NCBI GenBank assembly: GCA_031552845.1
Contig: JAVBMC010000046.1
Coordinates: forward strand, 863-64,862
Reading direction: 5' to 3'
Length of the DNA stretch: 64,000 bases
From: Kiritimatiellia bacterium
GTDB lineage: Bacteria; Verrucomicrobiota; Kiritimatiellia; RFP12; DVOR01
In this document: in pieces, positions 1 to 64,000 of the stretch
How the letters are laid out: the number at the start of each line of letters is the position of its first letter
Numbering within the stretch: position 1 is the stretch's first letter
Program-made: the position numbers and the translations under genes
The notes under the pieces: generated by a model
The model's input: the letters and a program-made list of their open reading frames with translations, nothing else
Databases searched by the model: none
Told to the model about the DNA's origin: nothing

Positions 1-1090
1 GGGCTATAAATCCAAAGGGTTGACGCGTACGGTGCCGGAGCAGGTGGTTTGGACAGCACCAGAGTCGCTGGAGAGGTTGCAGCAGATTGATCTTGGATTT
101 GCGTCGTTCTATCTGCCCAAGCGGGAGTGGTATACGGTTCACGCACGGCCAACGACAAACTCTCATACGTTTGCGGTGGGGATTTATGGTGATGGAGTTG
201 AAGTATGGTGTCACACTGTTGGCATGGCGGACTCGACTACGACTGAGTTTGCGGGGCAGCTTGGAGTAGAGAAGGCTGGCTTTGTGGATATTGAACTATT
301 TCTCGCGCAAACGCCGCCGGTATCGTGGCGCGAAGTCTTCAGTTTATCAAAAGAAGAGTTCACGATGCGGCTTGTCTATTTGACGATGAAGACCACAATG
401 TGTAGTTATCATCAATATATCGCTGAAGGTCCTCATTGCCGAGGACTTGGGGGTGGCGGGACATCTAACAGTAGCGCATTGGAGTTGACGGGAAAGCTGG
501 GATCCACATCAATTGTTTTGTATCTAGGCTCTCCAGATAATAAAGTCGAGGCATTAGCCAATATCATTGGCGGCACATTTACTTTCAAGGAGGATGTGCC
601 AGCAGAAGAGACCCCACTACGGCAGGCGGCATTCGTGGAACGGGTGCGGAAAGGCGAGGGCGATGATGCGCGGTTTATTGTTTTGAATCTAAAAGCGATG
701 CCGACGTTTCCGCTGGCGGATGCTTTAAAAGCTGCGGAGAGGCTGTTGGCGGCAGAAGGAATAGAGCGGCAATGCGCTTGGGCAGATTCGATGTTGTCCC
801 GCGATGGCGATGGATGGCTCTTGCGCTATGGGCCGAACAAAGAGGAGGGGTTTGGAGTGATTGTCACACCGGATTCGGCGCGGTTGATCAAAGACAGGCA
901 TTTGGCTGTTGAGTACGTGCCGTCACAGCCGATTGAGGATGTGCTGCCATTGATTGAACAAACTCCGGAACGGTTCACCGTCAGCGTCTATTCATCATAC
1001 GGAGAAAAGTGGGAGGCGCAGGTTTATGAAAGAGGCAACGGACATCCCAACACGGTATCATTGATTTCACCGCAGGATAAAACGGAGTAG
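1..1090 (+). CDS. Membrane-anchored paralog family member (5'-partial at window edge)
   Basis: Reading frame stays open to position 2 (GYKSKG precedes TRTVPEQ); the ORF-track start at 20 is a TTG. Shares motifs with 1094..2311 and 2844..4052: PESLE.LQRIDLGFASFYLPKREWY, AAFVERVRKGEGDDARFIV, MPTFPLADALKA, DGWLLRYGP. Confidence 0.7.
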   Translation, partial: GYKSKGLTRTVPEQVVWTAPESLERLQQIDLGFASFYLPKREWYTVHARPTTNSHTFAVGIYGDGVEVWCHTVGMADSTTTEFAGQLGVEKAGFVDIELFLAQTPPVSWREVFSLSKEEFTMRLVYLTMKTTMCSYHQYIAEGPHCRGLGGGGTSNSSALELTGKLGSTSIVLYLGSPDNKVEALANIIGGTFTFKEDVPAEETPLRQAAFVERVRKGEGDDARFIVLNLKAMPTFPLADALKAAERLLAAEGIERQCAWADSMLSRDGDGWLLRYGPNKEEGFGVIVTPDSARLIKDRHLAVEYVPSQPIEDVLPLIEQTPERFTVSVYSSYGEKWEAQVYERGNGHPNTVSLISPQDKTE

Positions 1091-1093
1091 AGA

Positions 1094-2311
1094 ATGCGTA
1101 TGTGTAAATTATGGCGTGGCATTGTTTATACGGCAATTGGGATAGTCCTGCTGGTGGTGTACGCGTATTACGGGTGGCGGATTTATGCGGTGGGGAAATT
1201 GGAGCGGGCATCGCGGGGTATCACGAAGTCTGTACCGGAGCATATGATGTGGAACGCACCGGAATCGTTGGAGAATCTGCAACGGATTGATCTTGGGTTC
1301 GCGTCGTTCTATTTGCCTCAGCGGGAGTGGTATATTATCCGAGCACTACCTGCGACATATAATCCGTCTACATCTTTTCTTGTGAGTATTTATGGGGAAG
1401 GGTTTTGGGTGCAACTGCTGAACGCAAGGGTCCCAAAGGAGGTGTATGTCCCGACGTTGGGCAAGACGTTGTCTGGCGGGGCAGAGGATTCTATATGGCT
1501 CTACTCGTTGCCACCGATCTCGTTAAGGGAGTTATTCTTTTTGCCGCATGATCAGTTTGTGAGCAGGGTGGCGTGCCTAAGTGAAAAAGATAGGGCATTT
1601 GGTGAAGGTGATCAGTATATTTTTGAGGGTCCTCATTCGCGAGGATATGGAAGAGTGGAAAAAGAAAGCTGGGGGCGTGGTGCCTTGGATGTGTGTGGCA
1701 ATCAGAATCCGCTGTCGGTATTCCTTATGTTTCGCGTGCTGAAAGAAAGCGGGCTGGCTCCGGAGTCTTTGCCGACGTTGATAGGCGGTACATTTGTCGT
1801 GGCTCCTGAGGCAAACATTGAAGAGGCACAGGTAGCTCAAGCAACATTTGTAGAGCGGGTGCGCAAGGGTGAAGGGGATGATGCGAGATTTATTGTTATG
1901 AATGAACGAACGATGCCGACGTTTCCGTTGGCGGATGCGTTAAAGGCTGGGAGAAAAGCCTTGCCGCCAGAATTGGCGGGGTTGCCATGTGTGAGCGCGC
2001 GTTCGGTGTTGTGCCGCGAGGATGACGGATGGTTCTTGGAGTATGGGAGTACTGTAGAGGGGAGGCAGGCGGTATTGGTGTCCTCAGAGGTGACGAAACT
2101 GATTAAGATAGTTTATTCCACGACGGAAGGTGTGCCGATTTGCCCAATGGAACAAATTGAATCGTTGCTTCAGCAGCAGCCCGATCGTTTTAAAACACGC
2201 GTGGAATGGCGTAATAACGAATGGAGGGCGTTGGGGTATTATACTGCCGATGGTGGGTTTAGCAGCATCAAGGAAGTTTTAGTGCCGACGCCATCTTCCC
2301 CCAGCCCTTAA
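1094..2311 (+). CDS. Membrane-anchored paralog family member B (unknown function)
   Basis: 405 aa with an N-terminal TM helix (IVYTAIGIVLLVVYAYYGW); alignable along its whole length with the other two copies. Confidence 0.75.
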   Translation: MRMCKLWRGIVYTAIGIVLLVVYAYYGWRIYAVGKLERASRGITKSVPEHMMWNAPESLENLQRIDLGFASFYLPQREWYIIRALPATYNPSTSFLVSIYGEGFWVQLLNARVPKEVYVPTLGKTLSGGAEDSIWLYSLPPISLRELFFLPHDQFVSRVACLSEKDRAFGEGDQYIFEGPHSRGYGRVEKESWGRGALDVCGNQNPLSVFLMFRVLKESGLAPESLPTLIGGTFVVAPEANIEEAQVAQATFVERVRKGEGDDARFIVMNERTMPTFPLADALKAGRKALPPELAGLPCVSARSVLCREDDGWFLEYGSTVEGRQAVLVSSEVTKLIKIVYSTTEGVPICPMEQIESLLQQQPDRFKTRVEWRNNEWRALGYYTADGGFSSIKEVLVPTPSSPSP

Positions 2312-2381
2312 GTTGTATAAGTCTGACTCTTGCCGTGATTTTGCTTATTAGACAGCTAACAGTTAGCATAAAAGGATAAGA

Positions 2382-2834
2382 ATGAAGTACCATTTAATTT
2401 CTGTGAGGGATTGTCCTGAATATCTTGAGCGTGCGGCGGAGTATTTTTCAGCGAAGTGGGATGTTGGCTACAGGGTTTATTTTGACAGCATCAAGCACAG
2501 TATCACTACGCCGAGTCCGCTGCCGCGGTGGTATCTGTTGGTGAATGATGGTGATGAGATTGTCGGCTGTTATAGTTTGGTCACAAATGATTTTAACAGC
2601 AGGCAGGATTTGTGGCCGTGGTTTTGTGCGTTGTATGTCGAGGAATCTGCGCGCGGGCAGAAGCTCGGGTCCATGATGCTTGAGCATGGTAAATGTGAGG
2701 CGAAGAAACTCGGCTTTGACACGGTGTATCTGGCGACTGATCTCGTGGGCTACTATGAAAAGTATGGCTTTACTTATCTGGCGCAGTGTTACGGGCTCGA
2801 TAATGAACAGCGTGTGTATGTGGCAACAGTCTGA
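2382..2834 (+). CDS. GNAT family N-acetyltransferase
   Basis: 150 aa. Acetyl-CoA binding-like core (CALYVEESARGQKLGSMMLEHGKCEAKKLGFDTVYLAT..YYEKYGF). RBS AAAGGATAAG precedes the ATG. Confidence 0.75.
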   Translation: MKYHLISVRDCPEYLERAAEYFSAKWDVGYRVYFDSIKHSITTPSPLPRWYLLVNDGDEIVGCYSLVTNDFNSRQDLWPWFCALYVEESARGQKLGSMMLEHGKCEAKKLGFDTVYLATDLVGYYEKYGFTYLAQCYGLDNEQRVYVATV

Positions 2835-2843
2835 GATTTAATT

Positions 2844-4052
2844 ATGCAAAAGAAGTTAGGACGAATCATCTTGTACGTAGTGGTGGGAGTATCACTGTTG
2901 TTGACGTGCGCGTATTATGGGTGGCGGATTTATGCGGTGGAAAAATTAGCGAGGGCATCGCAGGGCATCACGAAGTCTGTGCCGGAGCATGTGGTATGGA
3001 GCGAGCCGGTGTCGAAGGAAGGATTGCAGCGGATTGATGTAGGATTCGCTTCGTTCTGCGTGCCGAAGCGGGAGTGGTATACTGTGTACGCCAAATCGGT
3101 GAAGGAGCCGCCGCATTGGTTTGATGTCAGTATTTTTGGCGCTGATTTTATGGTACACTTGATGAATGTTTGGGTGCCGGAGCAGGGAGCTCTTGAAGTG
3201 CCAGGCGGGGTGATTGGCGATGGAGTGAGAGATTTTATGCAGCTTTATCAGACGCCGCCGTTGTCATGGCGGGAGATATTTTGTTTGTCGAATAGGGAGT
3301 TTCTGACACGGGTGAGTTGGCTAACGTTAAGGACTGAAGCGTGGATGCCCAATGGGACTACTTTTACGGGACCTTATTGCGAGGGAACGTTTGAAGTTTC
3401 CCCCTGGACGTCGGATGGCGGGTTGCTTGAGATTGGCGGGCTTCAGAAACCGACATCAATGACGATGGCATTTTATTGCTTGGAGGAAGGAGCTTTGCGT
3501 CCGGAATCGTTTGCAGAGTTGTTGGGGAGTACGTTTGTTTTTAATGACGAAGTGGACGTTTCTGATAAGCGGGTGCTGCAGGCGGCATTCGTCGAGCGGG
3601 TGCTGAAGGGCGAGGGCGATGATGCACGGTTTATTATGATGAACGTAAAGGCGATGCCGGTATTTCCGCTGGCGGATGCGTTGAAGGCGGCGAAGAAGTT
3701 GTTGGCGGCTGAGGGATTGGAGCGCCCATGCGTTTCGGCGAGTTCGACGTTATGCCGAGAGAGTGATGGTTGGCTGTTGAGATATGGACCAACCAAGGAA
3801 GAGGGATTCGCAGTGCTCGTGACGCCGGATTCGGTGCAGTTAATCAAAGATGCCTTTCTGGCCGACGAGGGCGTTCCTGCCCAGCCGATCGAAGAGGTGC
3901 TGCCATTGACCAAGCAAACCCCAGAACGCTTCGCTGTTGGCGTACGTTGGTATGGGGGGAAGTGGGATGCAAGGGTTTACGAGGCTGGCAATTGTGATCT
4001 GGGTTATGTGTCATTGGAGACTCTGCAGGAGTCGGCGGCGTCAACTCCCTAA
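2844..4052 (+). CDS. Membrane-anchored paralog family member C (unknown function)
   Basis: 402 aa with N-terminal TM (IILYVVVGVSLLLTCAYYGWRIYAV) and the same conserved blocks as copies A and B. The 3' flank CCTAAGTTGTGTAAGTTTGATT is nearly identical to the 3' flank of copy B. Confidence 0.75.
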   Translation: MQKKLGRIILYVVVGVSLLLTCAYYGWRIYAVEKLARASQGITKSVPEHVVWSEPVSKEGLQRIDVGFASFCVPKREWYTVYAKSVKEPPHWFDVSIFGADFMVHLMNVWVPEQGALEVPGGVIGDGVRDFMQLYQTPPLSWREIFCLSNREFLTRVSWLTLRTEAWMPNGTTFTGPYCEGTFEVSPWTSDGGLLEIGGLQKPTSMTMAFYCLEEGALRPESFAELLGSTFVFNDEVDVSDKRVLQAAFVERVLKGEGDDARFIMMNVKAMPVFPLADALKAAKKLLAAEGLERPCVSASSTLCRESDGWLLRYGPTKEEGFAVLVTPDSVQLIKDAFLADEGVPAQPIEEVLPLTKQTPERFAVGVRWYGGKWDARVYEAGNCDLGYVSLETLQESAASTP

Positions 4053-4183
4053 GTTGTGTAAGTTTGATTTTGGTGAAGGGGTTTTGGCTTGCGGTGGTCG
4101 GTAGGTTATGTTATAACTATATAACTGTTGCGGGCGTCCCTGCGGAAGTAGGGCGTGGATAACATCTGTCAGAAGGAGCCGGT

Positions 4184-7100
4184 ATGAAGCGGGTCATTGT
4201 TTTGGCGTGGGTGTGTGCGTGGTCAATGTTGGGGTTTGCGGAGGCGTTGAATGTCAGCGGCTTTACGCGGAAAATGAATATTACATTCAGCGGCTGTGCG
4301 AATGAGTCAGTGCCGTTGACTAATTTTCCGGCACTCGTTGAGTTTCCTGTGGGGTTTGATTACAGCGGGTTTATGTCGGCAAATGGCGACGATTTACGGT
4401 TTGCAGATGTAGCGGGCAATGAGCTGAGTTATGAGATCGATACGTGGGACACGAGCGGCCGGTCGTTGGTCTGGGTGCGGGTGCCGGAGTTGGTGAAGGA
4501 TACGGTGATTACGGTGTATTGGGGTAAGCCTTTGCCTGCACCGGTGTATGAAGATGATGCCAATGTCTGGTCGAGTGGTTATTTGGCGGTGTATCATTTC
4601 TCGGCAGGGCGGGAGATGAAGGATTCGTCGCGCTATGGAAATGATTTGACGACGAAGGTGGGCGTCACGCAGGGTGCCGGAGGTTTGTTGGGCGCGGCAC
4701 CGCAGTTTGCAACGGCACCGACGGGAGCCAAGGGGCATTATTATTCGGCACCGCATTCGGATTCTCTGGGGGCAGCTTCGAAGGAGTTGACGCTGGAGGG
4801 GTGGACGTTTGACACGAATGCAACATCGCAGAATGATTGGCACCGGACAATGGTGACAAAGCGTAAAGATGCAAATACAGCGGTCGAATATGGGTTTGGG
4901 CTATTTAAGCTGGGGTCAACTACGGCGTCTGCGAATCTGAAGTGGAATCACAACAGCGGATCAACTCGAACGGGTTTTGCGGAGGGGTCGGCTGTGAATC
5001 AGTGGGTGCATATCGCCAGTACGTTTAATGCTGAGGCGGCGGAGCCGCGCGCGAGTCTGTATGTTAATGGTGCGTTGCTGAAGACGGGGAACAATGCCGC
5101 GACGACCATTCCTCAGACCACGATGTCGCCGTTGTATATCGGTGTGCTGGATCCGGCTGCAGCGGGGTGCTGGGTGGGCCAGCTGGATGAGATTAGGATT
5201 TCGAACGTCGCGCGTTCGGCGGAGTGGATGGCAGCAACAGCGCAGACGGCGAAGTCTCCTGCAGCGTTTGCGGTTAACTCGACTGTGGAGATAGTTGTCA
5301 CGGAGGAGCCTGTCGCGGAGATTATGTTGATTGATGTCCTGCCGGAAGGGGTTTCGCTGAATGGCGTGTTGGGAGCAGATGGTGGTGCGGCGACTTCGTT
5401 GAAGCTGTGCTATGGGCGAATCAATGGCGGCGAAACGCTTGCCGAGTGGGAGGGGGTTGAGGACTTGGGCGTACAGCCGATTGGTGTATTCTCAACTATG
5501 ATTGAGCAGTCCGAGTTGCGGTATGACAAACAGTATTACTGCCGTTTGTATGCGGAGAATGCGAATAGTGTTGCGGTGTGGAGTCCTGTAAAGACGTTTG
5601 TGACATGGGGTGTGCCGGTTCTGTCCGATATGTTCGCCTATGGCACGCAAACGGCGATCGAGACGGGCATCACGCTGACGGACTTGGGTGCAGCCCCGTC
5701 GGTGACGGTAAAGTTATATTGGGGCACTGCGTCTGATGATCTTGAGTTGATTCAGAGCTGGCCGGACTTGACGGCTGCTCAGGAACTGACGTTTTCCCCC
5801 CCGGATGTTGTTCAGGATGTCGCTTACTATTGTCAGTTTACGGTAGAGGGTTTGTTGCCGGGCGATGATGAGGTGACGGTTGTGGCGTCAGAAGTGTTGG
5901 AGGCTTCAGTCCTGCAGGGCAAGCATGGCGTGTGGACTTCGGCGCTGGATGGTAATTGGATCGATGTGGCGAATTGGCAGGATGGAATCATCGCGACAGG
6001 GGCAACGTATACGGCGACGATTTCTGCGGATCTCACTGCGAATCGTGTTATCACGTTGGGCGGAGGCGGGTGGACGGTTGGACATCTCGCGGCGAGCAAT
6101 ACGTCGGCAACGGTCGTCAATCGTTCGTGGACATTGGCCGCGCCAACTCAAGAATTCATAACGTATGATGCGGGCGGCCAGCCGAGTATTGTTGATGTGG
6201 GCAGCAATACGGTTCTTATTTCGGGCATCTTTACCGCCAAGAATGACATCATCAAACGCGGCCCCGGTATTTTCCGTTTGGTCAGCCGCAATAATGGTAT
6301 AGTGGCGCGGTTCCTAAACACAATTTGGGTGGAGGAAGGAACCTTTGGAATTAACGAACCTTTCTGTTTGGAGGGGATGACTGTAGCACTAGGCGGGGCG
6401 GATGAATCTGTGACGGTCAATTCAACCGAGAATTCGTTGACGGGAACGCTTGGGCAAGAAGCGAACACTACCGGGTTACGTAATGGCGGGAAAATCAAAG
6501 TGCTTGCGGGAGGCTCCGGCAAGATTGAGTTCCGATACTACTCATCTCCAAATGACGTGCTCTATTGGCCGCCTATTGAACTGGGCAAGACCGTGCATGT
6601 GCATACGGAATCAGCTAACACCTTCTCATTGGGCGGGCGCATCAGCGGCGCAGGTGGGTTTTATAAGACGGGGGCGGGGAAGTTTTTTCTCTACAACAAT
6701 CAGAACAGTTTCAGCGGCCCGATTACGGTGTCACAAGGTTCGTTGTTGGTCTGGATTTACGGTAGTGCAATTCCTGCCGGCAAGCGGATAGTTCTCGGTG
6801 ATGAAAGCACGGGTAACTCTGCGGTTTATTTCCAAGTGTCCGGCGATACATCGGTTGGCAGTGATCGTACGTTTGTATTTACGGATACTGGGAGCACCGG
6901 CGGGGCGGGCTTTGCTAAATGCTGGGGGCATACGGGAGATTCCGCTATTCAAGGTGCTGTTCAGATTGATAGGAATATTACGATTGCGAATGCGACCGAC
7001 ACCAGTAGACATACGTATGCATTTGCCGGCGTGATTTCGGGCGTTGGTAGAGTAGCTTATACATCGGATGTCGCAAAGGCGGCTACGATTACGCTGTCCG

Positions 7101-7513
7101 GACGCAATACGTACGAGGGCGGTTCGATCATCAACAGCGGCACGGTGATTGTCTCAAACAATGGTTGTCTGGGCACGGGCGATGTGACGTTGACACACAC
7201 CAATTCAACTTTGAAGCTGAGTACCAGTGCCGAGAGCAACAATGCTGACTTCAATGGCATTTCTGATACTGCAACTCTAAGCATGATAGCCGGCAGCAAG
7301 ATTGATTTCTCCGGCATTGCAGGCGAAGATAAGAAACTGGTTGCTGAGAACGTCGGCAAGTTCTATCTTGATGGTAAGTTGATGTTCCGCGGCACGTATG
7401 GTGCGACAGGGAGCGGCGCACGTTATATCAATGATGATTTGTTTGTTGGTGCGGCGGGGGTTCTGCAGGTAACTGATGGTCCTGCTCCGGAAACAATCTT
7501 GTTTGTGCAATAA
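4184..7513 (+). CDS. Large secreted protein: DUF2341-like N-terminal domain, LamG/concanavalin-like domain and beta-helix/autotransporter-associated repeat region
   Basis: Signal peptide MKRVIVLAWVCAWSMLGFAEA. DUF2341-like block FPALVEFPVGFDYSGFMSANGDDLRFADVAGNEL..SLVWVRVPEL. LamG-like block LDEIRISNVARSAEWM. The C-terminal half is Gly/Thr/Asn-rich beta-strand repeats. Strong RBS GAAGGAG. The last ~50 aa are paralogous to the C-terminus of 8916..10613. Confidence 0.8.
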   Translation: MKRVIVLAWVCAWSMLGFAEALNVSGFTRKMNITFSGCANESVPLTNFPALVEFPVGFDYSGFMSANGDDLRFADVAGNELSYEIDTWDTSGRSLVWVRVPELVKDTVITVYWGKPLPAPVYEDDANVWSSGYLAVYHFSAGREMKDSSRYGNDLTTKVGVTQGAGGLLGAAPQFATAPTGAKGHYYSAPHSDSLGAASKELTLEGWTFDTNATSQNDWHRTMVTKRKDANTAVEYGFGLFKLGSTTASANLKWNHNSGSTRTGFAEGSAVNQWVHIASTFNAEAAEPRASLYVNGALLKTGNNAATTIPQTTMSPLYIGVLDPAAAGCWVGQLDEIRISNVARSAEWMAATAQTAKSPAAFAVNSTVEIVVTEEPVAEIMLIDVLPEGVSLNGVLGADGGAATSLKLCYGRINGGETLAEWEGVEDLGVQPIGVFSTMIEQSELRYDKQYYCRLYAENANSVAVWSPVKTFVTWGVPVLSDMFAYGTQTAIETGITLTDLGAAPSVTVKLYWGTASDDLELIQSWPDLTAAQELTFSPPDVVQDVAYYCQFTVEGLLPGDDEVTVVASEVLEASVLQGKHGVWTSALDGNWIDVANWQDGIIATGATYTATISADLTANRVITLGGGGWTVGHLAASNTSATVVNRSWTLAAPTQEFITYDAGGQPSIVDVGSNTVLISGIFTAKNDIIKRGPGIFRLVSRNNGIVARFLNTIWVEEGTFGINEPFCLEGMTVALGGADESVTVNSTENSLTGTLGQEANTTGLRNGGKIKVLAGGSGKIEFRYYSSPNDVLYWPPIELGKTVHVHTESANTFSLGGRISGAGGFYKTGAGKFFLYNNQNSFSGPITVSQGSLLVWIYGSAIPAGKRIVLGDESTGNSAVYFQVSGDTSVGSDRTFVFTDTGSTGGAGFAKCWGHTGDSAIQGAVQIDRNITIANATDTSRHTYAFAGVISGVGRVAYTSDVAKAATITLSGRNTYEGGSIINSGTVIVSNNGCLGTGDVTLTHTNSTLKLSTSAESNNADFNGISDTATLSMIAGSKIDFSGIAGEDKKLVAENVGKFYLDGKLMFRGTYGATGSGARYINDDLFVGAAGVLQVTDGPAPETILFVQ

Positions 7514-7613
7514 TAACAGAATGGATGTAAGGGAGGGATGAGGCAAATCAGCAACGGGCCTTCGCCCGAAACCGTGCTGATGGTGAATTAAGCAAGAAGG
7601 GTTGGGGGCAGTT

Positions 7614-7650
7614 GCCGTCATGGTGCCTGCCCCTTTTTATTTCCACTCGA
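7614..7650 (+). terminator. Rho-independent terminator candidate
   Basis: GGGGCAG..(loop)..CTGCCCC followed by TTTTTATTT, downstream of the 4184..7513 gene. Confidence 0.5.
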
Positions 7651-7807
7651 TTCGTGCGGAAACTCTGAGCCTCATCGCAGAACGCCAATAGAAAATCGCA
7701 GGTAACAAGCGGGAAAGAGGAGGCAGTGTTTGAACTTTTCCAACTTGAGGCTTTCTTTTTGCTTTACAAGTGGACTAAAATGGTCTACATTGGACTTGTT
7801 TTAGTTT

Positions 7808-8902
7808 ATGAGGGGTAAGGTTGTGCGTTTTTCCAGCAGGCAGTTAGAGCATGAGTTTAGGAGGCGGATTGTGACCGGCGTCTATTTGCCGGGTGAGCGG
7901 ATTCCGGCGGAGCGCAATGTTGCAGAGGAGTTTGCGTGCAGCCGGGGGACTGTGTCGAAGGTGATGGCGGCGTTGGTGGCTGATGGGTTGTTGGAACAGG
8001 TGCAGGGGGCGGGAGCTTTTGTGACGGAGGCTGCGGGGCGGCCGCAGAGGTGTGAGCCGGTGGTTGCGCAGGGAGAGGGAAAGGTGATTCATTATTTGAG
8101 TCCTGCGGTGGATGGGCGGGTGGTGAATTCTCGGAACTGCGTACTGGAGGGGTTGCATGAGGTGTTAGTGCCTCAAGGGTATACGGTGGCGGTCAGTTTT
8201 TATGGGAGCGGGAAGGAGTATGCGGCGGCGATGGGGCGGCTGCAGAGTGCGGGGGCGGCGGGGGCGGTGATTTGGGCGCAGCCGGATCAGCAGGGGGTGG
8301 CGGTGTTGAAGCGGCTATTGAGTAGCGGGTTGCCTGTGGTTTTGATTGATACGTATCTGCCGGAGGTGGCGTGTGATTGGGTGGTGTCGGATAATGCAAG
8401 GGGTGCCGAGGCGATGGTGGGGCATTTGGCGGCGCGGGGGCATCGGGAGATTTGTTATTTGACGGCGGCACCGGATCGATCGTCGGTGAGTGACCGTTTG
8501 GCGGGTTTTTTGCGCGGGATGGTGGCGAATCGATTGCCTGTCGAGGCGGCTTCGGTGGTGGAGGTTGCGGGGGGCGAACTGGCGACTAGGCTGGCGGCTG
8601 TTTTGCAGCGGCGGAAACGCCCGACGGCGTTGATGGCGTCGCATGATGTATTGGCAATTGAGGTGTTGGAGTTTCTGAAGCGCAAGGGGATCTGCGTGCC
8701 GCAGGAGATGGCTGTAGCGGGGTTTGATGGGATTGAGTCGGGTACGTTGACGTCGCCGGCATTGACGACGTTGAAGCAGGATTTTAGGGCGATGGCTGTG
8801 CATGCCGCGAATATTTTGCCGGAGCGTTTGAATGGATTGCCGCCGCAGATTGTTGTGCAGCGGATGATTCAACCGCGCTTGGTGATACGTCGATCTACAT
8901 GA
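7808..8902 (+). CDS. GntR-family transcriptional regulator with LacI/PBP-type sugar-binding C-terminal domain
   Basis: N-terminal wHTH (RIPAERNVAEEFACSRGTVSKVMAALVADGLLEQVQGAGAFV). C-terminal periplasmic-binding-protein fold motifs (LPVVLIDTY, GHREICYL, VAGFDGIE..LTTLKQD). Confidence 0.8.
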   Translation: MRGKVVRFSSRQLEHEFRRRIVTGVYLPGERIPAERNVAEEFACSRGTVSKVMAALVADGLLEQVQGAGAFVTEAAGRPQRCEPVVAQGEGKVIHYLSPAVDGRVVNSRNCVLEGLHEVLVPQGYTVAVSFYGSGKEYAAAMGRLQSAGAAGAVIWAQPDQQGVAVLKRLLSSGLPVVLIDTYLPEVACDWVVSDNARGAEAMVGHLAARGHREICYLTAAPDRSSVSDRLAGFLRGMVANRLPVEAASVVEVAGGELATRLAAVLQRRKRPTALMASHDVLAIEVLEFLKRKGICVPQEMAVAGFDGIESGTLTSPALTTLKQDFRAMAVHAANILPERLNGLPPQIVVQRMIQPRLVIRRST

Positions 8903-8915
8903 AGGAGTAGTGAGT

Positions 8916-10613
8916 ATGAAAGCAAGAATATGGTTGGAAGTAGTGGTGTGCGGGCTCATCGCGGCAAGCATTGGCTTTGCGGCAGATGTTGAGGAGCGGA
9001 ACGGCACGTGGATTGCCACGGGGAATGGCAATTGGATGGATGGAGGCAATTGGATGGATGGGTTGGTTGCGACCGGGGCGACTTATACGGCTGCGTTGTT
9101 GGCGCCGATTACAGCGGAGCGTACGATTACGCTTGGCGGAGCGGGGTATGTGATCGGACATTTGGCCGTCACGAATACCAGCACGGCTTCAGCGCGCTGG
9201 GTTTTGTCGAGCAACGGCGGTAAGGAGTTCATGTTTTATGACAATGGTGAGGAGGCGGCAGAGATCGAGATTGGTTCTAATTCAACGCTGCGGACGGGGT
9301 TCTTTACGGCGGCGGGAAATGTTGTCAAGAGCGGCGTGGGTCAGTTGCAGCTGGCTAATGCTAATACCAATGCGCTGGCACAATTTAATAACACGCTGTT
9401 TGTACAGGAGGGGTGGCTGCAATTGGATAATGGTTCGGCAGTTGCACGGATGTCTCAGGTTGTGTTGGGAGGGGGCGACCGTGATGTCACGATTTCATGT
9501 GGTAATTTCGGCGGCAGCGATTCGGCCTCCGATGGCGTGCTGGGGTCGTCATTCCGTGTGCCGGCGGAAGGCTCCGGGCAGGTTACGTTGTTTTGGAATA
9601 CCGCGAATAATATCAACTATCGACAGAGTTGGACGGTTGATAAGAAGCTGGTCTTGGATGTCCGTACTATGGGCGTGTTGTTTCGTAACAACGTCTCAGG
9701 GAGCGGGATGCTTTATAAAACAGGCGCGGGGAGTGTCCGTTTGATGAACAGTAGTCCTTTCAGCGGGGCGGTAGTCGTTGCGCAGGGCAGCTTCTTATTT
9801 GAGAATGGATTCACGTTTTTGAACGCAGCAGAACAGCGCCTGACTGTTGGCGATGAATCCAGCAGTGCGGCGAGTGCGTCTATCGGAGTTGGAAAGGGTG
9901 CGACCCTTGCGGCGGGCGCGTTCATTCATTTTACAGACTGGGTCGGGAATAACGCGCAGATTACGACGTATAATTCCGGCAACAACGATACGATGTCAAC
10001 GATTGCTTCGTCCATACAGATTGACCGTAATGTTTCTGTTTGCAACAACCAAATCAATCCCGGGTCGAGTCAGCCCAATAAGGTTGGCATTTTATTGTCA
10101 GGCATTATCAGCGGTACGGGCGGCTTAGTGTTTAACAACGGAGCCGCGCACATCACCAAGAACTTGCAGCTGAATGCGCAAAACACTTACAGCGGAGGCA
10201 CGGTTATTTCGAATTGCATCCTGCGCGTGCGCGACAATGACGGCAACGCAAATCTGTCGGCAGGTGGCAAACTGGGTACGGGGGATGTGACGATTGGAGA
10301 AAACGGTATTTTGCGGTTGTATGTCCCTAGCGTTGCCGTGCGTGAGATGAATGCGATTGATGATGATGCGTCGCTGATCATTGAGGAGGGGGGGTGCCTT
10401 GATGCAATGACGTGGGATAATTATAGTTTGACCGGTGGCTCGCCGGTTGAGAAGGTGAAGAATCTGAAGTTGGACGGAGTGTGGCAATATCGCGGCACTT
10501 ACGGCGGAACCGGCAGTGGTGCGCAAAAGGAGCTGCCTGATTATTTTGGAGCGAAGGTTGTGGTTCGCGTCACAGAGGGTTTTCAAGGACCTTCGGTGTT
10601 GGTGCTGCAGTAG
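8916..10613 (+). CDS. Secreted beta-helix / autotransporter-associated beta-strand repeat protein (paralog of the C-terminal half of 4184..7513)
   Basis: ATG at 8916 with RBS GAAGGAG 8 nt upstream; the ORF-track start at 8910 is a GTG. Signal peptide. Shared blocks with the 1109-aa protein: ATGATYTA, ITLGG.G..GHLA..NTS, and the C-terminal RGTYG.TGSGA...Q-stop. Confidence 0.75.
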   Translation: MKARIWLEVVVCGLIAASIGFAADVEERNGTWIATGNGNWMDGGNWMDGLVATGATYTAALLAPITAERTITLGGAGYVIGHLAVTNTSTASARWVLSSNGGKEFMFYDNGEEAAEIEIGSNSTLRTGFFTAAGNVVKSGVGQLQLANANTNALAQFNNTLFVQEGWLQLDNGSAVARMSQVVLGGGDRDVTISCGNFGGSDSASDGVLGSSFRVPAEGSGQVTLFWNTANNINYRQSWTVDKKLVLDVRTMGVLFRNNVSGSGMLYKTGAGSVRLMNSSPFSGAVVVAQGSFLFENGFTFLNAAEQRLTVGDESSSAASASIGVGKGATLAAGAFIHFTDWVGNNAQITTYNSGNNDTMSTIASSIQIDRNVSVCNNQINPGSSQPNKVGILLSGIISGTGGLVFNNGAAHITKNLQLNAQNTYSGGTVISNCILRVRDNDGNANLSAGGKLGTGDVTIGENGILRLYVPSVAVREMNAIDDDASLIIEEGGCLDAMTWDNYSLTGGSPVEKVKNLKLDGVWQYRGTYGGTGSGAQKELPDYFGAKVVVRVTEGFQGPSVLVLQ

Positions 10614-10649
10614 GGGTTGAGCGGGGAAAAGCTTCTAAAGGGGATAAGG

Positions 10650-13600
10650 ATGAAAAATGTAGTGTTGTGGGTTGGAATGTTGTGCGCGGTCTCCCTTTTT
10701 GCTCAGGTGCGGAATGGCGATTTCGCTAAAGGCAAAGAGGCATGGTGGGGTGAAGGCAAATGGCAGGCAGCCGACAGTGCATTGCAAGTGCAGAGCGGCT
10801 ACGTGTGCCAAGATAAGATCAGTGTCGAGGGCGGCAAGCGGTATAAGATCAGTTTTCGCGGTAAGGGGCAGGGCGCTTATGCACAACTGAGCTGGCGTGG
10901 CGGGGGCGTTGATGGCGGGTGGTATGGTCCGGCATCAGTCAAGATGGATTGGGGGAACGAAAAAGCACTGGCTCTCTGTGTCGATGGCGATGTTTGGAAG
11001 ACCTACTCTGCCGTAGTGAAAGCGCCCGCAGGGGTTAATCAGGCGTTGATTTATTTGCGCAAGATGCCGAAGTCCGAGGGCGTGGCTTACTATGATGATG
11101 TCACGCTAGTTGAAACGCAAGAGCAGGTTGTGCGTCCGGTGGGAACAGTGTTCGGCGTGATTAAGAATGGTGACTTTGCTAAAGGTAAGGAGACTTGGTG
11201 GGGCGAGGGCACATGGAATGTTGTGAATCAAGCCTTGTGCGTGCAGAGTGGATTTGCCTGTCAGGATAATATCAACGTCGAGGGCGGCAAGCGCTATAAG
11301 CTGTCGCTGCGGATGAAGTGCGAGGGATTGCCGGAAGATGGCGCGTATGTGCAGGTGAGCTATCGCGGAGATGGCGTTGATGGCGGTTGGCGTGGTCCGC
11401 GCACGGTCAAGCTGCCGTGGGGCGGTGAGCGTGCTGTCGCAGTCGATGGGGGGACGAAGGATTGGACAACATATAGCTGCGTACTGGCGCCGCCGGATGG
11501 TGCAGAACAGATGCTGGTTTATCTGCGCAAACGTCCGAAGGTCGAGGGGACGGTATGGTATGACGATGTGACGCTGAGTGAAACGCAGGAGGCGGAGACA
11601 ACCGCGGCGGCGCTTCGGCGTGAAGTGTTGGCAAAGCAGGTCTTTGGCGGTGCGCCGGGTAACGGCGAGTATCGCATTGTGGTCTCTGAGAATTGTGATT
11701 TGATTGAGCTGAATGCCGCGAAGGAGCTGGCAGAGTATTTGGGGCAAATCACGGGCAAACATTATCTGCCGTTGCTCAAGGATACGGATAAAATCCAGCC
11801 GCCGTATATCGCAGTCGGGCGCGGCAACAAACTGCTGTCGACGAAGCCCGCGTGGGAGAAGTTAGGTGCAGATGGATTTGTCGTGCAGTCGGATGGAAAT
11901 GTTTATTTAGCCGGGGGTACGCCGGGGGCGACGATGTATGCGGTGAATTGGTTCCTCGATCATCAATTAGGCGTGAAGTGGCTGGCGCCGGATTATACGT
12001 TTGTGCCTAAGCGCAGCCAGTTGAGCATTTCAAAGTCCTCGACGGTGCAGGTGCCGCGCTTCAATTTTCGTCAGATTCTCGGGCATGAAGGACAGGATAA
12101 GGCGTTTGCCGCGCACAACCTGCTCAATGGCAGTTCGCATGGTGCTTACAGCATTATTCCTCCGGCCGAAATTGACCACTTTGATTATTCCTGGCAGCGT
12201 CCCGGCATGACGGCTTCGTTCTATCAGCTGCTGCCGCCCAAGGATCATCAGGCCAAGAATCCACAGTGGTATGCGGGCGGACAGCTGGCGATGATGAATG
12301 ACGGCATGCGCGCCGCACTGGCGGATGCGATTGGCCGCCGTCTCGCTAAAGAACCCAACTATGGCGACTATTGGTTTGGATTGATGGATAACGATTGGGG
12401 CTGGGATATGGACGGCGAGAGCCGCGCCTTCGCACAGAAGCACGGTTGTGTTCCATCGGCACCGCTCTTTGATATGGTGAAGGATGTCGCACGGCGCGTG
12501 CAGCAGAAATATCCGAAAGCTAAGTTTGCATCCAACGCTTATCATTGGGGATTCAATCCGCCTAGAAACTTGGAGATTCCTGACAGCATCCGTGTGTTTC
12601 CGATGACCATTCATCTTGACTACAGCACACCGCTCAATGTTGGACGCAACGTCCATCTTGGCCGCGACTTGGAGCAGTGGAATGCGACTGCCAAGAATAT
12701 CCTCTTGTGGGATCACGTTGTCAACTTCCATGGGTTCATCCAACCGACGCCTAATCTTTATCCTATTGCGGAAACGATCAAATGGCTGGATGGGTTGAAG
12801 AACATTCAAGGCTACTTTGCAGAGGCCAGCTGGAATACGAAGGGGTCGGAGTTCGCCTCTTTGCGCACGTGGCTGATGGCGCGGCTGTTGTGGGACCCGA
12901 AGGCCGATTACAAGAAAGCGGTTGAAGAATATTGTGATGCCTACTTCGGTGCCGCCGGAAAGATCATGAGGGATTACATTGACTATATGCATGTGTATTC
13001 CGTGCAGACGCGCTCGCCCATCTGGGAGAAGGTCAATGTTGATGCGCCGATGCTGACGCTTGACTTCATCGTCAAGGCCGATGCGATGATGGCGCAGGCG
13101 GCGCAGTTGGTGAAGGATGACCCCGTCCGCTTGAAGCACGTAAACCAAGTCCGCGTGACGATTGACTATGTGGCGCTGTTGCGCCGACAGGAGTTTGAAC
13201 GTGAAGCTGCGAAGCGTGGCATCAAATGGAACTCCGATCGTGCCAACCGTACGGCTCGCGCCAAGGCGATTGCCGAAGCTGAAGGCATCAAGCAATACCG
13301 CCAGAGCGGTCCCATGAGTGAGTTCTTTGAGATTATCGAGATGGACAGAAAGCCCTCTGCTCTGCCCGTCGAGTTTGCTAACGTCAAGCCGGAGAATATC
13401 CGCGAAGTGCAAGACCTTGGGTTCAACCGTTATTACAATACGACTGTGCTTGTGACTGACCCAAAGGCATCTGACGGAATCACCGCGCGGCTCGAAGGTA
13501 AGAACGGCGCCCCGCTCATTCAAGCCAAACACCACCTCCTGCCCGAAGAGGGTGAGTGGGATGTTTACGCGCAAGTCCGCGTTGAAGCAGACGGTGCAGC

Positions 13601-13826
13601 GGATGATGATAAAGTCGGCGGCGTCGGTTCCATGCCGCCGATGGGCGTCTTCACTGAGATGAAGTGGAAGGATTTCAAAGATGGCGAGTATCACCTCGTC
13701 AAAGCCAAGGGAGGCCCCTTCAGCTACTCCGGCGACGAAGGCGCCATCTGTTACGTCTGTGGTTCCGGCAATGCTAAAACCAAGTACATCTACGTTGATC
13801 GTTTTATCTTTGTGCGCGTGAAGTAA
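10650..13826 (+). CDS. Secreted DUF4838-like (glycoside-hydrolase-like) protein with two tandem N-terminal CBM-like modules
   Basis: ATG at 10650 after AAAGGGGATAAGGA; the track start at 10617 is TTG. Signal peptide MKNVVLWVGMLCAVSLFAQ. Two ~140-aa internal repeats (approx. 10707..11121 and 11163..11585; NGDFAKGKE.WWGEG...YYDDVTL.E). Then a DUF4838-like core (YLAGGTPGATMYAVNWFLDHQLGVKWLAPDY). Confidence 0.7.
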   Translation: MKNVVLWVGMLCAVSLFAQVRNGDFAKGKEAWWGEGKWQAADSALQVQSGYVCQDKISVEGGKRYKISFRGKGQGAYAQLSWRGGGVDGGWYGPASVKMDWGNEKALALCVDGDVWKTYSAVVKAPAGVNQALIYLRKMPKSEGVAYYDDVTLVETQEQVVRPVGTVFGVIKNGDFAKGKETWWGEGTWNVVNQALCVQSGFACQDNINVEGGKRYKLSLRMKCEGLPEDGAYVQVSYRGDGVDGGWRGPRTVKLPWGGERAVAVDGGTKDWTTYSCVLAPPDGAEQMLVYLRKRPKVEGTVWYDDVTLSETQEAETTAAALRREVLAKQVFGGAPGNGEYRIVVSENCDLIELNAAKELAEYLGQITGKHYLPLLKDTDKIQPPYIAVGRGNKLLSTKPAWEKLGADGFVVQSDGNVYLAGGTPGATMYAVNWFLDHQLGVKWLAPDYTFVPKRSQLSISKSSTVQVPRFNFRQILGHEGQDKAFAAHNLLNGSSHGAYSIIPPAEIDHFDYSWQRPGMTASFYQLLPPKDHQAKNPQWYAGGQLAMMNDGMRAALADAIGRRLAKEPNYGDYWFGLMDNDWGWDMDGESRAFAQKHGCVPSAPLFDMVKDVARRVQQKYPKAKFASNAYHWGFNPPRNLEIPDSIRVFPMTIHLDYSTPLNVGRNVHLGRDLEQWNATAKNILLWDHVVNFHGFIQPTPNLYPIAETIKWLDGLKNIQGYFAEASWNTKGSEFASLRTWLMARLLWDPKADYKKAVEEYCDAYFGAAGKIMRDYIDYMHVYSVQTRSPIWEKVNVDAPMLTLDFIVKADAMMAQAAQLVKDDPVRLKHVNQVRVTIDYVALLRRQEFEREAAKRGIKWNSDRANRTARAKAIAEAEGIKQYRQSGPMSEFFEIIEMDRKPSALPVEFANVKPENIREVQDLGFNRYYNTTVLVTDPKASDGITARLEGKNGAPLIQAKHHLLPEEGEWDVYAQVRVEADGAADDDKVGGVGSMPPMGVFTEMKWKDFKDGEYHLVKAKGGPFSYSGDEGAICYVCGSGNAKTKYIYVDRFIFVRVK

Positions 13827-13834
13827 GGTGCTGA

Positions 13835-16243
13835 CTACTTAACAATGACGCGGGCGCCGTGTGTGTGTTGTAGCCGGTGTTGGGCTTGCAGGCGTTCATC
13901 AGGCGTCCAGGCGGTGCCGGTTTGGATGCAGGTGGGGCGTTCGGGGTCGGTGGAGTAAAGGACGTCTTCTGTCTCGATGCGCACAGGGTCGGTGCGTAGT
14001 GGCGAGTTGAACCGTTGGGTTGTATCAAGATAATAGTGTAAACGATATTGGCCTTGTGCCCCTTCGGTTTGAATTAGGCCGGTAAGCGGAAGAAAGATTT
14101 GCTGTAGGTCGCTGAGAGGTGAGCCGGGGGTAATGGGTTTGTCAGAGCGCAATTCGGCATCAAGCGTTCTGCCAAATATTTGAATGACAGTTACAAGATT
14201 ATTGCGGATGTCTGCAAGGAGTGTTTCTTCTTGAGCGGTAGCCTTGTTGAGAGCCAGCACGCGCAGGAGGTCGAGTTGTTGTAGCTTGAAGGATGGTGTT
14301 GACGTCTCTGTGTTTTCAAGATATTTATCCATCCAAGGTTTGCAGTTCAGCTCTAGTGCGAAGGGCGGGGCAAGTTCACGTAGCTGTGTGCCAATGGCGG
14401 CACCGTGTTCATTGTCAGAAGAATTGAGCGCGTCTTCTGCTTGGGTGTAGAGATTGAGCGTGAAGAGGCTCTTGCCGGGATAGCAGGATGCACGGCGCGG
14501 TGTCAGTGCGGCGAAGAGTCCTTGAGAAAATTGTTGGCCCTCACTCAAATAATTTAGAAGCGCATTGCCTGACTCGGCTGCAGACGGTGGTGTAAGGCTG
14601 AGTGACTTGTTCGAGAGAGCACCAGTCTCGGCATAGTGGTAGAGGTAGTCGGTGGGGGTGAGGTGCGAGACGTGCAGGTGTGTGTAAAGCGCTTCGACGG
14701 CGGCGGTGAGGTTGTGGAGCGCGTGCTTTTCAAGATCGTGATAGCGCAGGGCGATATCGGTTTGCAGGCGAGTGAAGTAACTTGCTGCGGGAGCAGGGTG
14801 ATCTCCGAATTGTGTAGTGAGGTTGAAATAGCGCGCGGCATTCTTCCATTGGCCAAGTTTGGCATAGGCCATGGCGAGGCGGTTGAGCGTCCAATTGATC
14901 GCTTGCGGATCGTCGTAGGTTGTGGCGCAGCCATCTTTCAGCCATTTGTGAAACGCAACGTGGTAGTCGGCGGCGGCTTGCTCGTAATTGCCGAGAGCAT
15001 GGTGAGCTTGAGCACGGGTGAAGTAAAGATCGGACTCTGCATGCTCGTCGGCGTCAACGGCGTATGAGCAGTCGGCAATGGCTTGTTGATAATCACCGTT
15101 GACGTAAGAGATGGTAGCTCGGTCGCTGTAATATTTGTTAAGATAGAAGGGCGGATTATTCTCTGGGCGAGTTAACGTGGTCAGCGCTTGCACATAGTCG
15201 CCTCGGGCATAATGGACGTAAGCAAGGTCGTCGCAGTCGGTTTTGGATCTTAGCGCAGCTTCTTGTGTGAAGTGTGCGAGAGCTAGTGCGAATTGCTTTT
15301 GCTCGATGTAGATGCATGCAAGGTCTTGGTGGGCATTTGCGCTGTGATCCCAGTGATCTTCATTTTCGGTGTCTTCCTCTGTTGCTAACTCGAGATAGGC
15401 GGTGAGGTCGGCAATGGCTTTTGAAAACTTCCGACAGATCATCAGGAGGTTGCCGCGGAGGTAGTATGCGGCGATTGTTTTTTCTTTGCTGGCCGCGCCG
15501 AGTATTTCGTTATACTGTTCAAGCGCCGGAGCGTATTGCTGAAGGAATCTGTAACACTCTGCGAGACGTAGGCGCGTCTTTGACGAAGCACCCTCCTCAA
15601 ACCACCATACGACTTTGCTGATCTCAATGGCTTTGAGATAGTCGAGAATTGCGCCTTCGTAGTCTTCGTCGAATTTTTCTGTGAGGGCATTGGCGTGGGC
15701 GAGGTAGGCGGAGCCGTGTTGCGGGTTGATGGCAATCGCACGGGAGAAGTCTTCAATGGAGCGGTCATCGTTGTCGCTCCATGTCGGGGGAGCGAATGTG
15801 ACTAAAGCGAGCCCACGATGGTAATAGGCTTCGGCATTGTTGGTGTCGAGTTCGATGGCTTTGTCGAGGTCGGCGAAAGCTTTTGCTTCATCGCCCAATT
15901 CGCGGTAAGCCCAGCCGCGGTTGGTATAGGCTTCGGAGTTGTTGGAGTTGAGTTGGATTGCTTGAGTGGCATCGGCAACGGCATGACGATAGTCTTTGAG
16001 TTCGTTGAACGGACGGGCGCGCCGACCATAAGCGGTTGAACGCTCGAGATCATTGGCGCCAGTTCGGACTGCAAAGGTATATTCGTTGATGGCGGATTTT
16101 TCCAAATGGTCTTCAAATGCAAAGTGATCGCCAAAGCCGATGTAGTCTGCGTGGGAGGAGTTCGGGTGAATGTTCTCCAGCTCCATGGCGTCCGTCTCGC
16201 GCACGAGCTTCTCAATCGGTATATCGTTCTTCTCCATAACCAT
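13835..16243 (-). CDS. TPR-repeat protein
   Basis: Many TPR units (AYTNRGWAYRELGDEAKAFADLDKAIELDTNNAEAYYHRGLAL). The preferred start is ATG at 16243 (MVMEKNDIPIEK) with SD AGGAGAGG. The track's extension to 16567 runs across a repeat-rich intergenic region and is probably not translated. Confidence 0.8.
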   Translation of the reverse strand: MVMEKNDIPIEKLVRETDAMELENIHPNSSHADYIGFGDHFAFEDHLEKSAINEYTFAVRTGANDLERSTAYGRRARPFNELKDYRHAVADATQAIQLNSNNSEAYTNRGWAYRELGDEAKAFADLDKAIELDTNNAEAYYHRGLALVTFAPPTWSDNDDRSIEDFSRAIAINPQHGSAYLAHANALTEKFDEDYEGAILDYLKAIEISKVVWWFEEGASSKTRLRLAECYRFLQQYAPALEQYNEILGAASKEKTIAAYYLRGNLLMICRKFSKAIADLTAYLELATEEDTENEDHWDHSANAHQDLACIYIEQKQFALALAHFTQEAALRSKTDCDDLAYVHYARGDYVQALTTLTRPENNPPFYLNKYYSDRATISYVNGDYQQAIADCSYAVDADEHAESDLYFTRAQAHHALGNYEQAAADYHVAFHKWLKDGCATTYDDPQAINWTLNRLAMAYAKLGQWKNAARYFNLTTQFGDHPAPAASYFTRLQTDIALRYHDLEKHALHNLTAAVEALYTHLHVSHLTPTDYLYHYAETGALSNKSLSLTPPSAAESGNALLNYLSEGQQFSQGLFAALTPRRASCYPGKSLFTLNLYTQAEDALNSSDNEHGAAIGTQLRELAPPFALELNCKPWMDKYLENTETSTPSFKLQQLDLLRVLALNKATAQEETLLADIRNNLVTVIQIFGRTLDAELRSDKPITPGSPLSDLQQIFLPLTGLIQTEGAQGQYRLHYYLDTTQRFNSPLRTDPVRIETEDVLYSTDPERPTCIQTGTAWTPDERLQAQHRLQHTHGARVIVK

Positions 16244-16335
16244 CCTCTCCTGCCGTGAAAGCAAACAGAGGTAGTGTAGCAGGATTCGCGGATTTTGCAA
16301 GTATGAAGGAGCTTTCGGCAACAAGTCCAAATAAG

Positions 16336-16535
16336 GCTCACGCGGAGACGCGGAGGCGCGGAAAGAAACTGACACGGTTGTTGGGCAGGGCGTGTTTCGC
16401 CGAAACCGCTGTGTGTGTTCGATGGAGTCGGTGAAATCGACGAAATCGCGTACTGTTTCTGGGAGCGCCGGCGTCCTCGCCGGCATTTGTGTGTGTCTCT
16501 CCTCTCTTTCCGCGCTTCCGCGTCTCCGCGTGAGC
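16336..16535. repeat. 30-bp inverted repeat pair (1 mismatch) enclosing ~140 bp; MITE-like or long hairpin
   Basis: GCTCACGCGGAGACGCGGAGGCGCGGAAAG at 16336..16365 and its reverse complement (one A/G difference) at 16506..16535. The enclosed segment contains the GTTTCGCCGAAAC palindrome. Confidence 0.6.
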
Positions 16536-16587
16536 TTCTTCTTCCCCTTGTCTTTATTGAGGTTCATTCTTCCGCAAACTTTCCCTC

Positions 16588-16615
16588 TTGACTTACTCCT
16601 TAATTCTGCTAAACT
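16588..16615 (+). promoter_or_regulatory. Sigma70-type promoter (TTGACT-N16-TAAACT) for HU-like gene copy 1
   Basis: TTGACT 16588..16593 and TAAACT 16610..16615. The same element and flanks are found at 41921..41948 upstream of copy 2. Confidence 0.55.
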
Positions 16616-16897
16616 GCATCCCCGTTGACCCCATTGAGTGACTCGTCACTGATTCGGATCTTGAGGCTCGGAGTTCCAAGCGAATCTCCGCCCCCCGACA
16701 TACGAGAGCTTAAGCTCCAAGGAGCCATCAACTATAAAGACTGCCCGTTTGGCCGGCGTGCAGTCCAGATGCCAGGGGGATATCCACCAATCGCACGAGT
16801 GTGCTGTATGGTTTATTCGGAATCGCTTTGGCGTCGGGTTGACAGACGCCGCCGACTGCCAGCATCAACTATAGGCGGCAAGAAAGAACAAGACATC

Positions 16898-17638
16898 ATG
16901 TCAACAACAACAAACGAGCCCACCAGCTCGATTCAGGTACAAATCGTCAAGCCCGTCTCCGGCGAGCTTGTTAAGGACGGACTGCAGACGGTGAAAGCCA
17001 TCTCCCGCAGCACCGTCTCCAACGCCCAGCTCCTCGACTTCATGGTCGGCGACGGCGGCGGCATCAGCAAACCTCAAGCCAAGGCTTTTTACGAAGCCTA
17101 TGCAGACACCGTCAGCCGGTTGCTCCTCGCGGGACACAACATCCCCGTGGGCGACCTCGGTTACCTGCACGTCACGGCCAAAGGCGTGTTTGATGCGGAA
17201 GGTAAACCCGTGGAAGGTAAAGAGCTGATCTTCAAGATCAAGTTCCTGCCCAAGAAGGTCGTCAAAAACCTTCTGGCGAACCTGCCCTATGAAACCGTCG
17301 AAGCTCACGACCGCCAGCCCCGTCTGAATACGGTGACCGACAGCATTACGCTGAACGTCAACTCCGTCGTCACACGCGGGATGTCGGCCAAGCTCAACGG
17401 CAAGAACCTCAAATTCCACCCCCTCGTGGCTGACGAAGGCCTCTTCTTCGTTCCCGTCGAGGGTGGAGCTGCGGTCAAGGTCACCCAATTCCTCGACAAC
17501 CGCGACGTACGTCTCACGTTCAACGTGCCGGGTGAACTCACGGAAGGCACCAACTACCGCCTCGAAGTGCGCAAACGCTTCAGCGGGTGCAAGGCCTTAC
17601 GTATCGGAACCCTTGAGAACACGCTCAGCGTGAACTAA
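16898..17638 (+). CDS. HU-like DNA-binding protein (Bacteroidetes-type HU_2 N-terminus) with DUF4469-like Ig-fold C-terminal domain, copy 1
   Basis: 246 aa starting MSTTTNEP. Overall architecture and the C-terminal block HPLVADEGLFFVPVEGG match the DUF4469-type family. The ORF-track upstream extension (16625) runs through a leader that is conserved at the nucleotide level but not in reading frame. Confidence 0.55.
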   Translation: MSTTTNEPTSSIQVQIVKPVSGELVKDGLQTVKAISRSTVSNAQLLDFMVGDGGGISKPQAKAFYEAYADTVSRLLLAGHNIPVGDLGYLHVTAKGVFDAEGKPVEGKELIFKIKFLPKKVVKNLLANLPYETVEAHDRQPRLNTVTDSITLNVNSVVTRGMSAKLNGKNLKFHPLVADEGLFFVPVEGGAAVKVTQFLDNRDVRLTFNVPGELTEGTNYRLEVRKRFSGCKALRIGTLENTLSVN

Positions 17639-17671
17639 CCTCGCGGCACTCACAGAGTAATAACCCAACCC

Positions 17672-17710
17672 AGGGGCAGGCGCCACATCGGCGTCTGCCC
17701 CTTTTTTATT
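17672..17710 (+). terminator. Rho-independent terminator
   Basis: GGGGCAGGCGCC-ACATC-GGCGTCTGCCCC followed by TTTTTTATT. Confidence 0.7.
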
Positions 17711-17777
17711 CCCAAGACGTATCATAAAAACACGCATGTTGAAAATGTGCGAGGCACGTGGTACAAAAGTTTGACGA

Positions 17778-17865
17778 GGCTCACACAAATTATCCATACG
17801 GCTCGCGCATTTTATCCATTGGGCTCAGTCAAAATACCCGCCCGGCTCACGTAAATATCCGAGCT
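17778..17865. repeat. Four tandem 22-bp direct repeats (iteron-like array) downstream of HU-like copy 1
   Basis: Units start at 17778, 17800, 17822 and 17844: GGCTCACACAAATTATCCATAC / GGCTCGCGCATTTTATCCATTG / GGCTCAGTCAAAATACCCGCCC / GGCTCACGTAAATATCCGAGCT. Confidence 0.75.
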
Positions 17866-18074
17866 ACGTCGCGGGACGCCAACATGAGACATCAGGTAAT
17901 GAGTGAGAAGTAATAGGTAATAAGTGTGAGAGGTATAGTGAAAATACTGAAAGAAGATGGAATAAAAGTTCATGTAGAGAAAATTGTCCTAAGACGGCAC
18001 AGATCCAAACAGATAATGGGAAAAGCAGTCAGTAAAGGTGATAGATAATACGTGGGGGAGACTAAACGCGGTAC

Positions 18075-18153
18075 GGCGGTTTCGGCGAAACCTACCCTAC
18101 CTTTGAGAGTAGGGCTGACGCGGTTGTTGGGTAGGGCGATGTTCGCCGAGCGC
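18075..18153. repeat. Palindrome-plus-hairpin repeat element (GGCGGTTTCGGCGAAAC ... CCCTACC-TTTGAGA-GTAGGG ... GTTCGCCGAGCGC)
   Basis: 13-bp perfect palindrome GTTTCGGCGAAAC at 18079..18091, followed by hairpin CCCTACCTTTGAGAGTAGGG. Related copies at 16393..16408 (reverse complement), 41841..41856 and 43207..43248. Confidence 0.7.
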
Positions 18154-18382
18154 GCCGTGTGGGGTAATGGTGTGTGGGTAAAGTTCACACGGAGATACGG
18201 AAGCGTGGAGAGAGCTGTAGAGAGTAGATTTGATGCGCACACACTCTCCATCTGCGTTCATCTGCGAAATCAGCGGATAAAGTTATCCACAGACGACACA
18301 GGTTTGCACAGAAAATTAACGGTGGCTTCGATGTACACGCTATTTATTTTCAATTCTCACTCTCTTTTCCTTTTTTTAGACT

Positions 18383-18410
18383 TGATTGAGAGTCAAAACA
18401 GGCGTATAAT
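18383..18410 (+). promoter_or_regulatory. Sigma70-type promoter TTGATT-N16-TATAAT
   Basis: TTGATT 18383..18388 and TATAAT 18405..18410, about 90 nt upstream of the 18503 start. Confidence 0.5.
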
Positions 18411-18502
18411 GCGACTGTACGCTGGTTAAATAATTCTGCTTGTACGGAGCAGCCACCCAATTTATCCGGCATAGGTCGCTAATGCCTTTTAAAGGAGGCC
18501 CC

Positions 18503-19429
18503 ATGATTAGACGAAGTCTAGGTCGTTTTGTGCCGATATTTTATTTATTATGCGTATTTGGATTACCGGTCTTTCCAGATCAGGCCATCGTTGACAAATC
18601 GCTGCTGGCGGATGATTCGTTGTTGATCCGCTCGCCATCAGACTTACAGCTGTTGTTGTATCAATGGCAGCAGCTGTCGGTGCCGTCGGTAGAACCGTCG
18701 GTTAAAGATGCAGGCATGTTTATATTTTCGCCGGATGGCATGGAATCGGAGTCGTTCTTTAACGCGCTATTGCCTGATCCGAGTCATGCGAATGCTTCGG
18801 TTGTTTTCGTAGAGGATGATGATTTGTCGGGGTATACGTTTTTTTATGATTTGCTGGGTGATCCGATTTATGCGCTTCCATTGCTAGATACCGTAACCGA
18901 TGGCGACGATGGCATCACTTTACGGGTATCGCTGTGGACATTCTTCAATCGAAACCGTAGTGAAACAGAGTTTGAAACTTTGCTGAGTAATTTACAACGT
19001 AGCCGCGGTATCTCAGGGAACAGCCGTAAGCTGGAACGGTTGGCACGCCTGATGTTGGAGCGCAATGCAATTCTGAGCCGTCCGGCGGCGGCCTTTGCGG
19101 AGACCAATGATTTCACGGAACGCCAGCGAGCGCTCGAGCCGAATGATGAACCGAGTTTATCAAAGGTCGTTTATGTGGATGCCAAGCAAGGGAATGATTC
19201 GCTCTCCGGCCGGGCGGCATCTGTAAAGAGCGGGCATGAAGGCCCTAAGCGAAGCGTGCGCAGCGGTGTTGCCGAGTTGGTTGAGGAAGATGTACTAGTC
19301 ATTCGTGAAGGACATTATGCCGAAGATCTGAACCTGCGTGATAAAGATGTGCGGGTGCGGATTGAAGGGACGGTTGTGTTAAGAGATGTCATTGATAGCG
19401 ATACAGCGAAAGAGCAGGTGACCCCATGA
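18503..19429 (+). CDS. Secreted hypothetical protein ending in the first turns of a right-handed beta-helix (DUF1565-like) motif
   Basis: ATG at 18503 with strong RBS AAAGGAGG. Signal peptide MIRRSLGRFVPIFYLLCVFGLPVFP. C-terminal VVYVDAKQGNDSLSGRA...GVAELVEEDVLVIREGHYAEDL resembles the start of pectate-lyase-like beta-helix proteins, but the ORF stops after ~60 aa of that domain. Confidence 0.6.
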   Translation: MIRRSLGRFVPIFYLLCVFGLPVFPDQAIVDKSLLADDSLLIRSPSDLQLLLYQWQQLSVPSVEPSVKDAGMFIFSPDGMESESFFNALLPDPSHANASVVFVEDDDLSGYTFFYDLLGDPIYALPLLDTVTDGDDGITLRVSLWTFFNRNRSETEFETLLSNLQRSRGISGNSRKLERLARLMLERNAILSRPAAAFAETNDFTERQRALEPNDEPSLSKVVYVDAKQGNDSLSGRAASVKSGHEGPKRSVRSGVAELVEEDVLVIREGHYAEDLNLRDKDVRVRIEGTVVLRDVIDSDTAKEQVTP

Positions 19430-20412
19430 GTATGCGATGGAATAAATGCATGTTACCCGGCGTGCTGGGATGCTGCTTGAGATTGAGTGTGCATGGAGAC
19501 ACGTTGGAGACTGACGCGGTGAAGGCAGATGAAGTTATTTTGCAGACGCTGTCATTTCGGCCGACGGTAACAACCGATGCATTCGCGCATTATCGTTTTG
19601 TAACGTCTGCTACTGTGACCAACGATACAACAGCCAATAAAAATATTTTGATCAGATCTAGTGCTGTTTGGTCCGCTACCGGTTATGCGGGCGGTGTTGG
19701 CGGTGGACTATCATTTGATGGAACGGCAGACTATGTGTATACCCCCACTGCCAGAGCTGTAACGCCAATGCCGACGTGGAACGCCTATTCCGTCAGCATG
19801 TGGTTTTTTCACAATGGCGGCGGTAAATTTGATGCGACACATTATCACCCTTTGTTGGACAAGAGCACCACAAAAATCGGCACCTTTCTAGCCTTAGACC
19901 CCACCGGTATTTCCGGTCCGGTTGGCTCGTTGACATTTCAAACTTTTGGAGTAACGCCTATTTGTTCCATGCGGGATGCTACTAAAAACTATATGGATAA
20001 CACTTGGCATCACGTGGTATTGATTAAAAATGATTCTAACGGGCAGTTATGGGTTGACGGTGAGCTGAAGGATCAAACTTCGGATTTGGCCTGTGTGACG
20101 AATACTTCCGGTCTTTTCTTCGGGAGACGCTCCACATCTTTTGAGAGTGGTTCAACTGCTCCCAGCTGGAGTGGGCTGATGGATGAGATTCAAATATTCA
20201 AACGTGCGTTGGAGCCTTCAGAGGTGACGAATCTCTTTGTGCATAATGGACCGTTTCCACTGAAGACGGCGCTTGAGGTAACCACTAATCTAACGGTGAA
20301 TGGTGATGTCCACGTAGGAGGCCGTTTGTCTTTCACAGGTGAGAAGATGCAGTTGCGGGCTTCAGGTGATGTGGAGTGCGGGATTTTCAGCAACGGTGTG
20401 ACTGTTCCCTAA
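19426..20412 (+). CDS. Secreted LamG/concanavalin A-like lectin domain protein 1
   Basis: Start overlaps the upstream stop (ATGA). LamG_3-like motifs: LSFDGTADYVYTP, WHHVVLIKNDSNGQLWVDGEL, SGLMDEIQIFKRALEPSEVTNLF. C-terminal module L.V.G.V..G...........GDVECGIFSN. Confidence 0.75.
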   Translation: MSMRWNKCMLPGVLGCCLRLSVHGDTLETDAVKADEVILQTLSFRPTVTTDAFAHYRFVTSATVTNDTTANKNILIRSSAVWSATGYAGGVGGGLSFDGTADYVYTPTARAVTPMPTWNAYSVSMWFFHNGGGKFDATHYHPLLDKSTTKIGTFLALDPTGISGPVGSLTFQTFGVTPICSMRDATKNYMDNTWHHVVLIKNDSNGQLWVDGELKDQTSDLACVTNTSGLFFGRRSTSFESGSTAPSWSGLMDEIQIFKRALEPSEVTNLFVHNGPFPLKTALEVTTNLTVNGDVHVGGRLSFTGEKMQLRASGDVECGIFSNGVTVP

Positions 20413-20423
20413 TGGAGTCTATC

Positions 20424-21479
20424 ATGAAGCGATTAATTTTAAGTGTTTGGATTTGCTGTTTAGGGCTTGGCCTTACAGCAGCTGTGCTGGTGACAGATAT
20501 TGTAAAAACGGATGAGGTGCTGACAAAGGCTTTAGTATTGCAGCCTTTATTTCCGACGGATGCGTATGCCAACTATCAGTTTTTGACTTCGGCATCTTCG
20601 GCCTCCGACTCGAGCACCAATGGATTCACAGTAGTGAAAACCGGCGTCACGTGGAGAAACGCGACCTATGCCTATGCAAATGGCGGGTGCATGTATTTCG
20701 ATGGCAAAGGGGCTTTTCTGACGGTGACCAATAAATTGGAGTTGGCGGCATTTCCGGCATGGGAACAGTACTCCGTCAGCATCTGGTTCAAGCATGATGG
20801 CAAGGGTACCATTGGCCAGCATCATATGTTATTCGATAAAAGCGCCAGCGATACTGTTTGCATGTTAAGCTTGGATAACGGCACTTGTTTTCCCGGCGCG
20901 CCCGACTACGCACCTTTGGTGTTTTGGCTATACGATGAAGGCATAGATCAAATGATTTTCCTTTCGACGGATGCTATCTGGAATTTTGGCGTCTATCCGG
21001 AAGGCACGGATGAAGCGGACTATGAACCGTTCGACTACAGAGATAACCAATGGCATCATGTGGTTGTCGTGCGCAATGGTCCCGTCGGGGAGCTTTGGGT
21101 GGATGGTCGGTTGAACGATTCAACCGCGAACGGTTGGTGGGACGATATGTTTAACGTAACGAATGCCTCTAATTTGTATTTCGGGCGATGCTCGCCTTGG
21201 TATGAAGCTGCCTCATCTTCTACGGTTGTCAGCTGGAGCGGGATGATGGACGAGATCCAAATCTTTGACCGTGCGTTGAGTGCCCGTGATATCGTCAATC
21301 TATTTCAACGCGGTACGCCGATTGAACCGCTGACAGCAGTCGCTGTCCCTGCAAGTTTGGCTATTCAAGGTGAACTGACGGTGACGGGTCAAGTCTCCTG
21401 TGTCGGCACGACTTATCTGCGTCCGATGGGGGACCTCTCTTGCGGCGATTTTACGAACAGCCCTGCACTTCAGCCTTGA
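20424..21479 (+). CDS. Secreted LamG/concanavalin A-like lectin domain protein 2 (paralog)
   Basis: ATG at 20424 after GGAG. Signal peptide MKRLILSVWICCLGLGLTAAV. LamG-like motifs: MYFDGKGAFLTV, WHHVVVVRNGPVGELWVDGRLND, SGMMDEIQIFDRALSARDIVNLF. C-terminal GDLSCGDFTN. Confidence 0.75.
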   Translation: MKRLILSVWICCLGLGLTAAVLVTDIVKTDEVLTKALVLQPLFPTDAYANYQFLTSASSASDSSTNGFTVVKTGVTWRNATYAYANGGCMYFDGKGAFLTVTNKLELAAFPAWEQYSVSIWFKHDGKGTIGQHHMLFDKSASDTVCMLSLDNGTCFPGAPDYAPLVFWLYDEGIDQMIFLSTDAIWNFGVYPEGTDEADYEPFDYRDNQWHHVVVVRNGPVGELWVDGRLNDSTANGWWDDMFNVTNASNLYFGRCSPWYEAASSSTVVSWSGMMDEIQIFDRALSARDIVNLFQRGTPIEPLTAVAVPASLAIQGELTVTGQVSCVGTTYLRPMGDLSCGDFTNSPALQP

Positions 21480-21509
21480 TCTGATGACTCTTAATATTGG
21501 TGTGATTTT

Positions 21510-24500
21510 ATGAAATATTCGGTTCTATTACGCTTCAATTTTTTTGCTTGCGCCAGTTTGGTTATGGCCGCTTGGGTACACAGCGCGGTGACTACGGTTA
21601 CTACCCTCGATTCGACCGAAGTACAAACTGAGGCCATTCACCCGCTCCTCGCGACGCAAAAGATCGTACGGGTACAAGGCGGCCTAGATATTGCACACGA
21701 CTTGACCGTCCAAGGCAACACCCATTTGGCAACAGGTATGCTTCTGGTTCCGCCGCTGGGCGATGTGTCTATGGGGAGTTTTACAAACGATCTAACTGAG
21801 GCTCCGGCTTGGTGGTCCGACTATGGCGTAATCAACCCCGAGAGCCAGCCGAATGACTATGCGGCGGTTATACAAGGGCAAGTCAAGTGGATGGCTCTTT
21901 GTGCGGCTGAAATGCTGAATGACGTGTTGCGTTATGTTGGCGGTGCCGGTGAAGCGGTTAATGATTTGGTTGACTCATTGACGTTGGGCAATAACACATT
22001 GCCAACCAGCTTAGGACAGCTTAAAAATACGGCATTGCCGTTCTGGGAGCGGATGATTCAGGTTGGATTAGTGGAGGAACTGCCATGGCAGGGCGAGAGC
22101 AGCGATTACAGCATTGCTAGTATTGGACAAGCTAAATATTTGTTCAATTTGCCCCTAGATGCCACGGACTCGGATGGCGATGGCTTGCCTGATTTTCTTG
22201 AACGGCTTTTAGGCACTGATCCTCTTGTCGCCGATAGCGATAATGACGGATTGTCCGATGGTTGGGAGGTTGAGCACGGCTTTGATCCGCTGGATGCAAC
22301 GGATGCTCTACGCGATAGTGACAATGACGGGATGCCCGATGCGTGGGAAATACAGCATAATCTAAACCTAAATGACGCAAGTGATGCCCTTCTTGATCCT
22401 GATTGTGACGGGCTGACTAACTTGGAAGAATACCGAAACGGCACCCACCCGTTCAACTCCGATACAGACGGAGACGGCTTTACGGATGGTTGGGAAGTGA
22501 TGGTTGGCCTCAAGCCTCTTGACCCGATGGATGGGGCAAGCATGATGGCCAATCTTCCGCCACAGGCGAATATTCCGATGGCGTGCTTTACCAACCATCT
22601 AGACACAAACTATCCGGTCGATCTTTCTCCTAGTCCGCTCAACCCTTGGTATGTTGCGTGTGATTATACAAAACTTTGGTGGATGAATGATGGTTTGCTT
22701 GCTACGGTGATTGGCAATAATGATTTTGCTGCCGTCACACAAGGGCAAGCGAAACTGCTATTCGCGAAAGCCGCTGAGCGCGTTGACCATGTATTTCGTT
22801 TTGCTGGAGGAGCAGGCGATGAAATTCGTGGGTTTATTGAATCCTTGCCTGCGGCTAATGATGACCTGCCGGTTACGGTCGGCATACTTCAAACAGGGAT
22901 CAATTGTTTTCAGAACCGATTCAAACAAATTTCGGCGATGCCATCTTCTCTGAATTCGCCATGGCTGAATGACATCCAGCTGATCGATTATTTTTTAGAG
23001 GAGACTTGGAGCCATTATCCGGCTAATGTCGGACAACTCAAATCATTGGTTCTATTTTCGGGACTCTTAGAAGATACTGATGATGACGGATTTCCAGACG
23101 TACTTGAGCTTTGCTGGTACGCAACTAGGCCTGAAAATCCTGATTGTGATGATGATGGCTTGTTGGATGGCGAAGAAATATTTACTTATGGTACAGAGCC
23201 ATGGGCATGGGATACAGACGGTGATTATTTTTCAGACGGATGGGAGGTTGAACATGGCTTTGATCCATGGGGGCCAAACGATGCACAATCAATCGACAGT
23301 GATAATGATGGAATACCGGATGCGTATGAACTCTATTGGTTTGGTGATTTAGAGACGGTTAGCGGAAATTATTGTACCGAGTCAGGGTTTATGTTGAGCG
23401 CCTTACTTGCACATAAAGCAGGAGCCTCGCATCACATGTACGAGTACGGGCCAACTCCGTGGGACAATCCGCTCTATGATTTCTATGAATCTGACGAGAA
23501 TGTGAGAGGCATTCAACTTGTTAATTACTTTGGTCTATGGCCATTGCAATACATGACAGATGTGGTTTATGAGCGAACTTTTTCCATTGACCCAAGGCCG
23601 GGACAACACGTTTTTATTGCGGACTCTGCAAGGAATGGGAGCGTTTTCGGATTGTGTGCCTTGCTGTTGGAATGGGAAGATTCAAACGGTAAGCGAGGTG
23701 AGATATGGGGCGGATGGTACGACGGCTTCATTCGACTTCCCGTCTCGCTTTACAATTTGACCTCTATTACGATTCGCTTGAGAGCAACCGGTGGATTTGG
23801 TTCACAGTGTACTTGTACTCCAATCGATCTTTTATTCATCACCGATGAAGCTTGGGCGATAGATAGTGATGGCGATGGATTGACAGATGTGTTGGAAGAG
23901 GAGTATGGAACCGACCCGCTCGTGTATGACACTGACGGGGATGGGTTGTCAGATGGATTGGAAATTACCTTCGGAACCAATCCGCTCCTAGCAGATAGTG
24001 ACGGGGATGGACAGTTAGATGGTTGGGAGGTCGCTCACTTGACCGATCCGCTGAATGCGAAGGGCGGTGTGCTACTCGACACGGATGGCGATGGCATGCC
24101 CGATCTCTGGGAACAGTTTTACGGATTGGATCCATTTGATCCCACGGATGCGGATTTAGACCCGGATGGAGATGGCTTGACGAATTGGCAGGAACTCCAA
24201 GCCGGAACCTATCCCTTCGTTTGGGATACGGATGGTGATGGCATGCCGGATGGCTGGGAAGTCGAACATGGGTTGAATCCCTTGAATCCTGATGACGCGT
24301 TACTGGATGCGGACAATGACGGGCTTACGAATCTTGAGGAGTTTCAGAAAGGGAGCAATCCGAATCGGGTCGATAGCGATGGTGACGGATTTGCTGACAA
24401 ATGGGAACTGGACAATGGCTTTAATCCCGCTGCTCCGGGCGATGTGACGGTTGACAGCAATAATAATGGTTTCGATGATGATGAAGAAAACCGTTGGGGC

Positions 24501-24668
24501 GCAGACCGCCCCGCGCCAACAGATGATCCCTCTAGGACAATCCGTTATTATTACGACGACGATGATCGCTTGATAGGCAGCTATTTCGGCGCTTCCCAAA
24601 GCGCGACCACGACAATTTATTCCCCTGCCGGTAACCCAATCATGAGACACACAAGAGGTTCAAAATGA
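21510..24668 (+). CDS. Large secreted protein with multiple thrombospondin type-3-like Ca-binding repeat blocks (D.D.DG..D..E) and an internally duplicated ~120-aa module
   Basis: Signal peptide. More than 25 D.D.DG..D motifs (for example TDSDGDGLPDFLE, DSDNDGLSDGWEVEHGFDPLD, DPDCDGLTNLEEY). Repeated module DYAAVIQGQVK...GGAGE...GQLK. An N-terminal GDVSMGSFTN motif is shared with the LamG proteins. The 3' end overlaps the RHS gene start. Confidence 0.75.
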   Translation: MKYSVLLRFNFFACASLVMAAWVHSAVTTVTTLDSTEVQTEAIHPLLATQKIVRVQGGLDIAHDLTVQGNTHLATGMLLVPPLGDVSMGSFTNDLTEAPAWWSDYGVINPESQPNDYAAVIQGQVKWMALCAAEMLNDVLRYVGGAGEAVNDLVDSLTLGNNTLPTSLGQLKNTALPFWERMIQVGLVEELPWQGESSDYSIASIGQAKYLFNLPLDATDSDGDGLPDFLERLLGTDPLVADSDNDGLSDGWEVEHGFDPLDATDALRDSDNDGMPDAWEIQHNLNLNDASDALLDPDCDGLTNLEEYRNGTHPFNSDTDGDGFTDGWEVMVGLKPLDPMDGASMMANLPPQANIPMACFTNHLDTNYPVDLSPSPLNPWYVACDYTKLWWMNDGLLATVIGNNDFAAVTQGQAKLLFAKAAERVDHVFRFAGGAGDEIRGFIESLPAANDDLPVTVGILQTGINCFQNRFKQISAMPSSLNSPWLNDIQLIDYFLEETWSHYPANVGQLKSLVLFSGLLEDTDDDGFPDVLELCWYATRPENPDCDDDGLLDGEEIFTYGTEPWAWDTDGDYFSDGWEVEHGFDPWGPNDAQSIDSDNDGIPDAYELYWFGDLETVSGNYCTESGFMLSALLAHKAGASHHMYEYGPTPWDNPLYDFYESDENVRGIQLVNYFGLWPLQYMTDVVYERTFSIDPRPGQHVFIADSARNGSVFGLCALLLEWEDSNGKRGEIWGGWYDGFIRLPVSLYNLTSITIRLRATGGFGSQCTCTPIDLLFITDEAWAIDSDGDGLTDVLEEEYGTDPLVYDTDGDGLSDGLEITFGTNPLLADSDGDGQLDGWEVAHLTDPLNAKGGVLLDTDGDGMPDLWEQFYGLDPFDPTDADLDPDGDGLTNWQELQAGTYPFVWDTDGDGMPDGWEVEHGLNPLNPDDALLDADNDGLTNLEEFQKGSNPNRVDSDGDGFADKWELDNGFNPAAPGDVTVDSNNNGFDDDEENRWGADRPAPTDDPSRTIRYYYDDDDRLIGSYFGASQSATTTIYSPAGNPIMRHTRGSK

Positions 24669-27600
24669 AGTTTTTTTGGAAACTATTAATCGTTTGCTGT
24701 TACTTCGCTGTCACACTACAAGCTCAAGAAAGTGAGTCGCCGTCCGGTTGGTTAATTAGTGTGGCAGATAGCGAAATACCTCCTCTTAGTGATTGGCCTC
24801 AGGTATCGGTGCCTTCAAAACCTCCGCTATCCGTACGGAGCAAGGCAACGGCTGCTGCAAATCGTTTGATGGCTACGTCCCAACAGGCACCTGAGCGCGT
24901 TTTGCCGACTGTGCTTGATCTTGGCTTGCAGCAAACTTTGCCTGCATCGGATATGGCCTTAATTAAGGAATTGGCGCGTGGACTGGATTATGATTGGGAG
25001 AAGTGTTATTACTTTGTCCGTAATCATATTAATTATGTGCCGTGTGGTGGCATTATGCGAGGCCCGGAACGAACCCTTTTGGATAGAGAGGGTAATGATG
25101 CTGATCAAGCATTCTTATTACTGGCATTGTTGAGAGCTTCCGGTTATACGGCAACAATTCTACACGTGCCATTGACTCAGGTAAGCGGTCAACCGACCCA
25201 AGGATTCTGCGTGCCGATAGCCAATCAAAACGGGGAATTGGTTTATAATGCTGCCGATTGGTTGGGAGGAAAGAGCTTCAACTCATTGCAGGAGGCTGGT
25301 GACGGAGTGGCACAGTGTCTGCAGATCGCTAAACGATCGTTAAGAGGAATTACGGATACCGCCACTGGAATCAGAATGATTGTTACTGATCACTTTTGGG
25401 TTTCGTTGACTCTGGATGGCGAAACAAAATGGCTTGATCCATCCTTTAAACCCGTTCGTCGAACATCTGTCCGCTCAATTTTGGACGATATGGGATATCA
25501 GCGTAACTCGCTTCTACAATCAGCCAATGGCGTTGTGAATCCCAATTCCGTCAGTAACCTGACGTTCAATGGTATAAAAACTCAATTGGGTTTATGCGTC
25601 GATAATCTAAGAACGCTCTGGGCCGACACGAATATTAATGCTTCGGCCTATGTTGGTAAGGTTGAAATCGTCGAGCAAACTGACTCCGAGTACTTTCATG
25701 GTTCTGTTTTCGGCACCCCGTCCGATTTTCTGGCAAAATCCCAGACAGATAAAAATGGTTTTAGAGTACCGATGAAATTGAATGTCTCAATATCTGGGCC
25801 ATCGGCTAATTTATATTTGGACGAGGTCGGCCCCCGTCGTCTCTGGGTGAGTTATGTAAGTGGAAGCGGTTCTACAGGGTATAAGACGGCTCTCAAGTTA
25901 GACACCATCACATTGGCGGAGGCATCAGCCGCATCTACCGCAATCGACGAGACAATGACCCTTGAAGTTAATTATTTTTCGACCAAGCACTCTGCCAATT
26001 ATTCTTTTAAGCGTGCTTTGACGAGTGCTTATGCGATTGTTGTCGGATTTGGTGGAGATCATCGGGATGGTATGCGTGTGTGGACCGCCGAGCAATTGGC
26101 CAATCTACGCGTGACCGCGCCTGCGAGTGATATACAGTTGGTTGCGGCCTCTCTGCAAGTGGCAGGGCACCAATGGCTTGCGCAAACGGCAATGATGCGC
26201 TCTTTTCGAAATAAAGTTTTTAACTATAATCGGCAACAGTTTTACAATATAGGGGTTGCCGGACAAGCTAGTTCTCCTTATGTTGATGTGAGAAACTCTT
26301 ATAGTTACACACCGGATGATGTTCAAGATTTGGACGGTGGCATGCTGTTTTCGAGCGCATTGGAACATGCGGTGCTTGATCAACTCAATGGAACGAACCG
26401 TCCGGCCGTTTCAACCATCAAAGTGTTGGAGCTTGCAAATACTGCAGGAGTTCCGGTATATTTTGCGACGAGTGCAAACTATGCTACAATCAGGGGAAGT
26501 CTGCTGAATTATACCACAGATCAGCTTGCTTCCTTTGCGACAGCAGTTGGAGCTGGACGTAAACTATTAGTGCCAAGAGATGCACGCATCCGTTTGAAGG
26601 ATTGGACGGGGTATGGGTATATTGAGCAAGGCCCAGCATCGATCGGTAACCAAACTTATACTACCAGTATGGCAATTGGCGGTGGGTTTGCTGGCGGCTA
26701 TGCTGCTGTTGACAACTTTGTATTAGATCCTCCGCCTGCCGTACTTGATCATTCTATTTTACCGAATGCTGCAACGCCAGAAATGACCCAGGCCGATCCC
26801 GTCACCATGCCGGCAGGTGCCTACATTGATTCGAGTACAGATATTGCTGATATTGGAGCTGTTCCGGTAATATGGACGCGCCAGTATGATTCACGCAAAC
26901 GTTATGCGAATGGTCCGCTGGGACGAGGATGGATTCACAATTATGAGGCCTCTGTCACCCTCTCCAGCGACCCTGATGCGATTTTTGGCCATGCTTCTCT
27001 CGAGGCCGTCCTTCCGACGGTAGTGGCGATGGCGGCAGTGGAGGACATGCTTGCTAAGCAAAAGACTGCGTTGACATCTGGAGAGCAGGCCAAGTGCTGG
27101 ATGGTTGCGGCATTGACGGTGCAATGGTGGGTTAGCCGATTTGTCGATGCAACGGCTGTCGTTAATTTGGGCAATAAAACATTGTCTTTTCAAGCTAGGA
27201 CAACCGGCAAGCCGCAGGGCGAAGAAGCGGTTGTTTACGTGCCCTATCCCGGAGTGACAGCAACGCTGGTGAAAAAACCTCTGGAAAAGAGGCTTCACTT
27301 AATAGAACGTCTTGGGGCAACTTTTTGCTTTGACGAAACCAAGAGCAACAGATTGGCCGAAATTGTTCACTCCGCGGGGAGTCATACAGAGTTGAAGTAT
27401 GATACTTCTGGCAAACTTTCTATTATCACCAATAGTTCCTCTCGTACGGCGTTATCAGTAAAATGGAATACTGCTAATCGGATTGTCGGCGTGACGAATT
27501 GTTTTAAAGCGGGTGTTGGATATACGTATGATAGCAAGGGATGTTTGACACAGGCAAAAGACGCGCTCGGGCAGTCTTGGATATCGACTTACGATCCCGT

Positions 27601-36898: not shown

Positions 36899-38572
36899 AT
36901 GAATAGCGACGCAATCAAAAAAGGTTTTCAACGGGCGCCGCACCGAGCGCTCTTGCAGGCGACGGGTGTAGTCAAGCGTAAGGATTTCGACAAGCCGTTC
37001 ATCGCGGTTTGCAACTCCTATATTGACATCATCCCCGGCCACAGCCACTTGCACCAAGTCGGCGCGCTCATCAAGGAAGCTATCCGCGAAGCGGGCGGCA
37101 TTCCGTTTGAGTTCAACACAATTGGCGTGTGCGACGGCATCGCGATGGGTCACGAAGGCATGAAGATGTCCCTGCCGAGCCGCGAGTTGATTGCCGACTC
37201 GGTCGAGACCATGCTGCAGGCGCACCGCTTTGATGCGATGATCTGCATCCCGAACTGCGACAAGATTGTCCCCGGCATGATTCTCGGCGCGCTGCGTGTG
37301 AACATCCCGACAATCTTCGCCAGCGGCGGACCGATGATGGCCGGCAAGCTGAAAGACGGCCGTGCGGCTGACTTGATTACCGTGTTTGAAGGCGTCGCTA
37401 AGTACAACAACAAGCAGATTGACGATGCGCAGCTGTTGGAGCTGGAAGACGAATCCTGCCCCGGCTGCGGTTCCTGCTCGGGCATGTTCACCGCGAACTC
37501 GATGAACTGCCTGTGCGAAGCAATCGGTTTGGCGTTGCCGGGCAACGGAACGATTCCTGCGATTGATCCGCGCCGCAAAGAGCTGTGGAAGGCCGCCGCC
37601 AAGCGCGTGGTCGAAATGGCCAAGGCCGAAGCGCCGCGTCCCCGTGACATCGTGACGCTCGAAGCGATCGACAACGCGTTTGCGTTGGATATGGCGATGG
37701 GCGGCAGCAGCAACACCGTGCTGCACACGCTGGCAATTGCGCGCGAAGCCGGGATCGATTACGACCTGCACCGCATCAACGCGATCTCCAAGAAGTGTCC
37801 GCACGTTTGCAAAGTCTCGCCCTCGTGCTCCTATCATATTGAGGATGTCGATGCGGCCGGCGGCATCTCCGCAATCATGAAGCGCATCGCGCCGATTCCG
37901 GGTCTGCTCGACTTGTCCCGCAAGACGGTCTCCGGCAAGACGCTCAAAGAGATCACCGACGCGGCAGAAATCAAAGACGAACAAGTCATCCACACAATCG
38001 AGAACGCCTACTCGCAGGACGGCGGCTTGACCATTCTTCATGGCAATCTGGCTGAGGCCGGCGCTGTTGTGAAGAAGGCCGGCGTGGCGGCTTCGATGCT
38101 TCAGTTCCAAGGCACCGCAGTGTGCTTTGATTCGGAAGTCGAAGCGGGCGAGGGCATCTTGGCCGGCAAAGTAAAGGCGGGCAATGTAGTCGTCATCCGC
38201 TACGAAGGACCGCGCGGCGGTCCCGGCATGCAAGAGATGCTCGCGCCGACATCCTACATCATGGGCGCGGGACTTGGCGAGTCGGTGGCGTTGATTACCG
38301 ATGGACGTTTCTCGGGCGGAACGCGCGGGGCGTGCATCGGGCATGTATCGCCGGAAGCAGCCGAGGGTGGTTTGATCGCATTCCTGCGTGATGGCGACGT
38401 GATCAAGATTGACATCGTTAACCGCACGCTCGAGGCTGTGCTGTCCGATGAAGAGATCGCCAAACGCCGTGCCGAGGCCGCGCCGTATAAGCCGCGTCCT
38501 TTGACGGGCTGGCTCAAGCGGTATGCCGCCGTGGTCGGCAATGCATCGACCGGCGCATCGCTTAAAGATTAA
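36899..38572 (+). CDS. ilvD: Dihydroxy-acid dehydratase
   Basis: ILVD/EDD signatures ([32 protein letters not shown]). Confidence 0.95.
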
Positions 38573-38615
38573 CAATCGTTAACAGGTTGAAGGCGGCCCG
38601 GCGATTGCGGAATGT

Positions 38616-39557
38616 ATGTTCCACGGCGCCGGGCCGGTTTATTTCATGCGCTATGCTTTGATACGGTCGCTGTGTTTGATGGGCGGGTTTATTGTCGGCG
38701 GATGCTTGCCGGAGCTGGCGGCCTATAAAGATTTAATCAAGCTCGGCCTCGTCGTCATGCTGTTCGCGGTGTATCTGCGGCTCGAGCCTTCGCGCAACAT
38801 GTTTCATGTCAGCCAATTCGCAGCGGCTGTCTTTGGCATTGCGCTCGCGGTGCTGAGTTGGGCGGGACTCACGGCGGCGGATTATCCGGTGCTGGGACAG
38901 GTGGCGTTCTTTATCGCCATCACGCCGACCGCGACGGCGGCGCCGGTAATTGTTGGGCTGTTAGGCGGTAATGTGACCTATACGACGGCGATGTTCATGG
39001 TGTCGAATATTTGCGTGTCGCTCTCTCTGCCGGTACTCATTCCGGTTATCATGGGTACTCCGGCGGTGGGCGTGGTGCATGATGTAGTCGTGCGAATCGG
39101 GACGGTGATTGTACTGCCGCTTGTGGCGGCGGGAACAGTGCGGTTATTCTTTGGCGAGAAGGGTAAAGCGTTGGGACGCGGGCTTGCCCCTGTAACCTTT
39201 TACTTGTGGATCAGCGTGGTCGTACTCATTGCCGCACAGGCGCGGGCATTTTTGGACGCGCAGGAACACATTCCATGGACGCTGCTGGGATTGGTCGGCG
39301 GAATCTCGCTGCTGCTGTGCATCATCAATTTTGTGGCGGGATATCTTTTCGGCCTGCCCAAATATCCGCGCGAGTGCAGCCAAGCGCTGGGACAGAAAAA
39401 CAACTCCTACACCGTTTACCTCGCGCTCACCTATGCCACACCAATCATCGCCCTCGGCCCGACCATCTACGTGCTGTGGCATAATATTTGGAACGCGGTC
39501 CAACTTTACCTCTGCGACTGCAAATCCCCGGTCCCCCGCGTGCCGGAAGAGGGGTAA
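38616..39557 (+). CDS. Polytopic membrane protein, putative transporter/permease (family not assigned)
   Basis: About 310 aa and ~8-10 hydrophobic helices. The start could be ATG 38646. A hairpin (GGCGGCCCGGCG...CGCCGGGCCG) lies just upstream. Confidence 0.5.
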   Translation: MFHGAGPVYFMRYALIRSLCLMGGFIVGGCLPELAAYKDLIKLGLVVMLFAVYLRLEPSRNMFHVSQFAAAVFGIALAVLSWAGLTAADYPVLGQVAFFIAITPTATAAPVIVGLLGGNVTYTTAMFMVSNICVSLSLPVLIPVIMGTPAVGVVHDVVVRIGTVIVLPLVAAGTVRLFFGEKGKALGRGLAPVTFYLWISVVVLIAAQARAFLDAQEHIPWTLLGLVGGISLLLCIINFVAGYLFGLPKYPRECSQALGQKNNSYTVYLALTYATPIIALGPTIYVLWHNIWNAVQLYLCDCKSPVPRVPEEG

Positions 39558-39558
39558 G

Positions 39559-40605
39559 ATGATAAGAGTGCTCTTATTGATTACTTGCCTTTGCCTTTCA
39601 TCCGCGGCAGTGACTCCGTCACCTAATGCCATGGCAGAAGAAATCCGCGCCATTACGCATGATTCATCCTTTGATAGCAACAACAGTAATGATGTTCAGC
39701 GCGTGCTTGATGTATTGTCGACTATTCCCCGCTTCTCGGATATCGAGGTGCACTGGGATCCGAAGTTTGGTGGCTATCGCTTGAACTGGATAGAAATACT
39801 TCACGAGAATCCTTATCTCTTGTGGAACGGAGAGACTAATCATCCTCCGAGAGACGTATTCCAAACAACACACCGCGTGGCATCATTCGCTGAGTTCAGC
39901 AAAAAACTTACTGCGGTGTATGTGTATCGCGGCACGGTCAAGGAGATGATTGAGGTTTGGCATGAGAACCAATGGCAAGAGGTGAAGTGGACGCGTGCCG
40001 TGATGAGTGATTGCATCCGCTGCTTTCCGGAGTTTCTTGCTAGACGCCGCTCGCTGCTGGCGCCTTCGATGCACGCGGATGAATATATTTATCGTTCAAG
40101 TTGGCCGTGGATTGAGGATACGCGTCCGATTAAGCTTGCGCGTTTGGAGCAGGACCTTCAGAGAGAACTTTTGCGTCTGGAGCAGGCGGCTTCCAATCTG
40201 CTTGCTGCTGCGGCGTCCAATCAGTTCCGTTATGTTGAAGATGATGGTGTTAAGGTGACTCGTTATAAGAACTTCCCGCTGAGCGAAGAGATTCCTCTCG
40301 ATGGTAAGCCGCCTAAATGGATTGCGCGTGATCTTCGCTATCTGCGTGATGAACAACCGGCACAATATCGCGAACAAGTGCATATTGTTGTTCCTGCAGG
40401 AGCCGAGGAGCGCGATCCCAACTACTGGCAGCAGCGGTATGAAAGATTATTGTTGGAGAAGCAGCAAAAGGCTGCGACAAATTCATCTCAGGCAAAGCTG
40501 AAAAATGTGAATTTGCAACAGCAACGTGTGCGTCTGGCACCGGCACCTTCCAAAACAGATAGGGCCTTTCAAAAGAGTTCATCAACGCCAACGCCGTTTG
40601 ATTGA
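39559..40605 (+). CDS. Hypothetical secreted protein
   Basis: ATG at 39559 (MIRVLLLITCLCLSSAAVTP signal peptide) directly after the upstream stop. The track's 39229 extension overlaps the transporter in another frame and is rejected. Confidence 0.55.
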   Translation: MIRVLLLITCLCLSSAAVTPSPNAMAEEIRAITHDSSFDSNNSNDVQRVLDVLSTIPRFSDIEVHWDPKFGGYRLNWIEILHENPYLLWNGETNHPPRDVFQTTHRVASFAEFSKKLTAVYVYRGTVKEMIEVWHENQWQEVKWTRAVMSDCIRCFPEFLARRRSLLAPSMHADEYIYRSSWPWIEDTRPIKLARLEQDLQRELLRLEQAASNLLAAAASNQFRYVEDDGVKVTRYKNFPLSEEIPLDGKPPKWIARDLRYLRDEQPAQYREQVHIVVPAGAEERDPNYWQQRYERLLLEKQQKAATNSSQAKLKNVNLQQQRVRLAPAPSKTDRAFQKSSSTPTPFD

Positions 40606-40940
40606 ATTGCCGACTATTATTTTGTCTTTTTGTAGGAGGCACGACAGTCATATTTTTAGTTTTGTGCGCTCGTCGGTTAAATTCGGATGCCATTAGAAAT
40701 TAGGCTTGGTCATTACGTGGTGTCGGCCGCGGGGACTTCAAAGGTCTTAGTCTTACACTTTGTGGTATCAGGAACGATGGTTCTGCGTGCCGTTTCCTGC
40801 TTGACGCAAGGGGCAAGAAATGTTAGACTGAACCAACGGTTTACGGGAGACTGGGTTCCACTGCAGTTTGCTTTTTGGCGTAAAGATGGTTGCGGGCAAA
40901 TGTTCCTAGTGCTAGGCGGAACAATTGGGAGTAGATATAC

Positions 40941-41744
40941 ATGAAGAAGACTCTAATGTGGCGGTATCTGATAATAGGCGGATTTTGTTTGTTGGCTGTG
41001 GCCGCGAGTGGAGTGTGGCTCTGGTTGCAGCATTCAAAGTCTTTGCGCAATCCGCCAACGCCGTCGGTGCAGGGCGTAAATGGCGAACCTGCGGCCCCAA
41101 CACCTGGGGCGCGCAAATCACTCGCTGACCGCCGCAAGGGGAATAAACCGTCTGTCCAGCAGCAGCCAGCCGTCGGGACAGAAAAGAAGAAGCCTCAGCG
41201 GTTCATTATTGATGAGGTGACCTTAACACCGCAGGAGAAAATCATTCAAAGCCGTTTGCAGGACGCGCTGGATAATGAGGATTTTGCAGCAATTGCGGCG
41301 TTGGCGAAAGATCCGGTATTCGCAAAAAATGCGGAGTTGCGCCGTGAATTAATCGCGGCATTGAGCTGGTTTGGCGTACAGTCCATTCAGGAGTTGACCG
41401 CATTGCTGTTTGACGAAAATCAAGAGTTAGCCGGAGAAGCTTTCGATGCTTGGGTATCGGCTCTTGAAGAACTTGAGAATCCAGCTACCAAAATACAAAT
41501 GTTGGAAGCCGGCCTTAGGGCCCTTGTGGATCAAGACAGCATAGATTATGCGATGAGTTTGTACAATGGTTTAGATGATGTGCCAGTAGTGCAGTCATTG
41601 CTTAGGATTATTAATGGCGATAATGCAGAAGCCGCCGCCGCCGCGCGCGAGCAATATAGGCTTATCACAGGCGACGACTATGAGTCGGAGAAGGCAACCG
41701 CCCAATGGATTGCCGACAATACCGAGCCCGCAGAGGAAAAGTGA
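40941..41744 (+). CDS. Hypothetical membrane-anchored protein
   Basis: N-terminal TM (YLIIGGFCLLAVAASGVWLWL). Pro/Lys-rich linker and an alpha-helical C-terminal region. Confidence 0.5.
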   Translation: MKKTLMWRYLIIGGFCLLAVAASGVWLWLQHSKSLRNPPTPSVQGVNGEPAAPTPGARKSLADRRKGNKPSVQQQPAVGTEKKKPQRFIIDEVTLTPQEKIIQSRLQDALDNEDFAAIAALAKDPVFAKNAELRRELIAALSWFGVQSIQELTALLFDENQELAGEAFDAWVSALEELENPATKIQMLEAGLRALVDQDSIDYAMSLYNGLDDVPVVQSLLRIINGDNAEAAAAAREQYRLITGDDYESEKATAQWIADNTEPAEEK

Positions 41745-41840
41745 TTGTGTGAATCACGGCGCGGCGCGTTCAGTCACTCTTCCCCTTGGGAGCGCGGGCA
41801 TTCCTGCTCGCATGATGTTTGTGTGTGCGTCAGCGGGTGC

Positions 41841-41856
41841 GGCGGTTTCGGCGAAG
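41841..41856. repeat. GGCGGTTTCGGCGAAG palindrome-family repeat (5' flank of HU-like copy 2)
   Basis: Same motif as 18075 and 16393. Preceded by GGGTGC as in the 43202 copy. Confidence 0.6.
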
Positions 41857-41920
41857 TCGATGAAGTCGAGTTTGTGTCTCCCCTGAGCGTACCAGCGTCC
41901 CCGCCGGCATTCTTTCCCTC

Positions 41921-41948
41921 TTGACTTATCCCCTTAATCTGCTAAACT
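41921..41948 (+). promoter_or_regulatory. Sigma70-type promoter (TTGACT-N16-TAAACT) for HU-like gene copy 2
   Basis: Nucleotide-identical core to 16588..16615. Followed by a ~250-nt leader about 85-90% identical to the copy 1 leader. Confidence 0.55.
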
Positions 41949-42197
41949 GCAACCCCGTTGACCCCATTGGGTGACTCGTCACTGACGCATGGCGCATACG
42001 AGAATCCAAGCTCCAAGGAGCCATCAACTATAAAGGACAGCCCGTTTGGCCGGCGTGCAGTCCAGATGCCAGGGGGATATCCACCATCGACGCGAGTGCG
42101 TCAATCGGTCTACTTCGGAATCGCCATGGCATCGGGCTGACAGACGCCGCCGGCTGTCAGCTTAACACTTCAAGGCGGCAGTTAGGAAATTAAAACC

Positions 42198-42908
42198 ATG
42201 GCTATTCGATATCACTTAGGGCCCGCGCTGCGGGCGGATCGGGCGGCGGCGGGCGAGATGATTGTGCATTCATCCACCGCACTGCGCATTCAGCAAGAGG
42301 AACTCGCCGACGAACTCGTCCGCCAAGGGACAACCGTGCGCCGCGCCGATGTGCTGGCCGTACTCGATAATCTCGGACTCGCGGTGGGGCACCTGTGCGC
42401 CCGCGGCATTGCGGTTTCAATTCCGAATCTCGGCACCATGACCCCGCGCGCTCGGGGCGTGGTCGATCGCAACGGCGCGTGGGTCCGCCCGCTGGAGGGG
42501 TACTTGACGCTACAAGCCGACCGCGGGCTGGAGGCTGTTTTCAATCAACACGCAAAGTTCCAAGAAGTCCCCCGCAAACCGGTACGCGCCATCATTCGGC
42601 GGATTTTCAACGTAACTGCCGCTCCGGGAGATGTCCGGCTCGTGCCGGGTGATGTGTTCGAAGTACAAGGCCGGCATTTACGGTTCAATGCCGCCGCGGC
42701 CGATGAAGGGATTTTTCTGAAACGCGCCGAGGGTTCAACTACGGAGGAGGTCAAGGTGATCGAGGTTTGGCCCCAGACCCCCTCGCGGGTACTCTTCCGC
42801 GTGCCGACCACAATCATGCCCGGGGACTGGTTATTAGAGGTGCGGGTCCGCCAAAAGGACTGTTCACGCGTAACCGTGTCCGAACCGCAAATTATTTTGA
42901 CCTGTTGA
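42198..42908 (+). CDS. HU-like DNA-binding protein with DUF4469-like C-terminal domain, copy 2
   Basis: MAIRYHL N-terminus typical of Bacteroidetes-type HU_2 family proteins. C-terminal NAAAADEGIFLKRAEG block parallels copy 1. RBS-like AGGAAATTAAAACC precedes the ATG. Confidence 0.55.
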   Translation: MAIRYHLGPALRADRAAAGEMIVHSSTALRIQQEELADELVRQGTTVRRADVLAVLDNLGLAVGHLCARGIAVSIPNLGTMTPRARGVVDRNGAWVRPLEGYLTLQADRGLEAVFNQHAKFQEVPRKPVRAIIRRIFNVTAAPGDVRLVPGDVFEVQGRHLRFNAAAADEGIFLKRAEGSTTEEVKVIEVWPQTPSRVLFRVPTTIMPGDWLLEVRVRQKDCSRVTVSEPQIILTC

Positions 42909-42935
42909 CCGCTCCGTTTATATGTGCGTACGCTT

Positions 42936-43045
42936 CACGGGCTTGCAACCCCGTCATCACGGGCTTCGAACCCCGCGCCCGCGGGCTTGCAAGCCCCACC
43001 CGATGGGCTTATAAGCCCGTGGACGCAGGCTTATAACCCCGCACG
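42936..43045. repeat. Five tandem 22-bp repeats, each a small palindrome (GGGCTTGCAAGCCC / GGGCTTATAAGCCC type), downstream of HU-like copy 2
   Basis: Unit starts at 42936, 42958, 42980, 43002 and 43024, exact period 22. Unit shape nnnGGGCTTnnAAnCCCnnnnn. Confidence 0.8.
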
Positions 43046-43206
43046 CAGATAGTGCGTGTTGCGGTGTTGTTCAACCAGTGCTGCGGCACTTGCGCACGGT
43101 TGGTGCAGTGCGGAATCAATCGCATTAGCCCTGCTGGCTCCATCTCATGACTTCTCCGATTTTCACCGACTTCTTCGATAATGTTGTGGGTGCGGCGGTC
43201 TCGGCG

Positions 43207-43248
43207 AAACGCGCCCTACCTTTTGGAAGTAGGGCTGGCGCGGGCATG
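43207..43248. repeat. Palindrome-plus-hairpin repeat element (GGCGGTCTCGGCGAAAC..GCCCTACC-TTTTGGAA-GTAGGGC)
   Basis: Homologous to 18075..18113. Flanked by ~32-bp direct repeats (approx. 43132..43166 and 43268..43302: C.GGCTCCA.CTC..GACTTC.CCG). Confidence 0.65.
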
Positions 43249-43541
43249 TGTCTGGGAGCGCACGCAGCTTGCCCTACCGGCTCCACTCCACGACTTCGCC
43301 GCTTCTCTCAATCGGGAGTGCGGGCTGAACGTGTGTTAAATTTGGCTTTAGTGCAGAGTTGTATTGTTGTAACGGAGGATGGCTCCCTTGCAGATTCGTC
43401 ATGCCCGCGTGTCGGCCAAAACTTTTCGCACGATACGAAGAAAGGCTTGAATGCAAGCAAAATGCGGCATTTTAAAAGGGATTCAGACGATTTGCGAGCG
43501 TGAGCACACGTGAAAAAAAAAGAAAAAAAAGGATTTTGAAG

Positions 43542-43570
43542 TTGACCCTCTCCTAAGAAAATGCTAAACT
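43542..43570 (+). promoter_or_regulatory. Sigma70-type promoter TTGACC-N17-TAAACT with A-rich UP-like tract; long leader
   Basis: The A-tract at 43511..43530 precedes the -35. The -10 context TGCTAAACT is the same as in the HU-like promoters. About 220-nt leader before ATG 43800. Confidence 0.5.
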
Positions 43571-43799
43571 TACGGCGTTTTCGAAGCACAGGATGATTCC
43601 GGACATGGTGTCCGAGCCTAGGTCAAAGGGTACCGATGGATGTTATCTGAATGTGAATCGAAGGTTACAGTAACTGCCCGACGGCGTCACGTAGCGAGTG
43701 CTGCGAGAGGTGCCGGGAGGCGAAACAACCCTGAGGGGATATCTGCTGTGAGTGAGTTTCAGCAAGCAAGACCTCGGGAAACTCAGGAGTAATTACTCA

Positions 43800-44600
43800 A
43801 TGAAGAAATTAATGGGATTCGCTGCGGCGATGGCACTCGTTGGCGGTGCGTTTGCAGATTGCACTCTGCCGACAGAGACGACCGATGTGGAGGCGCTTGT
43901 TTATGACTTTGCGGTCACGTTGAAGACCACGAAGGCAAAGCTCGTCACGTTGAAGGATACGCAGGTTCCTTGCGATTTGCCGATCGCGGGTGGAGCAATT
44001 GTTTATCGGGACAACGGGGCAACTCTGAAGTATCAGGGTTTCTATTGGACTTGTGATCCGTCTTGTGTTGATTCGCCTCAGTTTGATGTGCCGCCTTATA
44101 CTTTCGAGTATTGGAACACGACAGAGAAGGTGGTCTTGGCTAATGCGGTTAACGCTGACGTCAGCGCGACTGCTCCTACTTGGAGTGTTCTCAACATCAT
44201 TGGTTCGCCCAGCAAGATGAGCAAGGTCGAGGCTGCGTTTGATACTCTGACTTGGACGGATCTCGAACGTACGAGTGCTTCAGTAGCCAATGGTGCTGGT
44301 TTTGGCACATACGATAGCAAGTACAATCGTGTGAAGACAATCAGCGGTTACGTGGTTGCCACTATGGCACCTCCGTACTATCCGCACACTGTTGGCGATC
44401 TTGTTTGCCCGCCTGCAGTTGCGTTTACTCCTTGTTCCTATGACGAGAACGACAATCCGACGGTTGGTTATGGAACTTGGTCGCTTAAGTACAATGCGTC
44501 TGCTTCAAAGAAGCTCGCGAAGATGGGGCAAGTGGCTGGCGTTCCTGCGCTGATGCCGAGCTGGGCACGTGTACAACGTGTGCCGGTCGAACTTGACTAA
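43800..44600 (+). CDS. Secreted Cys-containing hypothetical protein
   Basis: ATG 43800, signal peptide MKKLMGFAAAMALVGGAFA. 266 aa with no recognisable domain. Confidence 0.55.
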   Translation: MKKLMGFAAAMALVGGAFADCTLPTETTDVEALVYDFAVTLKTTKAKLVTLKDTQVPCDLPIAGGAIVYRDNGATLKYQGFYWTCDPSCVDSPQFDVPPYTFEYWNTTEKVVLANAVNADVSATAPTWSVLNIIGSPSKMSKVEAAFDTLTWTDLERTSASVANGAGFGTYDSKYNRVKTISGYVVATMAPPYYPHTVGDLVCPPAVAFTPCSYDENDNPTVGYGTWSLKYNASASKKLAKMGQVAGVPALMPSWARVQRVPVELD

Positions 44601-44630
44601 TTATGTCAAGGCGTGTCATATAGACATGAA

Positions 44631-44668
44631 AGAGGAGTGGATAACTTCCGCTCCTCTTTTTATTTTAA
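44631..44668 (+). terminator. Rho-independent terminator
   Basis: AGAGGAGTGG-ATAACTT-CCGCTCCTCT followed by TTTTATTTTAAT. Confidence 0.8.
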
Positions 44669-44696
44669 TAACTAGGGCTTATCCATAAAACATAAA

Positions 44697-45836
44697 ATGA
44701 GTATTTCACGGGTCATTCAGAAACCGCTAAAGCAGCTGGGAGTGTTTTTATGTTTTTGGGTGGCAGTCATTATCCACATTGGTTGCCGCGAAAAAGTTAC
44801 ATTGCCCGCGATTAATGATGAGGCGGTGACAGCCAGTGTTAAGCGTCAGTTGAATGATTTAACAGCGGATGACATAGTTGTTTCCGTCAATAATGTTCCA
44901 TTAACCAAGCATGTTTTTGACGAAAATATAGCGTTGTACAGGCGTTGCCTCCAGCTACAAAAACCAACAATAGCGGCGACTAAATTGGATCAGGCTGAGG
45001 CACGAAAAAAAACAACGTTGATATCGGAGTTCGTTGTGCGGCAACTATTTTTGCAAGAGGCAAAGAAGCTTAATCTTGTACCGGAACAAGCAGAGCGAGA
45101 GGCATTAGAGATGCAGCAGGTCTCTAAATTTCGAGGCAAGGTTAAAACATTTTCTGATTTGCTTGCTCAATTAGGTTCCCTAGGGGAAATTTTTAAACGT
45201 GAATTTGAGATTGATTTGCTGATGCAAGAACTTTATCAAAGCCAGTCCAATCAAGTGATAGTGACTGATGCAGAAATCGATCAATCGTTGTCTGCTTTGG
45301 CGGAGTATAATCAAATGGCGCAGGCAACGAATAAACAGGTAGTCGCTTTTGGGGCGCAGTTGTATGCACGGTTGCAGGCGGGGGCTGACTTTGCCGAGTT
45401 GGCGGATGAGTTCACAGAGGATGAAACTAAAGAAAGTGGGTATTGGGGGGAGTTCATCCGTGGGCAATTTGATGATGAACAAGTGGAGGCTGCGGCATTC
45501 ACGCTTCCAATAGGTGCCTATTCAAAGCCACTGGATACTGTCAATGGCCTTGTTATTGTAAAGGTGTTGGATCGTGTGGGGGGAGGGGCTGAAGAAACTC
45601 CTCCGGGGGCAATGTTGGGAGAGCAGGTAACTTTGGCGCGAATCTTGAGAAAAATGGCGGTTGTTTGGCCGCAACTTTCGCGGGATGAAATTCAAGATCA
45701 GTTAGTTGCCACAAAGCGAACGAAAATGCAGCACTCCTTGTATCAAAAATTACTAGGGCAGGCACGTATTGAGTACCCAAACGGCACGAATTTGTTTGAT
45801 TCTGCCAGTATTCTTCCTGTTCAGCCAAGGCACTAG
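44697..45836 (+). CDS. Peptidyl-prolyl cis-trans isomerase, PpiC/parvulin-type (SurA/PrsA-like periplasmic chaperone)
   Basis: N-terminal signal/anchor. SurA-N-like helical region. Parvulin domain ADFAELADEFTEDETKESGYWGEF..GAYSKPLDTVNGLVIVKV. Confidence 0.7.
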   Translation: MSISRVIQKPLKQLGVFLCFWVAVIIHIGCREKVTLPAINDEAVTASVKRQLNDLTADDIVVSVNNVPLTKHVFDENIALYRRCLQLQKPTIAATKLDQAEARKKTTLISEFVVRQLFLQEAKKLNLVPEQAEREALEMQQVSKFRGKVKTFSDLLAQLGSLGEIFKREFEIDLLMQELYQSQSNQVIVTDAEIDQSLSALAEYNQMAQATNKQVVAFGAQLYARLQAGADFAELADEFTEDETKESGYWGEFIRGQFDDEQVEAAAFTLPIGAYSKPLDTVNGLVIVKVLDRVGGGAEETPPGAMLGEQVTLARILRKMAVVWPQLSRDEIQDQLVATKRTKMQHSLYQKLLGQARIEYPNGTNLFDSASILPVQPRH

Positions 45837-45916
45837 TTTGTTCAGTCTTCAGCTTTCTAAAAGTTTTGTACGGCATTGCGCGGACAATTTTTGTTTGAGC
45901 GATGCGTTTAATTGAT

Positions 45917-45925
45917 TGTTATAAT
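45917..45925 (+). promoter_or_regulatory. Extended -10 promoter element TGTTATAAT
   Basis: TGnTATAAT about 50 nt upstream of ATG 45975; no clear -35. Confidence 0.35.
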
Positions 45926-45974
45926 GCGTATGCAGAGCATGCGCCGATTGTTGGTGCGGAAGGAGTGGTATAGT

Positions 45975-48900
45975 ATGAGCCGTTTATCAAAGAAAGTAGC
46001 CTTTGGGTGTCTTGTTGCCGTTTGCATGATTTTGAACGCGAGGGCAGCCTACGAAAATCATGTAGTTACCTCTGACGGGGAAATTGAGCTGGGGGTCTGG
46101 AACACAAATTTGACAAAAGCCCGAACTTATGCGGAATCGCAGAATCTGCCGTTGGTTGCGGTATGGAGTGATACAAATTGCGGAATGTGTTCACATTTCG
46201 CCTCCAATTGTTTAGAGAGAGTTACTTTTAAATCGTGGCAGGCTACGAATGGATTAGTCATGGTTTATATTCATGAGCCGTTTAGGAGAATGACGCCCGA
46301 AATTACATGGATATTGGGATCCAACTCCAGCAGATCCCTCCCCCTAATTCGTTTTTATTGGAAAAAAGCGGACGGCACGACTTACAACCAATATACGAAT
46401 GGTCGGGCTTCGCGGTTTTTGAAATTTGTGCCCAAAGGCACAGCTAGGGATGATGAGTTTGCTGTAAGTTTTATTGGTGCAATTAACGCCGCATTTGCAG
46501 GCTATGAGCCGATGTTAACCGGTCCTGCAACAGATGCGTGGGATCCGGCGGATGATAGTGCCAGTGGTGCGACTAATGTGACGGTGTCGCTTGATTCACC
46601 GGTATGGACGTCAACGAAGCATTATTTGAATCAAGATGATACCAGCGATTGGTATAAGTTTGATGTCGATGCAGGTTCAACAAATTTATTGTGGGTGACG
46701 GGGTTGCAGACGAATAATGCTGTCACGAATCTAAACGTGTCGTTGTACCTAGAGGGCGCAACGGCTGGTGAGCCTTCAGGAACAGCCACGCACACAACGA
46801 ATTTGGTCAAGTTGCTTAATGTCGAAAATGCTTACAAGTACGAAAACACGAGTGGGTCGGCCTTGTGGGCCTGTGTGTCGCGCAAGGCAGGGACAAATGC
46901 AACGGTTTCGTATACGCTCAACATGAAGCAATATATGCCGTGCGCCTTTTCATTGAACACGAATGTGGTGAATGTAAAAGAAGGCAGCACATTTAAAGTA
47001 GTGGTCTCGCGTGAGGGTGACGATAAAGCCTTTGTGACAACCAATATGGTTAAGTTTGTGTTAGATGACGGCACTCCTGCTAGAGACTATGTCACGACCC
47101 CAGATACCACCGTAGTTTGGCAGCCTGCCGATAATGCCAAAACTGTGACAGTTGCTACGATCAGAAGCGATGGCAAATGGAATCCGGACCGCAATTTTAA
47201 TGTGGTCTTAACGTCTGATGAGGTTAGGCATGCGCCAATTACTCCGCATATGACGCAGACCGTGACGGTTGCAGAAATTACCGCCGCCAAGCGTGGTACA
47301 TTTGCGATAACTCAGGTGACAATGCCTGACAGAGTGCCTCTATATCAAGTACCTTATAGTGCCACATTAAAGCCTGTCGTATGGGAAGGTGAGCGCGTGC
47401 ACTTGAGTGTTGCACGTTCAGGAGGTGTTGATGATGATGCCATCGTTCGACTTTATTGGGCTGGAACCACGAATGAAATTGGTATAATTCAAGAAACGTG
47501 GACAAATAAGGAGAGCGTAGTCGAGAAGGTCTTGGAATTTACGGTGCCAACCGTGACTGGTGTGCAACCGCCAACGCAGGTGTCTGTTGACATTCGTGCT
47601 TGGAGCCCTGGCTTGGAGTCAACAAGTTTGGCAAATGCAAAGGCCTCGAATTTGTCATTGACCGTGAATGATGCCGGATATGTGAAGTCATTGGCAGATT
47701 TCATTAAAACGGATGCGATTAAGTGGACCACCGTTGCAACAACACCATGGTTTGTTTCGGTGGGCGGACTTACGGCTGCGGGTTCCAATGCGACGTTGAC
47801 GGCGTCGTTGACAGGACCGGGATTGCTATCGTTTGTTCCGTCCGGCGATGTTGATGCGCTATCAGTGCAAGTTGGCAAGGACACAGTAAACGCTTTGACG
47901 GTTGCAGACCATGCAAGTTCAAATGTAACAGTGGCTATCCCTTCAGGCAGGCAGGCGGTTACCTTACGCTATGGAGGGGCAGGAAACACAAACGTTTTCC
48001 TTAATGCAGTCGAGTTCACGCCGGCCAAGGCCGGGGTGACGGTGATTTCGCCGCGTAGTGGCGCGGTCGTGGCGGCGACGAATGATTTGCCGTTGGTGTG
48101 GGAAGCTTTGTCCGGGGCAGCGGTCACTTACACGGTAGCTGGTGGAACTTCGACGAGAGACATTGAGGAGGTTCAGGCTAATGCGGTTTCGCCGTATTCG
48201 ACAGATCTGTTCGCAGTCAAGGGAACACGTTATTGGCGGGTGGACTCGGTGGTAACCGATACGTTTGGCGGGGAGCTTTCGTTTGTCGGCACCGCGCAGA
48301 AGGTGACAGTTGTTGATGCGGATGGGCCGCAATTTGACCGCGAGGCGTTGGCGGTGGCGTATCCTAGTAATCCGAATGCGGACGGCTGGGATAATACCGG
48401 CATGATGCTCTCACAGGAGGATTTGTATGTCGGGTTGCTCACGAATATCCGTTTGCCGTTAGTTGATTCTGCCGACACAGTGAGGAGGCTCTCTGGGACG
48501 TTGCCCGCAGGATTGACACTCAAGAAGGTTGAGGATGAGTGGTATGTGACGGGGTATCCAACACGGGGGGGCGATTATACTGCGGTGTTGCAGGCGATGG
48601 CCGGTCGGACGGCGGGCGTGACGCTTTCACTGCAGATGCACGTGGAGGCTTTGCCCGCAGAGGTGGTGGGAACGTTTAATGGTTATCAGTCATTTGCGGA
48701 TGTTACGACGGATGAGCCGTTTGCCGTGCCACTGAAGGTGACAGTGTCGTCAGTCGGCAAAATTTCAGCTACGCTCACGGCGCAAGGGAAGAGGTATACG
48801 CTTAAGGCTAATGGGTTTGATTCCCGTCTTGAGGATGACCCGATCGCGGGCGTGAGGTTTGCGGTGTCCAATGGCTTGGCATTGACTACAGGCTCTGGCA

Positions 48901-50072
48901 GGACGCTTGTGAGCTATCCGATTATTCTGGAAACAGGTGCCGAAGTGGCGCCTGCCGGTGACTATGAGGGGGCGTGGAGCGGAACCTTGCATATTACAAA
49001 TGCAAACACGGTTGTCGATGCGCCATTTATTGTTGAAGCGGGATATGCGTTGCGTGATGGGTCAAAAGATAAAACCGCGACGATGCAAGTATTCCGTACG
49101 GATGGTTTTAATCTTTATAAGGGATATTACACCGCCGGGGTGCTGGGCGACGGCGTGACCTACGGTAATGGCTATTTAACGTTCACCGTCGGCACCAAGG
49201 GCTCAACGAAGATTGCCGGTAAGTTGGCAGATGGACAAGCAGTCTCCGCGAGCACGGTCCTGATGCCTTATGTGGGCGAGGATGGAGAAATTTATGGTTA
49301 CCTTCCGTTCGGTGTTGCTCCCAGCATTTATAAGGGAGGTGAATTCTTTGCCGAATCCTTATTCGCGTCTGATGGCACAGTTACTAATGGCGTGACCTCG
49401 TGGCGGAATCTAACCCCTGCAAACGGGAATTCAAACAATCTGCCTGTTGTTCTGATTGGTGCGCGTTATGCGCAGTTGACGAACCTTCGTCAAATTCTCG
49501 TGACAAATTCCGTACAAGTTTCGGAGTGGGTGAAGGTTTCCGATAATGATGGCCGTTTCAATGTGTTTCAAATCAACAGCAAGGGAACAGGTGTGCAGAC
49601 GCTGAATGCTGAAGAGGTTTATGTTGAAGGTGCTGATGAGTCTGTGAAATTAGTGCTTACACCCAAAACTGGAATTTATTCGGGTACATTTACTTCCGAT
49701 CGGACTAGAATATCGTTCTACGGTATTTTGGTGCCCAGTTTGTGGAGCGGTGCTGAACCGTTCTTTGGCGTTGGGTTTTATACATGGTTGCCTGTTGGCG
49801 CGAACCGAAAATCATCTGCTGCATTTGACTTATCATCATTTGATGATAGTGGGCTATCGTTCGTGGATACCAGTATTCAAAGCGGTTCTTCTAGTGCCAT
49901 CAGCAGTTTTGGCAGTGGTAGCATAATCCGTAGTGGCGGCGCGGTGCTTTCCGACCCTTCGCCTATTGGTGGTGCTGATCAGCAAGGTGAAGTTGGAGTG
50001 CCGCCATTTGACTTTTTGCCTCCTCCTTCTCCGCCTCCCGCGCCCCAGGTGCCACCACCGTTGACGTTTTGA
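45975..50072 (+). CDS. Giant secreted protein: N-terminal thioredoxin-like CxxC domain, PPC-like and Calx-beta/Ig-like repeats, Pro-rich C-terminus
   Basis: ATG 45975 after AGGAG, with a signal peptide. Thioredoxin-like block NLPLVAVWSDTNCGMCSHFASN..GLVMVYIHE. PPC-like DWYKFDVDAG. Calx-beta-like FKVVVSREGDDKAFVTT. Ends PPPSPPPAPQVPPPLTF. Confidence 0.7.
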   Translation: MSRLSKKVAFGCLVAVCMILNARAAYENHVVTSDGEIELGVWNTNLTKARTYAESQNLPLVAVWSDTNCGMCSHFASNCLERVTFKSWQATNGLVMVYIHEPFRRMTPEITWILGSNSSRSLPLIRFYWKKADGTTYNQYTNGRASRFLKFVPKGTARDDEFAVSFIGAINAAFAGYEPMLTGPATDAWDPADDSASGATNVTVSLDSPVWTSTKHYLNQDDTSDWYKFDVDAGSTNLLWVTGLQTNNAVTNLNVSLYLEGATAGEPSGTATHTTNLVKLLNVENAYKYENTSGSALWACVSRKAGTNATVSYTLNMKQYMPCAFSLNTNVVNVKEGSTFKVVVSREGDDKAFVTTNMVKFVLDDGTPARDYVTTPDTTVVWQPADNAKTVTVATIRSDGKWNPDRNFNVVLTSDEVRHAPITPHMTQTVTVAEITAAKRGTFAITQVTMPDRVPLYQVPYSATLKPVVWEGERVHLSVARSGGVDDDAIVRLYWAGTTNEIGIIQETWTNKESVVEKVLEFTVPTVTGVQPPTQVSVDIRAWSPGLESTSLANAKASNLSLTVNDAGYVKSLADFIKTDAIKWTTVATTPWFVSVGGLTAAGSNATLTASLTGPGLLSFVPSGDVDALSVQVGKDTVNALTVADHASSNVTVAIPSGRQAVTLRYGGAGNTNVFLNAVEFTPAKAGVTVISPRSGAVVAATNDLPLVWEALSGAAVTYTVAGGTSTRDIEEVQANAVSPYSTDLFAVKGTRYWRVDSVVTDTFGGELSFVGTAQKVTVVDADGPQFDREALAVAYPSNPNADGWDNTGMMLSQEDLYVGLLTNIRLPLVDSADTVRRLSGTLPAGLTLKKVEDEWYVTGYPTRGGDYTAVLQAMAGRTAGVTLSLQMHVEALPAEVVGTFNGYQSFADVTTDEPFAVPLKVTVSSVGKISATLTAQGKRYTLKANGFDSRLEDDPIAGVRFAVSNGLALTTGSGRTLVSYPIILETGAEVAPAGDYEGAWSGTLHITNANTVVDAPFIVEAGYALRDGSKDKTATMQVFRTDGFNLYKGYYTAGVLGDGVTYGNGYLTFTVGTKGSTKIAGKLADGQAVSASTVLMPYVGEDGEIYGYLPFGVAPSIYKGGEFFAESLFASDGTVTNGVTSWRNLTPANGNSNNLPVVLIGARYAQLTNLRQILVTNSVQVSEWVKVSDNDGRFNVFQINSKGTGVQTLNAEEVYVEGADESVKLVLTPKTGIYSGTFTSDRTRISFYGILVPSLWSGAEPFFGVGFYTWLPVGANRKSSAAFDLSSFDDSGLSFVDTSIQSGSSSAISSFGSGSIIRSGGAVLSDPSPIGGADQQGEVGVPPFDFLPPPSPPPAPQVPPPLTF

Positions 50073-50175
50073 AGACGAGTGCAGAGAACGGATTGCCGGG
50101 CAAATCGATGTCTTCCATAGAAGGGTCGATTTGTTTGGTCTAACGAGTAAAGATTTTGAGAAACGGAGTAAGTCC

Positions 50176-53100
50176 ATGATGAAAAATATGAGTCGCGTAG
50201 TTAAGGTAGCGGCCTTGGTAGTAATCAGCCAGTTGGGCGTCTGGCGTGCGTCGGCAGATGACGTAGCGTTGCCAGTGGTAATATCGGGTGAACCGGTCAT
50301 GGGGCAGTGGTATGGCTATTCAACACCAAGTAATGGCGTCGTAGGCTCTTTCTCAAACGTACTTCAACTGGCAAAGATGAGCCATGTGCCGGTTTTGGTG
50401 CTATGGAGCAATACCGGTTGCAATATCTGTCGGAATTTTGAGCAAGATACATTGAATACTTCTGCCATCCAAGATTGGATGGCAACACGCAATGTTGCTT
50501 TTTTGTATTATAAAGGCAACCTTGTTAAAAACACTGACACTGCGGCTCCTGATTGTCAAATGGCATTTGAGTTTACTCGAAAAGCTGGTGCATCCTTCCC
50601 GATGTATAGATTTATTTGGTATAAATCTGATGGGACGGTTGTTGATAGTGGTGCCGGGGGGACGTTTGCAGAGTATACGCCTGCACAATTTACCAACCGT
50701 ATGGAAAAGCTACTGGCAGGATATGATAACCAAGGCTCTTTGAACCCTTACCGTGGCGGTGCGTTTGAGTGTGGTGATGATACAAATCCACTGGCGCGTC
50801 TGGAGGCGGAGCCGTCTACCGAGTGGGTGGAGGTGCCGTTGCTTCGCAAAATTGTAACGATGGCGTATACGAACGAGTTGGTGGCGACTTTTCCGAATGG
50901 AGCGGCGGTGACGAATCGGGTGGAGTGGGAGGTTGGTCAGACGAATGCTCATGTGAAGTTCACCGGTATTGATGCACAGTATCAAGAGGGTGCAAAGGTT
51001 GAGCTCGTCTTGCGGGGTGTCGAAGAGGATGAAGTTTGGACGAATGCAATTACCTATGTGGCAGCACCTGATAATTCAACGCAGAATCCGTGGTGGATTG
51101 GTGAGAAGACTGTTGATGATTTGCCTTTCGGGCAGTGGACGATGGATTTGGATGTAGCGACGAATAAAGTGGCTGCAACTGAGGATTCTGCCTATACGTT
51201 GGTGTTGTTCACCGGTGCGTTGTGGTGTCCGTGGTGCAATGGTTTCGACAAGGGCGTTTGGGAGAAGGATGAATTTAAGGATTTCGTGCGAACGAATAAC
51301 ATTGCCTTGGTGGAGATTGAGGCGACCCGCCGTGTGGAATCAAATGCTGTGACTGCACCGACGTTGATGCGGCATGAGATTGACGCAGCCCGCACCGGCA
51401 AGAGCGGCAGCAGTTATCTGTCGCGCAAAATGATCACCATTCCTCAAGCCGAGGATGTGTTGGAGCGTACGCGCGTTTTGGGATATCAAACATGGAAGAC
51501 CCCGTCATCAGTGCGTACTGGATATCCGACTGTGTTGCTGCTGCGCAAGGATGGAACAATTGCCGGGCGCATGTCGTATTCGGCGACAAGTGATTATGAG
51601 TTTGATCTTGAGGCGAACTTGCAGCGTCTGCGTGAGATGTTGACGCTGGTGGATGATCCGGAGGAAGAGGCGAACAATGACTTGGCGACAACCCGTGCTG
51701 AGTTGAGTGTTGGTGCGGTCACGAACGGCACCTTGCAGGCATCCGACACTACGGATATCTTTAAGCTGACCGGCGTGCGCGGCGGTTCTTGTGCCGTGAG
51801 CGTCAGCGGGCCTGAGTCGGCGAATGTGACGCTGTCGATTCAGAAGGTGACGGCGGCAGGAACGCAGATCTTGAGTCGGGTGTCCGGCGACTGGTCGACG
51901 AATGTGTTGACTGTCGCGGCTGATGGCGTGGATGGTGAGAATTGCTTTGTCGTATTGCAGGGTGCCTCGTCATCGTTTGTTTCGCTGGGCAATACCGCTT
52001 GGACGGTGAAGAGTTATACGCTGACGGTGGATCCGGTTCTCGTGCCGCAGGAAACCGATTCCTTTGCGACCTTCCCGGCAGGAACATCTGTTGGCCTGCA
52101 GATTGTTGAGAATCAAATCTATCGTTTGGAGCCGAGTGCAGGTTTGACGGCTAATATCGCCGAGCTGGAACAGGATGCGGACGATACGAGTTTGTTCCAT
52201 GCATTGACCACCGGAACGACTACGCTGGGTTTGGCCGCGGGCGGGCGTTTGGAATGGCGTGTTTGGAAACCCGGCACGCTCGGTTTTAATTTAGCATCGC
52301 TAACAGTCTCCGAAACAACTGGAACGGTTCATATAGCGGTCAGCCGTACGAATGGTACGTCGGGAGCATGTTCGGTTCAAGTTTCTGTTGATCCGTTGCA
52401 GACGACGGCTGTTGCGGGTGAACGTTTCACCTCGCCTGCCGGCACGGTGTTGACGTGGAACGATGGCGAAACCGGAGTGAAGACGTTCGACTTTATCGTG
52501 CTGGATGATTTGATCTATACAGGCACCGAGATGGTTGGGCTGATGCTGAGCGTGACAGCAGGACACGCCGCGCTTGATGCGGCAAAGACCAACCTGTTGA
52601 TTTCCATCACCGAGAATGATAAGGCGATTCCCGGGCGCTTGGCGTTTACAGGTTCAACACCTGCGCTGGCGAAGATTACCGCGCCGTCTGTCGTCGCACG
52701 TGAGTCCACCACGGTGGAGCTGGAAGTCTCCCGTGTCGAAGGCGCTTATGGCGTGGCCGCTGCGGCATTGACAACGACAGCCGGCGTGTTGAACACTAAC
52801 CGCTTGGAGTGGAGCAGCAACGACCGCCAGCCGACCAAGAGGTTTTCTATTACGCTGCCTGCCTTGGCAGATTTGACGAAGAACACTGTGATAGTCAAGC
52901 TGGTGCCGGAGGGCATTAGGGCTGTCACAGGCAAGGGCGATGTGGATATCGTGGTTGTGGCGGCTGATGCCCCGGCGTTTGCTGTGGACACCATCACCGA
53001 AGCCATTCCGCAGTATGTCAACTTCTCGCGCGAAATAACCGTCAGCGCATCTCCTGACGCGTCTGTCACGATTACGAAGCTGAGCGGTGCGTTGCCTTCC

Positions 53101-54549
53101 GGTATCACTGCCAAATATGACAAGACGCTTGGAGCGGTGGTGTTGGCCGGCGTGCCGAGCAAGGCGGGACAATATGAGGCCGTCTACCAAGTCAAGCAGG
53201 TGCTGAACCGCGTCACAACGGTTGGCTATACGCTGCACATCAATCTGAACGTGCTGACGCTAGATACCCTGAACGCCAACACAGCCATCAAGCGGATTAT
53301 TCAAACTTCGCCGGTGTTGGAAGATGTGATGACGGTCGATGCGAACGATGTTACCAACTTCACCCAGCGTGTCCGGGGCGTGCTGACCATGACGCTGTCG
53401 CCCAAGGGCAAACTCTCGGCCAAGTATATCAATGCGCAGCAGACGGTTTCGTTCTCCGGTTCGGCATGGTCGGCCTTTGAGGAAGCCTCAAGCAACGTCA
53501 CGGCCGAGGTTCTGTCGAAGAATGGTTATTCGCTGGCCGTCCGCTTACAAGAGAGCGGTGTGGTCGATGCCATGATTGCCGATCCGAACGTGACAGATGA
53601 AAATGGCCACCCCAAGCAATTGTCGGTTGTCGTCTCTGACGCGGTTTGGAGCAAGACCAATCTTGCCTCCCGTTATGCAGGGTATTACACCATCAGCCTT
53701 GGCCAGAACGGTCAGCTGGAGGATGGCAATCCCGATACGGTTGATTGCCCGGTTTCCGGGTCGGGTTATTTGACGCTGACATTGTCATCTACAGGCGAGA
53801 AGACCGGTAAGATGTCGTACGCAGGCTGCTTGCCGGATGGTAAGAAAATCAGCGGCTCGTCGGTGCTGATGCCGGGCGCATCTGATGAAGACGATGCTTG
53901 GCTGCCGATCTTTGTCAAGTCAAGCGGACACGTTGTCTCGGCACTTTTGCGTGTGCGTGCCGACGGTGCGGAAACCTACAGCATTGATCCCTGGGTAGTT
54001 CACGCCGTTGAGGATGTACACACCTTGTGGGCGTATGCTGACACCCGCAATGCGCGTGCCTTCACGCTCAGCTTTGATGTCTTCGGCGGCTACTACAGCT
54101 CGGCAATCGATTTGCTCGAAGCCTATGAAGTCTACGAAAGCGCAGGCCCTCTGCAAGTCCGCGTATTGGGTGATTCACTCGCAGGCAGTGCGGTTTACGG
54201 TCCCGTGCAACCCTTGCCGGCTCCGTTGAACTTGTCGGTCACAAACACAGCCATTAAACTTGTTTCGGGCCAGGACAACCCCCTGCGGTTGAGCTTCTCA
54301 TTGACCCGTAAGACAGGCCTCTTCAAGGGTTCCTTCCGAGTGGCATTTGCGGACAAGACCTTGTCCGCCAGCTATGCGGGCGTCCTCTTGCCCGGTTGGA
54401 CGGATTGCGGCTGCGGTGACGGCGTTGATGTCCCGGAGAAGCCGATGGGGCTGGGTGCCTTCTGGTTCACCGACAAGGCGCTCAATGCGGCAGACAAACA
54501 AATCTCTGTTCTCCGTGGTGCTGCGGTTGACCTTGAGAAGGTGCAATAA
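50176..54549 (+). CDS. Giant secreted paralog with two thioredoxin-like CxxC domains followed by Ig/Calx-like repeats
   Basis: ATG 50176 after GGAG, with a signal peptide. Trx-like 1: HVPVLVLWSNTGCNICRNFEQD..NVAFLYYKG. Trx-like 2: YTLVLFTGALWCPWCNGFDKGVWEKDEFKDFVRTNNIALVEIEA. Shares an ...YRFIWYKSDGT... block with the upstream gene. Confidence 0.7.
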   Translation: MMKNMSRVVKVAALVVISQLGVWRASADDVALPVVISGEPVMGQWYGYSTPSNGVVGSFSNVLQLAKMSHVPVLVLWSNTGCNICRNFEQDTLNTSAIQDWMATRNVAFLYYKGNLVKNTDTAAPDCQMAFEFTRKAGASFPMYRFIWYKSDGTVVDSGAGGTFAEYTPAQFTNRMEKLLAGYDNQGSLNPYRGGAFECGDDTNPLARLEAEPSTEWVEVPLLRKIVTMAYTNELVATFPNGAAVTNRVEWEVGQTNAHVKFTGIDAQYQEGAKVELVLRGVEEDEVWTNAITYVAAPDNSTQNPWWIGEKTVDDLPFGQWTMDLDVATNKVAATEDSAYTLVLFTGALWCPWCNGFDKGVWEKDEFKDFVRTNNIALVEIEATRRVESNAVTAPTLMRHEIDAARTGKSGSSYLSRKMITIPQAEDVLERTRVLGYQTWKTPSSVRTGYPTVLLLRKDGTIAGRMSYSATSDYEFDLEANLQRLREMLTLVDDPEEEANNDLATTRAELSVGAVTNGTLQASDTTDIFKLTGVRGGSCAVSVSGPESANVTLSIQKVTAAGTQILSRVSGDWSTNVLTVAADGVDGENCFVVLQGASSSFVSLGNTAWTVKSYTLTVDPVLVPQETDSFATFPAGTSVGLQIVENQIYRLEPSAGLTANIAELEQDADDTSLFHALTTGTTTLGLAAGGRLEWRVWKPGTLGFNLASLTVSETTGTVHIAVSRTNGTSGACSVQVSVDPLQTTAVAGERFTSPAGTVLTWNDGETGVKTFDFIVLDDLIYTGTEMVGLMLSVTAGHAALDAAKTNLLISITENDKAIPGRLAFTGSTPALAKITAPSVVARESTTVELEVSRVEGAYGVAAAALTTTAGVLNTNRLEWSSNDRQPTKRFSITLPALADLTKNTVIVKLVPEGIRAVTGKGDVDIVVVAADAPAFAVDTITEAIPQYVNFSREITVSASPDASVTITKLSGALPSGITAKYDKTLGAVVLAGVPSKAGQYEAVYQVKQVLNRVTTVGYTLHINLNVLTLDTLNANTAIKRIIQTSPVLEDVMTVDANDVTNFTQRVRGVLTMTLSPKGKLSAKYINAQQTVSFSGSAWSAFEEASSNVTAEVLSKNGYSLAVRLQESGVVDAMIADPNVTDENGHPKQLSVVVSDAVWSKTNLASRYAGYYTISLGQNGQLEDGNPDTVDCPVSGSGYLTLTLSSTGEKTGKMSYAGCLPDGKKISGSSVLMPGASDEDDAWLPIFVKSSGHVVSALLRVRADGAETYSIDPWVVHAVEDVHTLWAYADTRNARAFTLSFDVFGGYYSSAIDLLEAYEVYESAGPLQVRVLGDSLAGSAVYGPVQPLPAPLNLSVTNTAIKLVSGQDNPLRLSFSLTRKTGLFKGSFRVAFADKTLSASYAGVLLPGWTDCGCGDGVDVPEKPMGLGAFWFTDKALNAADKQISVLRGAAVDLEKVQ

Positions 54550-54569
54550 GAGTTTGAATAGCTTAAACA

Positions 54570-54605
54570 AAAAGCCCCGCGGTAAATGCGGGGCTTTTTG
54601 TTTTC
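54570..54605. terminator. Bidirectional rho-independent terminator between convergent genes
   Basis: AGCCCCGC-GGTAAAT-GCGGGGCT with an A-run 5' and a T-run 3'. Confidence 0.85.
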
Positions 54606-54628
54606 TGCTCTCTGATGTTGAAAGATGA

Positions 54629-55408
54629 TTAACGGTTACCGCCGCGCCCACCCGGGGGCGGACCACCGCGCCCGCCGCCCATCACGGAGCGTAAGTCGGT
54701 GTTGTCGTAAATGGTCTTGATGGTTTCTGCAAAATCCCCTTTATTCTGGCCGATTGCTGATGCATAGTCCGCCAGCAGGTATTGGCGTTCATTGCGGTAG
54801 ACCTCTTCGGCTTCACGCACGGTTTGACGGACAGCCTCGCGATCCACTTCTTCACCGGCGTCGCGTGCAGCCTGGAAAGCTTTGAACTGATCGTTGACAG
54901 CCAGCAATTTCTCGTAGTTCACCTTATGCTCCGGCGTCATCTTAGCTACATCAAATGAATCGTAGAATTCGACAACCGCTTCAGCGCGGGCTTTTTGACG
55001 TTCGACCCATTCGTTACGCCGTTTCTCCATCTCAGCGTAACGCTCGGGGTCTTCACGCTTGATGCGTTCTAACTCTTCGCGCCAGCCTTCTGGTCCACGG
55101 GGACGCCGATCCTGCGGTTGTTCTGTCTCGGCGACTTCCACTGTATCGGTGATGGTTGTGGCGGCTTCGGCGATTTCGCCAGCAAAGGTTTTGAGCTGCT
55201 GCTCCAGTCCGATAATCTTTGCCTTGAGCGCTAGGATATCATCGCTGGGCAGGCGTGTCGGTGTCGCAGACACTGACGGGGCTGCTTGCGCCGCTTGTTT
55301 TCGCAGGGCGCGGCACTCACGCAGATTATTCATACTGCTGAGCGAGGTGAATACTAGTGCAACAGCCAGCCCACCAACAGCAATCTGGTATTTTCGTTCA
55401 GTCGTCAT
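54629..55408 (-). CDS. Hypothetical membrane-anchored coiled-coil protein with Gly/Arg/Pro-rich C-terminus
   Basis: Start at ATG 55408 (MTTERKYQIAVGGLAVALVF), 2 nt after the purL stop; the track start at 55462 would overlap purL. C-terminus GGGRGGPPPGGRGGNR. Confidence 0.55.
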   Translation of the reverse strand: MTTERKYQIAVGGLAVALVFTSLSSMNNLRECRALRKQAAQAAPSVSATPTRLPSDDILALKAKIIGLEQQLKTFAGEIAEAATTITDTVEVAETEQPQDRRPRGPEGWREELERIKREDPERYAEMEKRRNEWVERQKARAEAVVEFYDSFDVAKMTPEHKVNYEKLLAVNDQFKAFQAARDAGEEVDREAVRQTVREAEEVYRNERQYLLADYASAIGQNKGDFAETIKTIYDNTDLRSVMGGGRGGPPPGGRGGNR

Positions 55409-55410
55409 AA

Positions 55411-64000: not shown

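Follow-up and report, generated by a model that had tools for sequence, protein, structure and literature searches.

The two beta-helix proteins P1 and P2 end in a segment of the form GTYGATGSGA...F.G.GvL.V, which is a widespread, undescribed end-module of proteins built from autotransporter-associated beta-strand repeats (PATR). Both are encoded in the window, by which we mean the whole stretch of 64,000 nucleotides that was analysed (G+C content 53%). Our best joint explanation, which we hold with moderate confidence, combines three elements: the PATR end-module itself, a lineage-typical short end attached behind it that would serve mainly as a cap, and a mini-ORF downstream of P1 that would be a non-functional remnant.

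Two PATR paralogues and their gene neighbourhood

P1 (4184..7513, plus strand) is an exported protein of 1109 aa according to its translation and to Pfam and NCBIfam. Its layout comprises a signal-peptide-like N-terminus, DUF2341, LamG and then a PATR beta-helix at residues ~566-1109, with matches to Pfam PF10102, PF13385 and PF12951 and to NCBIfam TIGR02601. P2 (8916..10613, plus strand), which spans 565 aa from an ATG following GGAG, is likewise an exported PATR beta-helix protein and consists of a signal peptide and PATR repeats. Both lie above the model cut-offs, with PF12951 scores of 39.8 bits for P1 and 33.1 bits for P2 (cut-off 27) and TIGR02601 scores of 31.9 and 42.8, respectively (cut-off 19.85). 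We would place them as Sec-exported paralogues in the PATR family of the PVC superphylum. P1 terminates in ...RGTYGATGSGARYINDDLFVGAAGVLQVTDGPAPETILFVQ and P2 in ...RGTYGGTGSGAQKELPDYFGAKVVVRVTEGFQGPSVLVLQ, each followed by a stop; read from further upstream, these ends are ...FRGTYGATGSGARYINDDLFVGAAGVLQVTDGPAPETILFVQ and then TAA TAA for P1, and ...YRGTYGGTGSGAQKELPDYFGAKVVVRVTEGFQGPSVLVLQ for P2.

The preliminary description had credited the two proteins with a shared tail of ~50 aa. Both ORFs and both endings are real, and the last 55 aa are 45% identical, somewhat better conserved than the remainder, but the similarity is not confined to this region: the whole of P2, all 565 aa, aligns to P1 residues 566-1109 with 32% identity (BLASTP, E 4e-69). 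The shared tail is thus the end of a long P1/P2 paralogy, and no separate module has been grafted onto unrelated proteins. Within P1 the terminal module occupies 7241..7471 (plus strand) in a 16-sequence tail alignment, with the GTYG core starting from 7391 and the consensus I.D.A.L...G.IDL..GV.E.V..L.L.G....GTYGATGSGA..I.DD.F.G.GVL.V. The terminal module of P2 lies at about 10341..10610 (plus strand) and ends in TEGFQGPSVLVLQ and a stop.

Between P1 and P2, Pfam identifies a transcription regulator that combines a GntR helix-turn-helix with a LacI-type periplasmic-binding-protein domain (7808..8902, plus strand), and P2 is followed by a CBM4_9 + DUF4838 protein (10617..13826, plus strand), a conserved neighbour also recognised through Pfam. 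Downstream of P1, RNA folding reveals an intrinsic-terminator-like hairpin on the plus strand at 7604..7643, GGGGGCAG...CUGCCCC and then the U-run UUUUUAUUU. The fold of 7590-7650 reaches -21.8 kcal/mol, with a z-score of only -1.32 relative to shuffled sequences, and the hairpin was missed by a consensus terminator scan because its loop region is long. Rfam and tRNA scans of the window returned nothing, so that no known RNA accounts for 7514-7800, and a repeat search of 7000-8000 yielded only short repeats at chance level and no inverted repeats suggesting an invertible or cassette switch. The only syntenic relative found, L094, carries orthologues of the regulator (46% identical), of P2 (P0020, 32%) and of the DUF4838 protein (56%), the last of which adjoins P0020; its contig stops 535 nt upstream of the regulator, so that the position equivalent to P1 falls beyond it. 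Exact protein look-up and P1 scans of genome and metagenome contigs retrieved no close relatives of the source genome, and the housekeeping proteins of the window are singletons in protein collections.

The end-module is widespread and carries lineage-dependent endings

A profile built from the two window tails alone found no match in an index of 5.8 billion proteins. Since later searches did find relatives, this null result reflects the sensitivity limit of the word index rather than their absence. A search with P2 returned only three real homologues, all with canonical PEP-CTERM ends, whose residues ahead of the PEP motif can be aligned to the tails of P1 and P2 (P0002, for example, has GTYTASDLNSYFDGNYFTGTGSLQVVAVPEP...). 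An exhaustive profile search of 1.84 billion representative proteins then gave 1,493 matches at E <= 1e-3. Among the matches that were fetched, 14 are short-ended like P1 and P2, stopping 37-40 aa after GTYG: P0019-23, P0027 (these being the closest full-length relatives), P0028, P0032, P0033, P0056, P0075, P0096, P0133 and P0152. The annotation of P0075 gives Kiritimatiellia MAGs as its source. In others the module is followed by VPEP, a transmembrane segment and RRR (P0001-3, P0034, P0040, P0067, P0068, P0104, P0119 and P0122), and P0028, P0034 and P0060 contain several internal copies of the module, with a Pro-rich linker after each copy leading into the G-T-W/F-x-W with which the next module begins.

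A genome scan for the exact peptide GTYGATGSG, covering one genome per GTDB species with tblastn confirmation, identified 110 confirmed loci in named genomes of Kiritimatiellia, Lentisphaerae, Verrucomicrobiota and Planctomycetota, and we classified the endings of the best 80 of these 110 loci. A stop after the short end is found at 33 of the best 80, from Kiritimatiellia/-ae, Lentisphaerae/-aceae, rumen RUG and unclassified 'Verrucomicrobia bacterium' MAGs. PEP-CTERM follows directly at 6 (Verrucomicrobiae, Spartobacteria, Akkermansiaceae, Phycisphaerae and Pirellulales), and about 7, from Planctomycetota, have a dockerin-like segment plus PEP-CTERM. About 22 loci of Verrucomicrobiota (Luteolibacter, Akkermansiaceae and others) continue into a D-x-D-G-x-x-N-x-x-E-Y extension, which resembles a calcium-binding motif, and a further domain, and at the remaining class of 7 loci, from various lineages, another module comes after the end-module. 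Within the same best 80 of 110 loci, Planctomycetota, Luteolibacter and Akkermansiaceae have endings other than the short end.

The tail is therefore not limited to two paralogs, as the 1,493 profile matches and 110 confirmed genome loci demonstrate, and the expectation of a wide family was borne out. A 16-sequence tail profile matched nothing in Pfam, NCBIfam or PDB sequences, and literature searches found nothing on the tail. The suggestion that the ~50-aa module is an undescribed sorting or anchoring tag did not hold: because it sits directly before canonical PEP-CTERM segments and also occurs internally, several times over, in multi-module proteins, the module is not itself a sorting tag. 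Judged from these sequence contexts, it behaves as a structural closing unit of the beta-helix.

A short motif at the extreme C-terminus

What distinguishes P1 and P2 from their PEP-CTERM relatives lies behind the module. The extreme C-terminus of P1, TDGPAPETILFVQ with the double stop TAA TAA (7472..7516, plus strand, from sequence and translation), closes with eight residues that fit a short-end motif G/P-T-h-h-x-h-[RKQ], where h is hydrophobic. Position weights for this motif were derived from 67 distinct short ends. Position -7 is G in 46 and P in 13 of them, -6 is T in 41, -5 is V, L or I in 54, -3 is variable, and -1 is R or K in 47 and Q in 7, while positions -4 and -2 are hydrophobic in all 67. 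The three copies in the window, PETILFVQ, GPSVLVLQ and PETVLMVN, fit except for the Q or N at the end. The motif also terminates PATR proteins without the GTYG module (L001 2811..5951, L010 243..3506, L020 and L037) and one cadherin/Big_9 protein (L010 6841..8022). Measured against internal 8-mers, eight of 256 C-termini lie beyond the 99.9th percentile of scores, compared with 0.26 expected, in a set of loci biased to PATR neighbourhoods. On this evidence, only the last 7-8 residues seem specific to the extreme C-terminus, and they could be a sorting or anchoring signal.

The endings of P1 and P2 had been described as neither a beta-barrel nor a PEP-CTERM, LPXTG or type IX (T9SS) C-terminal domain, and this agrees with our searches, in which Pfam and NCBIfam match only PATR, LamG and DUF2341 upstream. 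The PEP-CTERM models (TIGR02595 / PF07589) do not match P1 or P2, which have neither a transmembrane helix nor a basic cluster, and P1 ends 6-8 residues past P-E-T, as P2 does past G-P-S; PEP-CTERM-like ends are found nowhere in the window. Barrel translocator domains were not matched in either protein, and no sequence remains past the end-module in which one could lie. For T9SS, LPXTG and Haft-type CTERM families, no family reached E <= 1 on the 16 tails, save for single unrelated and non-significant matches. A truncated PEP-CTERM, which the P-A-P-E-T of P1 and the P-S-P-E-T of the downstream copy had called to mind, was rejected on account of the absence of P-E from other short ends. Two apparent carriers of the motif in the window were also set aside: the DUF4838 protein, ending in FIFVRVK, is a false positive because its orthologue ends in FIFVRAGE, and a TPR protein ending in h-x-h-K was left as chance.

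Cap or signal

AlphaFold2 (AF2) models both proteins as beta-helices with regular short strands, with a pLDDT of 86 for P2 and of 92 for the last 230 aa of P1, which are all-beta. Their final 13 residues come out as ordered, with block means of 78-87, and form no helix; DSSP places them in a beta-strand in neither model. A Foldseek search against the PDB listed only beta-helix proteins, none of them significant (best E = 0.54). We propose that the PATR end-module would form the last rungs of the beta-helix around the core GTYGATGSGA..i.DD.F.G.GvL.V, and that different endings would be attached behind it in different lineages. Proteins of the Kiritimatiellia/Lentisphaerae type would stop after a short linker and an amphipathic, strand-like segment of 7-8 residues, G-T-h-h-x-h-[R/K/Q]-COOH, which would occupy the place taken in relatives by the PEP-CTERM anchor or by the first strand (G-T-W-...) of the next module. 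The short end probably serves mainly to complete or cap the beta-helix at its open end, and it may double as a recognition element. Since PEP-CTERM homologues lack this strand, it is not indispensable for folding of the module.

The principal alternative, which we regard as unlikely and retain as a tentative reading, is that the last 7-8 residues are a new lineage-specific sorting or anchoring signal that would replace PEP-CTERM/exosortase sorting on surface beta-helix and some other proteins in Kiritimatiellia and Lentisphaerae and would act by strand augmentation on an outer-membrane or periplasmic partner. In every case the motif forms the extreme C-terminus (hydrophobic residues at -2 and -4 in 67 of 67 ends, R or K at -1 in 47 of 67), exactly where homologues carry PEP-CTERM, and is restricted to a set of lineages; AF2, moreover, does not pair it into the sheets of the monomer. 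Its recurrence on PATR proteins with different preceding sequence and on the cadherin/Big_9 protein (the 8 of 256 C-termini above) speaks for the same reading, but that enrichment is biased, the loci having been chosen for their PATR neighbours, and the one apparent extra case, the DUF4838 protein, is a false positive. The motif is also low in information, all three window copies end in Q or N rather than R or K, no candidate partner gene was identified, and the motif begins with G-T much as the first strand (G-T-W) of a following module does, and so may well be structural in origin. A strictly terminal motif that usually ends in R or K and also occurs on proteins without GTYG would nevertheless fit a portable signal better than a mere cap.

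An orphan copy of the tail behind P1

Downstream of P1, an orphan tail copy, GGMRQISNGPSPETVLMVN with its stop (7532..7591, plus strand), lies in the same frame as P1 and was defined by codon-by-codon alignment. The mini-ORF that it contains, MRQISNGPSPETVLMVN, runs from the ATG at 7538 to the TAA at 7591 and is preceded by AAGGGAGGG; the preliminary description had placed it at 7548..7601, shifted by 10 nt. It had also called the product a near-copy of the final 12 residues. The copy is real but longer, as 19 codons (7532..7588) align without gaps to 7454..7510, 78 nt upstream, in the same frame and with the stop at the same position. Of the 19 residues, nine are shared by both copies, and conservative replacements account for 8 of the remaining 10. 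The BLOSUM62 score of 57 is reached only by the tail itself and the copy among 72,273 stop-free 19-aa windows from the six-frame translation of the window, and the similarity is not due to chance. The P1 tail is also the closest (57) of 6,728 C-terminal ends compared with the copy, followed by P0020 (44); these ends derive from fetched proteins and from locus ORFs read stop-to-stop, of at least 40 aa. Because the hairpin at 7604..7643 comes after the copy, the copy lies inside the 3' end of the P1 transcript.

At the nucleotide level, 25 of 57 positions differ between copy and tail, distributed 9/3/13 over codon positions 1/2/3. When neutral drift of the P1 tail to the same divergence was simulated, a score of at least 57 without a stop was obtained in 2e-5 of 200,000 trials. 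Given the spared peptide and this neutral P of ~2e-5, most of the divergence between the two copies must have accumulated while each was still translated. The mini-ORF is most likely the leftover 3' end of a related gene and not a working peptide, and its state points to a recent orphaning, as far as can be judged from the sequence. We suggest that it would be a non-functional remnant made up of the final 19 codons and stop of a diverged tail, either paralogous or ancestral, that was stranded between the P1 stop and the terminator by a 3'-end rearrangement in which either a downstream paralogue was deleted or the gene end was replaced. The apparent Shine-Dalgarno sequence and ATG would then be former Gly-Gly-Val codons: AAG GGA GGG ATG of the copy aligns to GCG GCG GGG GTT (Ala-Ala-Gly-Val) of the live tail, and the 'SD' thus appears to correspond to former Gly codons. 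GGAGG ends 0-1 nt before the ATG of the mini-ORF, whereas GGAG stands 6-10 nt ahead of the start in P1, P2 and infB.

Orphan tails also occur elsewhere. In L001 a 62-aa tail ORF lies 50 nt after an intact PATR gene; in L020 the tail follows the stop codon of an intact gene immediately, with its own end already damaged; and in L003-5 a 49-aa tail ORF follows a metallophosphatase-like gene in three samples. They are rare: the unbiased genome scan, with about 95 occurrences of the module, contains one. A short relic (<60 codons) like that of P1 was found neither after about 95 other homologous loci nor in the syntenic L094.

The duplication scar that had been offered as one origin of the mini-ORF is supported in the sense of an orphaned tail that evolved as coding sequence, but not as a recent duplicate that decayed neutrally. 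We consider it improbable that the copy arose by a simple, recent tandem duplication of 78 nt of the P1 3' end followed by neutral decay. Such an origin would explain the offset of exactly 78 nt, the shared frame and the rank of the P1 tail as the closest of all 6,728 ends. It is at odds with the 44% nucleotide difference, in which third codon positions are near saturation (13/19) and second positions spared (3/19), with the retained stop and still similar peptide that neutral drift reproduces so seldom, and with the first 18 nt of the presumed 78-nt unit, which by inspection are at random similarity (7/18). Least probable of all is that the mini-ORF is translated and its 17-aa product is a free copy of the tag acting as a decoy or regulator (the small mimicking peptide of the preliminary description): the ORF is intact, with an ATG, a purine-rich stretch upstream and a protein-level conservation pattern relative to the P1 tail, and low-level re-initiation is conceivable within the P1 transcript, in frame and 25 nt past the stop. 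Against this, the product carries no signal peptide, unlike the exported P1 and P2, and so would be kept away from any machinery in the periplasm or outer membrane. GGAGG directly adjoins the ATG, and the 'SD' and start codon match the Gly-Gly-Val codons of the live tail position by position. Homology continues upstream of the ATG, and a comparable short ORF was found neither behind about 95 homologous loci nor in L094.

Discussion

In the PVC superphylum, PATR beta-helix proteins rank among the commonest predicted surface proteins, and their carriers include Kiritimatiellia and Lentisphaerae of the gut and rumen, degraders of complex glycans. As long as no family model exists for the end-module, complete and truncated PATR proteins look alike to annotation pipelines, and lineage-dependent endings stay unnoticed. 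What is new here is the definition of an end-module family within a known kind of protein, together with a short ending at the PEP-CTERM position. If the short end is a sorting signal, it points to a new surface-display route in lineages where the PATR proteins examined carry no PEP-CTERM; if it is a cap only, the domain definition is still useful. The mini-ORF is most likely an ordinary by-product of rapid turnover of PATR genes. In the syntenic L094 the PATR gene is only 32% identical, while its neighbours are 46-56% identical.

Comparison with known systems

The closest known counterparts are the PATR proteins with PEP-CTERM ends (PF12951/TIGR02601 + PF07589/TIGR02595) of Verrucomicrobiota and Planctomycetota, which include true homologues of P1 and P2 (P0001-3, P0040 and P0067 among them). 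Both groups share the signal peptide, an N-terminal G-T-W...NW motif, the PATR beta-helix and the GTYGATGSGA...GvL.V end-module. In contrast, the chain of P1, P2 and their nearest relatives ends 37-40 aa past GTYG and has neither a transmembrane helix nor an Arg cluster; the PEP motif is absent from most members of this subfamily, and the P-E-T of P1 and of the relic is not conserved. Passengers of type Va autotransporters (pertactin, Ag43 and IgA1 protease) resemble P1 and P2 in forming a right-handed beta-helix with PATR repeats, and they are the top Foldseek matches of the window model, none of which is significant, as the best E value quoted above indicates. Unlike these autotransporters, P1 and P2 have no C-terminal beta-barrel translocator and no match to an autochaperone domain, and the end-module is terminal.

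The beta-signal of outer-membrane proteins has the form polar-x-G-x-x-hydrophobic-x-hydrophobic, usually with an aromatic last residue. The short end is similar in its spacing, since its G (-7) and its two hydrophobic positions (-4 and -2) are arranged as G-x-x-h-x-h, but its carriers are soluble beta-helices rather than barrels, and its last residue is R, K or Q rather than F, Y or W. The orphan tail copy, for its part, has counterparts in the 3' fragments left by turnover of surface-protein paralogues (L001, L020 and L003-5), where an intact gene is immediately followed by a fragment consisting of a tail alone, as it is here. Compared with those orphans, the fragment in the window is only 19 codons long, is in frame, and has its best match in the tail of the preceding gene.

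Divergence of the PATR gene within a conserved gene order

The order of genes for a regulator, a PATR beta-helix protein and a CBM4_9/DUF4838 protein in the window (7808..13826) is kept in a metagenomic relative, L094 (536..7433). The PATR gene, which encodes P2 (8916..10613) in the window, shares 32% identity between the two loci, against 46% and 56% for the flanking genes, and has thus diverged much faster than its neighbours. The tail of the L094 PATR orthologue, TDGPSPATLIIVQ, is closer to that of P1 (4184..7513), the 1109-aa exported DUF2341/LamG/PATR protein, than to that of P2.

Parts of PATR proteins encoded separately

Homologues of the N-terminal DUF2341/LamG part of P1 lie closely 3' of PATR genes with the ending ...VLRDDLAMPLVIRMK* in rumen and Kiritimatiellia MAGs (L045 3254..3607, L040 3335..4720 and L068 3341..3754), and because of this adjacency, the halves joined in P1 may be distinct adjacent genes in other genomes. 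At L006 (5639..6285), 3' of a GH16 gene, two ORFs overlap by 4 nt: one, of 121 aa, carries the motif ANWTGGG...NWSGG typical of PATR N-termini, and the other, of 94 aa, encodes the end-module, the conserved closing segment of these proteins. Both the ORF layout and the 94-aa product are unchanged on four contigs (L006-9), and the pair could represent a split or miniature PATR gene.

ORFs of 49-115 aa coding for the end-module alone were also observed, some immediately 3' of intact genes: L001 6001..6189, L003 6001..6150 (also L004, L005), L010 4841..5107 (also L011-13) and, on one contig, L020 about 2854..3200. These may be decaying remnants, though perhaps not in every case; identical protein sequences of the L001, L003 and L010 ORFs recur in contigs of other samples.

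Other genes in the window

Three paralogous proteins of ~355-405 aa, encoded at 20..1090, 1094..2311 and 2844..4052, have no match in Pfam or NCBIfam. Their C-termini are alike in all three, and two have in common an N-terminal membrane-anchor-like segment (...YAYYGWRIYAV.KL.RAS.GITKSVPEH..W); a 150-aa ORF (2382..2834) separates the second and third. The products of 16625..17638, which matches DUF4469 in Pfam with HU-like DNA-binding domain matches below the cut-offs, and of 42198..42908 have similar C-terminal ends. A series of genes for secreted proteins occupies 19426..30754. Two of them encode LamG proteins, one a product of 1052 aa that has both bacterial TSP3 repeats and a binary-toxin-B-like Ca-binding domain, and one an RHS-repeat protein of 2029 aa that contains DUF6531.

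What the first reader, a model, noticed from the sequence alone, without database searches (positions are those of the whole stretch)
16336..18153. HU-like/DUF4469 gene inside a repeat-bounded non-coding cassette (copy 1)
The HU-like gene at 16898..17638 sits in a non-coding framework with a defined order. Upstream is a 13-bp perfect palindrome GTTTCG-N-CGAAAC (16393..16408), then a TTGACT-N16-TAAACT promoter (16588..16615) and a ~280-nt leader. After the gene come a terminator (17672..17710), four exact 22-bp tandem repeats (17778..17865), and a second palindrome copy plus a CCCTACC/GTAGGG hairpin (18075..18153). The same order recurs at 41.8-43.3 kb around a diverged paralog. A nucleoid-protein gene flanked by phased 22-bp iterons and dimer-type palindromes looks like a self-contained nucleoprotein module, for example an origin or centromere-like site, an autoregulated locus, or the cargo of a cryptic mobile element. 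I cannot name a matching described system.
Basis: seen in the sequence. Interest (0 to 1): 0.8.

Follow-up and report, generated by a model that had tools for sequence, protein, structure and literature searches.

The report
HU-like gene with private repeat array
Two divergent copies of a poorly understood HU-like (DUF4469) gene each carry a shared regulatory leader and their own short 22-bp repeat array, and the same gene-plus-array pairing recurs in distant bacteria, which gives this protein family of unknown function its first candidate binding site.

Summary
The features are real, but the 22-bp units are not exact: they are 50-73% identical pairwise, although the periodicity is highly non-random. 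The gene (16898-17638) and its paralog (42198-42908) are HU-HIG/Ig (DUF4469) proteins, closest to PDB 4FMR, and only 24% identical to each other.

- **Shared promoter and leader.** Both paralogs have a ~90% identical promoter plus a 250-285-nt foldable 5' leader. In an ortholog this leader is more conserved than synonymous sites, and Rfam has no match.
- **Private array next to the gene.** A 22-24-bp tandem array beside the gene is a family trait. I formed this idea on PVC-like loci and tested it on 10 newly fetched loci (~190 kb). All 5 arrays that TRF found lay 5-130 bp 3' of the DUF4469 gene and nowhere else. All 6 Parabacteroides paralogs have one once degenerate arrays are counted.

The unit sequences are specific to each locus. 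The GTTTCG-N-CGAAAC palindromes belong to REP/REPIN-like units.

An origin or centromere is not supported. The context is chromosomal (nusA/infB, purL), there is no Rep or Par gene, and GC skew does not switch.

Best reading: an autonomous gene with a cis-regulatory leader and a cognate phased binding array. Binding itself is inferred, not shown.

The parts
16336..16535 (.). 200-nt MITE/REPIN-like hairpin element upstream of copy 1. Its 31-nt inverted arms are 16336-16366 and 16505-16535. It contains a palindromic unit at 16384-16412, which includes the GTTTCGCCGAAAC palindrome at 16394-16406.
   Evidence: The inverted arms are 97% complementary. The only Rfam E-value hits are to plant hairpin miRNA families, which means a long hairpin and not membership. 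The 20-mer CTCACGCGGAGACGCGGAGG recurs exactly in L010.
16588..16615 (+). Sigma-70-type promoter TTGACT-N16-(TG)TAAACT of copy 1. The block conserved with copy 2 starts at 16579.
   Evidence: Consensus scan. The same hexamers and spacing occur at 41921-41948. Alignment.
16616..16897 (+). Conserved, foldable 5' leader of about 285 nt. It has a 37-nt variable insertion at about 16661-16697.
   Evidence: About 90% identical to 41949-42197 outside the insertion. RNAalifold predicts 65 pairs, 3 with compensatory double changes and none broken. Fold z-scores are -1.9 for copy 1 and -3.96 for copy 2. No Rfam family matches.
16898..17638 (+). HU-HIG (Ig subclade) / DUF4469 gene, copy 1, 246 aa.
   Evidence: Pfam DUF4469 E=4e-15, with HU-HIG and HU-DNA_bdg below their cut-offs. 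The profile hits PDB 4FMR at E=3e-14. The AlphaFold model has pLDDT 93.9, and its top Foldseek hit is 4FMR at E=3e-16, followed by HU/IHF proteins.
17672..17710 (+). Intrinsic terminator of copy 1.
   Evidence: 13-bp stem, 10 G-C pairs, T-run.
17778..17865 (.). Array of four degenerate 22-bp units (GGCTCAC.CAAAT.ATCC...), each pairing a GC-rich head with an A/T tract in phase.
   Evidence: Lag-22 autocorrelation is 0.59 and 0 of 5000 shuffles reach it. The unit core occurs nowhere else in the window.
18069..18161 (.). REPIN-like doublet downstream of copy 1. It consists of a palindromic unit GGCGGTTTCGGCGAAAC (18075-18091), the CCCTACC/GTAGGG hairpin (18095-18114), and an inverted second unit (18115-18161).
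   Evidence: Region 18115-18161 is 81% identical to 16369-16415. Region 18070-18123 is 84% identical to 43189-43243.
41835..41911 (.). Upstream palindromic-unit region of copy 2 (GGGTGCGGCGGTTTCGGCGAA...). Its 41848-41911 part is 74% identical to 16428-16487.
   Evidence: (family D11).
41921..42197 (+). Promoter (41921-41948) and about 250-nt leader of copy 2.
   Evidence: The 3' 118 nt are 95% identical in the ortholog L005, against 79% identity at third codon positions of the adjacent conserved coding region.
42198..42908 (+). HU-HIG (Ig) / DUF4469 gene, copy 2, 236 aa.
   Evidence: Pfam DUF4469 2e-9. HU-HIG scores 28.1 bits, above its 26.2 cut-off. 24% identical to copy 1.
42935..43044 (.). 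Array of five 22-bp units with a dyad core, GGGCTTGCAAGCCC. It starts 27 bp after the stop codon with no terminator in between.
   Evidence: The exact 14-mer GGGCTTGCAAGCCC is kept 3' of the 73%-identical ortholog in L005, while the surrounding spacer cannot be aligned.
43188..43243 (.). Downstream palindromic unit plus CCCTACC hairpin of copy 2. It is a direct repeat of 41835-41855 (21 nt, 95%).
   Evidence: A homologous unit with its hairpin also lies downstream of the ortholog in L005.

Best explanation
The locus is one of two copies of a small autonomous module built around a stand-alone HU-HIG (Ig-fused, DUF4469) gene.

Shown:
- Each gene has its own sigma-70-type promoter.
- Each has a 250-285-nt leader that is far better conserved than the coding sequence and folds into a multi-helix structure.
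- Copy 1 has a strong terminator.
- Each has a short tandem array with a 22-bp period just past the gene.
- The array units differ completely between the paralogs and are not found elsewhere nearby.
- A private 22-24-bp array next to the gene recurs across the family in unrelated bacteria.

Inferred:
- The leader is a lineage-specific cis-regulatory RNA that puts the paralogs under common control.
- The array is the cognate cis-acting binding site of the dimeric protein encoded beside it. Most units carry a dyad core, and they are spaced about two helical turns apart, so successive dimers would sit on roughly one face and form a phased nucleoprotein complex.
- Because the array tracks the 3' end of the HU-HIG gene whatever lies downstream, its most likely role is self-addressing or autoregulation of that paralog, possibly also insulating or tuning the adjacent operon.

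The GTTTCG-N-CGAAAC palindromes are REP/REPIN-like palindromic units that frame the module. They are not its functional core.
For: **Family.** Pfam, the PDB profile hit and the AlphaFold/Foldseek result all point to 4FMR and HU/IHF.

**Leader.**
- The promoter and leader are about 90% identical between paralogs whose proteins are 24% identical.
- In ortholog L005 the leader is 95% identical, against 79% at third codon positions of the 98%-identical HU domain.
- RNAalifold gives 65 pairs, 3 compensatory and none broken. A 37-nt insertion falls inside one hairpin.
- The two L005 substitutions in the GCTGACAG/CTGTCAGC helix are C-to-U and A-to-G. Both keep pairing only in the + strand RNA.

**Array, initial loci.** L004 has 24 bp x5.5 right after its terminator. 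L010 has 23 bp x4 after its terminator. L011 has about eight 22-bp units after its terminator. L012 has 23 bp x5. L009 and L015 have arrays upstream.

**Array, out-of-sample test.** I then fetched 10 new loci, about 190 kb.
- TRF found 5 arrays, all 5-130 bp 3' of the DUF4469 gene and none elsewhere.
- Relaxed scanning adds L019 and L020, so 6 of 6 P. distasonis paralogs have one.

**Array, statistics.**
- Overall, 12 of 14 TRF arrays in 318 kb lie within 600 bp of an HU-HIG gene.
- Against intergenic DNA only, there are 7 arrays in 8.9 kb next to HU genes and 2 in 18.5 kb elsewhere. Binomial p=0.007; Fisher by gap p=2e-4.

**Array, other properties.**
- Unit cores are private to their arrays. 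The one exception is an exact solitary copy near the L015 promoter.
- The GGGCTTGCAAGCCC core is conserved in the copy-2 ortholog.
- The period stays at 22-24 bp although the unit sequences are unrelated.
- The proteins are basic, with pI 9.2 and 9.5.
Against: - There is no binding evidence of any kind.
- Burroughs et al. 2017 (PMC5499826) argue from 4FMR that the Ig domain occludes the HU clasp, so the Ig-fused forms are unlikely to bind DNA in the classical way and are unlikely to be sequence-specific factors.
- The arm region here is short and partly acidic (sequence).
- 5 of the 23 genes have no nearby array (L007 x2, L008, L013, L021), and 3 have only degenerate motif clusters.
- Arrays of the same type occur away from HU-HIG genes, at window 59384-59473 and L013 6952-7134.
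- The array position is inconsistent. It lies beyond a terminator in the PVC-like loci, in short co-directional spacers in Parabacteroides, and upstream in two loci.
- The leader structure rests on 2.5 sequences from one genus. Its thermodynamic signal is not strand-specific: the reverse complement gives z=-3.15.
- The leader was not found upstream of more distant homologs.
Confidence: 0.5

Rival explanations
1. The arrays act as RNA. They would be tandem small hairpins in the 3' UTR or intercistronic spacer of the HU-HIG transcript. They could be bound by the HU-HIG(Ig) protein, or they could protect or process the mRNA 3' end, as REP elements do in E. coli.
For: - In Parabacteroides and L012 the arrays start 5-43 bp after the stop codon, or lie before the terminator, so they should be co-transcribed.
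- Window copy 2 has no terminator between the stop codon and the array.
- Most units contain a hairpin-capable dyad.
- PMC5499826 suggests the Ig-fused forms may bind RNA or protein rather than DNA.
Against: - In window copy 1, L004, L010, L011 and L023 the array lies beyond a canonical intrinsic terminator.
- In L009 and L015 it lies upstream of the promoter region.
- Cores such as GGGCTTGCAAGCCC and CCTCATAGGTATGAGG are near-perfect palindromes with two central bases. That fits dimer sites on duplex DNA better than RNA hairpins.
- No Rfam family matches.
Confidence: 0.2
2. The repeats are ordinary genomic repeats. HU-HIG genes are stand-alone and sit in long, dispensable spacers where REP-like palindromes and minisatellites accumulate. 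On this view neither the arrays nor the palindromes have any functional link to the gene.
For: - REP/REPIN-like units and other dispersed repeats clearly populate these spacers.
- A third array in the window and the L013 array are not next to an HU-HIG gene.
- Inside the window alone, array density is no higher beside the HU genes than in other intergenic DNA: 2 arrays in about 2.9 kb against 1 in about 2 kb (my count).
- The units are degenerate.
Against: - In the out-of-sample test, all 5 TRF arrays in about 190 kb lie within 130 bp 3' of the gene, including Parabacteroides spacers of only 135-170 bp.
- Enrichment holds against intergenic DNA.
- Unit cores are locus-private and not dispersed.
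- The period stays at 22-24 bp across phyla although the sequences are unrelated.
- The core motif is conserved in an ortholog whose spacer has otherwise diverged.
Confidence: 0.12
3. The unit is a mobile or exchangeable cassette. The segment running from palindromic unit through promoter-leader, gene and array to palindromic unit would move or be swapped as a block. This could happen by recombination between the flanking REP-like direct repeats, or by a RAYT or IS200/IS605-type enzyme acting in trans.
For: - The two copies share their flanks, at 74% upstream, about 90% for promoter-leader and 84% downstream, around unrelated centres.
- Copy 2 is bracketed by 21-nt direct repeats that are 95% identical (D11). 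Copy 1 is bracketed by 47-nt direct repeats that are 81% identical.
- The copy-2 ortholog in L005 keeps the leader, array motif and downstream unit but has different downstream neighbours.
- The Ig-domain half of the gene is mosaic, 53% against 98% amino-acid identity.
Against: - No transposase, integrase or RAYT gene is in the window.
- No target-site duplication is seen.
- Only two copies could be examined.
- The flank repeats are palindromic units of a kind that insert independently into spacers.
- Other paralogs from the same sample (L010, L011) lack the leader.
Confidence: 0.12
4. The locus is a replication origin or partition centromere, with iterons plus an accessory HU-like protein.
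For: - The 22-bp phasing and the 4-5 units resemble iteron origins (my own knowledge of R6K and pPS10-type origins).
- One perfect and two near-perfect DnaA boxes lie at 17790-18291.
Against: - Two or three such arrays occur within 45 kb of a chromosomal segment that carries nusA/infB and purL.
- No Rep, ParA, ParM or TubZ gene lies among the neighbours.
- Cumulative GC skew rises through the locus without a switch.
- DnaA-box-like sites are not enriched in the window, 18 against 11.6 expected.
- The units are only 50-73% identical.
- The same arrangement occurs six times in the P. distasonis records, beside fimbrial and polysaccharide loci.
Confidence: 0.02

Closest known systems
HU-HIG clade of the HU/IHF superfamily, Ig-fused subclade (Pfam PF18291 + PF14734/DUF4469; PDB 4FMR, BVU_2165; Burroughs et al. 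2017, PMC5499826)
   Same: The domain architecture matches: a modified HU domain plus a C-terminal Ig-like domain. The genes are stand-alone with no conserved operon partner. A genome holds several fast-diverging paralogs, and the C-terminal half is the variable part.
   Different: The family was described mainly as a Bacteroidetes expansion, whereas this host looks PVC-like by its neighbouring genes and its taxon is not established. The paper reports no associated non-coding elements and argues against sequence-specific DNA binding. Here each gene carries a private tandem array, and in this lineage also a conserved structured leader.
Iteron arrays of theta-replicating plasmids (for example R6K gamma ori with seven 22-bp iterons and pPS10 with four; recalled from my own knowledge, not checked here)
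   Same: There are four to eight direct repeats phased at about 22 bp, next to the gene of a protein that could bind them. HU/IHF-type proteins act at such origins.
   Different: No Rep initiator gene is present, nor a DnaA-box/AT-rich unwinding module. The setting is chromosomal and multi-copy, and the units are much more degenerate. The membership test failed.
Centromere-binding proteins or autoregulators with tandem cognate sites (ParR-parC type, omega heptads; my own knowledge)
   Same: A small dimeric DNA-binding protein is encoded beside a tandem array of its own sites, forming a phased higher-order complex that also autoregulates.
   Different: There is no partner NTPase gene. The array usually lies 3' of the gene rather than in its promoter. 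The protein fold is different.
REP/BIME/REPIN elements, including the IHF-binding BIME class (RIP/RIB) of E. coli (my own knowledge)
   Same: The flanking GGCGGTTTCGGCGAAAC / GTAGGG-containing units are short GC-rich imperfect palindromes. They occur singly and as inverted doublets in spacers at gene ends. There is precedent for HU/IHF-family proteins binding repeated extragenic elements.
   Different: The 22-24-bp arrays are not dispersed families, because each unit is private to one locus. No RAYT gene could be looked for, and the genome-wide copy number of the palindromic units is unknown.
Protein-binding or metabolite-binding 5' leaders (ribosomal-protein leaders, riboswitches)
   Same: This is a long, conserved, multi-helix 5' UTR upstream of a nucleic-acid-binding protein gene. 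It is more conserved than synonymous sites and has a variable-length hairpin.
   Different: No Rfam family matches. It is known only from one genus-level lineage (2.5 sequences). No expression platform such as a terminator or a helix sequestering the ribosome-binding site is evident.

Membership tests
HU-HIG clade, Ig subclade (DUF4469) | C-terminal Ig-like DUF4469 domain | tested here: met
   PF14734 scores 56 bits for copy 1 and 37.6 bits for copy 2, against a cut-off of 22.6. The profile matches 4FMR across residues 28-231 at E=3e-14.
HU-HIG clade, Ig subclade (DUF4469) | N-terminal HU/IHF-fold domain | tested here: met
   HU-HIG scores 28.1 bits, above its 26.2 cut-off, for copy 2. Copy 1 is below the cut-off at 22.9. 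The copy-1 AlphaFold model (pLDDT 93.9) matches 4FMR at E=3e-16 and then HU/IHF structures at TM 0.65-0.83 relative to the target.
HU-HIG clade, Ig subclade (DUF4469) | Extra N-terminal beta-hairpin buttressing the HU sheet (PMC5499826) | tested here: inconclusive
   The model has strands at residues 12-17 and 31-35 before the HU helices, which is consistent. I did not superpose it on 4FMR residue by residue.
HU-HIG clade, Ig subclade (DUF4469) | Stand-alone gene, several fast-diverging paralogs per genome, no conserved operon partner | tested here: met
   The window holds two paralogs at 24% identity. Each has its own promoter, and copy 1 has its own terminator. Neighbours differ among the 23 loci.
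Iteron-type replication origin | Adjacent Rep initiator gene | tested here: not met
   Pfam scans of the neighbours give TPR, LamG, TSP3, RHS, PPIase and unknowns. No Rep family appears.
Iteron-type replication origin | Highly similar iterons plus DnaA boxes and an AT-rich unwinding element; replicon or skew-switch context | tested here: not met
   Units are 50-73% identical. DnaA-box-like sites number 18 against 11.6 expected. There is no GC-skew switch. The context is chromosomal.
Partition centromere (parC/parS type) | Partner partition NTPase gene (ParA/ParM/TubZ) in the same operon | tested here: not met
   None lies among the neighbours. The gene is monocistronic.
REP/REPIN elements (for the flanking palindromes) | Short GC-rich imperfect palindromes, single and as inverted doublets, confined to spacers | tested here: met
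   Four to five units lie in the window, all intergenic. There is an inverted doublet at 18075-18161 and a 200-nt hairpin at 16336-16535.
REP/REPIN elements (for the flanking palindromes) | Tens to hundreds of copies genome-wide and a cognate RAYT transposase gene | not testable with these tools
   Only one 64-kb window and short Logan contigs of this organism were available.
Known RNA families (Rfam 15) for the leader or the arrays | Match at or above a family's gathering score | tested here: not met
   No match in the window. Nothing credible at E<=10 in 16300-18300. In 16 related loci the only hits are a tRNA and a cobalamin riboswitch elsewhere.
Integron gene cassette | attC site with RYYYAAC...GTTRRRY cores and a nearby IntI integrase | tested here: not met
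   Read by eye, GTTTCGGCGAAAC does not fit either core. No integrase is in the window.

The most novel reading that the evidence does not exclude
HU-HIG(Ig) proteins are sequence-specific binders of tandem repeats, and each paralog co-evolves with a private 'self' array beside its own gene. The family would then be a diversifying recognition system for iteron-like 22-24-bp repeat arrays, the same architecture as plasmid iterons and the transposase-binding ends of Tn7 or Mu. The chromosomal array would serve as an autoregulatory calibrator or decoy, and the real targets would be repeat arrays on invading plasmids or transposons. This would give a mechanism for the 'biological conflict' role that Burroughs et al. 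proposed.
Probability: 0.12. Interest if true: 0.85.

Novelty: new variant of a known kind. Interest (0 to 1): 0.62.

Why it matters
HU-HIG/DUF4469 proteins form a large family. My profile found 2,414 clusters at 50% identity. They expand into many paralogs per genome in gut Bacteroidales and other phyla, yet they have no known ligand or function. The only analysis I found in the literature (PMC5499826) reports no conserved genomic partner and argues against sequence-specific DNA binding.

A private, phased 22-24-bp array beside most family members is a conserved partner made of non-coding DNA. It turns 'what do these proteins recognise?' into a one-week experiment: test each protein against its own array and against a swapped one.

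In Parabacteroides the module sits at the head of fimbrial, surface-protein and polysaccharide loci, one of them behind an invertible-promoter-like element. The answer could therefore bear on regulation of surface variation in gut bacteria.

The conserved leader is also a candidate new cis-regulatory RNA.

Tried and rejected
1. I spent the single genome-contig scan on the leader 19-mer AGATGCCAGGGGGATATCC. It returned three chance hits in unrelated phyla, so I could not count the palindrome or the leader genome-wide.
2. The look-up of encoding contigs failed for the closest copy-1 orthologs P0001-P0003 and for P0011, so I could not test whether the copy-1 array is conserved in orthologs.
3. 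The metagenome scan by protein alignment gave only two loci, L007 and L008, both without arrays.
5. tblastn of copy 1 against plasmids found nothing. A second tblastn with the L018 protein only re-found the same six loci.
6. I looked for leader homology upstream of the more distant homologs L004 and L009-L011. BLAST at word size 7 found none, so I did not build a covariance model from 2.5 sequences.
7. A conserved upstream ORF in the leader is rejected. A possible MPGGYPP... ORF starts in the invariant block, but the two copies shift frame after 7 codons (my reading).
8. A CsrA-type sponge of GGA motifs is rejected, because GGA is absent from several arrays (reading).
9. An origin is rejected on DnaA-box counts and GC skew.
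10. An integron attC site is rejected by eye.
11. The arrays cannot simply be upstream regulatory arrays for the next operon. In L010, L012 and L022 the next gene is convergent.
12. Organism naming through cluster look-ups returned no names.
13. Literature searches for DUF4469, 4FMR and HU plus tandem repeats found nothing beyond PMC5499826.


Full report
**1. What is in the sequence**

The coordinates given are essentially right.
- The ORF 16898-17638 encodes 246 aa with a DUF4469 Ig-like domain (56 bits, cut-off 22.6). Its HU-HIG/HU-DNA_bdg hits are weaker.
- A profile of this protein and its relatives matches PDB 4FMR (BVU_2165) at E=3e-14 over almost the full length.
- An AlphaFold model (pLDDT 93.9) finds 4FMR first (E=3e-16) and then classical HU/IHF proteins for the N-terminal ~90 residues.
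- The protein is therefore a member of the Ig-fused subclade of the HU-HIG clade described by Burroughs et al. 2017 (PMC5499826).
- The promoter-like TTGACT-N16-TAAACT (16588-16615) and a strong intrinsic terminator (17672-17702 plus T-run) are present.
- The perfect palindromes are at 16394-16406 and 18079-18091, and a one-mismatch copy is at 43198. That is 3 matches against 0.26 expected by chance.
- The CCCTACC/GTAGGG hairpin is at 18095-18114.

The claim of 'four exact 22-bp repeats' is wrong in one respect. Four units are in register at 17778, 17800, 17822 and 17844, but they are only 50-73% identical pairwise, and TRF sees 2.3 copies at 75% matches. The periodicity is real all the same. 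Lag-22 autocorrelation is 0.59, and none of 5000 shuffles reaches it at any lag from 15 to 30.

The second copy (gene 42198-42908, 236 aa) has the same order of parts.

**2. The best-conserved part is the promoter and leader**

The two proteins are 24% identical, so the coding sequences cannot be aligned as DNA.
- Regions 16579-16863 and 41912-42161 are about 90% identical apart from a 37-nt insertion in copy 1. This includes both promoter hexamers.
- A Logan contig from the same sequencing run, L005, carries a 73%-identical ortholog of copy 2. There the last 118 nt of the leader are 95% identical.
- In the same comparison, third codon positions of the adjacent HU domain are only 79% identical, although that domain is 98% identical in amino acids. 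The leader is therefore constrained as nucleotide sequence.
- It folds into a multi-helix structure. RNAalifold gives 65 pairs, 3 with compensatory double changes, 6 with one-sided changes that keep pairing, and none broken. The 37-nt insertion lies inside one hairpin.
- The two L005 substitutions in the GCTGACAG/CTGTCAGC helix are C-to-U and A-to-G. They keep pairing only in the + strand RNA.

Caveats:
- Only 2.5 sequences from one lineage are available, and the structure was predicted from them.
- The fold z-scores are -1.9 and -3.96, and the reverse complement scores -3.15, so the thermodynamic signal does not identify the strand.
- Rfam has no match.
- More distant homologs have different upstream regions.
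- A possible short ORF in the leader is not conserved in frame.

I read the leader as a lineage-specific cis-regulatory 5' UTR shared by the paralogs. This is an inference.

**3. The arrays**

The copy-2 array (42935-43044) has five 22-bp units with a dyad core, GGGCTTGCAAGCCC. It is unrelated in sequence to the copy-1 units.

The first distant homolog I could retrieve was L004, a JGI metagenome contig whose protein is 30% identical. It shows the same anatomy: promoter, long leader, gene, terminator, then a 24-bp x5.5 array. Further relatives followed.

| Locus | Array | Position |
|---|---|---|
| L010 | 23 bp x4 | after its terminator |
| L011 | about eight degenerate 22-bp units | after its terminator |
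| L012 (Bacteroidetes-like contig) | 23 bp x5 | after a two-gene unit |
| L009 | 22 bp | upstream |
| L015 | 23 bp, plus one exact solitary core copy near the promoter | upstream |
| L005 | two dispersed copies of the dyad core | 3' of the gene |
| L007 (two genes) | none | - |
| L008 | none | - |
| L013 | 23 bp x8 | 2.9 kb from the gene |

**4. Out-of-sample test**

Once I had formed the hypothesis, I fetched ten further loci, about 190 kb with background. I found them by tblastn of the L012 protein against the annotated plasmid and phage collections. They comprise six Parabacteroides distasonis paralogs, Treponema saccharophilum, Fulvitalea axinellae and two faecal contigs.
- With fixed TRF criteria (period 18-30, at least 2.8 copies, score at least 40), five arrays were found. 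All lie 5-130 bp 3' of the DUF4469 gene, and there are none anywhere else.
- A relaxed autocorrelation scan adds degenerate 23-bp arrays directly after the stop codons in L019 and L020. So 6 of 6 P. distasonis paralogs have one.
- Fulvitalea has a motif cluster after its terminator, and T. saccharophilum has nothing.
- Over all 318 kb, 12 of 14 TRF arrays lie within 600 bp of one of the 23 genes.
- I also counted against intergenic DNA only, in the 13 loci that have background. There are 7 arrays in 8.9 kb beside HU genes and 2 arrays in 18.5 kb elsewhere. Binomial p=0.007; Fisher by gap p=2e-4.
- The unit cores are private to their arrays within 2-64 kb of context, so these are not dispersed repeat families.
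- The period is held at 22-24 bp while the sequences are unrelated, and most units carry a short dyad.

The link between gene and array is therefore real and family-wide, although it is neither universal nor exclusive. The window's third array at 59384-59473 lies between a Sel1-like ORF and purL.

**5. The palindromes**

The GTTTCG-N-CGAAAC palindrome is the core of a longer unit, GGCGGTTTCGGCGAAAC followed by a CCCTACC...GTAGGG hairpin.
- It occurs four to five times in the window, always in the spacers that flank the two genes.
- Downstream of copy 1 it forms an inverted doublet (18075-18161).
- Upstream of copy 1 it lies inside a 200-nt element closed by 31-nt inverted arms (16336-16535).
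- Other short repeats in these spacers recur next to a paralog on another contig, L010. These include the exact 20-mer CTCACGCGGAGACGCGGAGG and a CATCTGCG... element.
- In form these are REP/REPIN-like palindromic units.
- A homologous unit with its hairpin also lies downstream of the copy-2 ortholog in L005, whose other neighbours differ.
- Each window copy is bracketed by direct repeats of the unit, 21 nt at 95% for copy 2 and 47 nt at 81% for copy 1.

A cassette reading therefore cannot be excluded. However, there is no transposase, integrase or target duplication in the window, and I could not count these units across the genome.

**6. Context and excluded readings**

The window is chromosomal.
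- It carries nusA and infB at 31.5-35.5 kb and purL at 55.4-59.3 kb.
- Copy 1 sits upstream of a LamG/TSP3/RHS operon. Copy 2 sits upstream of unknown proteins, a PPIase and two very large proteins.
- Cumulative GC skew rises through both loci.
- DnaA-box-like sites are not enriched, 18 against 11.6 expected, although one perfect box lies at 18283.
- No Rep or Par gene is nearby.

An origin or centromere is not supported.

In Parabacteroides the module heads fimbrillin, large surface-protein and polysaccharide gene clusters. In L017 it follows an integrase gene and an inverted-repeat-bounded ~300-bp segment that looks like an invertible promoter. In three loci, however, the next gene is convergent. 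The feature common to all loci is the 3' end of the HU-HIG gene itself.

**7. Mechanism**

Shown: the anatomy, the conservation pattern, and the statistical link between gene and array.

Inferred: the array is the cognate cis site of the adjacent dimeric protein. The units have dyad cores spaced about two helical turns apart, which would give a phased multi-dimer complex. The most economical role is paralog-specific self-addressing or autoregulation, possibly with an effect on the neighbouring operon.

Points in favour:
- In the copy-2/L005 pair the HU domain is 98% identical and the array core is unchanged, while the Ig domain is 53% identical.
- L015 has a solitary core copy near its promoter.
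- The proteins are basic (pI 9.2 and 9.5).

Points against:
- The structural argument from 4FMR is that the Ig domain occludes the HU clasp (PMC5499826).
- The arm region is short and partly acidic.
- The array position relative to terminators is inconsistent.
- About a third of the genes have no clear array.
- There is no binding evidence.

An RNA-level role is the main rival. It fits Parabacteroides, L012 and window copy 2, but not the loci where the array lies beyond a terminator.

**8. Comparison and novelty**

The protein is a known family. I found no description of the non-coding partners in the searchable literature: no paper mentions DUF4469, and only PMC5499826 discusses HU-HIG or 4FMR. 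No Rfam family matches.

In kind, a DNA-binding protein gene next to a tandem array of presumptive cognate sites resembles iteron and centromere systems. The defining features of those systems were tested and not met. I therefore rate this a new variant of a known kind.

Its interest is moderate to high, because it makes the ligand question for a large family of unknown function directly testable.

Noticed in passing
window 59384-59473: A third tandem array, 23 bp x4, with dyad core GATGGGAnTCCCATC. It lies between a Sel1-like ORF (59532-60032, minus strand) and purL (55411-59262, minus strand), so it is not next to any HU-HIG gene. It could be an orphan site for a paralog encoded elsewhere, or evidence that such arrays occur independently.
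   Followed up: partly
window 42198-42908 compared with L005 119-829: The orthologs are mosaic. Codons 1-90 (HU domain) are 98% identical in amino acids, with 79% identity at third positions. Codons 121-236 (Ig domain) are 53% identical, with 41% at third positions. This points to recombination or strong diversifying selection confined to the Ig domain.
   Followed up: partly
L017 9078-9438 (Parabacteroides distasonis NZ_OY725766.1): The inverted repeats CCCTTATTCGCGAAATAAGGGG and CCCCTTATTTCGCGAATAAGGG bracket about 300 bp between a site-specific integrase gene and the DUF4469 gene. This looks like a Bacteroidales invertible promoter driving an operon whose first gene is the HU-HIG gene.
   Followed up: no
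L015 394-411: There is a solitary exact copy of the array core CCAGCAGGCTTTTTGTGA about 125 bp before the ATG of the DUF4469 gene. It is in addition to the 5.5-unit array at 64-181 and a second 23-bp array at 1-73. The layout resembles an operator.
   Followed up: partly
window 17880-18060: A tract of about 180 nt that is almost free of C on the + strand (purine/AT-rich). It lies between the copy-1 array and the REPIN-like doublet. It has no Rfam hit and no counterpart at copy 2.
   Followed up: no
window 18283-18291, 17790-17798, 18173-18181: One perfect DnaA box (TTATCCACA) and two one-mismatch boxes lie within 500 bp downstream of copy 1. Two of the copy-1 array units contain TTATCCAT. Across the window the count is not significant (18 against 11.6 expected), and GC skew does not switch.
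   Followed up: yes
window 43542-43800: A second TTGACC-N17-(TG)TAAACT promoter is followed by a leader of about 230 nt before the gene starting at 43800. Long leaders may be common in this organism.
   Followed up: no
window 18503-30754: A co-directional cluster downstream of copy 1. It encodes an unknown 308-aa protein, two LamG-domain proteins, a 1052-aa TSP3-repeat protein and a 2029-aa RHS-repeat protein (a polymorphic-toxin-type locus).
   Followed up: partly
window 20-4052: Three paralogous ORFs of about 400 aa (20-1090, 1094-2311, 2844-4052) share 63-79% identical DNA blocks. None has a Pfam domain, and a GNAT acetyltransferase gene sits between them.
   Followed up: no
L005 1 and L006 1 (Logan SRR23967709): Both assembly contigs begin at the same leader position, immediately after the 47-nt block that is invariant between the paralogs. 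The leader therefore acts as a repeat in the assembly graph. Paralogs P0010 and P0014, from the same run, lack this leader.
   Followed up: partly
L013 6952-7134: A 23-bp x8 array (GGGCTGGGATCGGATCGAATCCT) in a Treponema-like contig. It lies between a Na/H antiporter gene and an EcoRI-methylase-like gene, 2.9 kb from the DUF4469 gene, in a stretch rich in antitoxin and methylase genes.
   Followed up: no

Follow-up and report, generated by a model that had tools for sequence, protein, structure and literature searches.

Two genes for HU-like proteins in the window (by which we mean the whole 64-kb stretch of DNA that was analysed) are preceded by a genuine new structured 5′ leader, which is probably a platform for the binding of a protein. 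We put the probability that this leader is a cis-acting structured 5′ UTR, placing both paralogs under one post-transcriptional input, at roughly 60%. The mRNAs of the two HU-HIG/DUF4469 paralogs, which would be monocistronic and whose divergence is ancient, would then each start with this structured, untranslated leader behind its promoter. The fold is kept between the two copies of the leader while the coding sequences behind them have diverged to about random nucleotide identity. Such a nearly constant leader in front of proteins that have diverged to 24% identity implies a common control input.

Results

Two copies of one promoter and leader

The unit consists of a TTGACT-16-TGcTAAACT promoter and an untranslated leader. 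It occurs twice, at 16588-16897 (copy A) and 41921-42197 (copy B), and each copy lies directly 5′ of an HU-HIG/DUF4469 gene. Both are on the + strand. The leader of copy A extends over 16616..16897, of which about 276 nt would be transcribed and left untranslated before the ATG of gene A at 16898; the leader of copy B extends over 41949..42197, with about 243 nt transcribed before the ATG of gene B at 42198. An earlier note on this DNA had proposed two homologous leaders here, the first ending at 16897, and our alignment bears this out. An exact repeat of 39 nt is found at 16751 and 42048 and nowhere else in the whole window (0 expected from shuffles), and the mean column identity between the copies is 83% from promoter to ATG (MAFFT alignment). 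A search of the 64-kb window with a profile of both copies (nhmmer) found only A and B, and no third copy.

The similarity is not evenly distributed. In a core block (alignment columns 97-175) A and B are identical at 77/79 positions, in the 3′ half of the leader at 66/93 (71%), and in the 18-nt spacer that precedes the ATG they match at 8/18. At the other end the similarity begins about 14 nt upstream of the common -35 box; hence, the promoter belongs to the repeat. Over the 150 nt before the promoter the identity between the copies is 65%, compared with 60 ± 2% for shuffles. This residual similarity is a common dispersed intergenic repeat and not part of the leader.

Two details of the earlier note need to be revised. 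The insertion of about 60 nt that it described is 37 nt long in the alignment (copy A, 16661-16697). It also presented CCACCAATCGCACGAG and CCACCATCGACGCGAG as differing by a single-base indel, but both are 16 nt long and differ by a cluster of substitutions. This cluster rebuilds a hairpin, GCAC-GAGU-GUGC in A and GACGC-GAGU-GCGUC in B.

Promoters and transcription units

The promoter of copy A (16588..16615, + strand) has a -35 box TTGACT at 16588-16593, a 16-nt spacer that ends in TGc (an extended -10 element) and a -10 box TAAACT at 16610-16615. That of copy B (41921..41948, + strand) has the same TTGACT-16-TGcTAAACT arrangement. The two copies agree fully in both hexamers, in the TG and in a 9-nt stretch upstream (CTTTCCCTC). 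A promoter scan of 16200-17000 returned the copy A promoter as the sole sigma-70-like site, and upstream of each gene the only promoter-like site is the conserved promoter at the 5′ edge of the leader. Between this promoter and the ATG there is neither room nor signal for a second one. With a sole sigma-70-like promoter at the start of each copy, transcription probably starts near 16622 (A) and 41955 (B), which would yield the leader lengths of about 276 and 243 nt.

A terminator-like structure, a GC-rich hairpin followed by a run of T, can be read by eye from the sequence 3′ of gene A (17673-17712, GGGGCAGGCGCC...GGCGTCTGCCCCTTTTTT), and this suggests that gene A is monocistronic. A terminator-like hairpin of the preceding gene lies upstream of copy B. 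Taken together, the hairpin after gene A and the one before copy B make each unit look like a promoter, a leader and one gene.

The downstream genes

Gene A (16898..17638, + strand) encodes a protein of 246 aa that is HU-like and carries a C-terminal Ig-like DUF4469 domain. Its match to PF14734 passes (E=4e-15, 56 bits), PF14848 stays below its cut-off, and the HU domain is a sub-threshold match (PF18291, 22.9 bits, under the cut-off of 26.2). Gene B (42198..42908, + strand) encodes an HU-HIG/DUF4469 protein of 236 aa, which passes for both PF18291 (28.1 bits, cut-off 26.2) and PF14734 (37.6 bits, cut-off 22.6, E=2e-9) and matches PDB 4FMR with E=3e-4. Between genes A and B the identity is 24-26% for the proteins and 43% for the coding DNA, the latter being essentially random. 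Orthologs of gene A are 92, 84 and 73% identical to it, and a search of 5.8 billion protein clusters gave no more than a handful of close relatives for either gene.

A literature search found no publication on DUF4469. The HU-HIG clade as a whole has been described as fast evolving, with lineage-specific expansion and turnover, without operon partners and with a possible role in genetic conflicts (Burroughs et al. 2017, PMC5499826). The same authors proposed that HU-HIG proteins with a fused Ig domain may bind RNA or protein rather than DNA, and a conserved leader RNA is not mentioned in the passages considered here (PMC5499826). The window is chromosomal and carries genes for NusA, IlvD, MscS and giant PATR and Laminin_G_3 proteins.

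The leader does not look like coding sequence

The earlier note held that the reading frame is not preserved between the copies, and the alignment agrees. The indels that actually break the frame lie at columns 46-82 (37 nt), 124 (1 nt), 202 (1 nt) and 251-252 (2 nt), and they disrupt every frame. Small ORFs translate differently in the two copies, as had also been noted: copy B has an ORF of 60 aa, which ends at a point where copy A is still open. In six-frame translations of A and B, common peptide stretches occur solely within the block of identical nucleotides.

We see next to no chance that the leader is translated, be it into a separate small protein or into extra N-terminal residues of the HU-like protein. 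What could speak for it is that copy A is open in frame from 16625 into gene A (a 337-aa ORF), that the public record of the window (P0008) gives gene A as a 276-aa form starting at 16808, with a 30-aa extension into the leader, and that copy B contains the ORF of 60 aa. But the four indels shift the frame between the copies, and in copy B a stop closes the frame ahead of gene B. For relatives that are 92-73% identical to gene A the annotated length is 246-247 aa, and the 30-aa extension appears only in the window's own record. The leader contains no ATG with a Shine-Dalgarno (SD) sequence. The translated leader has no relatives either: frame +1 of copy A, compared with 1.84 billion representatives, gave one unrelated 664-aa match, and the concatenated translations of leader B in all six frames, searched as a protein so as to reveal other copies through spurious ORFs, gave none at E<=10 among 8000 candidates.

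An SD-like motif without a start codon had been pointed out in both leaders, and AAGGAG is indeed present in both with no canonical start codon 3′ of it. The motif forms the loop and the 3′ arm of a predicted hairpin (P3, GCUC-CAAG-GAGC) and would be partly buried. Hence, the preference of the earlier note for a structured RNA over a peptide holds up: no frame is conserved, the copies have common helices, and the leader of an ortholog evolves slowly (see below).

Predicted RNA fold

The consensus fold (RNAalifold) comprises 64 pairs in a three-way junction (P1-P3), an irregular hairpin of about 105 nt (P4) and a small hairpin (P5). Minimum free energy (MFE) folds of A and B that were computed independently give the same helices (z = -1.9 and -2.7). 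In copy A the 5′ domain with the three-way junction is predicted at 16624..16732, both in the consensus and when this domain is folded by itself. P1 pairs GUUGA (16624-16628) with UCAAC (16728-16732) over 5 bp and is invariant. P2 (16634-16646 with 16702-16713) has 11 bp, of which one is changed on both sides between A and B and three show one-sided wobble changes. The 37-nt insertion of copy A sits at the tip of P2 and extends its stem in the MFE fold. P3 (16714-16725) is invariant, and the junction is the invariant single strand CAUCAACUAUAAAG.

P4 (16749..16855 in copy A) is a long irregular hairpin of 32+3+4 pairs, which ends in the tip hairpin at 16793-16804 (GCAC-GAGU-GUGC) with its two compensatory pairs. 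In the body of P4 there are four one-sided changes from G-C or A-U to G-U, all of them on the 3′ strand; the 5′ strand is invariant. This confinement points either to an extra constraint on the 5′ strand or to a gene-conversion tract. P5 (16856..16878) is a small hairpin CUGCC...GGCGG with one wobble change; reading from the sequence, its GGCGGC could instead form pairs with the GCCGCC that begins P4 at its base. The remaining spacer (16879..16897) contains a purine-rich, weak ribosome-binding site (RBS; AAGAAAGAA), is not conserved and is predicted to be unpaired. The corresponding elements of copy B, also on the + strand, are P1 at 41957-41961/42024-42028, P2 at 41967-41979/41998-42009, P3 at 42010-42021, P4 at 42046-42153 with its tip hairpin at 42090-42101, and P5 at 42154-42178.

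The fold was compared across three rows, namely A and B in full length and a 118-nt stretch of a single ortholog (L002). In this alignment 99.3% of the cells at paired positions hold canonical pairs, which falls to 28-41% if the partners are slid by 1-3 columns. Between A and B, 3 of the 64 pairs have changed on both sides, 8 on one side and none is broken, so that all 11 differing pairs stay paired. One of the double-changed pairs is in P2 and two are in the tip of P4 (GCAC/GUGC to GACGC/GCGUC). When the fold of one copy is tested on the other, B's fold keeps 11/18 changed pairs in A (5 double changes) and A's fold keeps 9/15 in B (4 double changes), and the pairs that break are mostly outside the consensus helices. 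The covariation observed in the three rows is reached by 34/500 shuffles; hence, the support that covariation lends to the fold is suggestive and not significant. Since P1 and P3 are invariant, covariation cannot speak to them.

The MFE does not discriminate the strand, being equally good for both. All eight one-sided changes are from G-C or A-U to G-U on the + strand and would be A-C mismatches on the - strand, in agreement with the orientation of promoter and gene.

Some pairings were considered and dropped. The MFE pairing of GUUGACCC with GGGUUGAC in copy A and a local hairpin GACUGC...GCAGUC both contain a mismatch in copy B, and a pairing of the P5 loop with the 5′ GUUGA is lost in L002.

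Known RNA families and regulatory mechanisms

The leader is outside every catalogued RNA family. A search of the whole window with Rfam 15 (4227 models) gave no match at the gathering threshold. At E<=10 the region of copy A has three chance-level matches, outside or at the edge of the leader, and the region of copy B has none.

Two of the mechanisms that the earlier note had suggested do not agree with the predicted structure. An attenuator would need a terminator in the leader, and a terminator scan found no terminator-like site on the + strand within 16616-16897 or 41949-42197. Neither leader has a GC-rich hairpin with a U-tract on this strand; P5 is followed by AAGAAAG in A and by AGUUAGG in B. 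The lack of an intrinsic terminator on this strand means that we are not dealing with a classical attenuator. An RNA thermometer that masks the SD sequence is contradicted by the predicted accessibility of the start site, since the RBS and the AUG are largely unpaired in both copies. From -25 to +3 the mean unpaired probability reaches 0.61 in A and 0.51 in B, whereas the rest of the leader has 0.39 and 0.35. This argues against an SD-masking thermometer as well as against a riboswitch platform of this kind. With neither terminator nor RBS masking, we infer the label cis-regulatory from position, and a regulatory role is plausible.

Conservation and distribution

A test of constraint is provided by L002, an ortholog that the same sequencing run yielded from a related species and whose protein is 73% identical to that of gene B. 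Its contig begins inside the leader, and the comparison covers the last 118 nt. The structured 3′ 101 nt are identical to copy B at 95/101 positions (94%). Over the first 95 codons of gene B, 15/63 four-fold sites differ from L002 (24%), significantly more than the 6/101 in the leader (Fisher p = 0.0014), and over the whole gene 43/106 differ (p = 3e-9 against the leader). Hence, the ortholog leader evolves about four times more slowly than adjacent four-fold sites, which indicates that the structured leader is under purifying selection. The unstructured spacer before the ATG has 3/17 positions changed and an indel, which is roughly a neutral rate. Divergence at synonymous sites is not uniform along gene B: it is 24% in the half that encodes the HU domain and 65% in the Ig-like C-terminal half. 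The local neutral rate may be low around the HU domain, or the leader and the HU domain may travel as a module.

The distribution of the leader appears to be very narrow, a few related uncultured genomes. Among the GTDB representatives an exact 22-mer of the leader has 0 matches and a protein-guided scan found 0 relatives. In JGI metagenomes a 20-mer of the leader matched twice, both times by chance inside purE (SVQMPGGVP motif). Two DNA patterns and two protein-guided scans found nothing in the viral contigs of IMG/VR, and blastn found no match in phages and plasmids. Another leader, roughly 300 nt long and preceded by a TTGACT-17-TATATT promoter, lies before the gene of a homolog with 30% identity (L001). 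It was rejected as a member, as it has no sequence similarity to A and B and a different predicted fold. Given this apparently narrow distribution, the leader is probably of modest general importance, unless leaders of similar structure precede HU-HIG genes elsewhere.

Discussion

What the leader may do

A strong extended -10 promoter is kept at the 5′ edge of both copies, and the transcribed + strand is predicted to fold into P1-P5. According to the mechanism that we propose, a trans-acting macromolecule would bind to the folded leader and so exert one control over both paralogs, either on translation or on mRNA stability. We infer that a binding platform is the likeliest role, because the RBS is free, there is no terminator, and the single strands and one helix strand are invariant. 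A large fold, long invariant single strands and a free RBS are more in keeping with the binding of a macromolecule than with a switch that senses a small molecule. The likeliest partner would be a protein, either the HU-like products themselves or a common regulator. Self-regulation is not self-evident, since two proteins that are only 24% identical would have to recognise the same RNA.

A bolder version is that the leader is the first case of a new class of RNA that Ig-fused HU-HIG proteins specifically recognise; it would then serve either for feedback, as an operator, or as the RNA subunit in a ribonucleoprotein with HU-HIG proteins. We think that this is quite unlikely. If it were true, a concrete nucleic-acid ligand would be known for the first time for this large family, which evolves fast and for which a role in genetic conflicts has been suggested. 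In any case, the leader offers a defined RNA for binding tests with HU-HIG proteins, a large and rapidly diversifying family.

One could also argue that the repeat is a promoter-UTR cassette, a "mobile promoter", that is homogenised by gene conversion between the paralogs (concerted evolution), so that its similarity would stem from recent copying, and that its fold is incidental or stabilises a highly expressed mRNA in a generic way (for example, by protection from RNases). This is unlikely in our judgment, and several observations would fit it. The drop from 77/79 identical positions in the core to 71% in the 3′ half is the step expected of a conversion tract, the variation in P4 is all on the 3′ strand, outside the core block, and the leader contains no expression platform. 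HU-HIG genes are also known to be prone to lineage-specific expansion and turnover (PMC5499826). But P2, in the 5′ region, differs at five positions with its pairing kept while the flanking junction is identical, and the 37-nt indel lies at the P2 tip, inside the supposedly homogenised region. Copying between paralogs also leaves unexplained why the orthologs are 94% identical in the leader compared with 76% at four-fold sites. In the 3′ half the orthologs (94%) are more similar than the paralogs (71%), as one would expect for old, separate copies under constraint. A stand-alone RNA of about 250 nt, processed and released from the HU-like mRNA to become the partner of an HU-HIG-Ig ribonucleoprotein or a trans-acting sRNA, strikes us as improbable. 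It would account for the fact that the structured part stops about 20 nt short of the ATG, with a spacer beyond it that is not conserved, and for a sequence conservation well above what structure alone would need. It would also agree with the proposal that RNA or protein, instead of DNA, may be the target of Ig-fused HU-HIG proteins (Burroughs et al., PMC5499826). Against release of such an RNA, there is no terminator or recognisable processing site between leader and gene, and both copies are strictly 5′ of an HU-like gene, with no free-standing copy in the 64 kb.

A new class of metabolite-binding riboswitch would be expected to show invariant junctions and loops, variable stems, a peripheral helix of variable length and a position in the 5′ UTR, all of which the leader has. 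We nevertheless regard it as very improbable. No Rfam riboswitch matches, neither a terminator nor an SD-sequestering platform is present, and about 250 nt is large for an aptamer. Moreover, the genes encode nucleoid- or conflict-type DNA-binding proteins and do not belong to metabolism or transport, and the distribution is very narrow, with the searches of sequence collections mostly empty and two of them returning unrelated matches only. HU-family proteins favour distorted or cruciform DNA, and this general knowledge raises the question of whether the repeat acts as a DNA-level operator, a long imperfect inverted repeat whose bent or cruciform DNA is bound by the HU-like proteins. That the - strand folds as stably as the + strand and that one arm of P4 is invariant would agree with an operator, to which we give odds slightly slimmer than those of the riboswitch. 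However, a cruciform would be weakened by the eight one-sided changes, which read A-C on the opposite strand, and by several G-U pairs that do not vary, and neither the three-way junction nor the compensatory changes have a rationale at the level of DNA. A cis-acting structured 5′ UTR that provides one post-transcriptional input to both paralogs hence remains our preferred explanation.

Comparison with known systems

Both genes resemble the members of the HU-HIG clade: they have an HU-like N-terminal domain and a DUF4469 Ig-like C-terminal domain, they stand alone, and the paralogs diverge rapidly (PMC5499826, PDB 4FMR). However, the clade was described as a radiation of Bacteroidetes (PMC5499826), and the chromosome studied here looks PVC-like, as judged from the PATR and Laminin_G_3 proteins.

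As an RNA, the leader resembles the orphan motifs of the Weinberg/Breaker type, in that it is conserved and intergenic, has variable stems and invariant junctions, and is constantly associated with one kind of gene. It differs from them in being absent from Rfam 15, in being represented by two to three sequences rather than dozens, and in its confinement to a few related genomes.

In function, two well-known groups of leaders come to mind. The 5′ UTRs of the cspA family in E. coli are leaders of about 160 nt with a "cold box", common to cspA, cspB, cspG and cspI, and they control the fate of the mRNA rather than terminate transcription. The likeness would be one of arrangement, since in both cases paralogs for nucleic-acid-binding proteins each have a long, conserved and structured 5′ UTR behind a strong promoter. 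However, there is no similarity in sequence or in Rfam, and the coding sequences are far more diverged here than among the csp paralogs. The leaders of ribosomal-protein genes (L1, L10, L20, S15) are bound by the product of their own mRNA, which represses translation; they usually mimic the natural RNA site of the protein and overlap the RBS. Our leader may be compared with them as a structured 5′ leader before the gene of a nucleic-acid-binding protein, but it has no Rfam match, its RBS is free and about 20 nt away, and one leader is common to two proteins that are 24% identical. We regard the leader as an uncatalogued orphan structured 5′ leader, whose nearest functional analogues may be the cspA UTRs and the leaders of ribosomal-protein genes.

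Repeats around the HU-like genes

Our analysis shows that the intergenic DNA bordering each of the two HU-like genes holds a short dispersed element. Copies lie at 16386–16412 (forward strand), 18060–18095 (reverse strand) and 43180–43215 (reverse strand), and there is a partial copy at 41835–41855. The consensus, AAGG[TC]AGGGCG[CT]GTTTCGCCGAAACCGC[CT]G, has a palindromic core and is found in both orientations; in three copies it is followed by GTCGGTGAAATCGAnGAAGTCG. Matches to the core number 6, against 0.9 expected. The element looks REP-like.

Upstream of the promoter of copy A (the leader preceding gene A) there is also a 25-nt inverted repeat, whose arms (16341–16365, CGCGGAGACGCGGAGGCGCGGAAAG, and 16506–16530, CTTTCCGCGCTTCCGCGTCTCCGCG) are complementary at 24 of 25 positions. 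The arms enclose about 140 nt, within which the REP-like element is located. This inverted repeat is absent from copy B (the leader of gene B).

At the start of the window (20–4052), three paralogous genes, each encoding about 400 aa, stand in tandem and account for repeat families D1, D2 and D4. Families D3 and D5 come from a 1052-aa ORF at 21510–24668 with repeated acidic units rich in GAT/GAC-GGN, which, read by eye, are of the DxDGDG type.

Divergence of gene B and its downstream region

The comparison of gene B (42198–42908) with its ortholog from a related species (contig L002, 119–829) reveals a mosaic of conservation. Over the first 95 codons, which encode the HU domain, nucleotide identity is 92% and four-fold divergence 24%. 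For the half encoding the DUF4469 Ig-like domain, the corresponding values are 61% and 65%. This mosaic could reflect recombination or domain swapping, or else diversifying selection on the Ig-like domain.

The gene neighborhood on the 3' side differs as well: the next gene in L002 is an HTH_3 gene, and no such gene was found downstream of gene B in the window. Just 3' of gene B lies a tandem array of about five units with a 22-nt period (42935–43048). Every unit carries GGGCTTGCAAGCCC, a palindrome of 14 nt, or a variant form. A single perfect copy of this palindrome is present in L002 (860–873), 31 nt past the stop codon of the ortholog, which is the same distance as in gene B. The array could be a terminator or, alternatively, an array of protein-binding sites.

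Two Logan contigs from the same sequencing run, L002 and the one that carries gene B itself (L003), start at an identical base of the leader. Position 1 of either contig corresponds to position 42081 of the window (ATCCACCATCGACG). Evidently the assembly graph branches there because the sequence upstream is common to the species, to the paralogs, or to both. The leader 20-mer CAGTCCAGATGCCAGGGGGA also occurs in two metagenome contigs (L004, 370–389, and L005, 4558–4577), where it exactly matches the purE motif SVQMPGGVP; we dismissed this as a chance match.

Start sites, promoters and leaders

The public record for this genome apparently calls gene A as a protein of 276 aa (P0008), starting from an ATG inside the leader, so that the call takes in 16808–16897. 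Since close relatives are called at 246–247 aa, the longer call is probably a mis-annotation of the start site.

A promoter nearly identical to those of the HU-gene leaders (TTGACC-N15-TGCTAAACT, 43542–43570) serves the next gene downstream of gene B (43752–44600), which has no Pfam hit. The leader of this gene is about 180 nt long and is unrelated in sequence to the HU-gene leaders. Promoters of this form may represent the organism's strong housekeeping consensus.

Long leaders may be common in the HU/DUF4469 gene family. A distant homolog with 30% identity, on a JGI metagenome contig (L001), lies behind a TTGACT-17-TATATT promoter and about 300 nt of untranslated leader, in the region 2659–3000. 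This leader is unrelated to that of copies A and B in both sequence and predicted fold.

What the first reader, a model, noticed from the sequence alone, without database searches (positions are those of the whole stretch)
20290..21790. Shared ~40-aa module (L.V.G....G....GD.SCG.FTN) at the C-termini of both LamG proteins and the N-terminus of the TSP3-repeat protein
LTVNGDVHVGGRLSFTGEKMQLRASGDVECGIFSNGVTVP-stop, LTVTGQVSCVGTTYLRPMGDLSCGDFTNSPALQP-stop, and LTVQGNTHLATGMLLVPPLGDVSMGSFTNDL (just after the signal peptide of 21510..24668) are clearly related. A short module shared among three adjacent secreted proteins suggests an interaction or oligomerisation tag, or a common sorting signal.
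Basis: seen in the sequence. Interest (0 to 1): 0.6.

Follow-up and report, generated by a model that had tools for sequence, protein, structure and literature searches.

The report
Unannotated junction tag linking surface proteins
The short sequence shared by three neighbouring secreted proteins is real: it belongs to an unannotated family of about 45-residue end-tags that almost always sit directly before one particular partner domain, in the same protein or in the protein encoded next, so it most likely joins accessory lectin or fibre proteins to large surface proteins.

Summary
A profile built from 86 non-window sequences hits only the three reported places in all six frames of the window (E 1e-15, 3e-13, 2.5e-11; next best 0.45).

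- **Origin of the copies.** The two LamG proteins are full-length paralogues. The copy in the TSP3 protein is an independent, N-terminal copy.
- **Family.** The module is a beta-rich stretch ending in Y..P.GD.S[MC]G.[FY]TN.P. It has no Pfam, NCBIfam, PDB or literature match. It recurs in Kiritimatiellia, Lentisphaerae and Verrucomicrobia genomes and in metagenomes, at the extreme C-terminus of varied secreted proteins: LamG, collagen-like, YadA-head-like and fibre-repeat proteins.
- **Partner domain.** In 24 of 29 evaluable loci found by the motif alone, the next gene encodes a signal peptide followed at once by a conserved, unannotated "PxWW + 3x NDYAxxNxGQxK" domain (W-domain). In the window type, the module is fused directly in front of that domain.
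- **Third component.** A further conserved element, the U-domain, is encoded upstream (window 18503-19429).

Best reading (inferred, not shown): the module is an assembly and docking element, probably working as several copies and possibly three, that attaches accessory proteins to the W-domain of large TSP3/RHS-type proteins. A generic sorting signal is less likely.

The parts
20263..20409 (+). Module copy 1: C-terminal 49 residues of LamG-A (residues 280-328), ending 5 residues after GDVECGIFSN
   Evidence: Independent module HMM, E 2.5e-11, covering nt 20266-20397. Coordinates.
21330..21476 (+). Module copy 2: C-terminal 49 residues of LamG-B (residues 303-351), ending 6 residues after GDLSCGDFTN
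   Evidence: Independent module HMM, E 1.2e-15. Family alignment A1 shows this tail is the best-conserved part: 62% mean pairwise identity against 52% for the LamG body.
21657..21794 (+). Module copy 3: residues 50-95 of the TSP3 protein, followed after 5 residues by PAWW
   Evidence: Independent module HMM, E 2.9e-13. BLASTP against the LamG tails, E 1e-5 and 5e-4.
22554..22595 (+). Decayed fourth module core (PPQANIPMACFTN, TSP3 residues 349-362) in front of the second W-domain
   Evidence: Weak HMM stretch with a negative score. BLASTP aligns it with the PPSGDLPMGIYTN core of P0084. Suggestive only.
21801..22160 (+). W-domain copy 1 (TSP3 residues 98-217): PAWW followed by three [N/S]DYAxxxxGQxK helix starts. 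This is the partner domain that follows the module.
   Evidence: HMM from 19 non-window W-domains, E 2e-38. AlphaFold2 gives a helical fold with pLDDT 70-90. No Pfam, NCBIfam or PDB match.
22674..23060 (+). W-domain copy 2 (TSP3 residues 389-517)
   Evidence: Same HMM, E 5.8e-18.
19163..19384 (+). U-domain: conserved C-terminal ~75 residues (VYVDAKQGNDSLSGR...GPKRSV...GHYAEDLNL...VRVRIEGTVVL) of the upstream protein
   Evidence: HMM from 17 loci, E 4.7e-26, the only hit in the window. A profile against PDB gives only marginal hits (E 0.007-0.08), and the seven best are all to right-handed beta-helix proteins and tail fibres/tailspikes.
18503..19429 (+). Gene U (308 residues by the public gene call; the open frame starts at 18440). 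Its stop overlaps the LamG-A start.
   Evidence: Homologous genes occupy the same position in L001, L005, L020 and at least 10 metagenome loci.
19426..20412 (+). LamG-A gene (328 residues): signal peptide, N-element (about residues 26-47), Laminin_G_3 domain, module
   Evidence: Pfam PF13385, E 1.2e-15. N-element HMM, E 0.012.
20424..21479 (+). LamG-B gene (351 residues): same layout as LamG-A and a paralogue of it
   Evidence: Pfam PF13385, E 1.7e-13. BLASTP against LamG-A, E 6e-59. Identical to database protein P0001.
21510..24668 (+). TSP3 protein gene (1052 residues): signal peptide, module, W-domain, TSP3 repeats, decayed core, second W-domain, more TSP3 repeats, and one weak YD-repeat match at the end
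   Evidence: Pfam TSP3_bac, E 4e-72. NCBIfam YD_repeat, E 0.09. Also.
24665..30754 (+). RHS-repeat protein gene (2029 residues). Its start overlaps the TSP3 stop. It is the last large gene of the operon.
   Evidence: Pfam RHS_repeat, E 7e-60, and DUF6531. C-terminal DPLGL motifs and a Gly-rich tip are seen in the sequence.

Best explanation
The module is an assembly and docking element. It consists of one or two beta-solenoid-like rungs (L.V.G.L.V.G.V.F..G) followed by a highly conserved cap (Y..P.GD.S[M/C]G.[F/Y]TN.P).

Accessory secreted proteins (X) carry it at their extreme C-terminus. In the window these are the two LamG lectin-like proteins. Elsewhere they are collagen-like, YadA-head-like or fibre-repeat proteins. 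The large protein encoded next starts, right after its signal peptide, with a helical W-domain: PxWW plus three NDYAxxNxGQxK motifs. In the window type, that large protein carries its own module directly in front of the W-domain.

The proposal is that several modules, probably three, come together after Sec export and sit on or next to the W-domain. This would fix the accessory proteins onto the large TSP3/RHS-type surface protein. In the window the junction would contain LamG-A, LamG-B and the TSP3 protein.

Shown:
- the homology of the copies;
- the terminal position of the module;
- the gene adjacency;
- the fused forms;
- the trimer-type carriers.

Inferred:
- physical contact;
- stoichiometry;
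- the cell-surface location.
For: 1. **The copies are homologous and constrained.** HMM E-values are 1e-15 to 2.5e-11 in the window. The module is the best-conserved part of the LamG family. The DNA is diverged.

2. **The family exists beyond the window.** The exhaustive profile search found 366 cluster representatives at E<=1e-3. Among the proteins held at that point (essentially the best 150 plus earlier LamG hits), 86 non-window ones carry the core within 9 residues of their C-terminus.

3. **The partner is specific.**
- In LamG-type loci from Kiritimatiellia, Lentisphaerae and Verrucomicrobia genomes and from unclassified metagenome contigs, the next gene starts with module + PAWW + W-domain.
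- In more distant loci (L016, L018, L020, L022) the next gene starts with a signal peptide and then PxWW and the W-domain, with no module of its own. Where genes were called, intergenic gaps are 10-54 nt, counting both locus types.
- Among 37 metagenome loci picked by the motif alone, 34 have it 0-6 residues from a stop codon. In 24 of 29 with enough downstream sequence a W-domain gene follows on the same strand. The W pattern matched nowhere else in those loci, in any frame.

4. **Fusions support a joint function.**
- The window-type large proteins carry module and W-domain in cis.
- P0084 has two tandem cores before its W-domain and no X gene upstream.
- P0040 joins module, W-domain, TSP3 repeats and U-domain in one chain.

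5. **More than one module per complex.** Loci with a cis module still keep a separate LamG-module gene. The window has two of them.

6. **Some carriers are trimers.** In L057X, collagen triple-helix repeats (E 4e-29) run straight into the core. L030X has YadA_head repeats above the Pfam cut-off.

7. **Consistent with needing a partner.** AlphaFold2 leaves the module unfolded in single chains (pLDDT below 50 and below 35), while the LamG core and the W-domain fold.
Against: - No interaction was computed or measured.
- The low AlphaFold2 confidence may only reflect shallow alignments (12 and 4 sequences).
- Five evaluable metagenome loci (L023, L029, L032, L056, L059) have no W-domain gene downstream. 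L021 has it two genes upstream.
- The association was tested only from the module side.
- LamG proteins are not obviously fibrous, so a trimer is not demonstrated for them.
- The apparent sharing of the N-terminal element between LamG proteins and the window's TSP3 protein is not significant.
- Taxonomy is known only for a handful of loci.
Confidence: 0.5

Rival explanations
1. The module is a C-terminal sorting, secretion or anchoring signal. A dedicated machinery recognises it and takes diverse secreted proteins across or onto the outer membrane, like T9SS C-terminal domains or PEP-CTERM tags.
For: The tag lies 0-6 residues from the C-terminus in 34 of 37 loci and in 86 diverse non-window proteins with unrelated bodies. 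All carriers seem to have Sec signal peptides (by eye). Some loci lie near type II secretion or pilin-type genes.
Against: - The same module works near the N-terminus, after the signal peptide and in front of the W-domain, in window-type large proteins.
- There is no hydrophobic helix or basic tail, and no match to any sorting-signal model in NCBIfam or Pfam.
- Copies are confined to one operon in the 64 kb window. Elsewhere they sit next to one specific partner gene. No candidate sorting enzyme is conserved beside them, unless the U protein is one.
Confidence: 0.15
2. The module is only the folding nucleus or end cap of a beta-helical or trimeric fibre, comparable to the T4 fibritin foldon or the C-terminal domains of phage tail fibres. 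It makes no specific contact with the W-domain, and the gene adjacency reflects co-expression alone.
For: The first two thirds of the profile match many repetitive beta-solenoid-like proteins (hits with 5-29 stretches on profile positions 4-30). Carriers include collagen-like and YadA-head-like proteins. The module ends the chain.
Against: This does not explain three things. The large proteins carry the module fused directly before the W-domain. P0084 has two cores before its W-domain and no X gene. The partner's first residues after the signal peptide (YPxWW) are as conserved as the tag. No copy was found in 2.9 million viral contigs.
Confidence: 0.17
3. The module marks a processing or ligation site. 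Either the large proteins are cut between ...FTN and PAWW, or the free C-terminus of X is joined covalently to the free N-terminus of the mature W protein. In the second case the fused genes would resemble the ligated product.
For: Both ends are terminal and highly conserved...FTNxP-COOH, and xxYPxWW directly after the predicted signal-peptide cut. The cis forms have the same order with only 5-16 linker residues. The U protein of unknown function is always present.
Against: No protease, transpeptidase or intein-like domain was found in any cassette protein. The best matches of the U-domain profile are all to right-handed beta-helix folds, not enzyme active sites. This is pure inference from termini.
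Confidence: 0.05
4. The shared stretch has no function of its own. It is a relic of duplication or recombination among neighbouring genes.
For: The LamG-A and LamG-B tails are explained by whole-gene duplication.
Against: The module is the most conserved segment of the family and is kept across phylum-level distances and in unrelated architectures. Its position is fixed, and its DNA is diverged while the protein is conserved.
Confidence: 0.03

Closest known systems
Cohesin-dockerin docking (cellulosomes)
   Same: A short terminal module on many otherwise unrelated secreted proteins pairs with a dedicated domain in a large scaffold protein. Cargo and scaffold genes are often clustered.
   Different: There is no sequence match (Pfam) and no duplicated Ca-binding loop-helix motif. 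The partner here is a helical PxWW/GQxK domain at the scaffold's N-terminus. Several tags seem to act together. Binding is untested.
Head-neck-stalk junction of trimeric autotransporter adhesins (YadA family)
   Same: A beta-rich trimeric head ends and a helix begins at a D-A-V-N-x-x-Q-L type motif. The W-domain motif NDYAAVNxGQLK resembles it. Some module carriers have YadA_head repeats.
   Different: YadA_stalk hits are far below the cut-off (12-17 bits against 28.4) and cover only about 10 residues. The W-domain has three such motifs in one chain. Head and 'neck' are on two polypeptides. There is no YadA membrane anchor.
C-terminal trimerisation or chaperone elements of phage fibres (T4 fibritin foldon, Peptidase_S74 intramolecular chaperone)
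   Same: A short element at the very end of fibrous, trimeric proteins. Carriers with GNVGIGT..P..KLHV.G repeats look like tail-fibre-type repeats (from memory).
   Different: No Pfam match, no copy in viral contigs, no sign of self-cleavage motifs, and a link to a downstream partner domain.
C-terminal sorting tags (T9SS CTD, PEP-CTERM/exosortase)
   Same: A conserved tag at the extreme C-terminus of diverse secreted proteins in one group of bacteria.
   Different: It is much shorter than a T9SS CTD and has no transmembrane or basic tail. It also occurs internally in front of the W-domain. It is tied to the neighbouring gene rather than scattered. No NCBIfam model matches.
Thrombospondins (animal matricellular proteins)
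   Same: The same building blocks occur in one assembly: a LamG-like lectin domain, an oligomerisation element and Ca-binding TSP type 3 repeats.
   Different: Here the parts are spread over separate polypeptides, and the oligomerisation element is a beta-rich tag, not a coiled coil. This is an analogy only, drawn from general knowledge.

Membership tests
Laminin_G_3 / concanavalin-A-like lectin (the carriers, not the module) | Match to PF13385 above the gathering score | tested here: met
   LamG-A scores 58.3 bits and LamG-B 51.4 bits against a cut-off of 27.6. The match ends before the module, at residue 267 of LamG-A and residue 291 of LamG-B.
Bacterial TSP3-repeat proteins (carrier of copy 3) | Match to PF18884 above the gathering score | tested here: met
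   237.9 bits over 10 stretches. The first repeat starts after residue 215, so the module and W-domain lie outside it.
T9SS C-terminal sorting domain | C-terminal beta-sandwich of about 70-100 residues matching the Pfam or NCBIfam CTD models | tested here: not met
   There is no NCBIfam hit on the tails at E<=1 and no Pfam hit on 15 module sequences at E<=10. The module is about 45 residues long.
PEP-CTERM / exosortase or other transmembrane C-terminal anchors | Signature motif followed by a hydrophobic helix and a basic cluster at the C-terminus | tested here: not met
   The sequences end ...G.FTN.P with 0-9 further residues and no hydrophobic stretch. No NCBIfam hit.
Trimeric autotransporter adhesins | YadA_stalk/neck match above cut-off | tested here: not met
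   YadA_stalk scores only 12-17 bits (cut-off 28.4) in 4 of 20 W-domains, on the VNxGQLK motif alone.
Trimeric autotransporter adhesins | C-terminal YadA membrane anchor | tested here: not met
   No anchor hit in any cassette protein scanned.
Phage tail-fibre C-terminal chaperone (Peptidase_S74) | Match to the Pfam model | tested here: not met
   No Pfam hit.
Phage tail-fibre C-terminal chaperone (Peptidase_S74) | Occurrence in phage genomes | tested here: not met
   The scan of viral contigs found no relative.
Amuc_1099 family pilus-like system protein (NCBIfam NF042425) | Whole-protein score of at least 50 bits | tested here: not met
   38.1 bits, with the best stretch at TSP3 residues 910-954 inside the TSP3-repeat region. 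The N-terminal 230 residues give no hit.
TafC tat-fimbria protein (NCBIfam NF052521) | Whole-protein score of at least 410 bits | tested here: not met
   15-23 bits, covering only the LamG fold. TafC is a haloarchaeal fimbrial subunit (PMC11821415, found).
Cohesin-dockerin | Dockerin or cohesin Pfam match | tested here: not met
   No such hits. The resemblance is functional only.

The most novel reading that the evidence does not exclude
Module and W-domain together form a previously unknown kind of junction. Three copies of the tag, from a homotrimeric fibre or from three different chains as in this window, would converge on a single-chain domain with threefold internal repeats. A trimeric lectin or fibre would thus be mounted on a monomeric giant surface or toxin protein, a three-to-one symmetry adaptor. 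The U protein might serve as assembly factor, and the two conserved free termini might even be joined covalently. On this reading the three-gene cassette (U, X-module, W) would be a modular surface-display system of PVC-group bacteria that neither domain library tested holds.
Probability: 0.2. Interest if true: 0.8.

Novelty: new variant of a known kind. Interest (0 to 1): 0.6.

Why it matters
Kiritimatiellia, Lentisphaerae and Verrucomicrobia encode many very large secreted proteins whose assembly and display are not understood.

This work yields three conserved, unannotated elements in fixed gene order: the module, the W-domain and the U-domain. Together they give a concrete, testable handle.
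- They predict which proteins form a complex: LamG-A, LamG-B and the TSP3 protein, followed by an RHS toxin.
- They would allow annotation of hundreds of hypothetical proteins in metagenomes.
- They offer a candidate small docking pair for protein engineering if the binding is confirmed.
- The RHS gene that closes the operon suggests a route by which lectin-type specificity could be attached to a polymorphic toxin.

Tried and rejected
- **Shared N-terminal element.** The idea was that the LamG proteins and the TSP3 protein also share the mature N-terminus (GTVTAEKVIADEVLTREIG type). An HMM gives E 0.012 for LamG-A, 0.77 for LamG-B and nothing for the TSP3 protein. Among related large proteins only P0040 scores clearly, at 15 bits. 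It is kept as a feature of the LamG family only.
- **TafC and Amuc_1099 hits.** They cover only the LamG fold and the TSP3 repeats, not the module.
- **Module profile against PDB.** The best hit is the pyocin spike 4s37 at E 0.11, which is not significant.
- **Foldseek of the TSP3 N-terminal model against PDB.** Nothing at E<=0.001. The SLH-domain hits at TM about 0.3 are too weak to use.
- **Third word-indexed protein search.** TSP3 residues 1-216 found nothing. The second search, with the module profile, returned only seven fragments. The exhaustive search was needed.
- **Viral contigs.** No relatives.
- **Literature.** No paper contains the motif strings. Searches on Amuc_1099 and on Kiritimatiellota/LamG gave nothing relevant.
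- **Recent gene conversion.** Rejected as the source of the similarity because the DNA is diverged.
- **Conserved cysteine chemistry.** The Cys of GDLSCG is replaced by Ser, Ala, Leu or Trp in some LamG-type tails and by Met in most other copies.

Full report
**What is in the window.** Five genes on the + strand between about 18.5 and 30.8 kb form a tight operon, with overlapping stop/start codons or gaps of 11-30 nt.
- U: 18503-19429, no Pfam match.
- LamG-A: 19426-20412.
- LamG-B: 20424-21479.
- A 1052-residue TSP3-repeat protein: 21510-24668.
- A 2029-residue RHS-repeat protein: 24665-30754.

GC content is 47-50% over this block against 51-61% in the flanks. All five products begin with hydrophobic N-termini that look like Sec signal peptides. 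This was judged by eye, because no predictor was available.

**Check of the observation.**
- The core pattern GD[LVI][SE].G.F[ST]N occurs three times in all six frames of the 64 kb, and only here.
- LamG-A and LamG-B are paralogues over their full length (35% identity, E 6e-59). Their common tail is therefore expected.
- The N-terminal region of the TSP3 protein matches the LamG tails at E 1e-5 and 5e-4 in pairwise BLASTP.
- I built an HMM from 86 module copies of other organisms, with no window sequence, and ran it over all 1443 stop-to-stop segments of the window. It hits LamG-B (E 1.2e-15), the TSP3 protein (2.9e-13) and LamG-A (2.5e-11). The next best is 0.45.
- The DNA of the three copies is poorly conserved, so this is old, protein-level conservation.
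- A decayed fourth core, PPQANIPMACFTN, lies at TSP3 residues 349-362.

**The LamG family.**
- Only 11 proteins in 5.8 billion resemble LamG-B.
- All of them end with ...AVSVTTNLAV.GGL.VTG.VSFASGV.YSRPLGDLSCG.YTN.P, followed by the stop or at most five further residues.
- This tail is the best-conserved segment: 62% mean pairwise identity and 71% for the last 16 residues, against 52% for the LamG body.
- The family also has a conserved mature N-terminus (GTVTAEKVIADEVLTREIG..PP).

**Conserved neighbourhood.**
- In related loci from Kiritimatiellia, Lentisphaerae and Verrucomicrobia genome bins and from unclassified metagenome contigs, the order is the same. A U-like gene comes first, then one LamG-module gene, then a protein of about 1,800 to 2,750 residues where complete.
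- That protein carries, about 60-110 residues from its start...F.DG..[FY]L.P.GDVPMG.FTN, then 5-16 linker residues, then PAWW.

**The module is much more widespread.**
- A 47-position profile was scored against all 1.84 billion cluster representatives. It found 366 proteins at E<=1e-3 and 32 at E<=1e-10.
- One class of hits consists of repetitive beta-solenoid-like proteins that match only profile positions 4-30 many times. The first two thirds of the module therefore look like generic beta-helix rungs.
- The other class has a single match that ends the protein. Among the proteins held at that point (essentially the best 150 plus earlier LamG hits), 86 non-window ones carry P.GD[LI]S[MC]G.[FY]TN.P within 9 residues of their C-terminus.
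- Their bodies are varied: LamG domains, LVIVD repeats, GNVGIGT..P..KLHV.G repeats, or nothing known.
- The module matches no Pfam family (E<=10), no NCBIfam family (E<=1) and no PDB sequence (best E 0.11).
- No held paper contains the motif strings.
- None of 2.9 million viral contigs encodes it.

**The key result: a specific partner.**
- In four more distant loci (L016, L018, L020, L022) the tag-bearing protein is followed after 10-31 nt by a gene with no module of its own.
- That gene's product begins with a signal peptide and then, at once, (Y)PxWW..R.V....NDYAA.N.GQ[LV]K. This is the same domain that follows the module inside the window-type large proteins. I call it the W-domain.
- The W-domain is about 125 residues long, with PxWW and three [N/D]DYAxxNxGQxK motifs (alignment A6).
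- An HMM without window sequences finds two copies in the TSP3 protein (residues 98-217, E 2e-38; residues 389-517, E 6e-18) and none elsewhere in the window.
- The W-domain has no Pfam, NCBIfam or PDB match.
- AlphaFold2 predicts it to be helical with pLDDT 70-90.
- I then scanned the metagenome collection with the motif alone, which returned 37 loci.
  - In 34 of them the motif lies 0-6 residues from a stop.
  - 29 of these have enough downstream sequence to judge. In 24 a W-domain gene follows on the same strand.
  - The W pattern matched nowhere else in those loci, in any frame.
  - The exceptions are L023, L029, L032, L056 and L059. In L021 the W-domain protein is two genes upstream.

**Fusions.**
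- The window-type large proteins are module-W fusions.
- P0084, a Kiritimatiellae protein, has two tandem cores (PLGDIRCGIFTNSP, about 15 residues, PPSGDLPMGIYTN) before its W-domain. It has no U or X gene upstream.
- P0040 combines module, W-domain, TSP3 repeat and U-domain in 381 residues, and is itself preceded by a LamG-module gene.
- The U-domain is the C-terminal ~75 residues of the U proteins. It scores E 5e-26 in the window. Its only PDB resemblances are marginal (E 0.007-0.08), and the seven best are all to right-handed beta-helix proteins and tail fibres/tailspikes.
- Three unannotated elements are therefore shuffled within one system.

**Clues to how the module works.**
- *Multiplicity.* Loci whose large protein has its own module still keep one or two separate module proteins, and P0084 has two cores in cis.
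- *Carrier folds.* Some carriers have obligate-trimer folds.
  - In L057X and L058X, collagen-like Gly-X-Y repeats run straight into the core (...GPQGPAGTVPTHIEPMGDLSMGDFTNGPTP-stop). For L057X, Pfam Collagen scores E 4e-29.
  - L030X has YadA_head repeats above the Pfam cut-off.
- *Terminal position.* In the split form, the X tail ends two to six residues after FTN. The mature W protein seems to start two to four residues before PxWW. In the fused form the two are 5-16 residues apart.
- *Structure prediction.* AlphaFold2 leaves the module unstructured in single chains (pLDDT below 50 in LamG-B and below 35 in the TSP3 N-terminus), while the neighbouring domains fold. This fits an element that needs partners. 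It could also be due to the shallow alignments.
- *The W-domain motif.* NDYAAVNxGQLK recalls the neck motif of trimeric autotransporters, but YadA_stalk scores are far below the cut-off. I treat this as a lead only.

**Interpretation.**
- The best-supported reading is that the module is an assembly and docking element. It forms the last rungs and cap of a beta-structure shared by several chains, placed against the W-domain. This attaches accessory lectin or fibre proteins to the large protein.
- For the window, this predicts a junction made of LamG-A, LamG-B and the TSP3 protein, which is three modules. The RHS toxin, encoded in the same operon, might be part of the same apparatus.
- Homology, position, adjacency and fusions are shown. 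Contact, stoichiometry and location are inferred.
- Three rivals remain open: a sorting signal (less likely for the reasons given above), a pure fibre cap without contact to the W-domain, and a processing or ligation site.

**Comparison with known systems and novelty.**
- The module works most like a docking tag (cohesin-dockerin) or a fibre-end assembly element (foldon, autotransporter head-neck junction).
- It fails every membership test that could be run (see the table).
- Neither the module, the W-domain nor the U-domain is in Pfam, NCBIfam 20.0 or the PDB sequence set, and the motif strings occur in no held paper.
- I therefore rate it a new variant of a known kind, a terminal docking or assembly module, and not a member of any described family.

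**Limits.**
- Taxonomy is known only for a few genome bins.
- The association was measured only from the module side.

Noticed in passing
window 30300-31159: The RHS protein closes its shell with DPLGL-type motifs and then carries a ~125-residue glycine-rich C-terminal tip (MVTIGVQAAVGIGGTVSLGAAW...). A 123-residue, very hydrophobic ORF follows at 30788-31159 (+). This looks like a toxin tip with its immunity protein.
   Followed up: no
window 16625-17638 and 42198-42908: Two genes encode HU-like DNA-binding domains fused to DUF4469 (HU-HIG / HU-DNA_bdg hits). Each lies upstream of a block of genes for large, apparently secreted proteins.
   Followed up: no
window 18000-32000: GC content is 47-50% here against 51-61% in the flanks. 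The U-LamG-LamG-TSP3-RHS block ends just before nusA/infB, so it may be an acquired island.
   Followed up: no
window 21801-22160 and 22674-23060: The TSP3 protein contains two copies of an unannotated ~125-residue helical domain (PxWW plus three NDYAxxNxGQxK motifs). In many metagenome loci this domain forms the very N-terminus of mature secreted proteins of about 220 to more than 2,700 residues.
   Followed up: yes
window 19163-19384: The upstream protein ends in a conserved ~75-residue domain (VYVD..G.D...GR....GPKRT...G.Y.E.L......V.I.G.V.L) that resembles the start of right-handed beta-helix proteins. It recurs upstream of module genes and is sometimes fused to W-domain proteins (P0040, L021).
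   Followed up: partly
L061 5876-10381 (Kiritimatiellae bin GCA_017544725.1): P0084 has two tandem module cores before its W-domain and YD/RHS-like repeats near its C-terminal end (the protein is annotated as partial). No U or LamG gene lies upstream. It resembles a single-chain version of the window's TSP3 and RHS proteins.
   Followed up: partly
L018 5985-6647 and 16511-16903; L003 1362-2261; L021 8833-16747: Some cassettes lie beside prepilin-type (N_methyl/T2SSG) or T2SSF genes, and one lies beside a polysaccharide-synthesis cluster. This hints at a link to the cell envelope or to secretion.
   Followed up: no
window 4184-7513 and 8910-10613: Further large proteins carry LamG, DUF2341 and PATR (autotransporter passenger) repeats. 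Neither carries the module.
   Followed up: partly

What the first reader, a model, noticed from the sequence alone, without database searches (positions are those of the whole stretch)
41836..43302. Second copy of the cassette: diverged HU-like gene, conserved promoter and leader, and a different 22-bp iteron array
Copy 2 (gene 42198..42908) has the same promoter core and a leader about 85-90% identical to copy 1, with conserved stretches such as CCCGTTTGGCCGGCGTGCAGTCCAGATGCCAGGGGGATATCCACCA. The encoded proteins, by contrast, are only distantly similar. Its downstream array (42936..43045) keeps the exact 22-bp period, but each unit is a mini-palindrome (GGGCTTGCAAGCCC, GGGCTTATAAGCCC) rather than the GGCTCAC..ATTATCCA unit of copy 1. 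The non-coding elements are more conserved than the coding sequence, and the iteron period is kept while its sequence is not. This pattern points to constraint on architecture, or to gene conversion confined to the regulatory part.
Basis: seen in the sequence. Interest (0 to 1): 0.8.

Follow-up and report, generated by a model that had tools for sequence, protein, structure and literature searches.

The report
HU-like gene with its own repeat array
This is one of two very divergent copies of an HU-like DNA-binding protein gene; each copy shares a folded RNA leader and carries its own array of 22-bp repeats, and the same gene-plus-array pairing turns up in Treponema, Bacteroidota and termite-gut bacteria, which gives a testable lead on a large family of unknown function.

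Summary
The gene at 42198-42908 encodes an HU-HIG plus DUF4469 (Ig-like) protein. It is only 21-24% identical to the copy at 16898-17638. Promoter and 5' leader, by contrast, are 81% identical, with a 46-nt identical block. Five mini-palindromic units follow the gene at exactly 22-bp spacing.

Three results go beyond the finding.
1. The gene-plus-array pairing is family-wide. In 39 of 48 unbiased metagenome loci of a distant subfamily, a 21-25-bp-period array lies next to the gene. Background is 3 arrays in 141 kb. All 6 hits in Treponema saccharophilum, Fulvitalea axinellae and Parabacteroides distasonis replicons also carry one. Unit sequences differ between loci.
2. The leader looks like a structured RNA. 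A homologue from another sample keeps the helices through compensatory changes.
3. The leader tree disagrees with the protein tree. This points to homogenisation of promoter and leader within the genome.

Best explanation: a self-contained module in which the HU-fold dimer assembles on its neighbouring phased array. Binding itself is inferred, not shown. These are not plasmid replication iterons. I found no paper describing the array link.

The parts
41839..41855 (+). REP-like motif GCGGCGGTTTCGGCGAA on the upstream flank of cassette 2
   Evidence: four matches with at most 2 mismatches in 64 kb, and all four flank the two cassettes (shuffles give 0.36 at up to 3 mismatches).
41921..41948 (+). 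Sigma-70-type promoter, TTGACT-16-TAAACT with TG (extended -10)
   Evidence: The same promoter sits at 16588-16615. An equivalent TTGCAG-17-TGCTATACT lies at the same distance from the leader start in L085.
41955..42197 (+). Non-coding 5' leader of about 245 nt; the start is inferred from the -10 element
   Evidence: An in-frame TAG before the ATG and a 37-nt indel relative to copy 1 rule out coding.
42005..42140 (+). Structured core of the leader: helices P2 to P5, 36 base pairs
   Evidence: Covariance model R1 hit, 156.9 bits. 94% of cells are paired, against 31-43% when partners are slid. Ten pairs show changes on both sides.
42041..42086 (+). 46-nt block identical in both leaders
42198..42908 (+). 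Gene for a 236-aa HU-HIG (HU-fold) plus DUF4469 (Ig-like) protein, copy 2
   Evidence: Pfam PF14734 at 37.6 bits and PF18291 at 28.1 bits, both above their cut-offs. A profile of the family matches PDB 4FMR at E = 1.2e-17. AlphaFold2 model pLDDT 81.5; Foldseek top hit 4FMR, E = 2e-14.
42939..43040 (.). Array of five 22-bp units, each an imperfect palindrome (ACGGGCTTGCAACCCCGT, GGGCTTGCAAGCCC, GGGCTTATAAGCCC)
   Evidence: No further copy of the unit within 2 mismatches forms a site elsewhere in the window.
43040..43070 (+). Hairpin CGCACGCAGATAGTGCGTG followed by a T-poor tail; a possible weak transcript end after the array
   Evidence: Read from the sequence. The terminator scan did not call it.
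43192..43236 (+). REP-like element on the downstream flank, with hairpin CCCTACC-TTTTGGAA-GTAGGG
   Evidence: The counterpart after copy 1 lies at 18073-18117.
16588..16615 (+). Promoter of cassette 1
16709..16842 (+). Structured leader core of cassette 1
   Evidence: R1 hit, 144.1 bits.
16898..17638 (+). Gene for a 246-aa HU-like plus DUF4469 protein, copy 1
17672..17702 (+). Strong intrinsic terminator of cassette 1, lying before its array
   Evidence: 13 pairs followed by TTTTTTATT.
17778..17865 (.). Array of four 22-bp non-palindromic units, GGCTCRNNNAWWWTATCC
59408..59473 (.). Orphan 23-bp-period array with a palindromic unit (GATGGGA-N-TCCCATC) and no HU-like gene beside it

Best explanation
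The region is a self-contained transcription unit for one paralogue of the HU-HIG/DUF4469 family, meaning an HU-fold N-terminal domain joined to an Ig-like C-terminal domain. It consists of an extended -10 promoter, a structured 5' UTR of about 245 nt, the gene, and an array of five phased 22-bp palindromic units.

I propose that the array is the binding platform, in cis, for the protein encoded beside it. HU-type dimers would sit on the palindromic units, one dimer per roughly two helical turns, and build a short nucleoprotein filament. That filament would mark or insulate the locus, or regulate the gene or its neighbours.

The shared leader is a cis-regulatory RNA. It puts the two paralogues under common post-transcriptional control and has been kept alike within the genome by gene conversion.

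**Shown:**
- the protein fold and family;
- the promoter, leader and array anatomy;
- the cross-phylum linkage of gene and array;
- the conserved period with a variable unit;
- base-pair covariation in the leader;
- the disagreement between leader tree and protein tree.

**Inferred:**
- that the protein binds its array;
- cooperative assembly;
- the physiological effect;
- what the leader senses.
For: **Family and fold:**

**Arrays in the window:** exact 22-bp phasing. Arrays of this kind are rare in shuffles.

**Gene-array linkage in loci chosen by protein motif only:**
- 39 of 48 loci with both flanks available carry a 21-25-bp array. It lies within 260 nt after the stop codon or 60-450 nt before the start.
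- Background is 3 arrays in 140.6 kb.
- The upstream arrays do not belong to a neighbouring family gene.

**Cultured organisms:** 6 of 6 hits in Treponema saccharophilum, Fulvitalea axinellae and Parabacteroides distasonis have a 23-24-bp array right after the gene.

**Unit anatomy:** about half the units are palindromes, with 51% reaching at least 6 arm matches against 11% of shuffles. Many share an inner AG[G/C]CT centre. This fits a symmetric dimer.

**DNA-level role:** arrays lie after strong terminators in copy 1, L003, L084 and L087, or upstream of promoters as in L028.

**Related pair:** the 73%-identical relative P0002 keeps the same GGGCTTGCAAGCCC palindrome.

**Leader:** 19 of 63 predicted pairs show compensatory changes. 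The structure holds against slid controls. The leader tree and protein tree disagree.
Against: - No binding data exist.
- For the solved homologue 4FMR, Burroughs et al. (PMC5499826) argued that the Ig domain narrows the HU clasp, so DNA binding there is unlikely.
- Array units diverge faster than the proteins. L066, L073 and L078 are 98% and 90% identical in their two domains, yet their units are only 46-67% alike. That argues against tight recognition of the whole unit.
- Copy 1 units, and about half of all units, are not palindromic.
- L001 has no periodic array, only one perfect and one degenerate palindrome.
- 9 of 48 loci show no array.
- Orphan arrays exist.
- The leader structure rests on three sequences, two of them close, and it was derived from those same sequences.
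Confidence: 0.55

Rival explanations
1. The arrays work through structure, not as double-stranded sequence-specific sites. Each unit would form a hairpin in RNA (a 3' UTR hairpin array or protein sponge), or a cruciform or hairpin in DNA. The HU-like protein, or another factor, would recognise the shape. Classical HU prefers cruciforms and kinked DNA.
For: - Arms change between loci while staying complementary, around a conserved 5-nt centre.
- Units evolve faster than the proteins.
- The copy 2 array lies before any recognisable terminator.
- Many metagenome arrays start 2-25 nt after the stop codon.
- Burroughs et al. suggested that the Ig-fused versions may bind RNA or protein rather than DNA.
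Against: - Arrays lie after strong terminators in copy 1, L003, L084 and L087.
- They lie upstream of the promoter in 13 loci.
- The centre AG[G/C]CT is itself symmetric, so it carries no strand information.
- About half the units have no good inverted repeat, including copy 1.
Confidence: 0.2
2. The HU-like protein is a local regulator of the neighbouring genes, often surface-protein genes. The array would then be an upstream activating or insulating site for the next operon rather than a site serving the HU gene itself.
For: - Both window cassettes sit upstream of operons for very large proteins. These include Laminin_G_3 and TSP3-repeat proteins and ORFs of 2029, 1386 and 1472 aa.
- T. saccharophilum has an LRR protein downstream, and P. 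distasonis has fimbrillins.
- T. denticola TDE_2259 (PF14848 plus PF14734) lies next to lrrA, and both fall in a trtA mutant (PMC12724145).
- The next gene is co-directional in 15 of 20 loci that have a downstream array.
Against: - Five arrays are followed by convergent genes.
- Thirteen arrays lie upstream of the HU gene.
- Downstream genes are diverse: solute-binding proteins, glycosyltransferases, beta-galactosidase, a carboxylase.
- In the window, the next promoters lie about 500-550 nt beyond the arrays.
Confidence: 0.15
3. This is an ordinary old gene duplication. The repeats are slippage products with no function, and the leader similarity is simply a recent gene-conversion tract.
For: - The leader and protein trees disagree, which fits conversion.
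- Units within an array are only 75-82% alike in the window.
- L001 lacks an array.
Against: - The period of 22-24 bp and the position next to the gene are conserved across three phyla and more than 45 independent loci, with different unit sequences.
- The leader keeps its helices through compensatory changes in a distant homologue.
Confidence: 0.05
4. The arrays are plasmid-type iterons or centromere-like partition sites, and the cassette is a relic or part of a replicon or partition module.
For: - Direct repeats of 22 bp beside the gene for a small DNA-binding protein resemble iteron origins and parC- or sopC-type centromeres.
- An AT- and purine-rich stretch follows the copy 1 array.
Against: - The context is chromosomal: nusA-infB, ilvD, mscS, purL.
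- There is no Rep, ParA or ParM gene nearby.
- The window holds two HU-linked arrays and a third, orphan array in 64 kb, and one metagenome sample supplied dozens of family loci.
- The protein has an HU fold, not a Rep, RHH or ParB fold.
Confidence: 0.03

Closest known systems
HU-HIG clade, Ig-fused subclade (Pfam PF18291/PF14848 plus PF14734 DUF4469; BVU_2165, PDB 4FMR; Burroughs et al. 2017, PMC5499826)
   Same: - Same two-domain architecture and length (about 230-250 aa).
- Solitary genes without a conserved operon.
- Many fast-diverging paralogues.
- Sequence and fold both match 4FMR.
   Different: - The published description treats the clade as a Bacteroidetes radiation. It proposes a role in biological conflict and doubts DNA binding by the Ig-fused forms.
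- In the passages of that paper I read I saw no mention of an adjacent repeat array or a conserved leader.
- Here members occur in Treponema and in the window's unidentified lineage, and they carry both features.
Iteron arrays with their Rep initiators in theta-replicating plasmids (for example the 22-bp iterons of R6K and the iterons of pSC101; from general knowledge)
   Same: Direct repeats of about 22 bp, phased at two helical turns, lying next to the gene for the protein thought to bind them. Unit sequences differ between related elements.
   Different: No Rep-family protein and no demonstrable origin features. The context is chromosomal with several copies. Many units are palindromes. Arrays can lie on either side of the gene.
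Centromere-like repeat arrays with their binding proteins (ParR-parC, SopB-sopC, omega heptads; from general knowledge)
   Same: A small dimeric DNA-binding protein encoded beside an array of its sites, assembling into a higher-order complex.
   Different: No partition NTPase gene. The fold is HU rather than RHH or HTH. The modules occur on chromosomes in many paralogous copies.
IHF, the sequence-specific member of the HU fold (PDB 1IHF)
   Same: It shows that an HU-fold dimer can recognise specific DNA. The N-terminal domain of the model superposes on HU and IHF structures.
   Different: IHF sites are single, asymmetric and about 30-35 bp long. IHF has no Ig domain and no array next to its own gene.
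Treponema denticola TDE_2259 (PF14848 plus PF14734), beside lrrA (PMC12724145)
   Same: Same domain pair, outside Bacteroidota, and next to a surface LRR protein gene.
   Different: It is known only as a gene down-regulated in a trtA mutant. No binding sites, array or leader have been reported. I could not inspect its locus.
Structured autoregulatory or cis-regulatory 5' UTRs, such as ribosomal-protein leaders in Rfam
   Same: A long 5' UTR with conserved helices, shared by genes of one family.
   Different: No Rfam family matches. The ligand or partner is unknown. The motif was found only in the window's lineage and L085, not in the termite-gut subfamily.

Membership tests
HU-HIG / DUF4469 (Ig-fused HU clade) | N-terminal HU/IHF-fold domain | tested here: met
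   - Copy 2 scores 28.1 bits on PF18291, above the 26.2 cut-off. Copy 1 scores 22.9, below it.
- A profile of 21 relatives hits many HU and IHF chains.
- Residues about 30-120 of the AlphaFold2 model superpose on HU structures, with target-normalised TM-scores of 0.65-0.80.
HU-HIG / DUF4469 (Ig-fused HU clade) | C-terminal DUF4469 Ig-like domain | tested here: met
   PF14734 scores 37.6 bits (copy 2) and 56.0 bits (copy 1), against a cut-off of 22.6.
HU-HIG / DUF4469 (Ig-fused HU clade) | Full-length relationship to the solved member 4FMR | tested here: met
   hmmsearch E = 1.2e-17 over residues 18-222. Foldseek E = 2e-14. The low TM-score of 0.39 reflects a different orientation of the two domains.
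HU-HIG / DUF4469 (Ig-fused HU clade) | Multiple fast-diverging paralogues, no conserved operon partner | tested here: met
   Two paralogues 21-24% identical lie in one 64-kb window. Each has its own promoter, and copy 1 also a clear intrinsic terminator. Neighbouring genes are diverse.
Plasmid iteron / Rep origin | Adjacent Rep-family initiator gene | tested here: not met
   The adjacent protein has an HU fold. No Rep domain was found among the neighbours.
Plasmid iteron / Rep origin | Phased direct repeats of about 17-22 bp | tested here: met
Plasmid iteron / Rep origin | AT-rich unwinding element and DnaA boxes beside the repeats | tested here: inconclusive
   An AT- and purine-rich stretch (17880-18060) follows the copy 1 array, but nothing comparable follows copy 2. 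I did not search for DnaA boxes.
Partition centromere with binding protein | Partner ParA, ParM or TubZ NTPase gene in the module | tested here: not met
   The Pfam scan of flanking genes found none. The metagenome loci show no recurring partner gene.
CRISPR array | Repeats separated by unique spacers of similar length | tested here: not met
   The units abut head to tail with no spacers.
Any Rfam RNA family (for the leader) | Match to a curated covariance model | tested here: not met
   No hit at gathering score anywhere in the window. At E <= 5 on 41880-43150, the only hit is a spurious miRNA match on the palindromic array.

The most novel reading that the evidence does not exclude
HU-HIG/DUF4469 genes and their adjacent 22-24-bp arrays form a widespread, previously unrecognised class of self-contained 'protein plus private site array' modules in Bacteroidota, Spirochaetota and other gut and environmental bacteria. 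Each paralogue would assemble on its own array, giving the chromosome many orthogonal addressable marks. Their fast co-diversification would explain the enigmatic expansions of this family. In the window's lineage, a new structured RNA leader would add a common control layer and would be kept uniform by gene conversion.
Probability: 0.4. Interest if true: 0.88.

Novelty: new variant of a known kind. Interest (0 to 1): 0.8.

Why it matters
HU-HIG/DUF4469 proteins form a very large family. A profile search found 2414 clusters at 50% identity. They are massively expanded in gut Bacteroidota, and their function is unknown.

A conserved physical link between each gene and a phased repeat array gives the first concrete candidate ligand. 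It can be tested directly in tractable organisms (Parabacteroides distasonis, Treponema denticola) by asking whether each paralogue binds its own array.

If it does, the family would be a natural set of orthogonal pairs of DNA-binding protein and site array. That would matter for chromosome organisation, for locus-specific regulation of surface structures, and as parts for synthetic biology.

The leader adds a candidate new cis-regulatory RNA motif, and an example of concerted evolution restricted to a promoter and its 5' UTR.

Tried and rejected
**Searches that found nothing**
- Rfam at gathering score on the whole window, and at E <= 5 on the cassette: no real match.
- Leader 24-mer in genome contigs: 0 hits.
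- Copy 1 subfamily profile in genome contigs: 92 pattern matches, none confirmed. The lineage is therefore absent from the GTDB representative genomes.
- Alignment A2 was too diverse for the search for related loci.
- Leader pattern in viral contigs: 0 hits.
- Copy 2 protein against phage records: no match.
- Copy 1 protein against plasmids: no match.
- P0003, P0004 and P0005 (copy 1 orthologues, NCBI only) could not be located on contigs. Copy 1's array and leader could therefore not be compared with orthologues.

**Ideas tested and rejected**
- A coding leader. Copy 1's leader is open and in frame (ORF 16625-17638), but copy 2 has an in-frame TAG and the two differ by a 37-nt indel.
- Upstream arrays as the downstream arrays of a neighbouring family gene. 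Only 1 of 81 loci holds a second family fragment.
- Leader hyper-conservation as a family-wide trait. In the termite-gut set, upstream regions are no better conserved than the coding sequences, and model R1 finds nothing there.
- The array unit recurring in the cassette's own promoter or leader, which would suggest simple autoregulation. No extra sites were found.
- Strand-specific orientation of the AGGCT core. The split is 20 to 14, and the core is a symmetric odd palindrome.

**Identifying the organism failed**
- No prepilin motifs; GC content 53%.
- NCBIfam was uninformative.

**Literature**
Searches for DUF4469, HU-HIG, 4FMR, the Pfam accessions, and HU-like with direct repeats found no description of the arrays.
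Full report
**1. The observation**

- ORF 42198-42908 encodes 236 aa, and ORF 16898-17638 encodes 246 aa.
- Both genes are preceded by the same promoter, TTGACT-16-TAAACT with an upstream TG.
- A self-BLAST of the window shows similarity from 41912-42161 to 16579-16863. A global alignment gives 81% identity over 282 ungapped positions. It also shows a 37-nt insertion in copy 1.
- The similarity begins about 10 nt before the -35 element and ends at the ATG. The coding sequences share no detectable nucleotide similarity.
- The proteins are 24% identical by BLASTP, E = 2e-12.
- The leader is non-coding. Copy 2 has an in-frame TAG just upstream of the ATG, and the indel is not a multiple of three.

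Both arrays are real.
- Tandem Repeats Finder (TRF) reports period 22 at 42935-42997, 43006-43048 and 17778-17827.
- The copy 2 unit GGGCTTNNAAGCCC starts at 42939, 42961, 42983, 43005 and 43027.
- The first three copy 1 units start at 17778, 17800 and 17822. A fourth, read from the sequence and shifted by one base in its ATCC half, follows at 17844.
- Dinucleotide-preserving shuffles of the window give 0.017 comparable arrays per window.

**2. What the gene is**

Both proteins carry DUF4469 (PF14734) above its cut-off. They also carry HU-type N-terminal domains (PF18291, PF14848) near or above their cut-offs.
- A profile of 21 relatives hits PDB 4FMR (Bacteroides vulgatus BVU_2165) at E = 1.2e-17 across both domains. 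It then hits many HU and IHF chains.
- An AlphaFold2 model of copy 2 (pLDDT 81.5) finds 4FMR first, at E = 2e-14. Its N-terminal domain superposes on HU structures.
- The protein therefore belongs to the Ig-fused subclade of 'HU-HIG', described by Burroughs et al. 2017 (PMC5499826).
- That paper describes solitary, fast-diverging genes with lineage-specific expansions and unknown function. In the passages I read it mentions neither repeat arrays nor leaders.
- A full HMMER scan found 2414 clusters at 50% identity, all about 230-250 aa long.
- The window is chromosomal. It holds nusA-infB, ilvD, mscS and purL. I could not identify the organism.

**3. The array is a family trait**

The first clue was L003, a JGI contig whose protein P0006 is about 30% identical to copy 1. 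It has a promoter, a leader of about 310 nt, the gene, a terminator, and then 5.5 units of 24 bp.

I then fetched 80 metagenome loci of that subfamily, selected by a peptide motif only, and ran TRF on all of them.
- Of the 48 loci with enough sequence on both sides, 39 carry an array of period 21-25 bp. It lies within 260 nt after the stop codon or 60-450 nt before the start.
- The remaining 140.6 kb of those loci holds 3 such arrays.
- Periods are mostly 23 bp (about 43 arrays), with about 14 at 24 bp and a few at 21-22 bp. Copy numbers run from 2.3 to 12.
- The upstream arrays are not the downstream arrays of another family gene.
- I checked two loci by eye.

A tblastn search against PLSDB gave six hits: Treponema saccharophilum pTS2, Fulvitalea axinellae pFA1 and four Parabacteroides distasonis replicons. 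All six have a 23-24-bp array directly after the gene. L084, a closer relative from the same run as the window's Logan contig, has a terminator followed by units of about 23 bp.

I found no paper that mentions it.

**4. Anatomy of the units**

- About half of the consensus units contain a good inverted repeat. 51% reach at least 6 arm matches, against 11% of shuffled units.
- Many follow the pattern arm-AG[G/C]CT-arm', for example GTACA-AGGCT-TGTAC.
- The centre is itself an odd palindrome, so its orientation carries no information. The observed split is 20 to 14.
- Copy 2 belongs to the palindromic class (ACGGGCTTG|CAACCCCGT). Copy 1 does not.
- Units within an array are alike, but they differ sharply between loci. 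Proteins that are 98% and 90% identical in their two domains can have units only 46-67% alike, sharing just a core such as CCAGCCT[TA]G.
- Between copy 2 and its 73%-identical relative P0002 (L001), the leader and the HU domain are 90-97% identical at the nucleotide level. The Ig domain and the array region drop to 48-58%.
- L001 keeps one perfect GGGCTTGCAAGCCC palindrome but no periodic array.

**5. DNA or RNA?**

Arrays lie after strong terminators in copy 1, L003, L084 and L087. In 13 loci they lie upstream of the promoter. This favours a role in DNA.

The copy 2 array has no canonical terminator before it, and many metagenome arrays start a few bases after the stop codon. Transcription through some arrays therefore cannot be excluded. 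Arms that change while staying complementary fit either a symmetric dimer site or a hairpin or cruciform.

**6. The leader**

L085 is a Logan contig from a different run. Its protein P0011 is 32% identical to each window copy. Its upstream region is recognisably homologous to the window leaders, with a promoter at the equivalent distance.
- RNAalifold on the three leaders predicts 63 pairs, and 19 of them show compensatory double changes.
- For the 136-position core, 94% of cells are paired, against 31-43% when partners are slid by 1-3 columns. Ten pairs change on both sides, against 0-3 in the slid controls.
- The long helix P4 is almost completely re-coded in L085. GAUGCCAGGG pairing with CCAUGGCAUC in copy 2 becomes GAGAAGUUGC pairing with GCAGCUCCUC.
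- A covariance model built from the core finds only the two window copies, L085, and the truncated L001 and L002.
- The termite-gut subfamily lacks the motif. Its upstream regions are no better conserved than its coding sequences.
- Caveat: the structure rests on three sequences and was derived from them.

**7. Constraint or conversion?**

The evidence points to both. The proteins W1 and W2 are 21% identical to each other, and each is 32% identical to P0011. The leader cores are 84% identical between W1 and W2, but only 55-62% identical to L085. The leader tree therefore contradicts the protein tree. That is the pattern expected if promoter and leader are homogenised within a genome, or co-evolve with a shared genome-specific factor. 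Both Logan contigs for this gene family break exactly at the end of the 46-nt block. This is what a repeat shared by several contexts does to an assembly.

**8. Mechanism I commit to**

Confidence is about 0.55. The cassette is a self-contained module in which the HU-fold dimer binds the adjacent phased array. One dimer would occupy each 22-23 bp, building a short nucleoprotein filament. Encoding the protein next to its sites keeps the pair together through the family's rapid gain, loss and divergence.

What the filament does is inferred, not shown. It could mark or insulate the locus, or regulate the gene itself or its neighbours. Neighbouring genes are often surface-related:
- LRR/BspA proteins in Treponema;
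- fimbrillins in Parabacteroides;
- giant TSP3 and Laminin-G proteins in the window.

They are not consistently so.

**9. Rivals**

Structure-specific recognition of hairpins or cruciforms (0.2); a local regulator of the neighbouring operon (0.15); an ordinary duplication with functionless repeats (0.05); replication iterons or partition centromeres (0.03).

**10. Verdict**

The finding generalises into an apparently undescribed gene-array architecture for a large family of unknown function, plus a candidate new RNA leader. I rate it a new variant of a known kind, namely a DNA-binding protein with an adjacent array of its sites, at interest 0.8.

Noticed in passing
window 59408-59473: A third array of 23-bp period, 2.9 copies by TRF and a fourth degenerate unit by eye. 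Its unit is palindromic (GATGGGA-N-TCCCATC). It lies between a 166-aa ORF (59532-60032, minus strand, no Pfam hit) and the purL promoter. No HU-like gene is adjacent, so it may be an orphan target of a paralogue encoded elsewhere.
   Followed up: partly
window 16396(-), 18073(+), 41839(+), 43192(+): The REP-like motif GCGGCGGTTTCGGCGAA occurs only four times in 64 kb, and every copy flanks one of the two cassettes. The downstream copies continue into a hairpin CCCTACC-TTTGGAA-GTAGGG. A weaker counterpart lies downstream in L001 (about 945-1005).
   Followed up: partly
window 16336-16535: 31-nt inverted repeats (16336-16366 and 16505-16535, 97% complementary) bracket a segment of about 200 bp rich in REP-like modules. 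It sits just upstream of the copy 1 promoter and looks like a MITE-type insertion.
   Followed up: no
window 43542-43570: The next operon downstream of cassette 2 has a promoter with the same TGCTAAACT extended -10 element, TTGACC-17-TAAACT. It is also followed by a long leader of about 180-220 nt. Part of the 'conserved promoter core' may therefore just be the organism's strong-promoter consensus.
   Followed up: no
L001 983-1450 (-), L003 7351-7713 (-): XRE-family HTH genes lie close to the HU-DUF4469 gene in two unrelated loci. In Treponema denticola, the XRE regulator TrtA controls TDE_2259 (the same domain pair) and its neighbour lrrA (PMC12724145). This may be a recurrent regulatory partner.
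   Followed up: no
window 42079-43150 compared with L001 1-1075: Mosaic divergence. The leader and HU domain are 90-97% identical, while the Ig domain and array region are 48-58% identical. Either there is a recombination breakpoint in mid-gene, or the Ig domain and the array evolve faster together.
   Followed up: partly
window 20-4052: Four tandem paralogous ORFs (20-1090, 1094-2311, 2382-2834, 2844-4052) share blocks of 73-80% nucleotide identity. NCBIfam found nothing for the last one.
   Followed up: no
window 17880-18060: An unusual purine- and AT-rich stretch follows the copy 1 array (gtaatgagtgagaagtaataggtaataagtgtgagagg...). It is out of character for a window with 53% GC.
   Followed up: no
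L041 1846-2049: In this metagenome locus the nine-unit array fills the whole gap between the HU-like gene's stop codon and the ribosome-binding site of the next co-directional gene. At least some arrays must therefore be transcribed or contain the next promoter.
   Followed up: no

Follow-up and report, generated by a model that had tools for sequence, protein, structure and literature searches.

The array of five 22-bp units that lies directly downstream of an HU-HIG/DUF4469 gene (array B and gene B; Table 1) in the 64-kb stretch of DNA analysed here, hereafter the window, is on balance best explained as the cognate site cluster of the protein encoded by that gene, whose dimers would bind it cooperatively and sequence-specifically as duplex DNA. 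Comparative sequence evidence lends this reading somewhat better than even confidence. Array B itself is a real, non-random feature, and it is one instance of a gene–array module that, as far as these searches show, is widespread and apparently undescribed: the linkage spans at least three identified phyla plus the window's own lineage, and no prior description of the arrays was found in the open-access PMC and bioRxiv literature on DUF4469, 4FMR, and HU-like proteins with tandem repeats.

Architecture of array B

Successive units of array B start 22 bp apart in all four intervals, and positions 42936-43045 comprise exactly 5 x 22 bp. Run on the window, Tandem Repeats Finder called period 22 at 42935-42997 and 43006-43048, with reproducible unit boundaries, and a repeat search of the window returned the family as four copies at spacings of 22, 22 and 22. 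With up to two mismatches allowed, the motif GGGCTTNNAAGCCC has 9 matches in the 64-kb window against 2.25 +/- 1.55 in shuffles, a count of 9 being reached by 0 of 100 shuffles; its top five matches are the array B units and all other matches carry two mismatches, so the over-representation is due to array B alone. The array B motif is unique within the window.

The units are also symmetric. On the 22-bp lattice, Watson-Crick symmetry holds at 7.4 of 9 positions, compared with 2.5 +/- 1.5 over all axes in the region, and the central dinucleotides (GC, CG, GC, AT, AT) are self-complementary in five of five units, for which the chance is about (1/4)^5. Units 3 and 4 are perfect palindromes, while in units 1, 2 and 5 a C·C mismatch interrupts the dyad at positions 4/11. 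The first dyad is situated 31 nt downstream of the gene B stop codon. Sequence, Tandem Repeats Finder, repeat search, shuffles and dyad symmetry thus bear out the five 22-bp palindromic units described in the first-pass annotation; its further statement that every unit carries GGGCTT at a fixed phase is correct as to the exact 22-bp phase but not as to the hexamer, as the fifth unit begins AGGCTT.

Gene B, its product and its surroundings

Protein B scores 28.1 bits against the Pfam family HU-HIG (cut-off 26.2) and 37.6 bits against DUF4469 (cut-off 22.6). Its AlphaFold model (pLDDT 89.9) comprises an HU fold, with a beta-arm formed by residues 79-107, followed by an Ig-like domain. Foldseek returned PDB 4FMR (Bacteroides vulgatus) as the best match (E = 2e-14); HU and IHF chains came next, with the N-terminal domain matching HU/IHF structures, and phmmer likewise matched 4FMR. 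Protein B therefore combines the N-terminal HU/IHF fold (PF18291/PF14848) and the C-terminal Ig-like DUF4469 domain (PF14734) that together define the Ig-fused subclade of the HU-HIG clade, and the adjacent HU-like protein noted at first pass is confirmed by Pfam, the AlphaFold model and the Foldseek matches. With an HU fold and an intact beta-arm in the predicted structure, it is a plausible dimeric DNA binder.

Within the gene B leader, the 16-mer AGCTCCAAGGAGCCAT recurs exactly in two distant relatives (L007 and L017). No copy of the array B motif was found at the gene B promoter, and classical autorepression is therefore not indicated. On the 3' side, a consensus scan called no intrinsic terminator within 42936-43045, where the units are free of T runs, nor did it call the hairpin at 43041-43072; if this candidate terminator is used, array B would be transcribed as 3' UTR.

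Pfam scans of the ORFs place the window in a chromosomal context (nusA, infB, mscS, ilvD, purL). The GC fraction around the array is 0.53-0.61, no GC-skew switch is seen at the array region, and DnaA boxes are not enriched (the window has 18 where 11.6 +/- 3.2 would be expected, and array B has none). No tRNA and no Rfam family was found in the 64 kb. A similar palindromic array in the window, of 23-bp period (59384-59473, array C), has no HU-HIG gene beside it.

Table 1. Features of the two window modules, followed by arrays or motifs at related loci (percentages are protein identities)
Feature	Coordinates	Strand	Description
Gene B	42198..42908	+	236-aa HU-HIG (HU fold with beta-arm) and DUF4469 (Ig-like) protein; candidate binder
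Gene B promoter-like site	41921..41948	+	TTGACT-N16-TG-TAAACT; inside block 93% identical to gene A promoter block
Gene B 5' leader	41949..42197	+	About 250 nt; 87-93% identical to gene A leader
Array B	42936..43045	.	Five 22-bp units, each a 14-bp dyad GGGSTT-NN-AASCCC and an 8-bp non-conserved spacer
Array B unit 1	Dyad 42939-42952		GGGCTTGCAACCCC
Array B unit 2	Dyad 42961-42974		GGGCTTCGAACCCC
Array B unit 3	Dyad 42983-42996		GGGCTTGCAAGCCC
Array B unit 4	Dyad 43005-43018		GGGCTTATAAGCCC
Array B unit 5	Dyad 43027-43040		AGGCTTATAACCCC
Candidate intrinsic terminator of gene B	43041..43072	+	CACGCA-GATAG-TGCGTG hairpin, then U-rich tail; -14.1 kcal/mol, z = -2.6
X element	43189..43243	+	GCGGCGGTCTCGGCGAAAC...CCCTACC-TTTTGGAA-GTAGGGCTGGCGCGG; downstream of array B; 84% nucleotide identity to 18070-18123
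Partial X element	41836..41857	+	GGTTTCGGCGAA core; upstream of gene B promoter
Gene A	16898..17638	+	HU-HIG/DUF4469 paralog, 246 aa, 24% identical to protein B
Gene A promoter-like site	16588-16615	+	Near-identical to that of gene B; leader runs to 16897
Classic intrinsic terminator of gene A	17673..17707	+	GGGGCAGGCGCC-ACAT-CGGCGTCTGCCCC, then TTTTTT; between gene A and array A
Array A	17778..17865	.	Four 22-bp direct units GGCTCA-N8-ATCC at 17778, 17800, 17822, 17844
X element	18070..18123	+	Downstream of array A
Partial X element, inverted	16387-16409		Upstream of gene A promoter
L004 (P0002, same sample)			73% to B; one perfect GGGCTTGCAAGCCC at the offset of unit 1
L006			40% to B; GGAyACAGCTGTrTCC; CAGCTG cores at lattice positions 0, 44, 66
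L007			37% to B; terminator, then 22-bp array (22 x 3.0) and GGTTCCGGAACC sites
L009/L010			41% to B; 4 x exact 22 bp directly after stop codon
L019			30% to A; terminator, then 5.5 x 24 bp around AAACTAGCTAGTTT
L020, Fulvitalea axinellae			Terminator, then ATACsCTmGT motif cluster, 23-bp period
L021, Treponema saccharophilum			GCGy-N10-rCGC
L022, Parabacteroides distasonis			GGTAA-N7-TTACC
L023, Parabacteroides distasonis			CTAAACG..TTTAG
L024, Parabacteroides distasonis			CATGATAGCTATCATG
L025, Parabacteroides distasonis			GGACAACGTTGTCC

A second module in the window

A second HU-HIG/DUF4469 gene (gene A) is followed by an array of its own. By whole-window repeat analysis and blastn, the block 16579-16863 matches the gene B promoter and leader (41912-42161) at 87-93% identity. 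Protein A scores 56 bits against DUF4469 (cut-off 22.6), with sub-cut-off matches to HU-HIG (22.9 vs 26.2) and HU-DNA_bdg (25.3 vs 30). Arrays A and B have an equal 22-bp period and unrelated sequences, and the dyad symmetry of array A is weak. Its units contain TTATCCA, and the possibility of an oriC or DnaA-box cluster was rejected, given that DnaA boxes are not enriched and that a GC-skew switch is not seen.

Cores of the X element (GGTTTCGGCGAAAC) occur as four copies in the 64 kb, only at 16394, 18078, 41844 and 43197, so that modules A and B are each bracketed by copies on both sides. A comparison with integron attC-like cassette sites was discarded, each gene having its own promoter and the sites being tandem arrays, not single imperfect palindromes.

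Association of arrays with family genes

Relatives were selected on protein homology alone and came from metagenomes, Parabacteroides distasonis, Fulvitalea and Treponema. An exhaustive profile-free search yielded 412 family representatives of about 235 aa; a word-indexed homolog search with protein B returned itself and one paralog only, and a metagenome scan with a 7-sequence alignment gave six loci, mostly short. Neither a viral-contig scan nor a tblastn search of plasmids with protein A produced a match.

Of the 16 evaluable family genes, 12 are followed by an array whose period is 22-24 bp, compared with 1 of about 80 other genes (Fisher p = 3e-11). An independent test set (L020-L025), whose family genes were taken from an annotated plasmid collection by tblastn alone, by itself gives 6/6 versus 1/80 (Fisher p = 1.4e-8); the period is about 23 bp in all six and exactly 23 bp in L022-L025, and the arrays begin 0-25 nt after the stop codon in L021-L025 and beyond a terminator in L020. 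Over 50 kb of P. distasonis (40 genes), all three arrays with a period of at least 20 bp adjoin HU-HIG genes. The four family genes with a terminator and no downstream array are one at L008/L014, one at L013 and two at L012/L016. At L008 an array of 4.5 x 22 bp is found 550 bp upstream of the HU-HIG gene, and L026 also has an array upstream of its HU-HIG gene.

The motifs are private in character. Each family gene has its own motif, usually dyad-symmetric, and each motif is confined to its own array in all sequence compared, from which gene and array would form an orthogonal protein–site pair diverging together. The HU-HIG protein is the candidate binder because it is the only locus-specific DNA-binding candidate present every time, and each family protein is likely to bind the array that adjoins the gene encoding it. 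Conservation between close paralogs can be followed in P0001 and P0002 (73% identical), where the dyad of the P0002 locus agrees with array B unit 1 at 13 of 14 positions and its offset is equal, with 52% identity in the 33 nt upstream of the dyad and 36% in the 60 nt downstream. The P0002 locus, L004, has a single good dyad, beside this paralog only.

Duplex DNA or RNA

An element acting at the RNA level, either as hairpins of a transcribed 3' UTR that protect or terminate the mRNA or as an RNA ligand for HU-HIG autoregulation, is unlikely, although several observations speak for it. The array precedes any terminator in 8 of the 12 loci, starting 0-31 nt after the stop codon, and these eight arrays would accordingly be transcribed; in the window, a terminator-like hairpin follows array B, and the 171-nt region taken as a whole gives a more stable fold than its shuffles (z = -3.6 and -4.1). 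L024 and L027 have 13-nt and 19-nt closing stems flanking the array, of unrelated sequence and with one sense-strand G·U, and RNA binding is known for HU proteins. The suggestion of Burroughs et al. (2017; PMC5499826) that the ligands of the Ig-fused forms are RNA or protein counts on the same side. The closing stem of L024/L027 resembles RNA or single-stranded DNA structure; as a general feature of the arrays it was rejected, being strong in these two loci only, marginal at array B and L006, and absent elsewhere.

Against an RNA role, the arms are conserved among the units within arrays while the 7-8-bp spacers diverge, which indicates constraint on sequence and not on pairing alone. Between the syntenic orthologs L024 and L027 (58% amino acid identity), CATGATAGCTATCATG has become CCTCATAGnnATGAGG through symmetric half-site changes at positions 2/15 and 4/13, with four units and the 23-bp period retained. 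Non-pairing positions across the arrays comprise 13 G·U, 16 A·C and 46 others, so that broken pairs such as C·C or U·U come with no sense-strand wobble bias across arrays. Three of the five array B hairpins fold no better than shuffles, and the array A units are unfolded. Moreover, strong, classic terminators precede four arrays (array A, L007, L019 and L020), the constant 22-24-bp period has no obvious RNA rationale, and Rfam 15 gave no match in the window and one tRNA only in the related loci, sub-threshold miRNA-precursor matches having been set aside as spurious long-hairpin matches.

Altogether, arm conservation, symmetric half-site turnover, the lack of wobble bias, poor RNA folding and the four arrays beyond terminators speak for duplex DNA as the target of a dimeric, locus-specific protein. 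The first-pass view that the tandem hairpins could equally form a multi-stem RNA is not favoured, given the poor folding of three array B units and of array A, the C·C breaks without G·U excess, the family arrays placed beyond classic terminators and the lack of an Rfam match.

Proposed mode of binding

Recognition by the adjacent protein can be outlined as follows. The HU-HIG/DUF4469 protein would be a homodimer, as are other HU-fold proteins, and one dimer would occupy each 14-bp dyad (half-site GGGSTT), recognising it through the HU beta-arms. With a repeat of 22 bp, about two helical turns, five dimers would be aligned and touch each other, plausibly through their Ig-like DUF4469 domains, and the outcome would be a discrete nucleoprotein block immediately downstream of gene B, which might serve, at a guess, as a roadblock or insulator, as a titration site beside a strongly expressed gene, or as a chromosomal landmark. 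Structures of IHF/HU–DNA complexes show two kinks about 9 bp apart, a spacing that fits the half-site centres of the array, about 8 bp apart. The first-pass proposal of a cooperative dimer-site array with the adjacent HU-like protein is supported by comparative evidence in its central part, for which gene linkage and symmetric half-site change argue at the sequence level, but not in its plasmid iteron or centromere part.

A different expectation follows from the structure 4FMR, from which it was argued that the Ig domain narrows the HU clasp and that DNA binding by the clasp is unlikely; a role of HU-HIG proteins as sequence-specific transcription factors was also considered improbable in this study, the only published analysis of the family that the searches brought up (Burroughs et al., 2017; PMC5499826). 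We count this reading of 4FMR against binding by the adjacent protein, together with the four family genes that have no downstream array, the single dyad of L004, array C with no HU-HIG neighbour, the eight arrays on the transcribed side, the closing stem of L024/L027 and the absence of a motif at the gene promoter.

Other explanations

Binding of the arrays by a different factor, be it a regulator of HU-HIG cassettes or a function in the recombination or mobility of a cassette with X elements at its boundaries, with the HU-HIG protein not being the binder, is quite unlikely. Such a factor would accord with the X-element copies that bracket both window modules and occur nowhere else in the 64 kb, with XRE-type HTH genes near L004 and L019, with the arrays upstream of HU-HIG genes (L008, L026) and by a non-HU gene (array C), and with the cassette-like turnover of HU-HIG genes, which have no conserved neighbours (PMC5499826). 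However, no other gene is found next to the array throughout the 12 loci, X elements are found in the window's lineage only, and private motifs would require private partners, for which the HU-HIG protein is the only rapidly diverging candidate always present.

That slippage merely amplified a terminator-like palindrome, leaving a non-functional by-product with no selected role, is very improbable. Tandem duplication is the obvious origin of such arrays, and one good unit in L004 against five in the window would suit this account, but independent lineages repeat the 22-24-bp period and 3-5.5 units with different sequences, arms are conserved where spacers have diverged, the dyad is a conserved island between paralogs, half-site turnover is compensatory with the architecture retained, and the association is with a single gene family (p = 3e-11).

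Plasmid-type iterons or a partition centromere (parS/sopC-like) of an integrated or cryptic replicon, iterons and centromere sites having been named for comparison in the first-pass annotation, are hardly credible: classical iterons too have a period of about 22 bp, placement downstream of the presumed binder's gene recalls P1 incA, F incC and F sopC, and L002 has an unrelated 22-bp array upstream of a large ORF without a Pfam match, but the neighbours are chromosomal housekeeping genes (nusA, infB, ilvD, purL), DnaA boxes are not enriched, a GC-skew switch is not seen, no Rep, ParA, ParB or ParR domain was found in the scanned neighbours, and there are at least two modules within 26 kb of the window and at least four gene–array loci in the P. 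distasonis records (L022-L025).

Comparison with known systems

Members of the HU-HIG clade combine HU and Ig-like DUF4469 domains and occur as rapidly diverging paralogs with no conserved operon partners, as seen here. The clade has been described as a Bacteroidetes radiation, without description of cis-sites (Burroughs et al., 2017; PMC5499826). The present members differ in that they come from the window, which is not of Bacteroidota origin, and from Treponema, and in that each has a private array linked to it.

IHF, Borrelia Hbb and phage SPO1 TF1 are dimers of the fold predicted for protein B; their beta-arms enter the minor groove, and the DNA is kinked at points about 9 bp apart. They show that the HU fold can be sequence-selective. 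Their targets, unlike the arrays, are single wrapped sites of about 30-35 bp (asymmetric in IHF) and not tandem dyads of 14-16 bp every 22-24 bp, and units 22 bp apart leave too little room for the DNA to be fully wrapped as it is by IHF.

Partition centromeres (sopC, parS, ParR-parC) offer another parallel. F sopC consists of 12 x 43 bp with a 7-bp inverted repeat per unit and lies downstream of sopB; arrays of dyad units right downstream of the gene for the binder, here a candidate, and orthogonal, co-diverging pairs, are common to both. The window modules differ in the absence of a ParA-type ATPase and of a ParB or ParR fold (by Pfam, no gene for a ParA-type NTPase, ParB or ParR among the ORFs scanned, 31.5-61 kb), in units of 22-24 bp compared with 43 or 11 bp, and in the presence of several modules per chromosome.

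Iterons are exemplified by the R6K gamma-ori (7 x 22 bp), pPS10 (4 x 22 bp), and P1 incA and F incC, which lie downstream of the rep gene. The arrays resemble them in a tandem period of about 22 bp, 3-9 copies, a position by or downstream of the gene for the binder, here a candidate, and a private sequence. Iterons are, however, asymmetric direct repeats on plasmids, bound by winged-helix Rep monomers and accompanied by an AT-rich unwinding element and DnaA boxes, whereas in the present case most units are dyads, the location is chromosomal and an HU-fold protein is encoded next to them, with no Rep and no DnaA-box cluster. Of the features that characterise iterons, array B has the tandem repeat of about 22 bp and lacks a Rep gene and origin features.

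REP/BIME elements are likewise short, GC-rich imperfect palindromes, sometimes clustered, on the 3' side of genes. REP sequences, though, form one family in hundreds of dispersed copies, while the present motifs are locus-private, and array B is not a REP family because each motif is private. Of the two outcomes that the first-pass annotation named as refuting it, irreproducible unit boundaries and generic REP elements, neither was encountered: the boundaries are reproducible, within the 64 kb the motif occurs nowhere else, and when 185,579 species genomes were scanned for two phased units, no more than three GGGGTTGAAACCCC arrays came up (L001-L003), all of them unrelated and none beside an HU-HIG gene. 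A CRISPR was rejected as well, array B comprising 14-bp dyads with 8-bp spacers as against 23-50-nt repeats with spacers of similar length, and no cas-like domains being present in the scanned neighbours.

Significance

HU-HIG proteins are abundant, lineage-expanded and rapidly diverging, particularly in gut Bacteroidota, and had no known ligand or function. The linked private dyad arrays at most of the family genes examined give each protein an obvious candidate target, and the gene–array pairs constitute a natural orthogonal protein–DNA set for studying the evolution of specificity in the HU fold. We tentatively entertain, at clearly less than even confidence, the broader idea that HU-HIG/DUF4469 proteins are not generic nucleoid proteins but a large, fast-evolving family of private-specificity binders, each directed to an array of 3-6 units with a 22-24-bp period, with the pairs co-diversifying after duplication. 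If this is true, the arrays would be the first cis-target for a family that is represented by dozens of paralogs in gut Bacteroidota and whose function would become directly testable, and the pairs could be self-contained landmarks or insulators of the chromosome, or modules for self-recognition in genetic conflict.

Leader and module architecture

HU-HIG genes of this lineage share a conserved 5' leader of about 250 nt, which is 87-93% identical between the two paralogs of the window, as against only 24% identity between the encoded proteins. Its 16-mer AGCTCCAAGGAGCCAT recurs as an exact match in distant relatives, and RNAalifold, on only five sequences, returns 20 predicted pairs, six of them with compensatory changes.

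The second HU-HIG/DUF4469 module, module A, carries a promoter near-identical to that of module B, the module around the five-unit array, together with a classic terminator and an array of its own (four 22-bp units, GGCTCA-N8-ATCC). Directly upstream of the module A promoter lies a 31-nt inverted repeat, with arms 97% complementary and 138 nt apart, inside which the left X element is found. X elements have a near-palindromic core (GGTTTCG-G-CGAAACC), extended in the long copies by an additional hairpin (CCCTAC...GTAGGG), and occur only four times in the 64 kb, each copy flanking one or other HU-HIG module; they may mark cassette boundaries or serve as additional binding sites.

Coordinates of the features compared (window positions unless a locus is named)
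Feature	Location
HU-HIG 5' leader, ~250 nt	41949-42197; 16616-16897; L007 1838-2088; L017 924-1175; L006 128-275
Second HU-HIG/DUF4469 module (A)	16579-18123
Module A gene	16898..17638
Module A array	17778-17865
31-nt inverted repeat, arms	16336-16366 / 16505-16535
X element copies	16387-16409; 18070-18123; 41836-41857; 43189-43243
Mosaic paralogs	L004 1-830; L005 (42079-42908)
Flanking inverted repeat around four-unit array	L024 2172-2284; L027 2287-2425
Arrays upstream of HU-HIG genes, 21-22-bp period	L008 482-579; L026 38842-38893 and 25616-25657
Third short-period array (palindromic core GATGGGAsTCCCATC, ~4 units of 23 bp)	59384-59473
GGGGTTGAAACCCC / GGGGTTTCAACCCC arrays, 22-bp period	L001 328-363; L002 770-936; L003 2632-2715
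Tandem HU-HIG/DUF4469 paralogs	L012 1062-2646

Distribution and structure of the arrays

Arrays of similar period are also found upstream of HU-HIG genes. At L008, a relative's locus, 4.5 units lie about 550 bp upstream of the gene and adjoin a divergent methyltransferase-like gene, while at L026 2.4 units lie about 120 bp upstream of a Parabacteroides distasonis gene annotated 'HU family DNA-binding protein', which looks like a putative wHTH-fused form, and a further 2.0 units stand directly upstream of a DUF4469 gene.

Around the four-unit arrays of the syntenic orthologs L024 and L027, flanking inverted repeats of 13 and 19 nt, respectively, would form a stem, with one sense-strand G·U in L024. 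Their sequences differ completely between the two loci, and the structure has therefore been conserved through full turnover; such a stem is absent from the other arrays compared.

Short-period arrays also occur away from this family. The third array of the window, with no HU-HIG gene adjoining it, is flanked by two minus-strand genes, by purL at its start (59262) and by a non-HU gene of 166 aa (59532..60032) at its stop. The GGGGTTGAAACCCC / GGGGTTTCAACCCC arrays, hosted by a Deltaproteobacteria MAG, a Bdellovibrionota MAG and Chitinophaga filiformis, are beside an HU-HIG gene in none of three cases (L001, L002, L003); that of L002 is immediately upstream of a 597-aa ORF lacking a Pfam match, and that of L003 directly adjoins the stop codon of an ORF of 201 aa. 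Neither of the tandem L012 paralogs, which are separated by a small ORF and the second of which ends in a classic terminator, has an array, so HU-HIG/DUF4469 genes need not carry one.

Paralog divergence and implications

Gene B of the window (as L005) and its same-sample paralog L004 are 73% identical and mosaic: DNA identity is 91-92% across the leader and codons 1-100 (HU domain), and 61% across codons 101-236 (Ig-like domain). The upstream end of both Logan contigs falls at the same base. Such a pattern points to gene conversion or to diversifying selection acting on the Ig domain. The approximately 250-nt HU-HIG leader is a candidate new cis-regulatory leader in this lineage.
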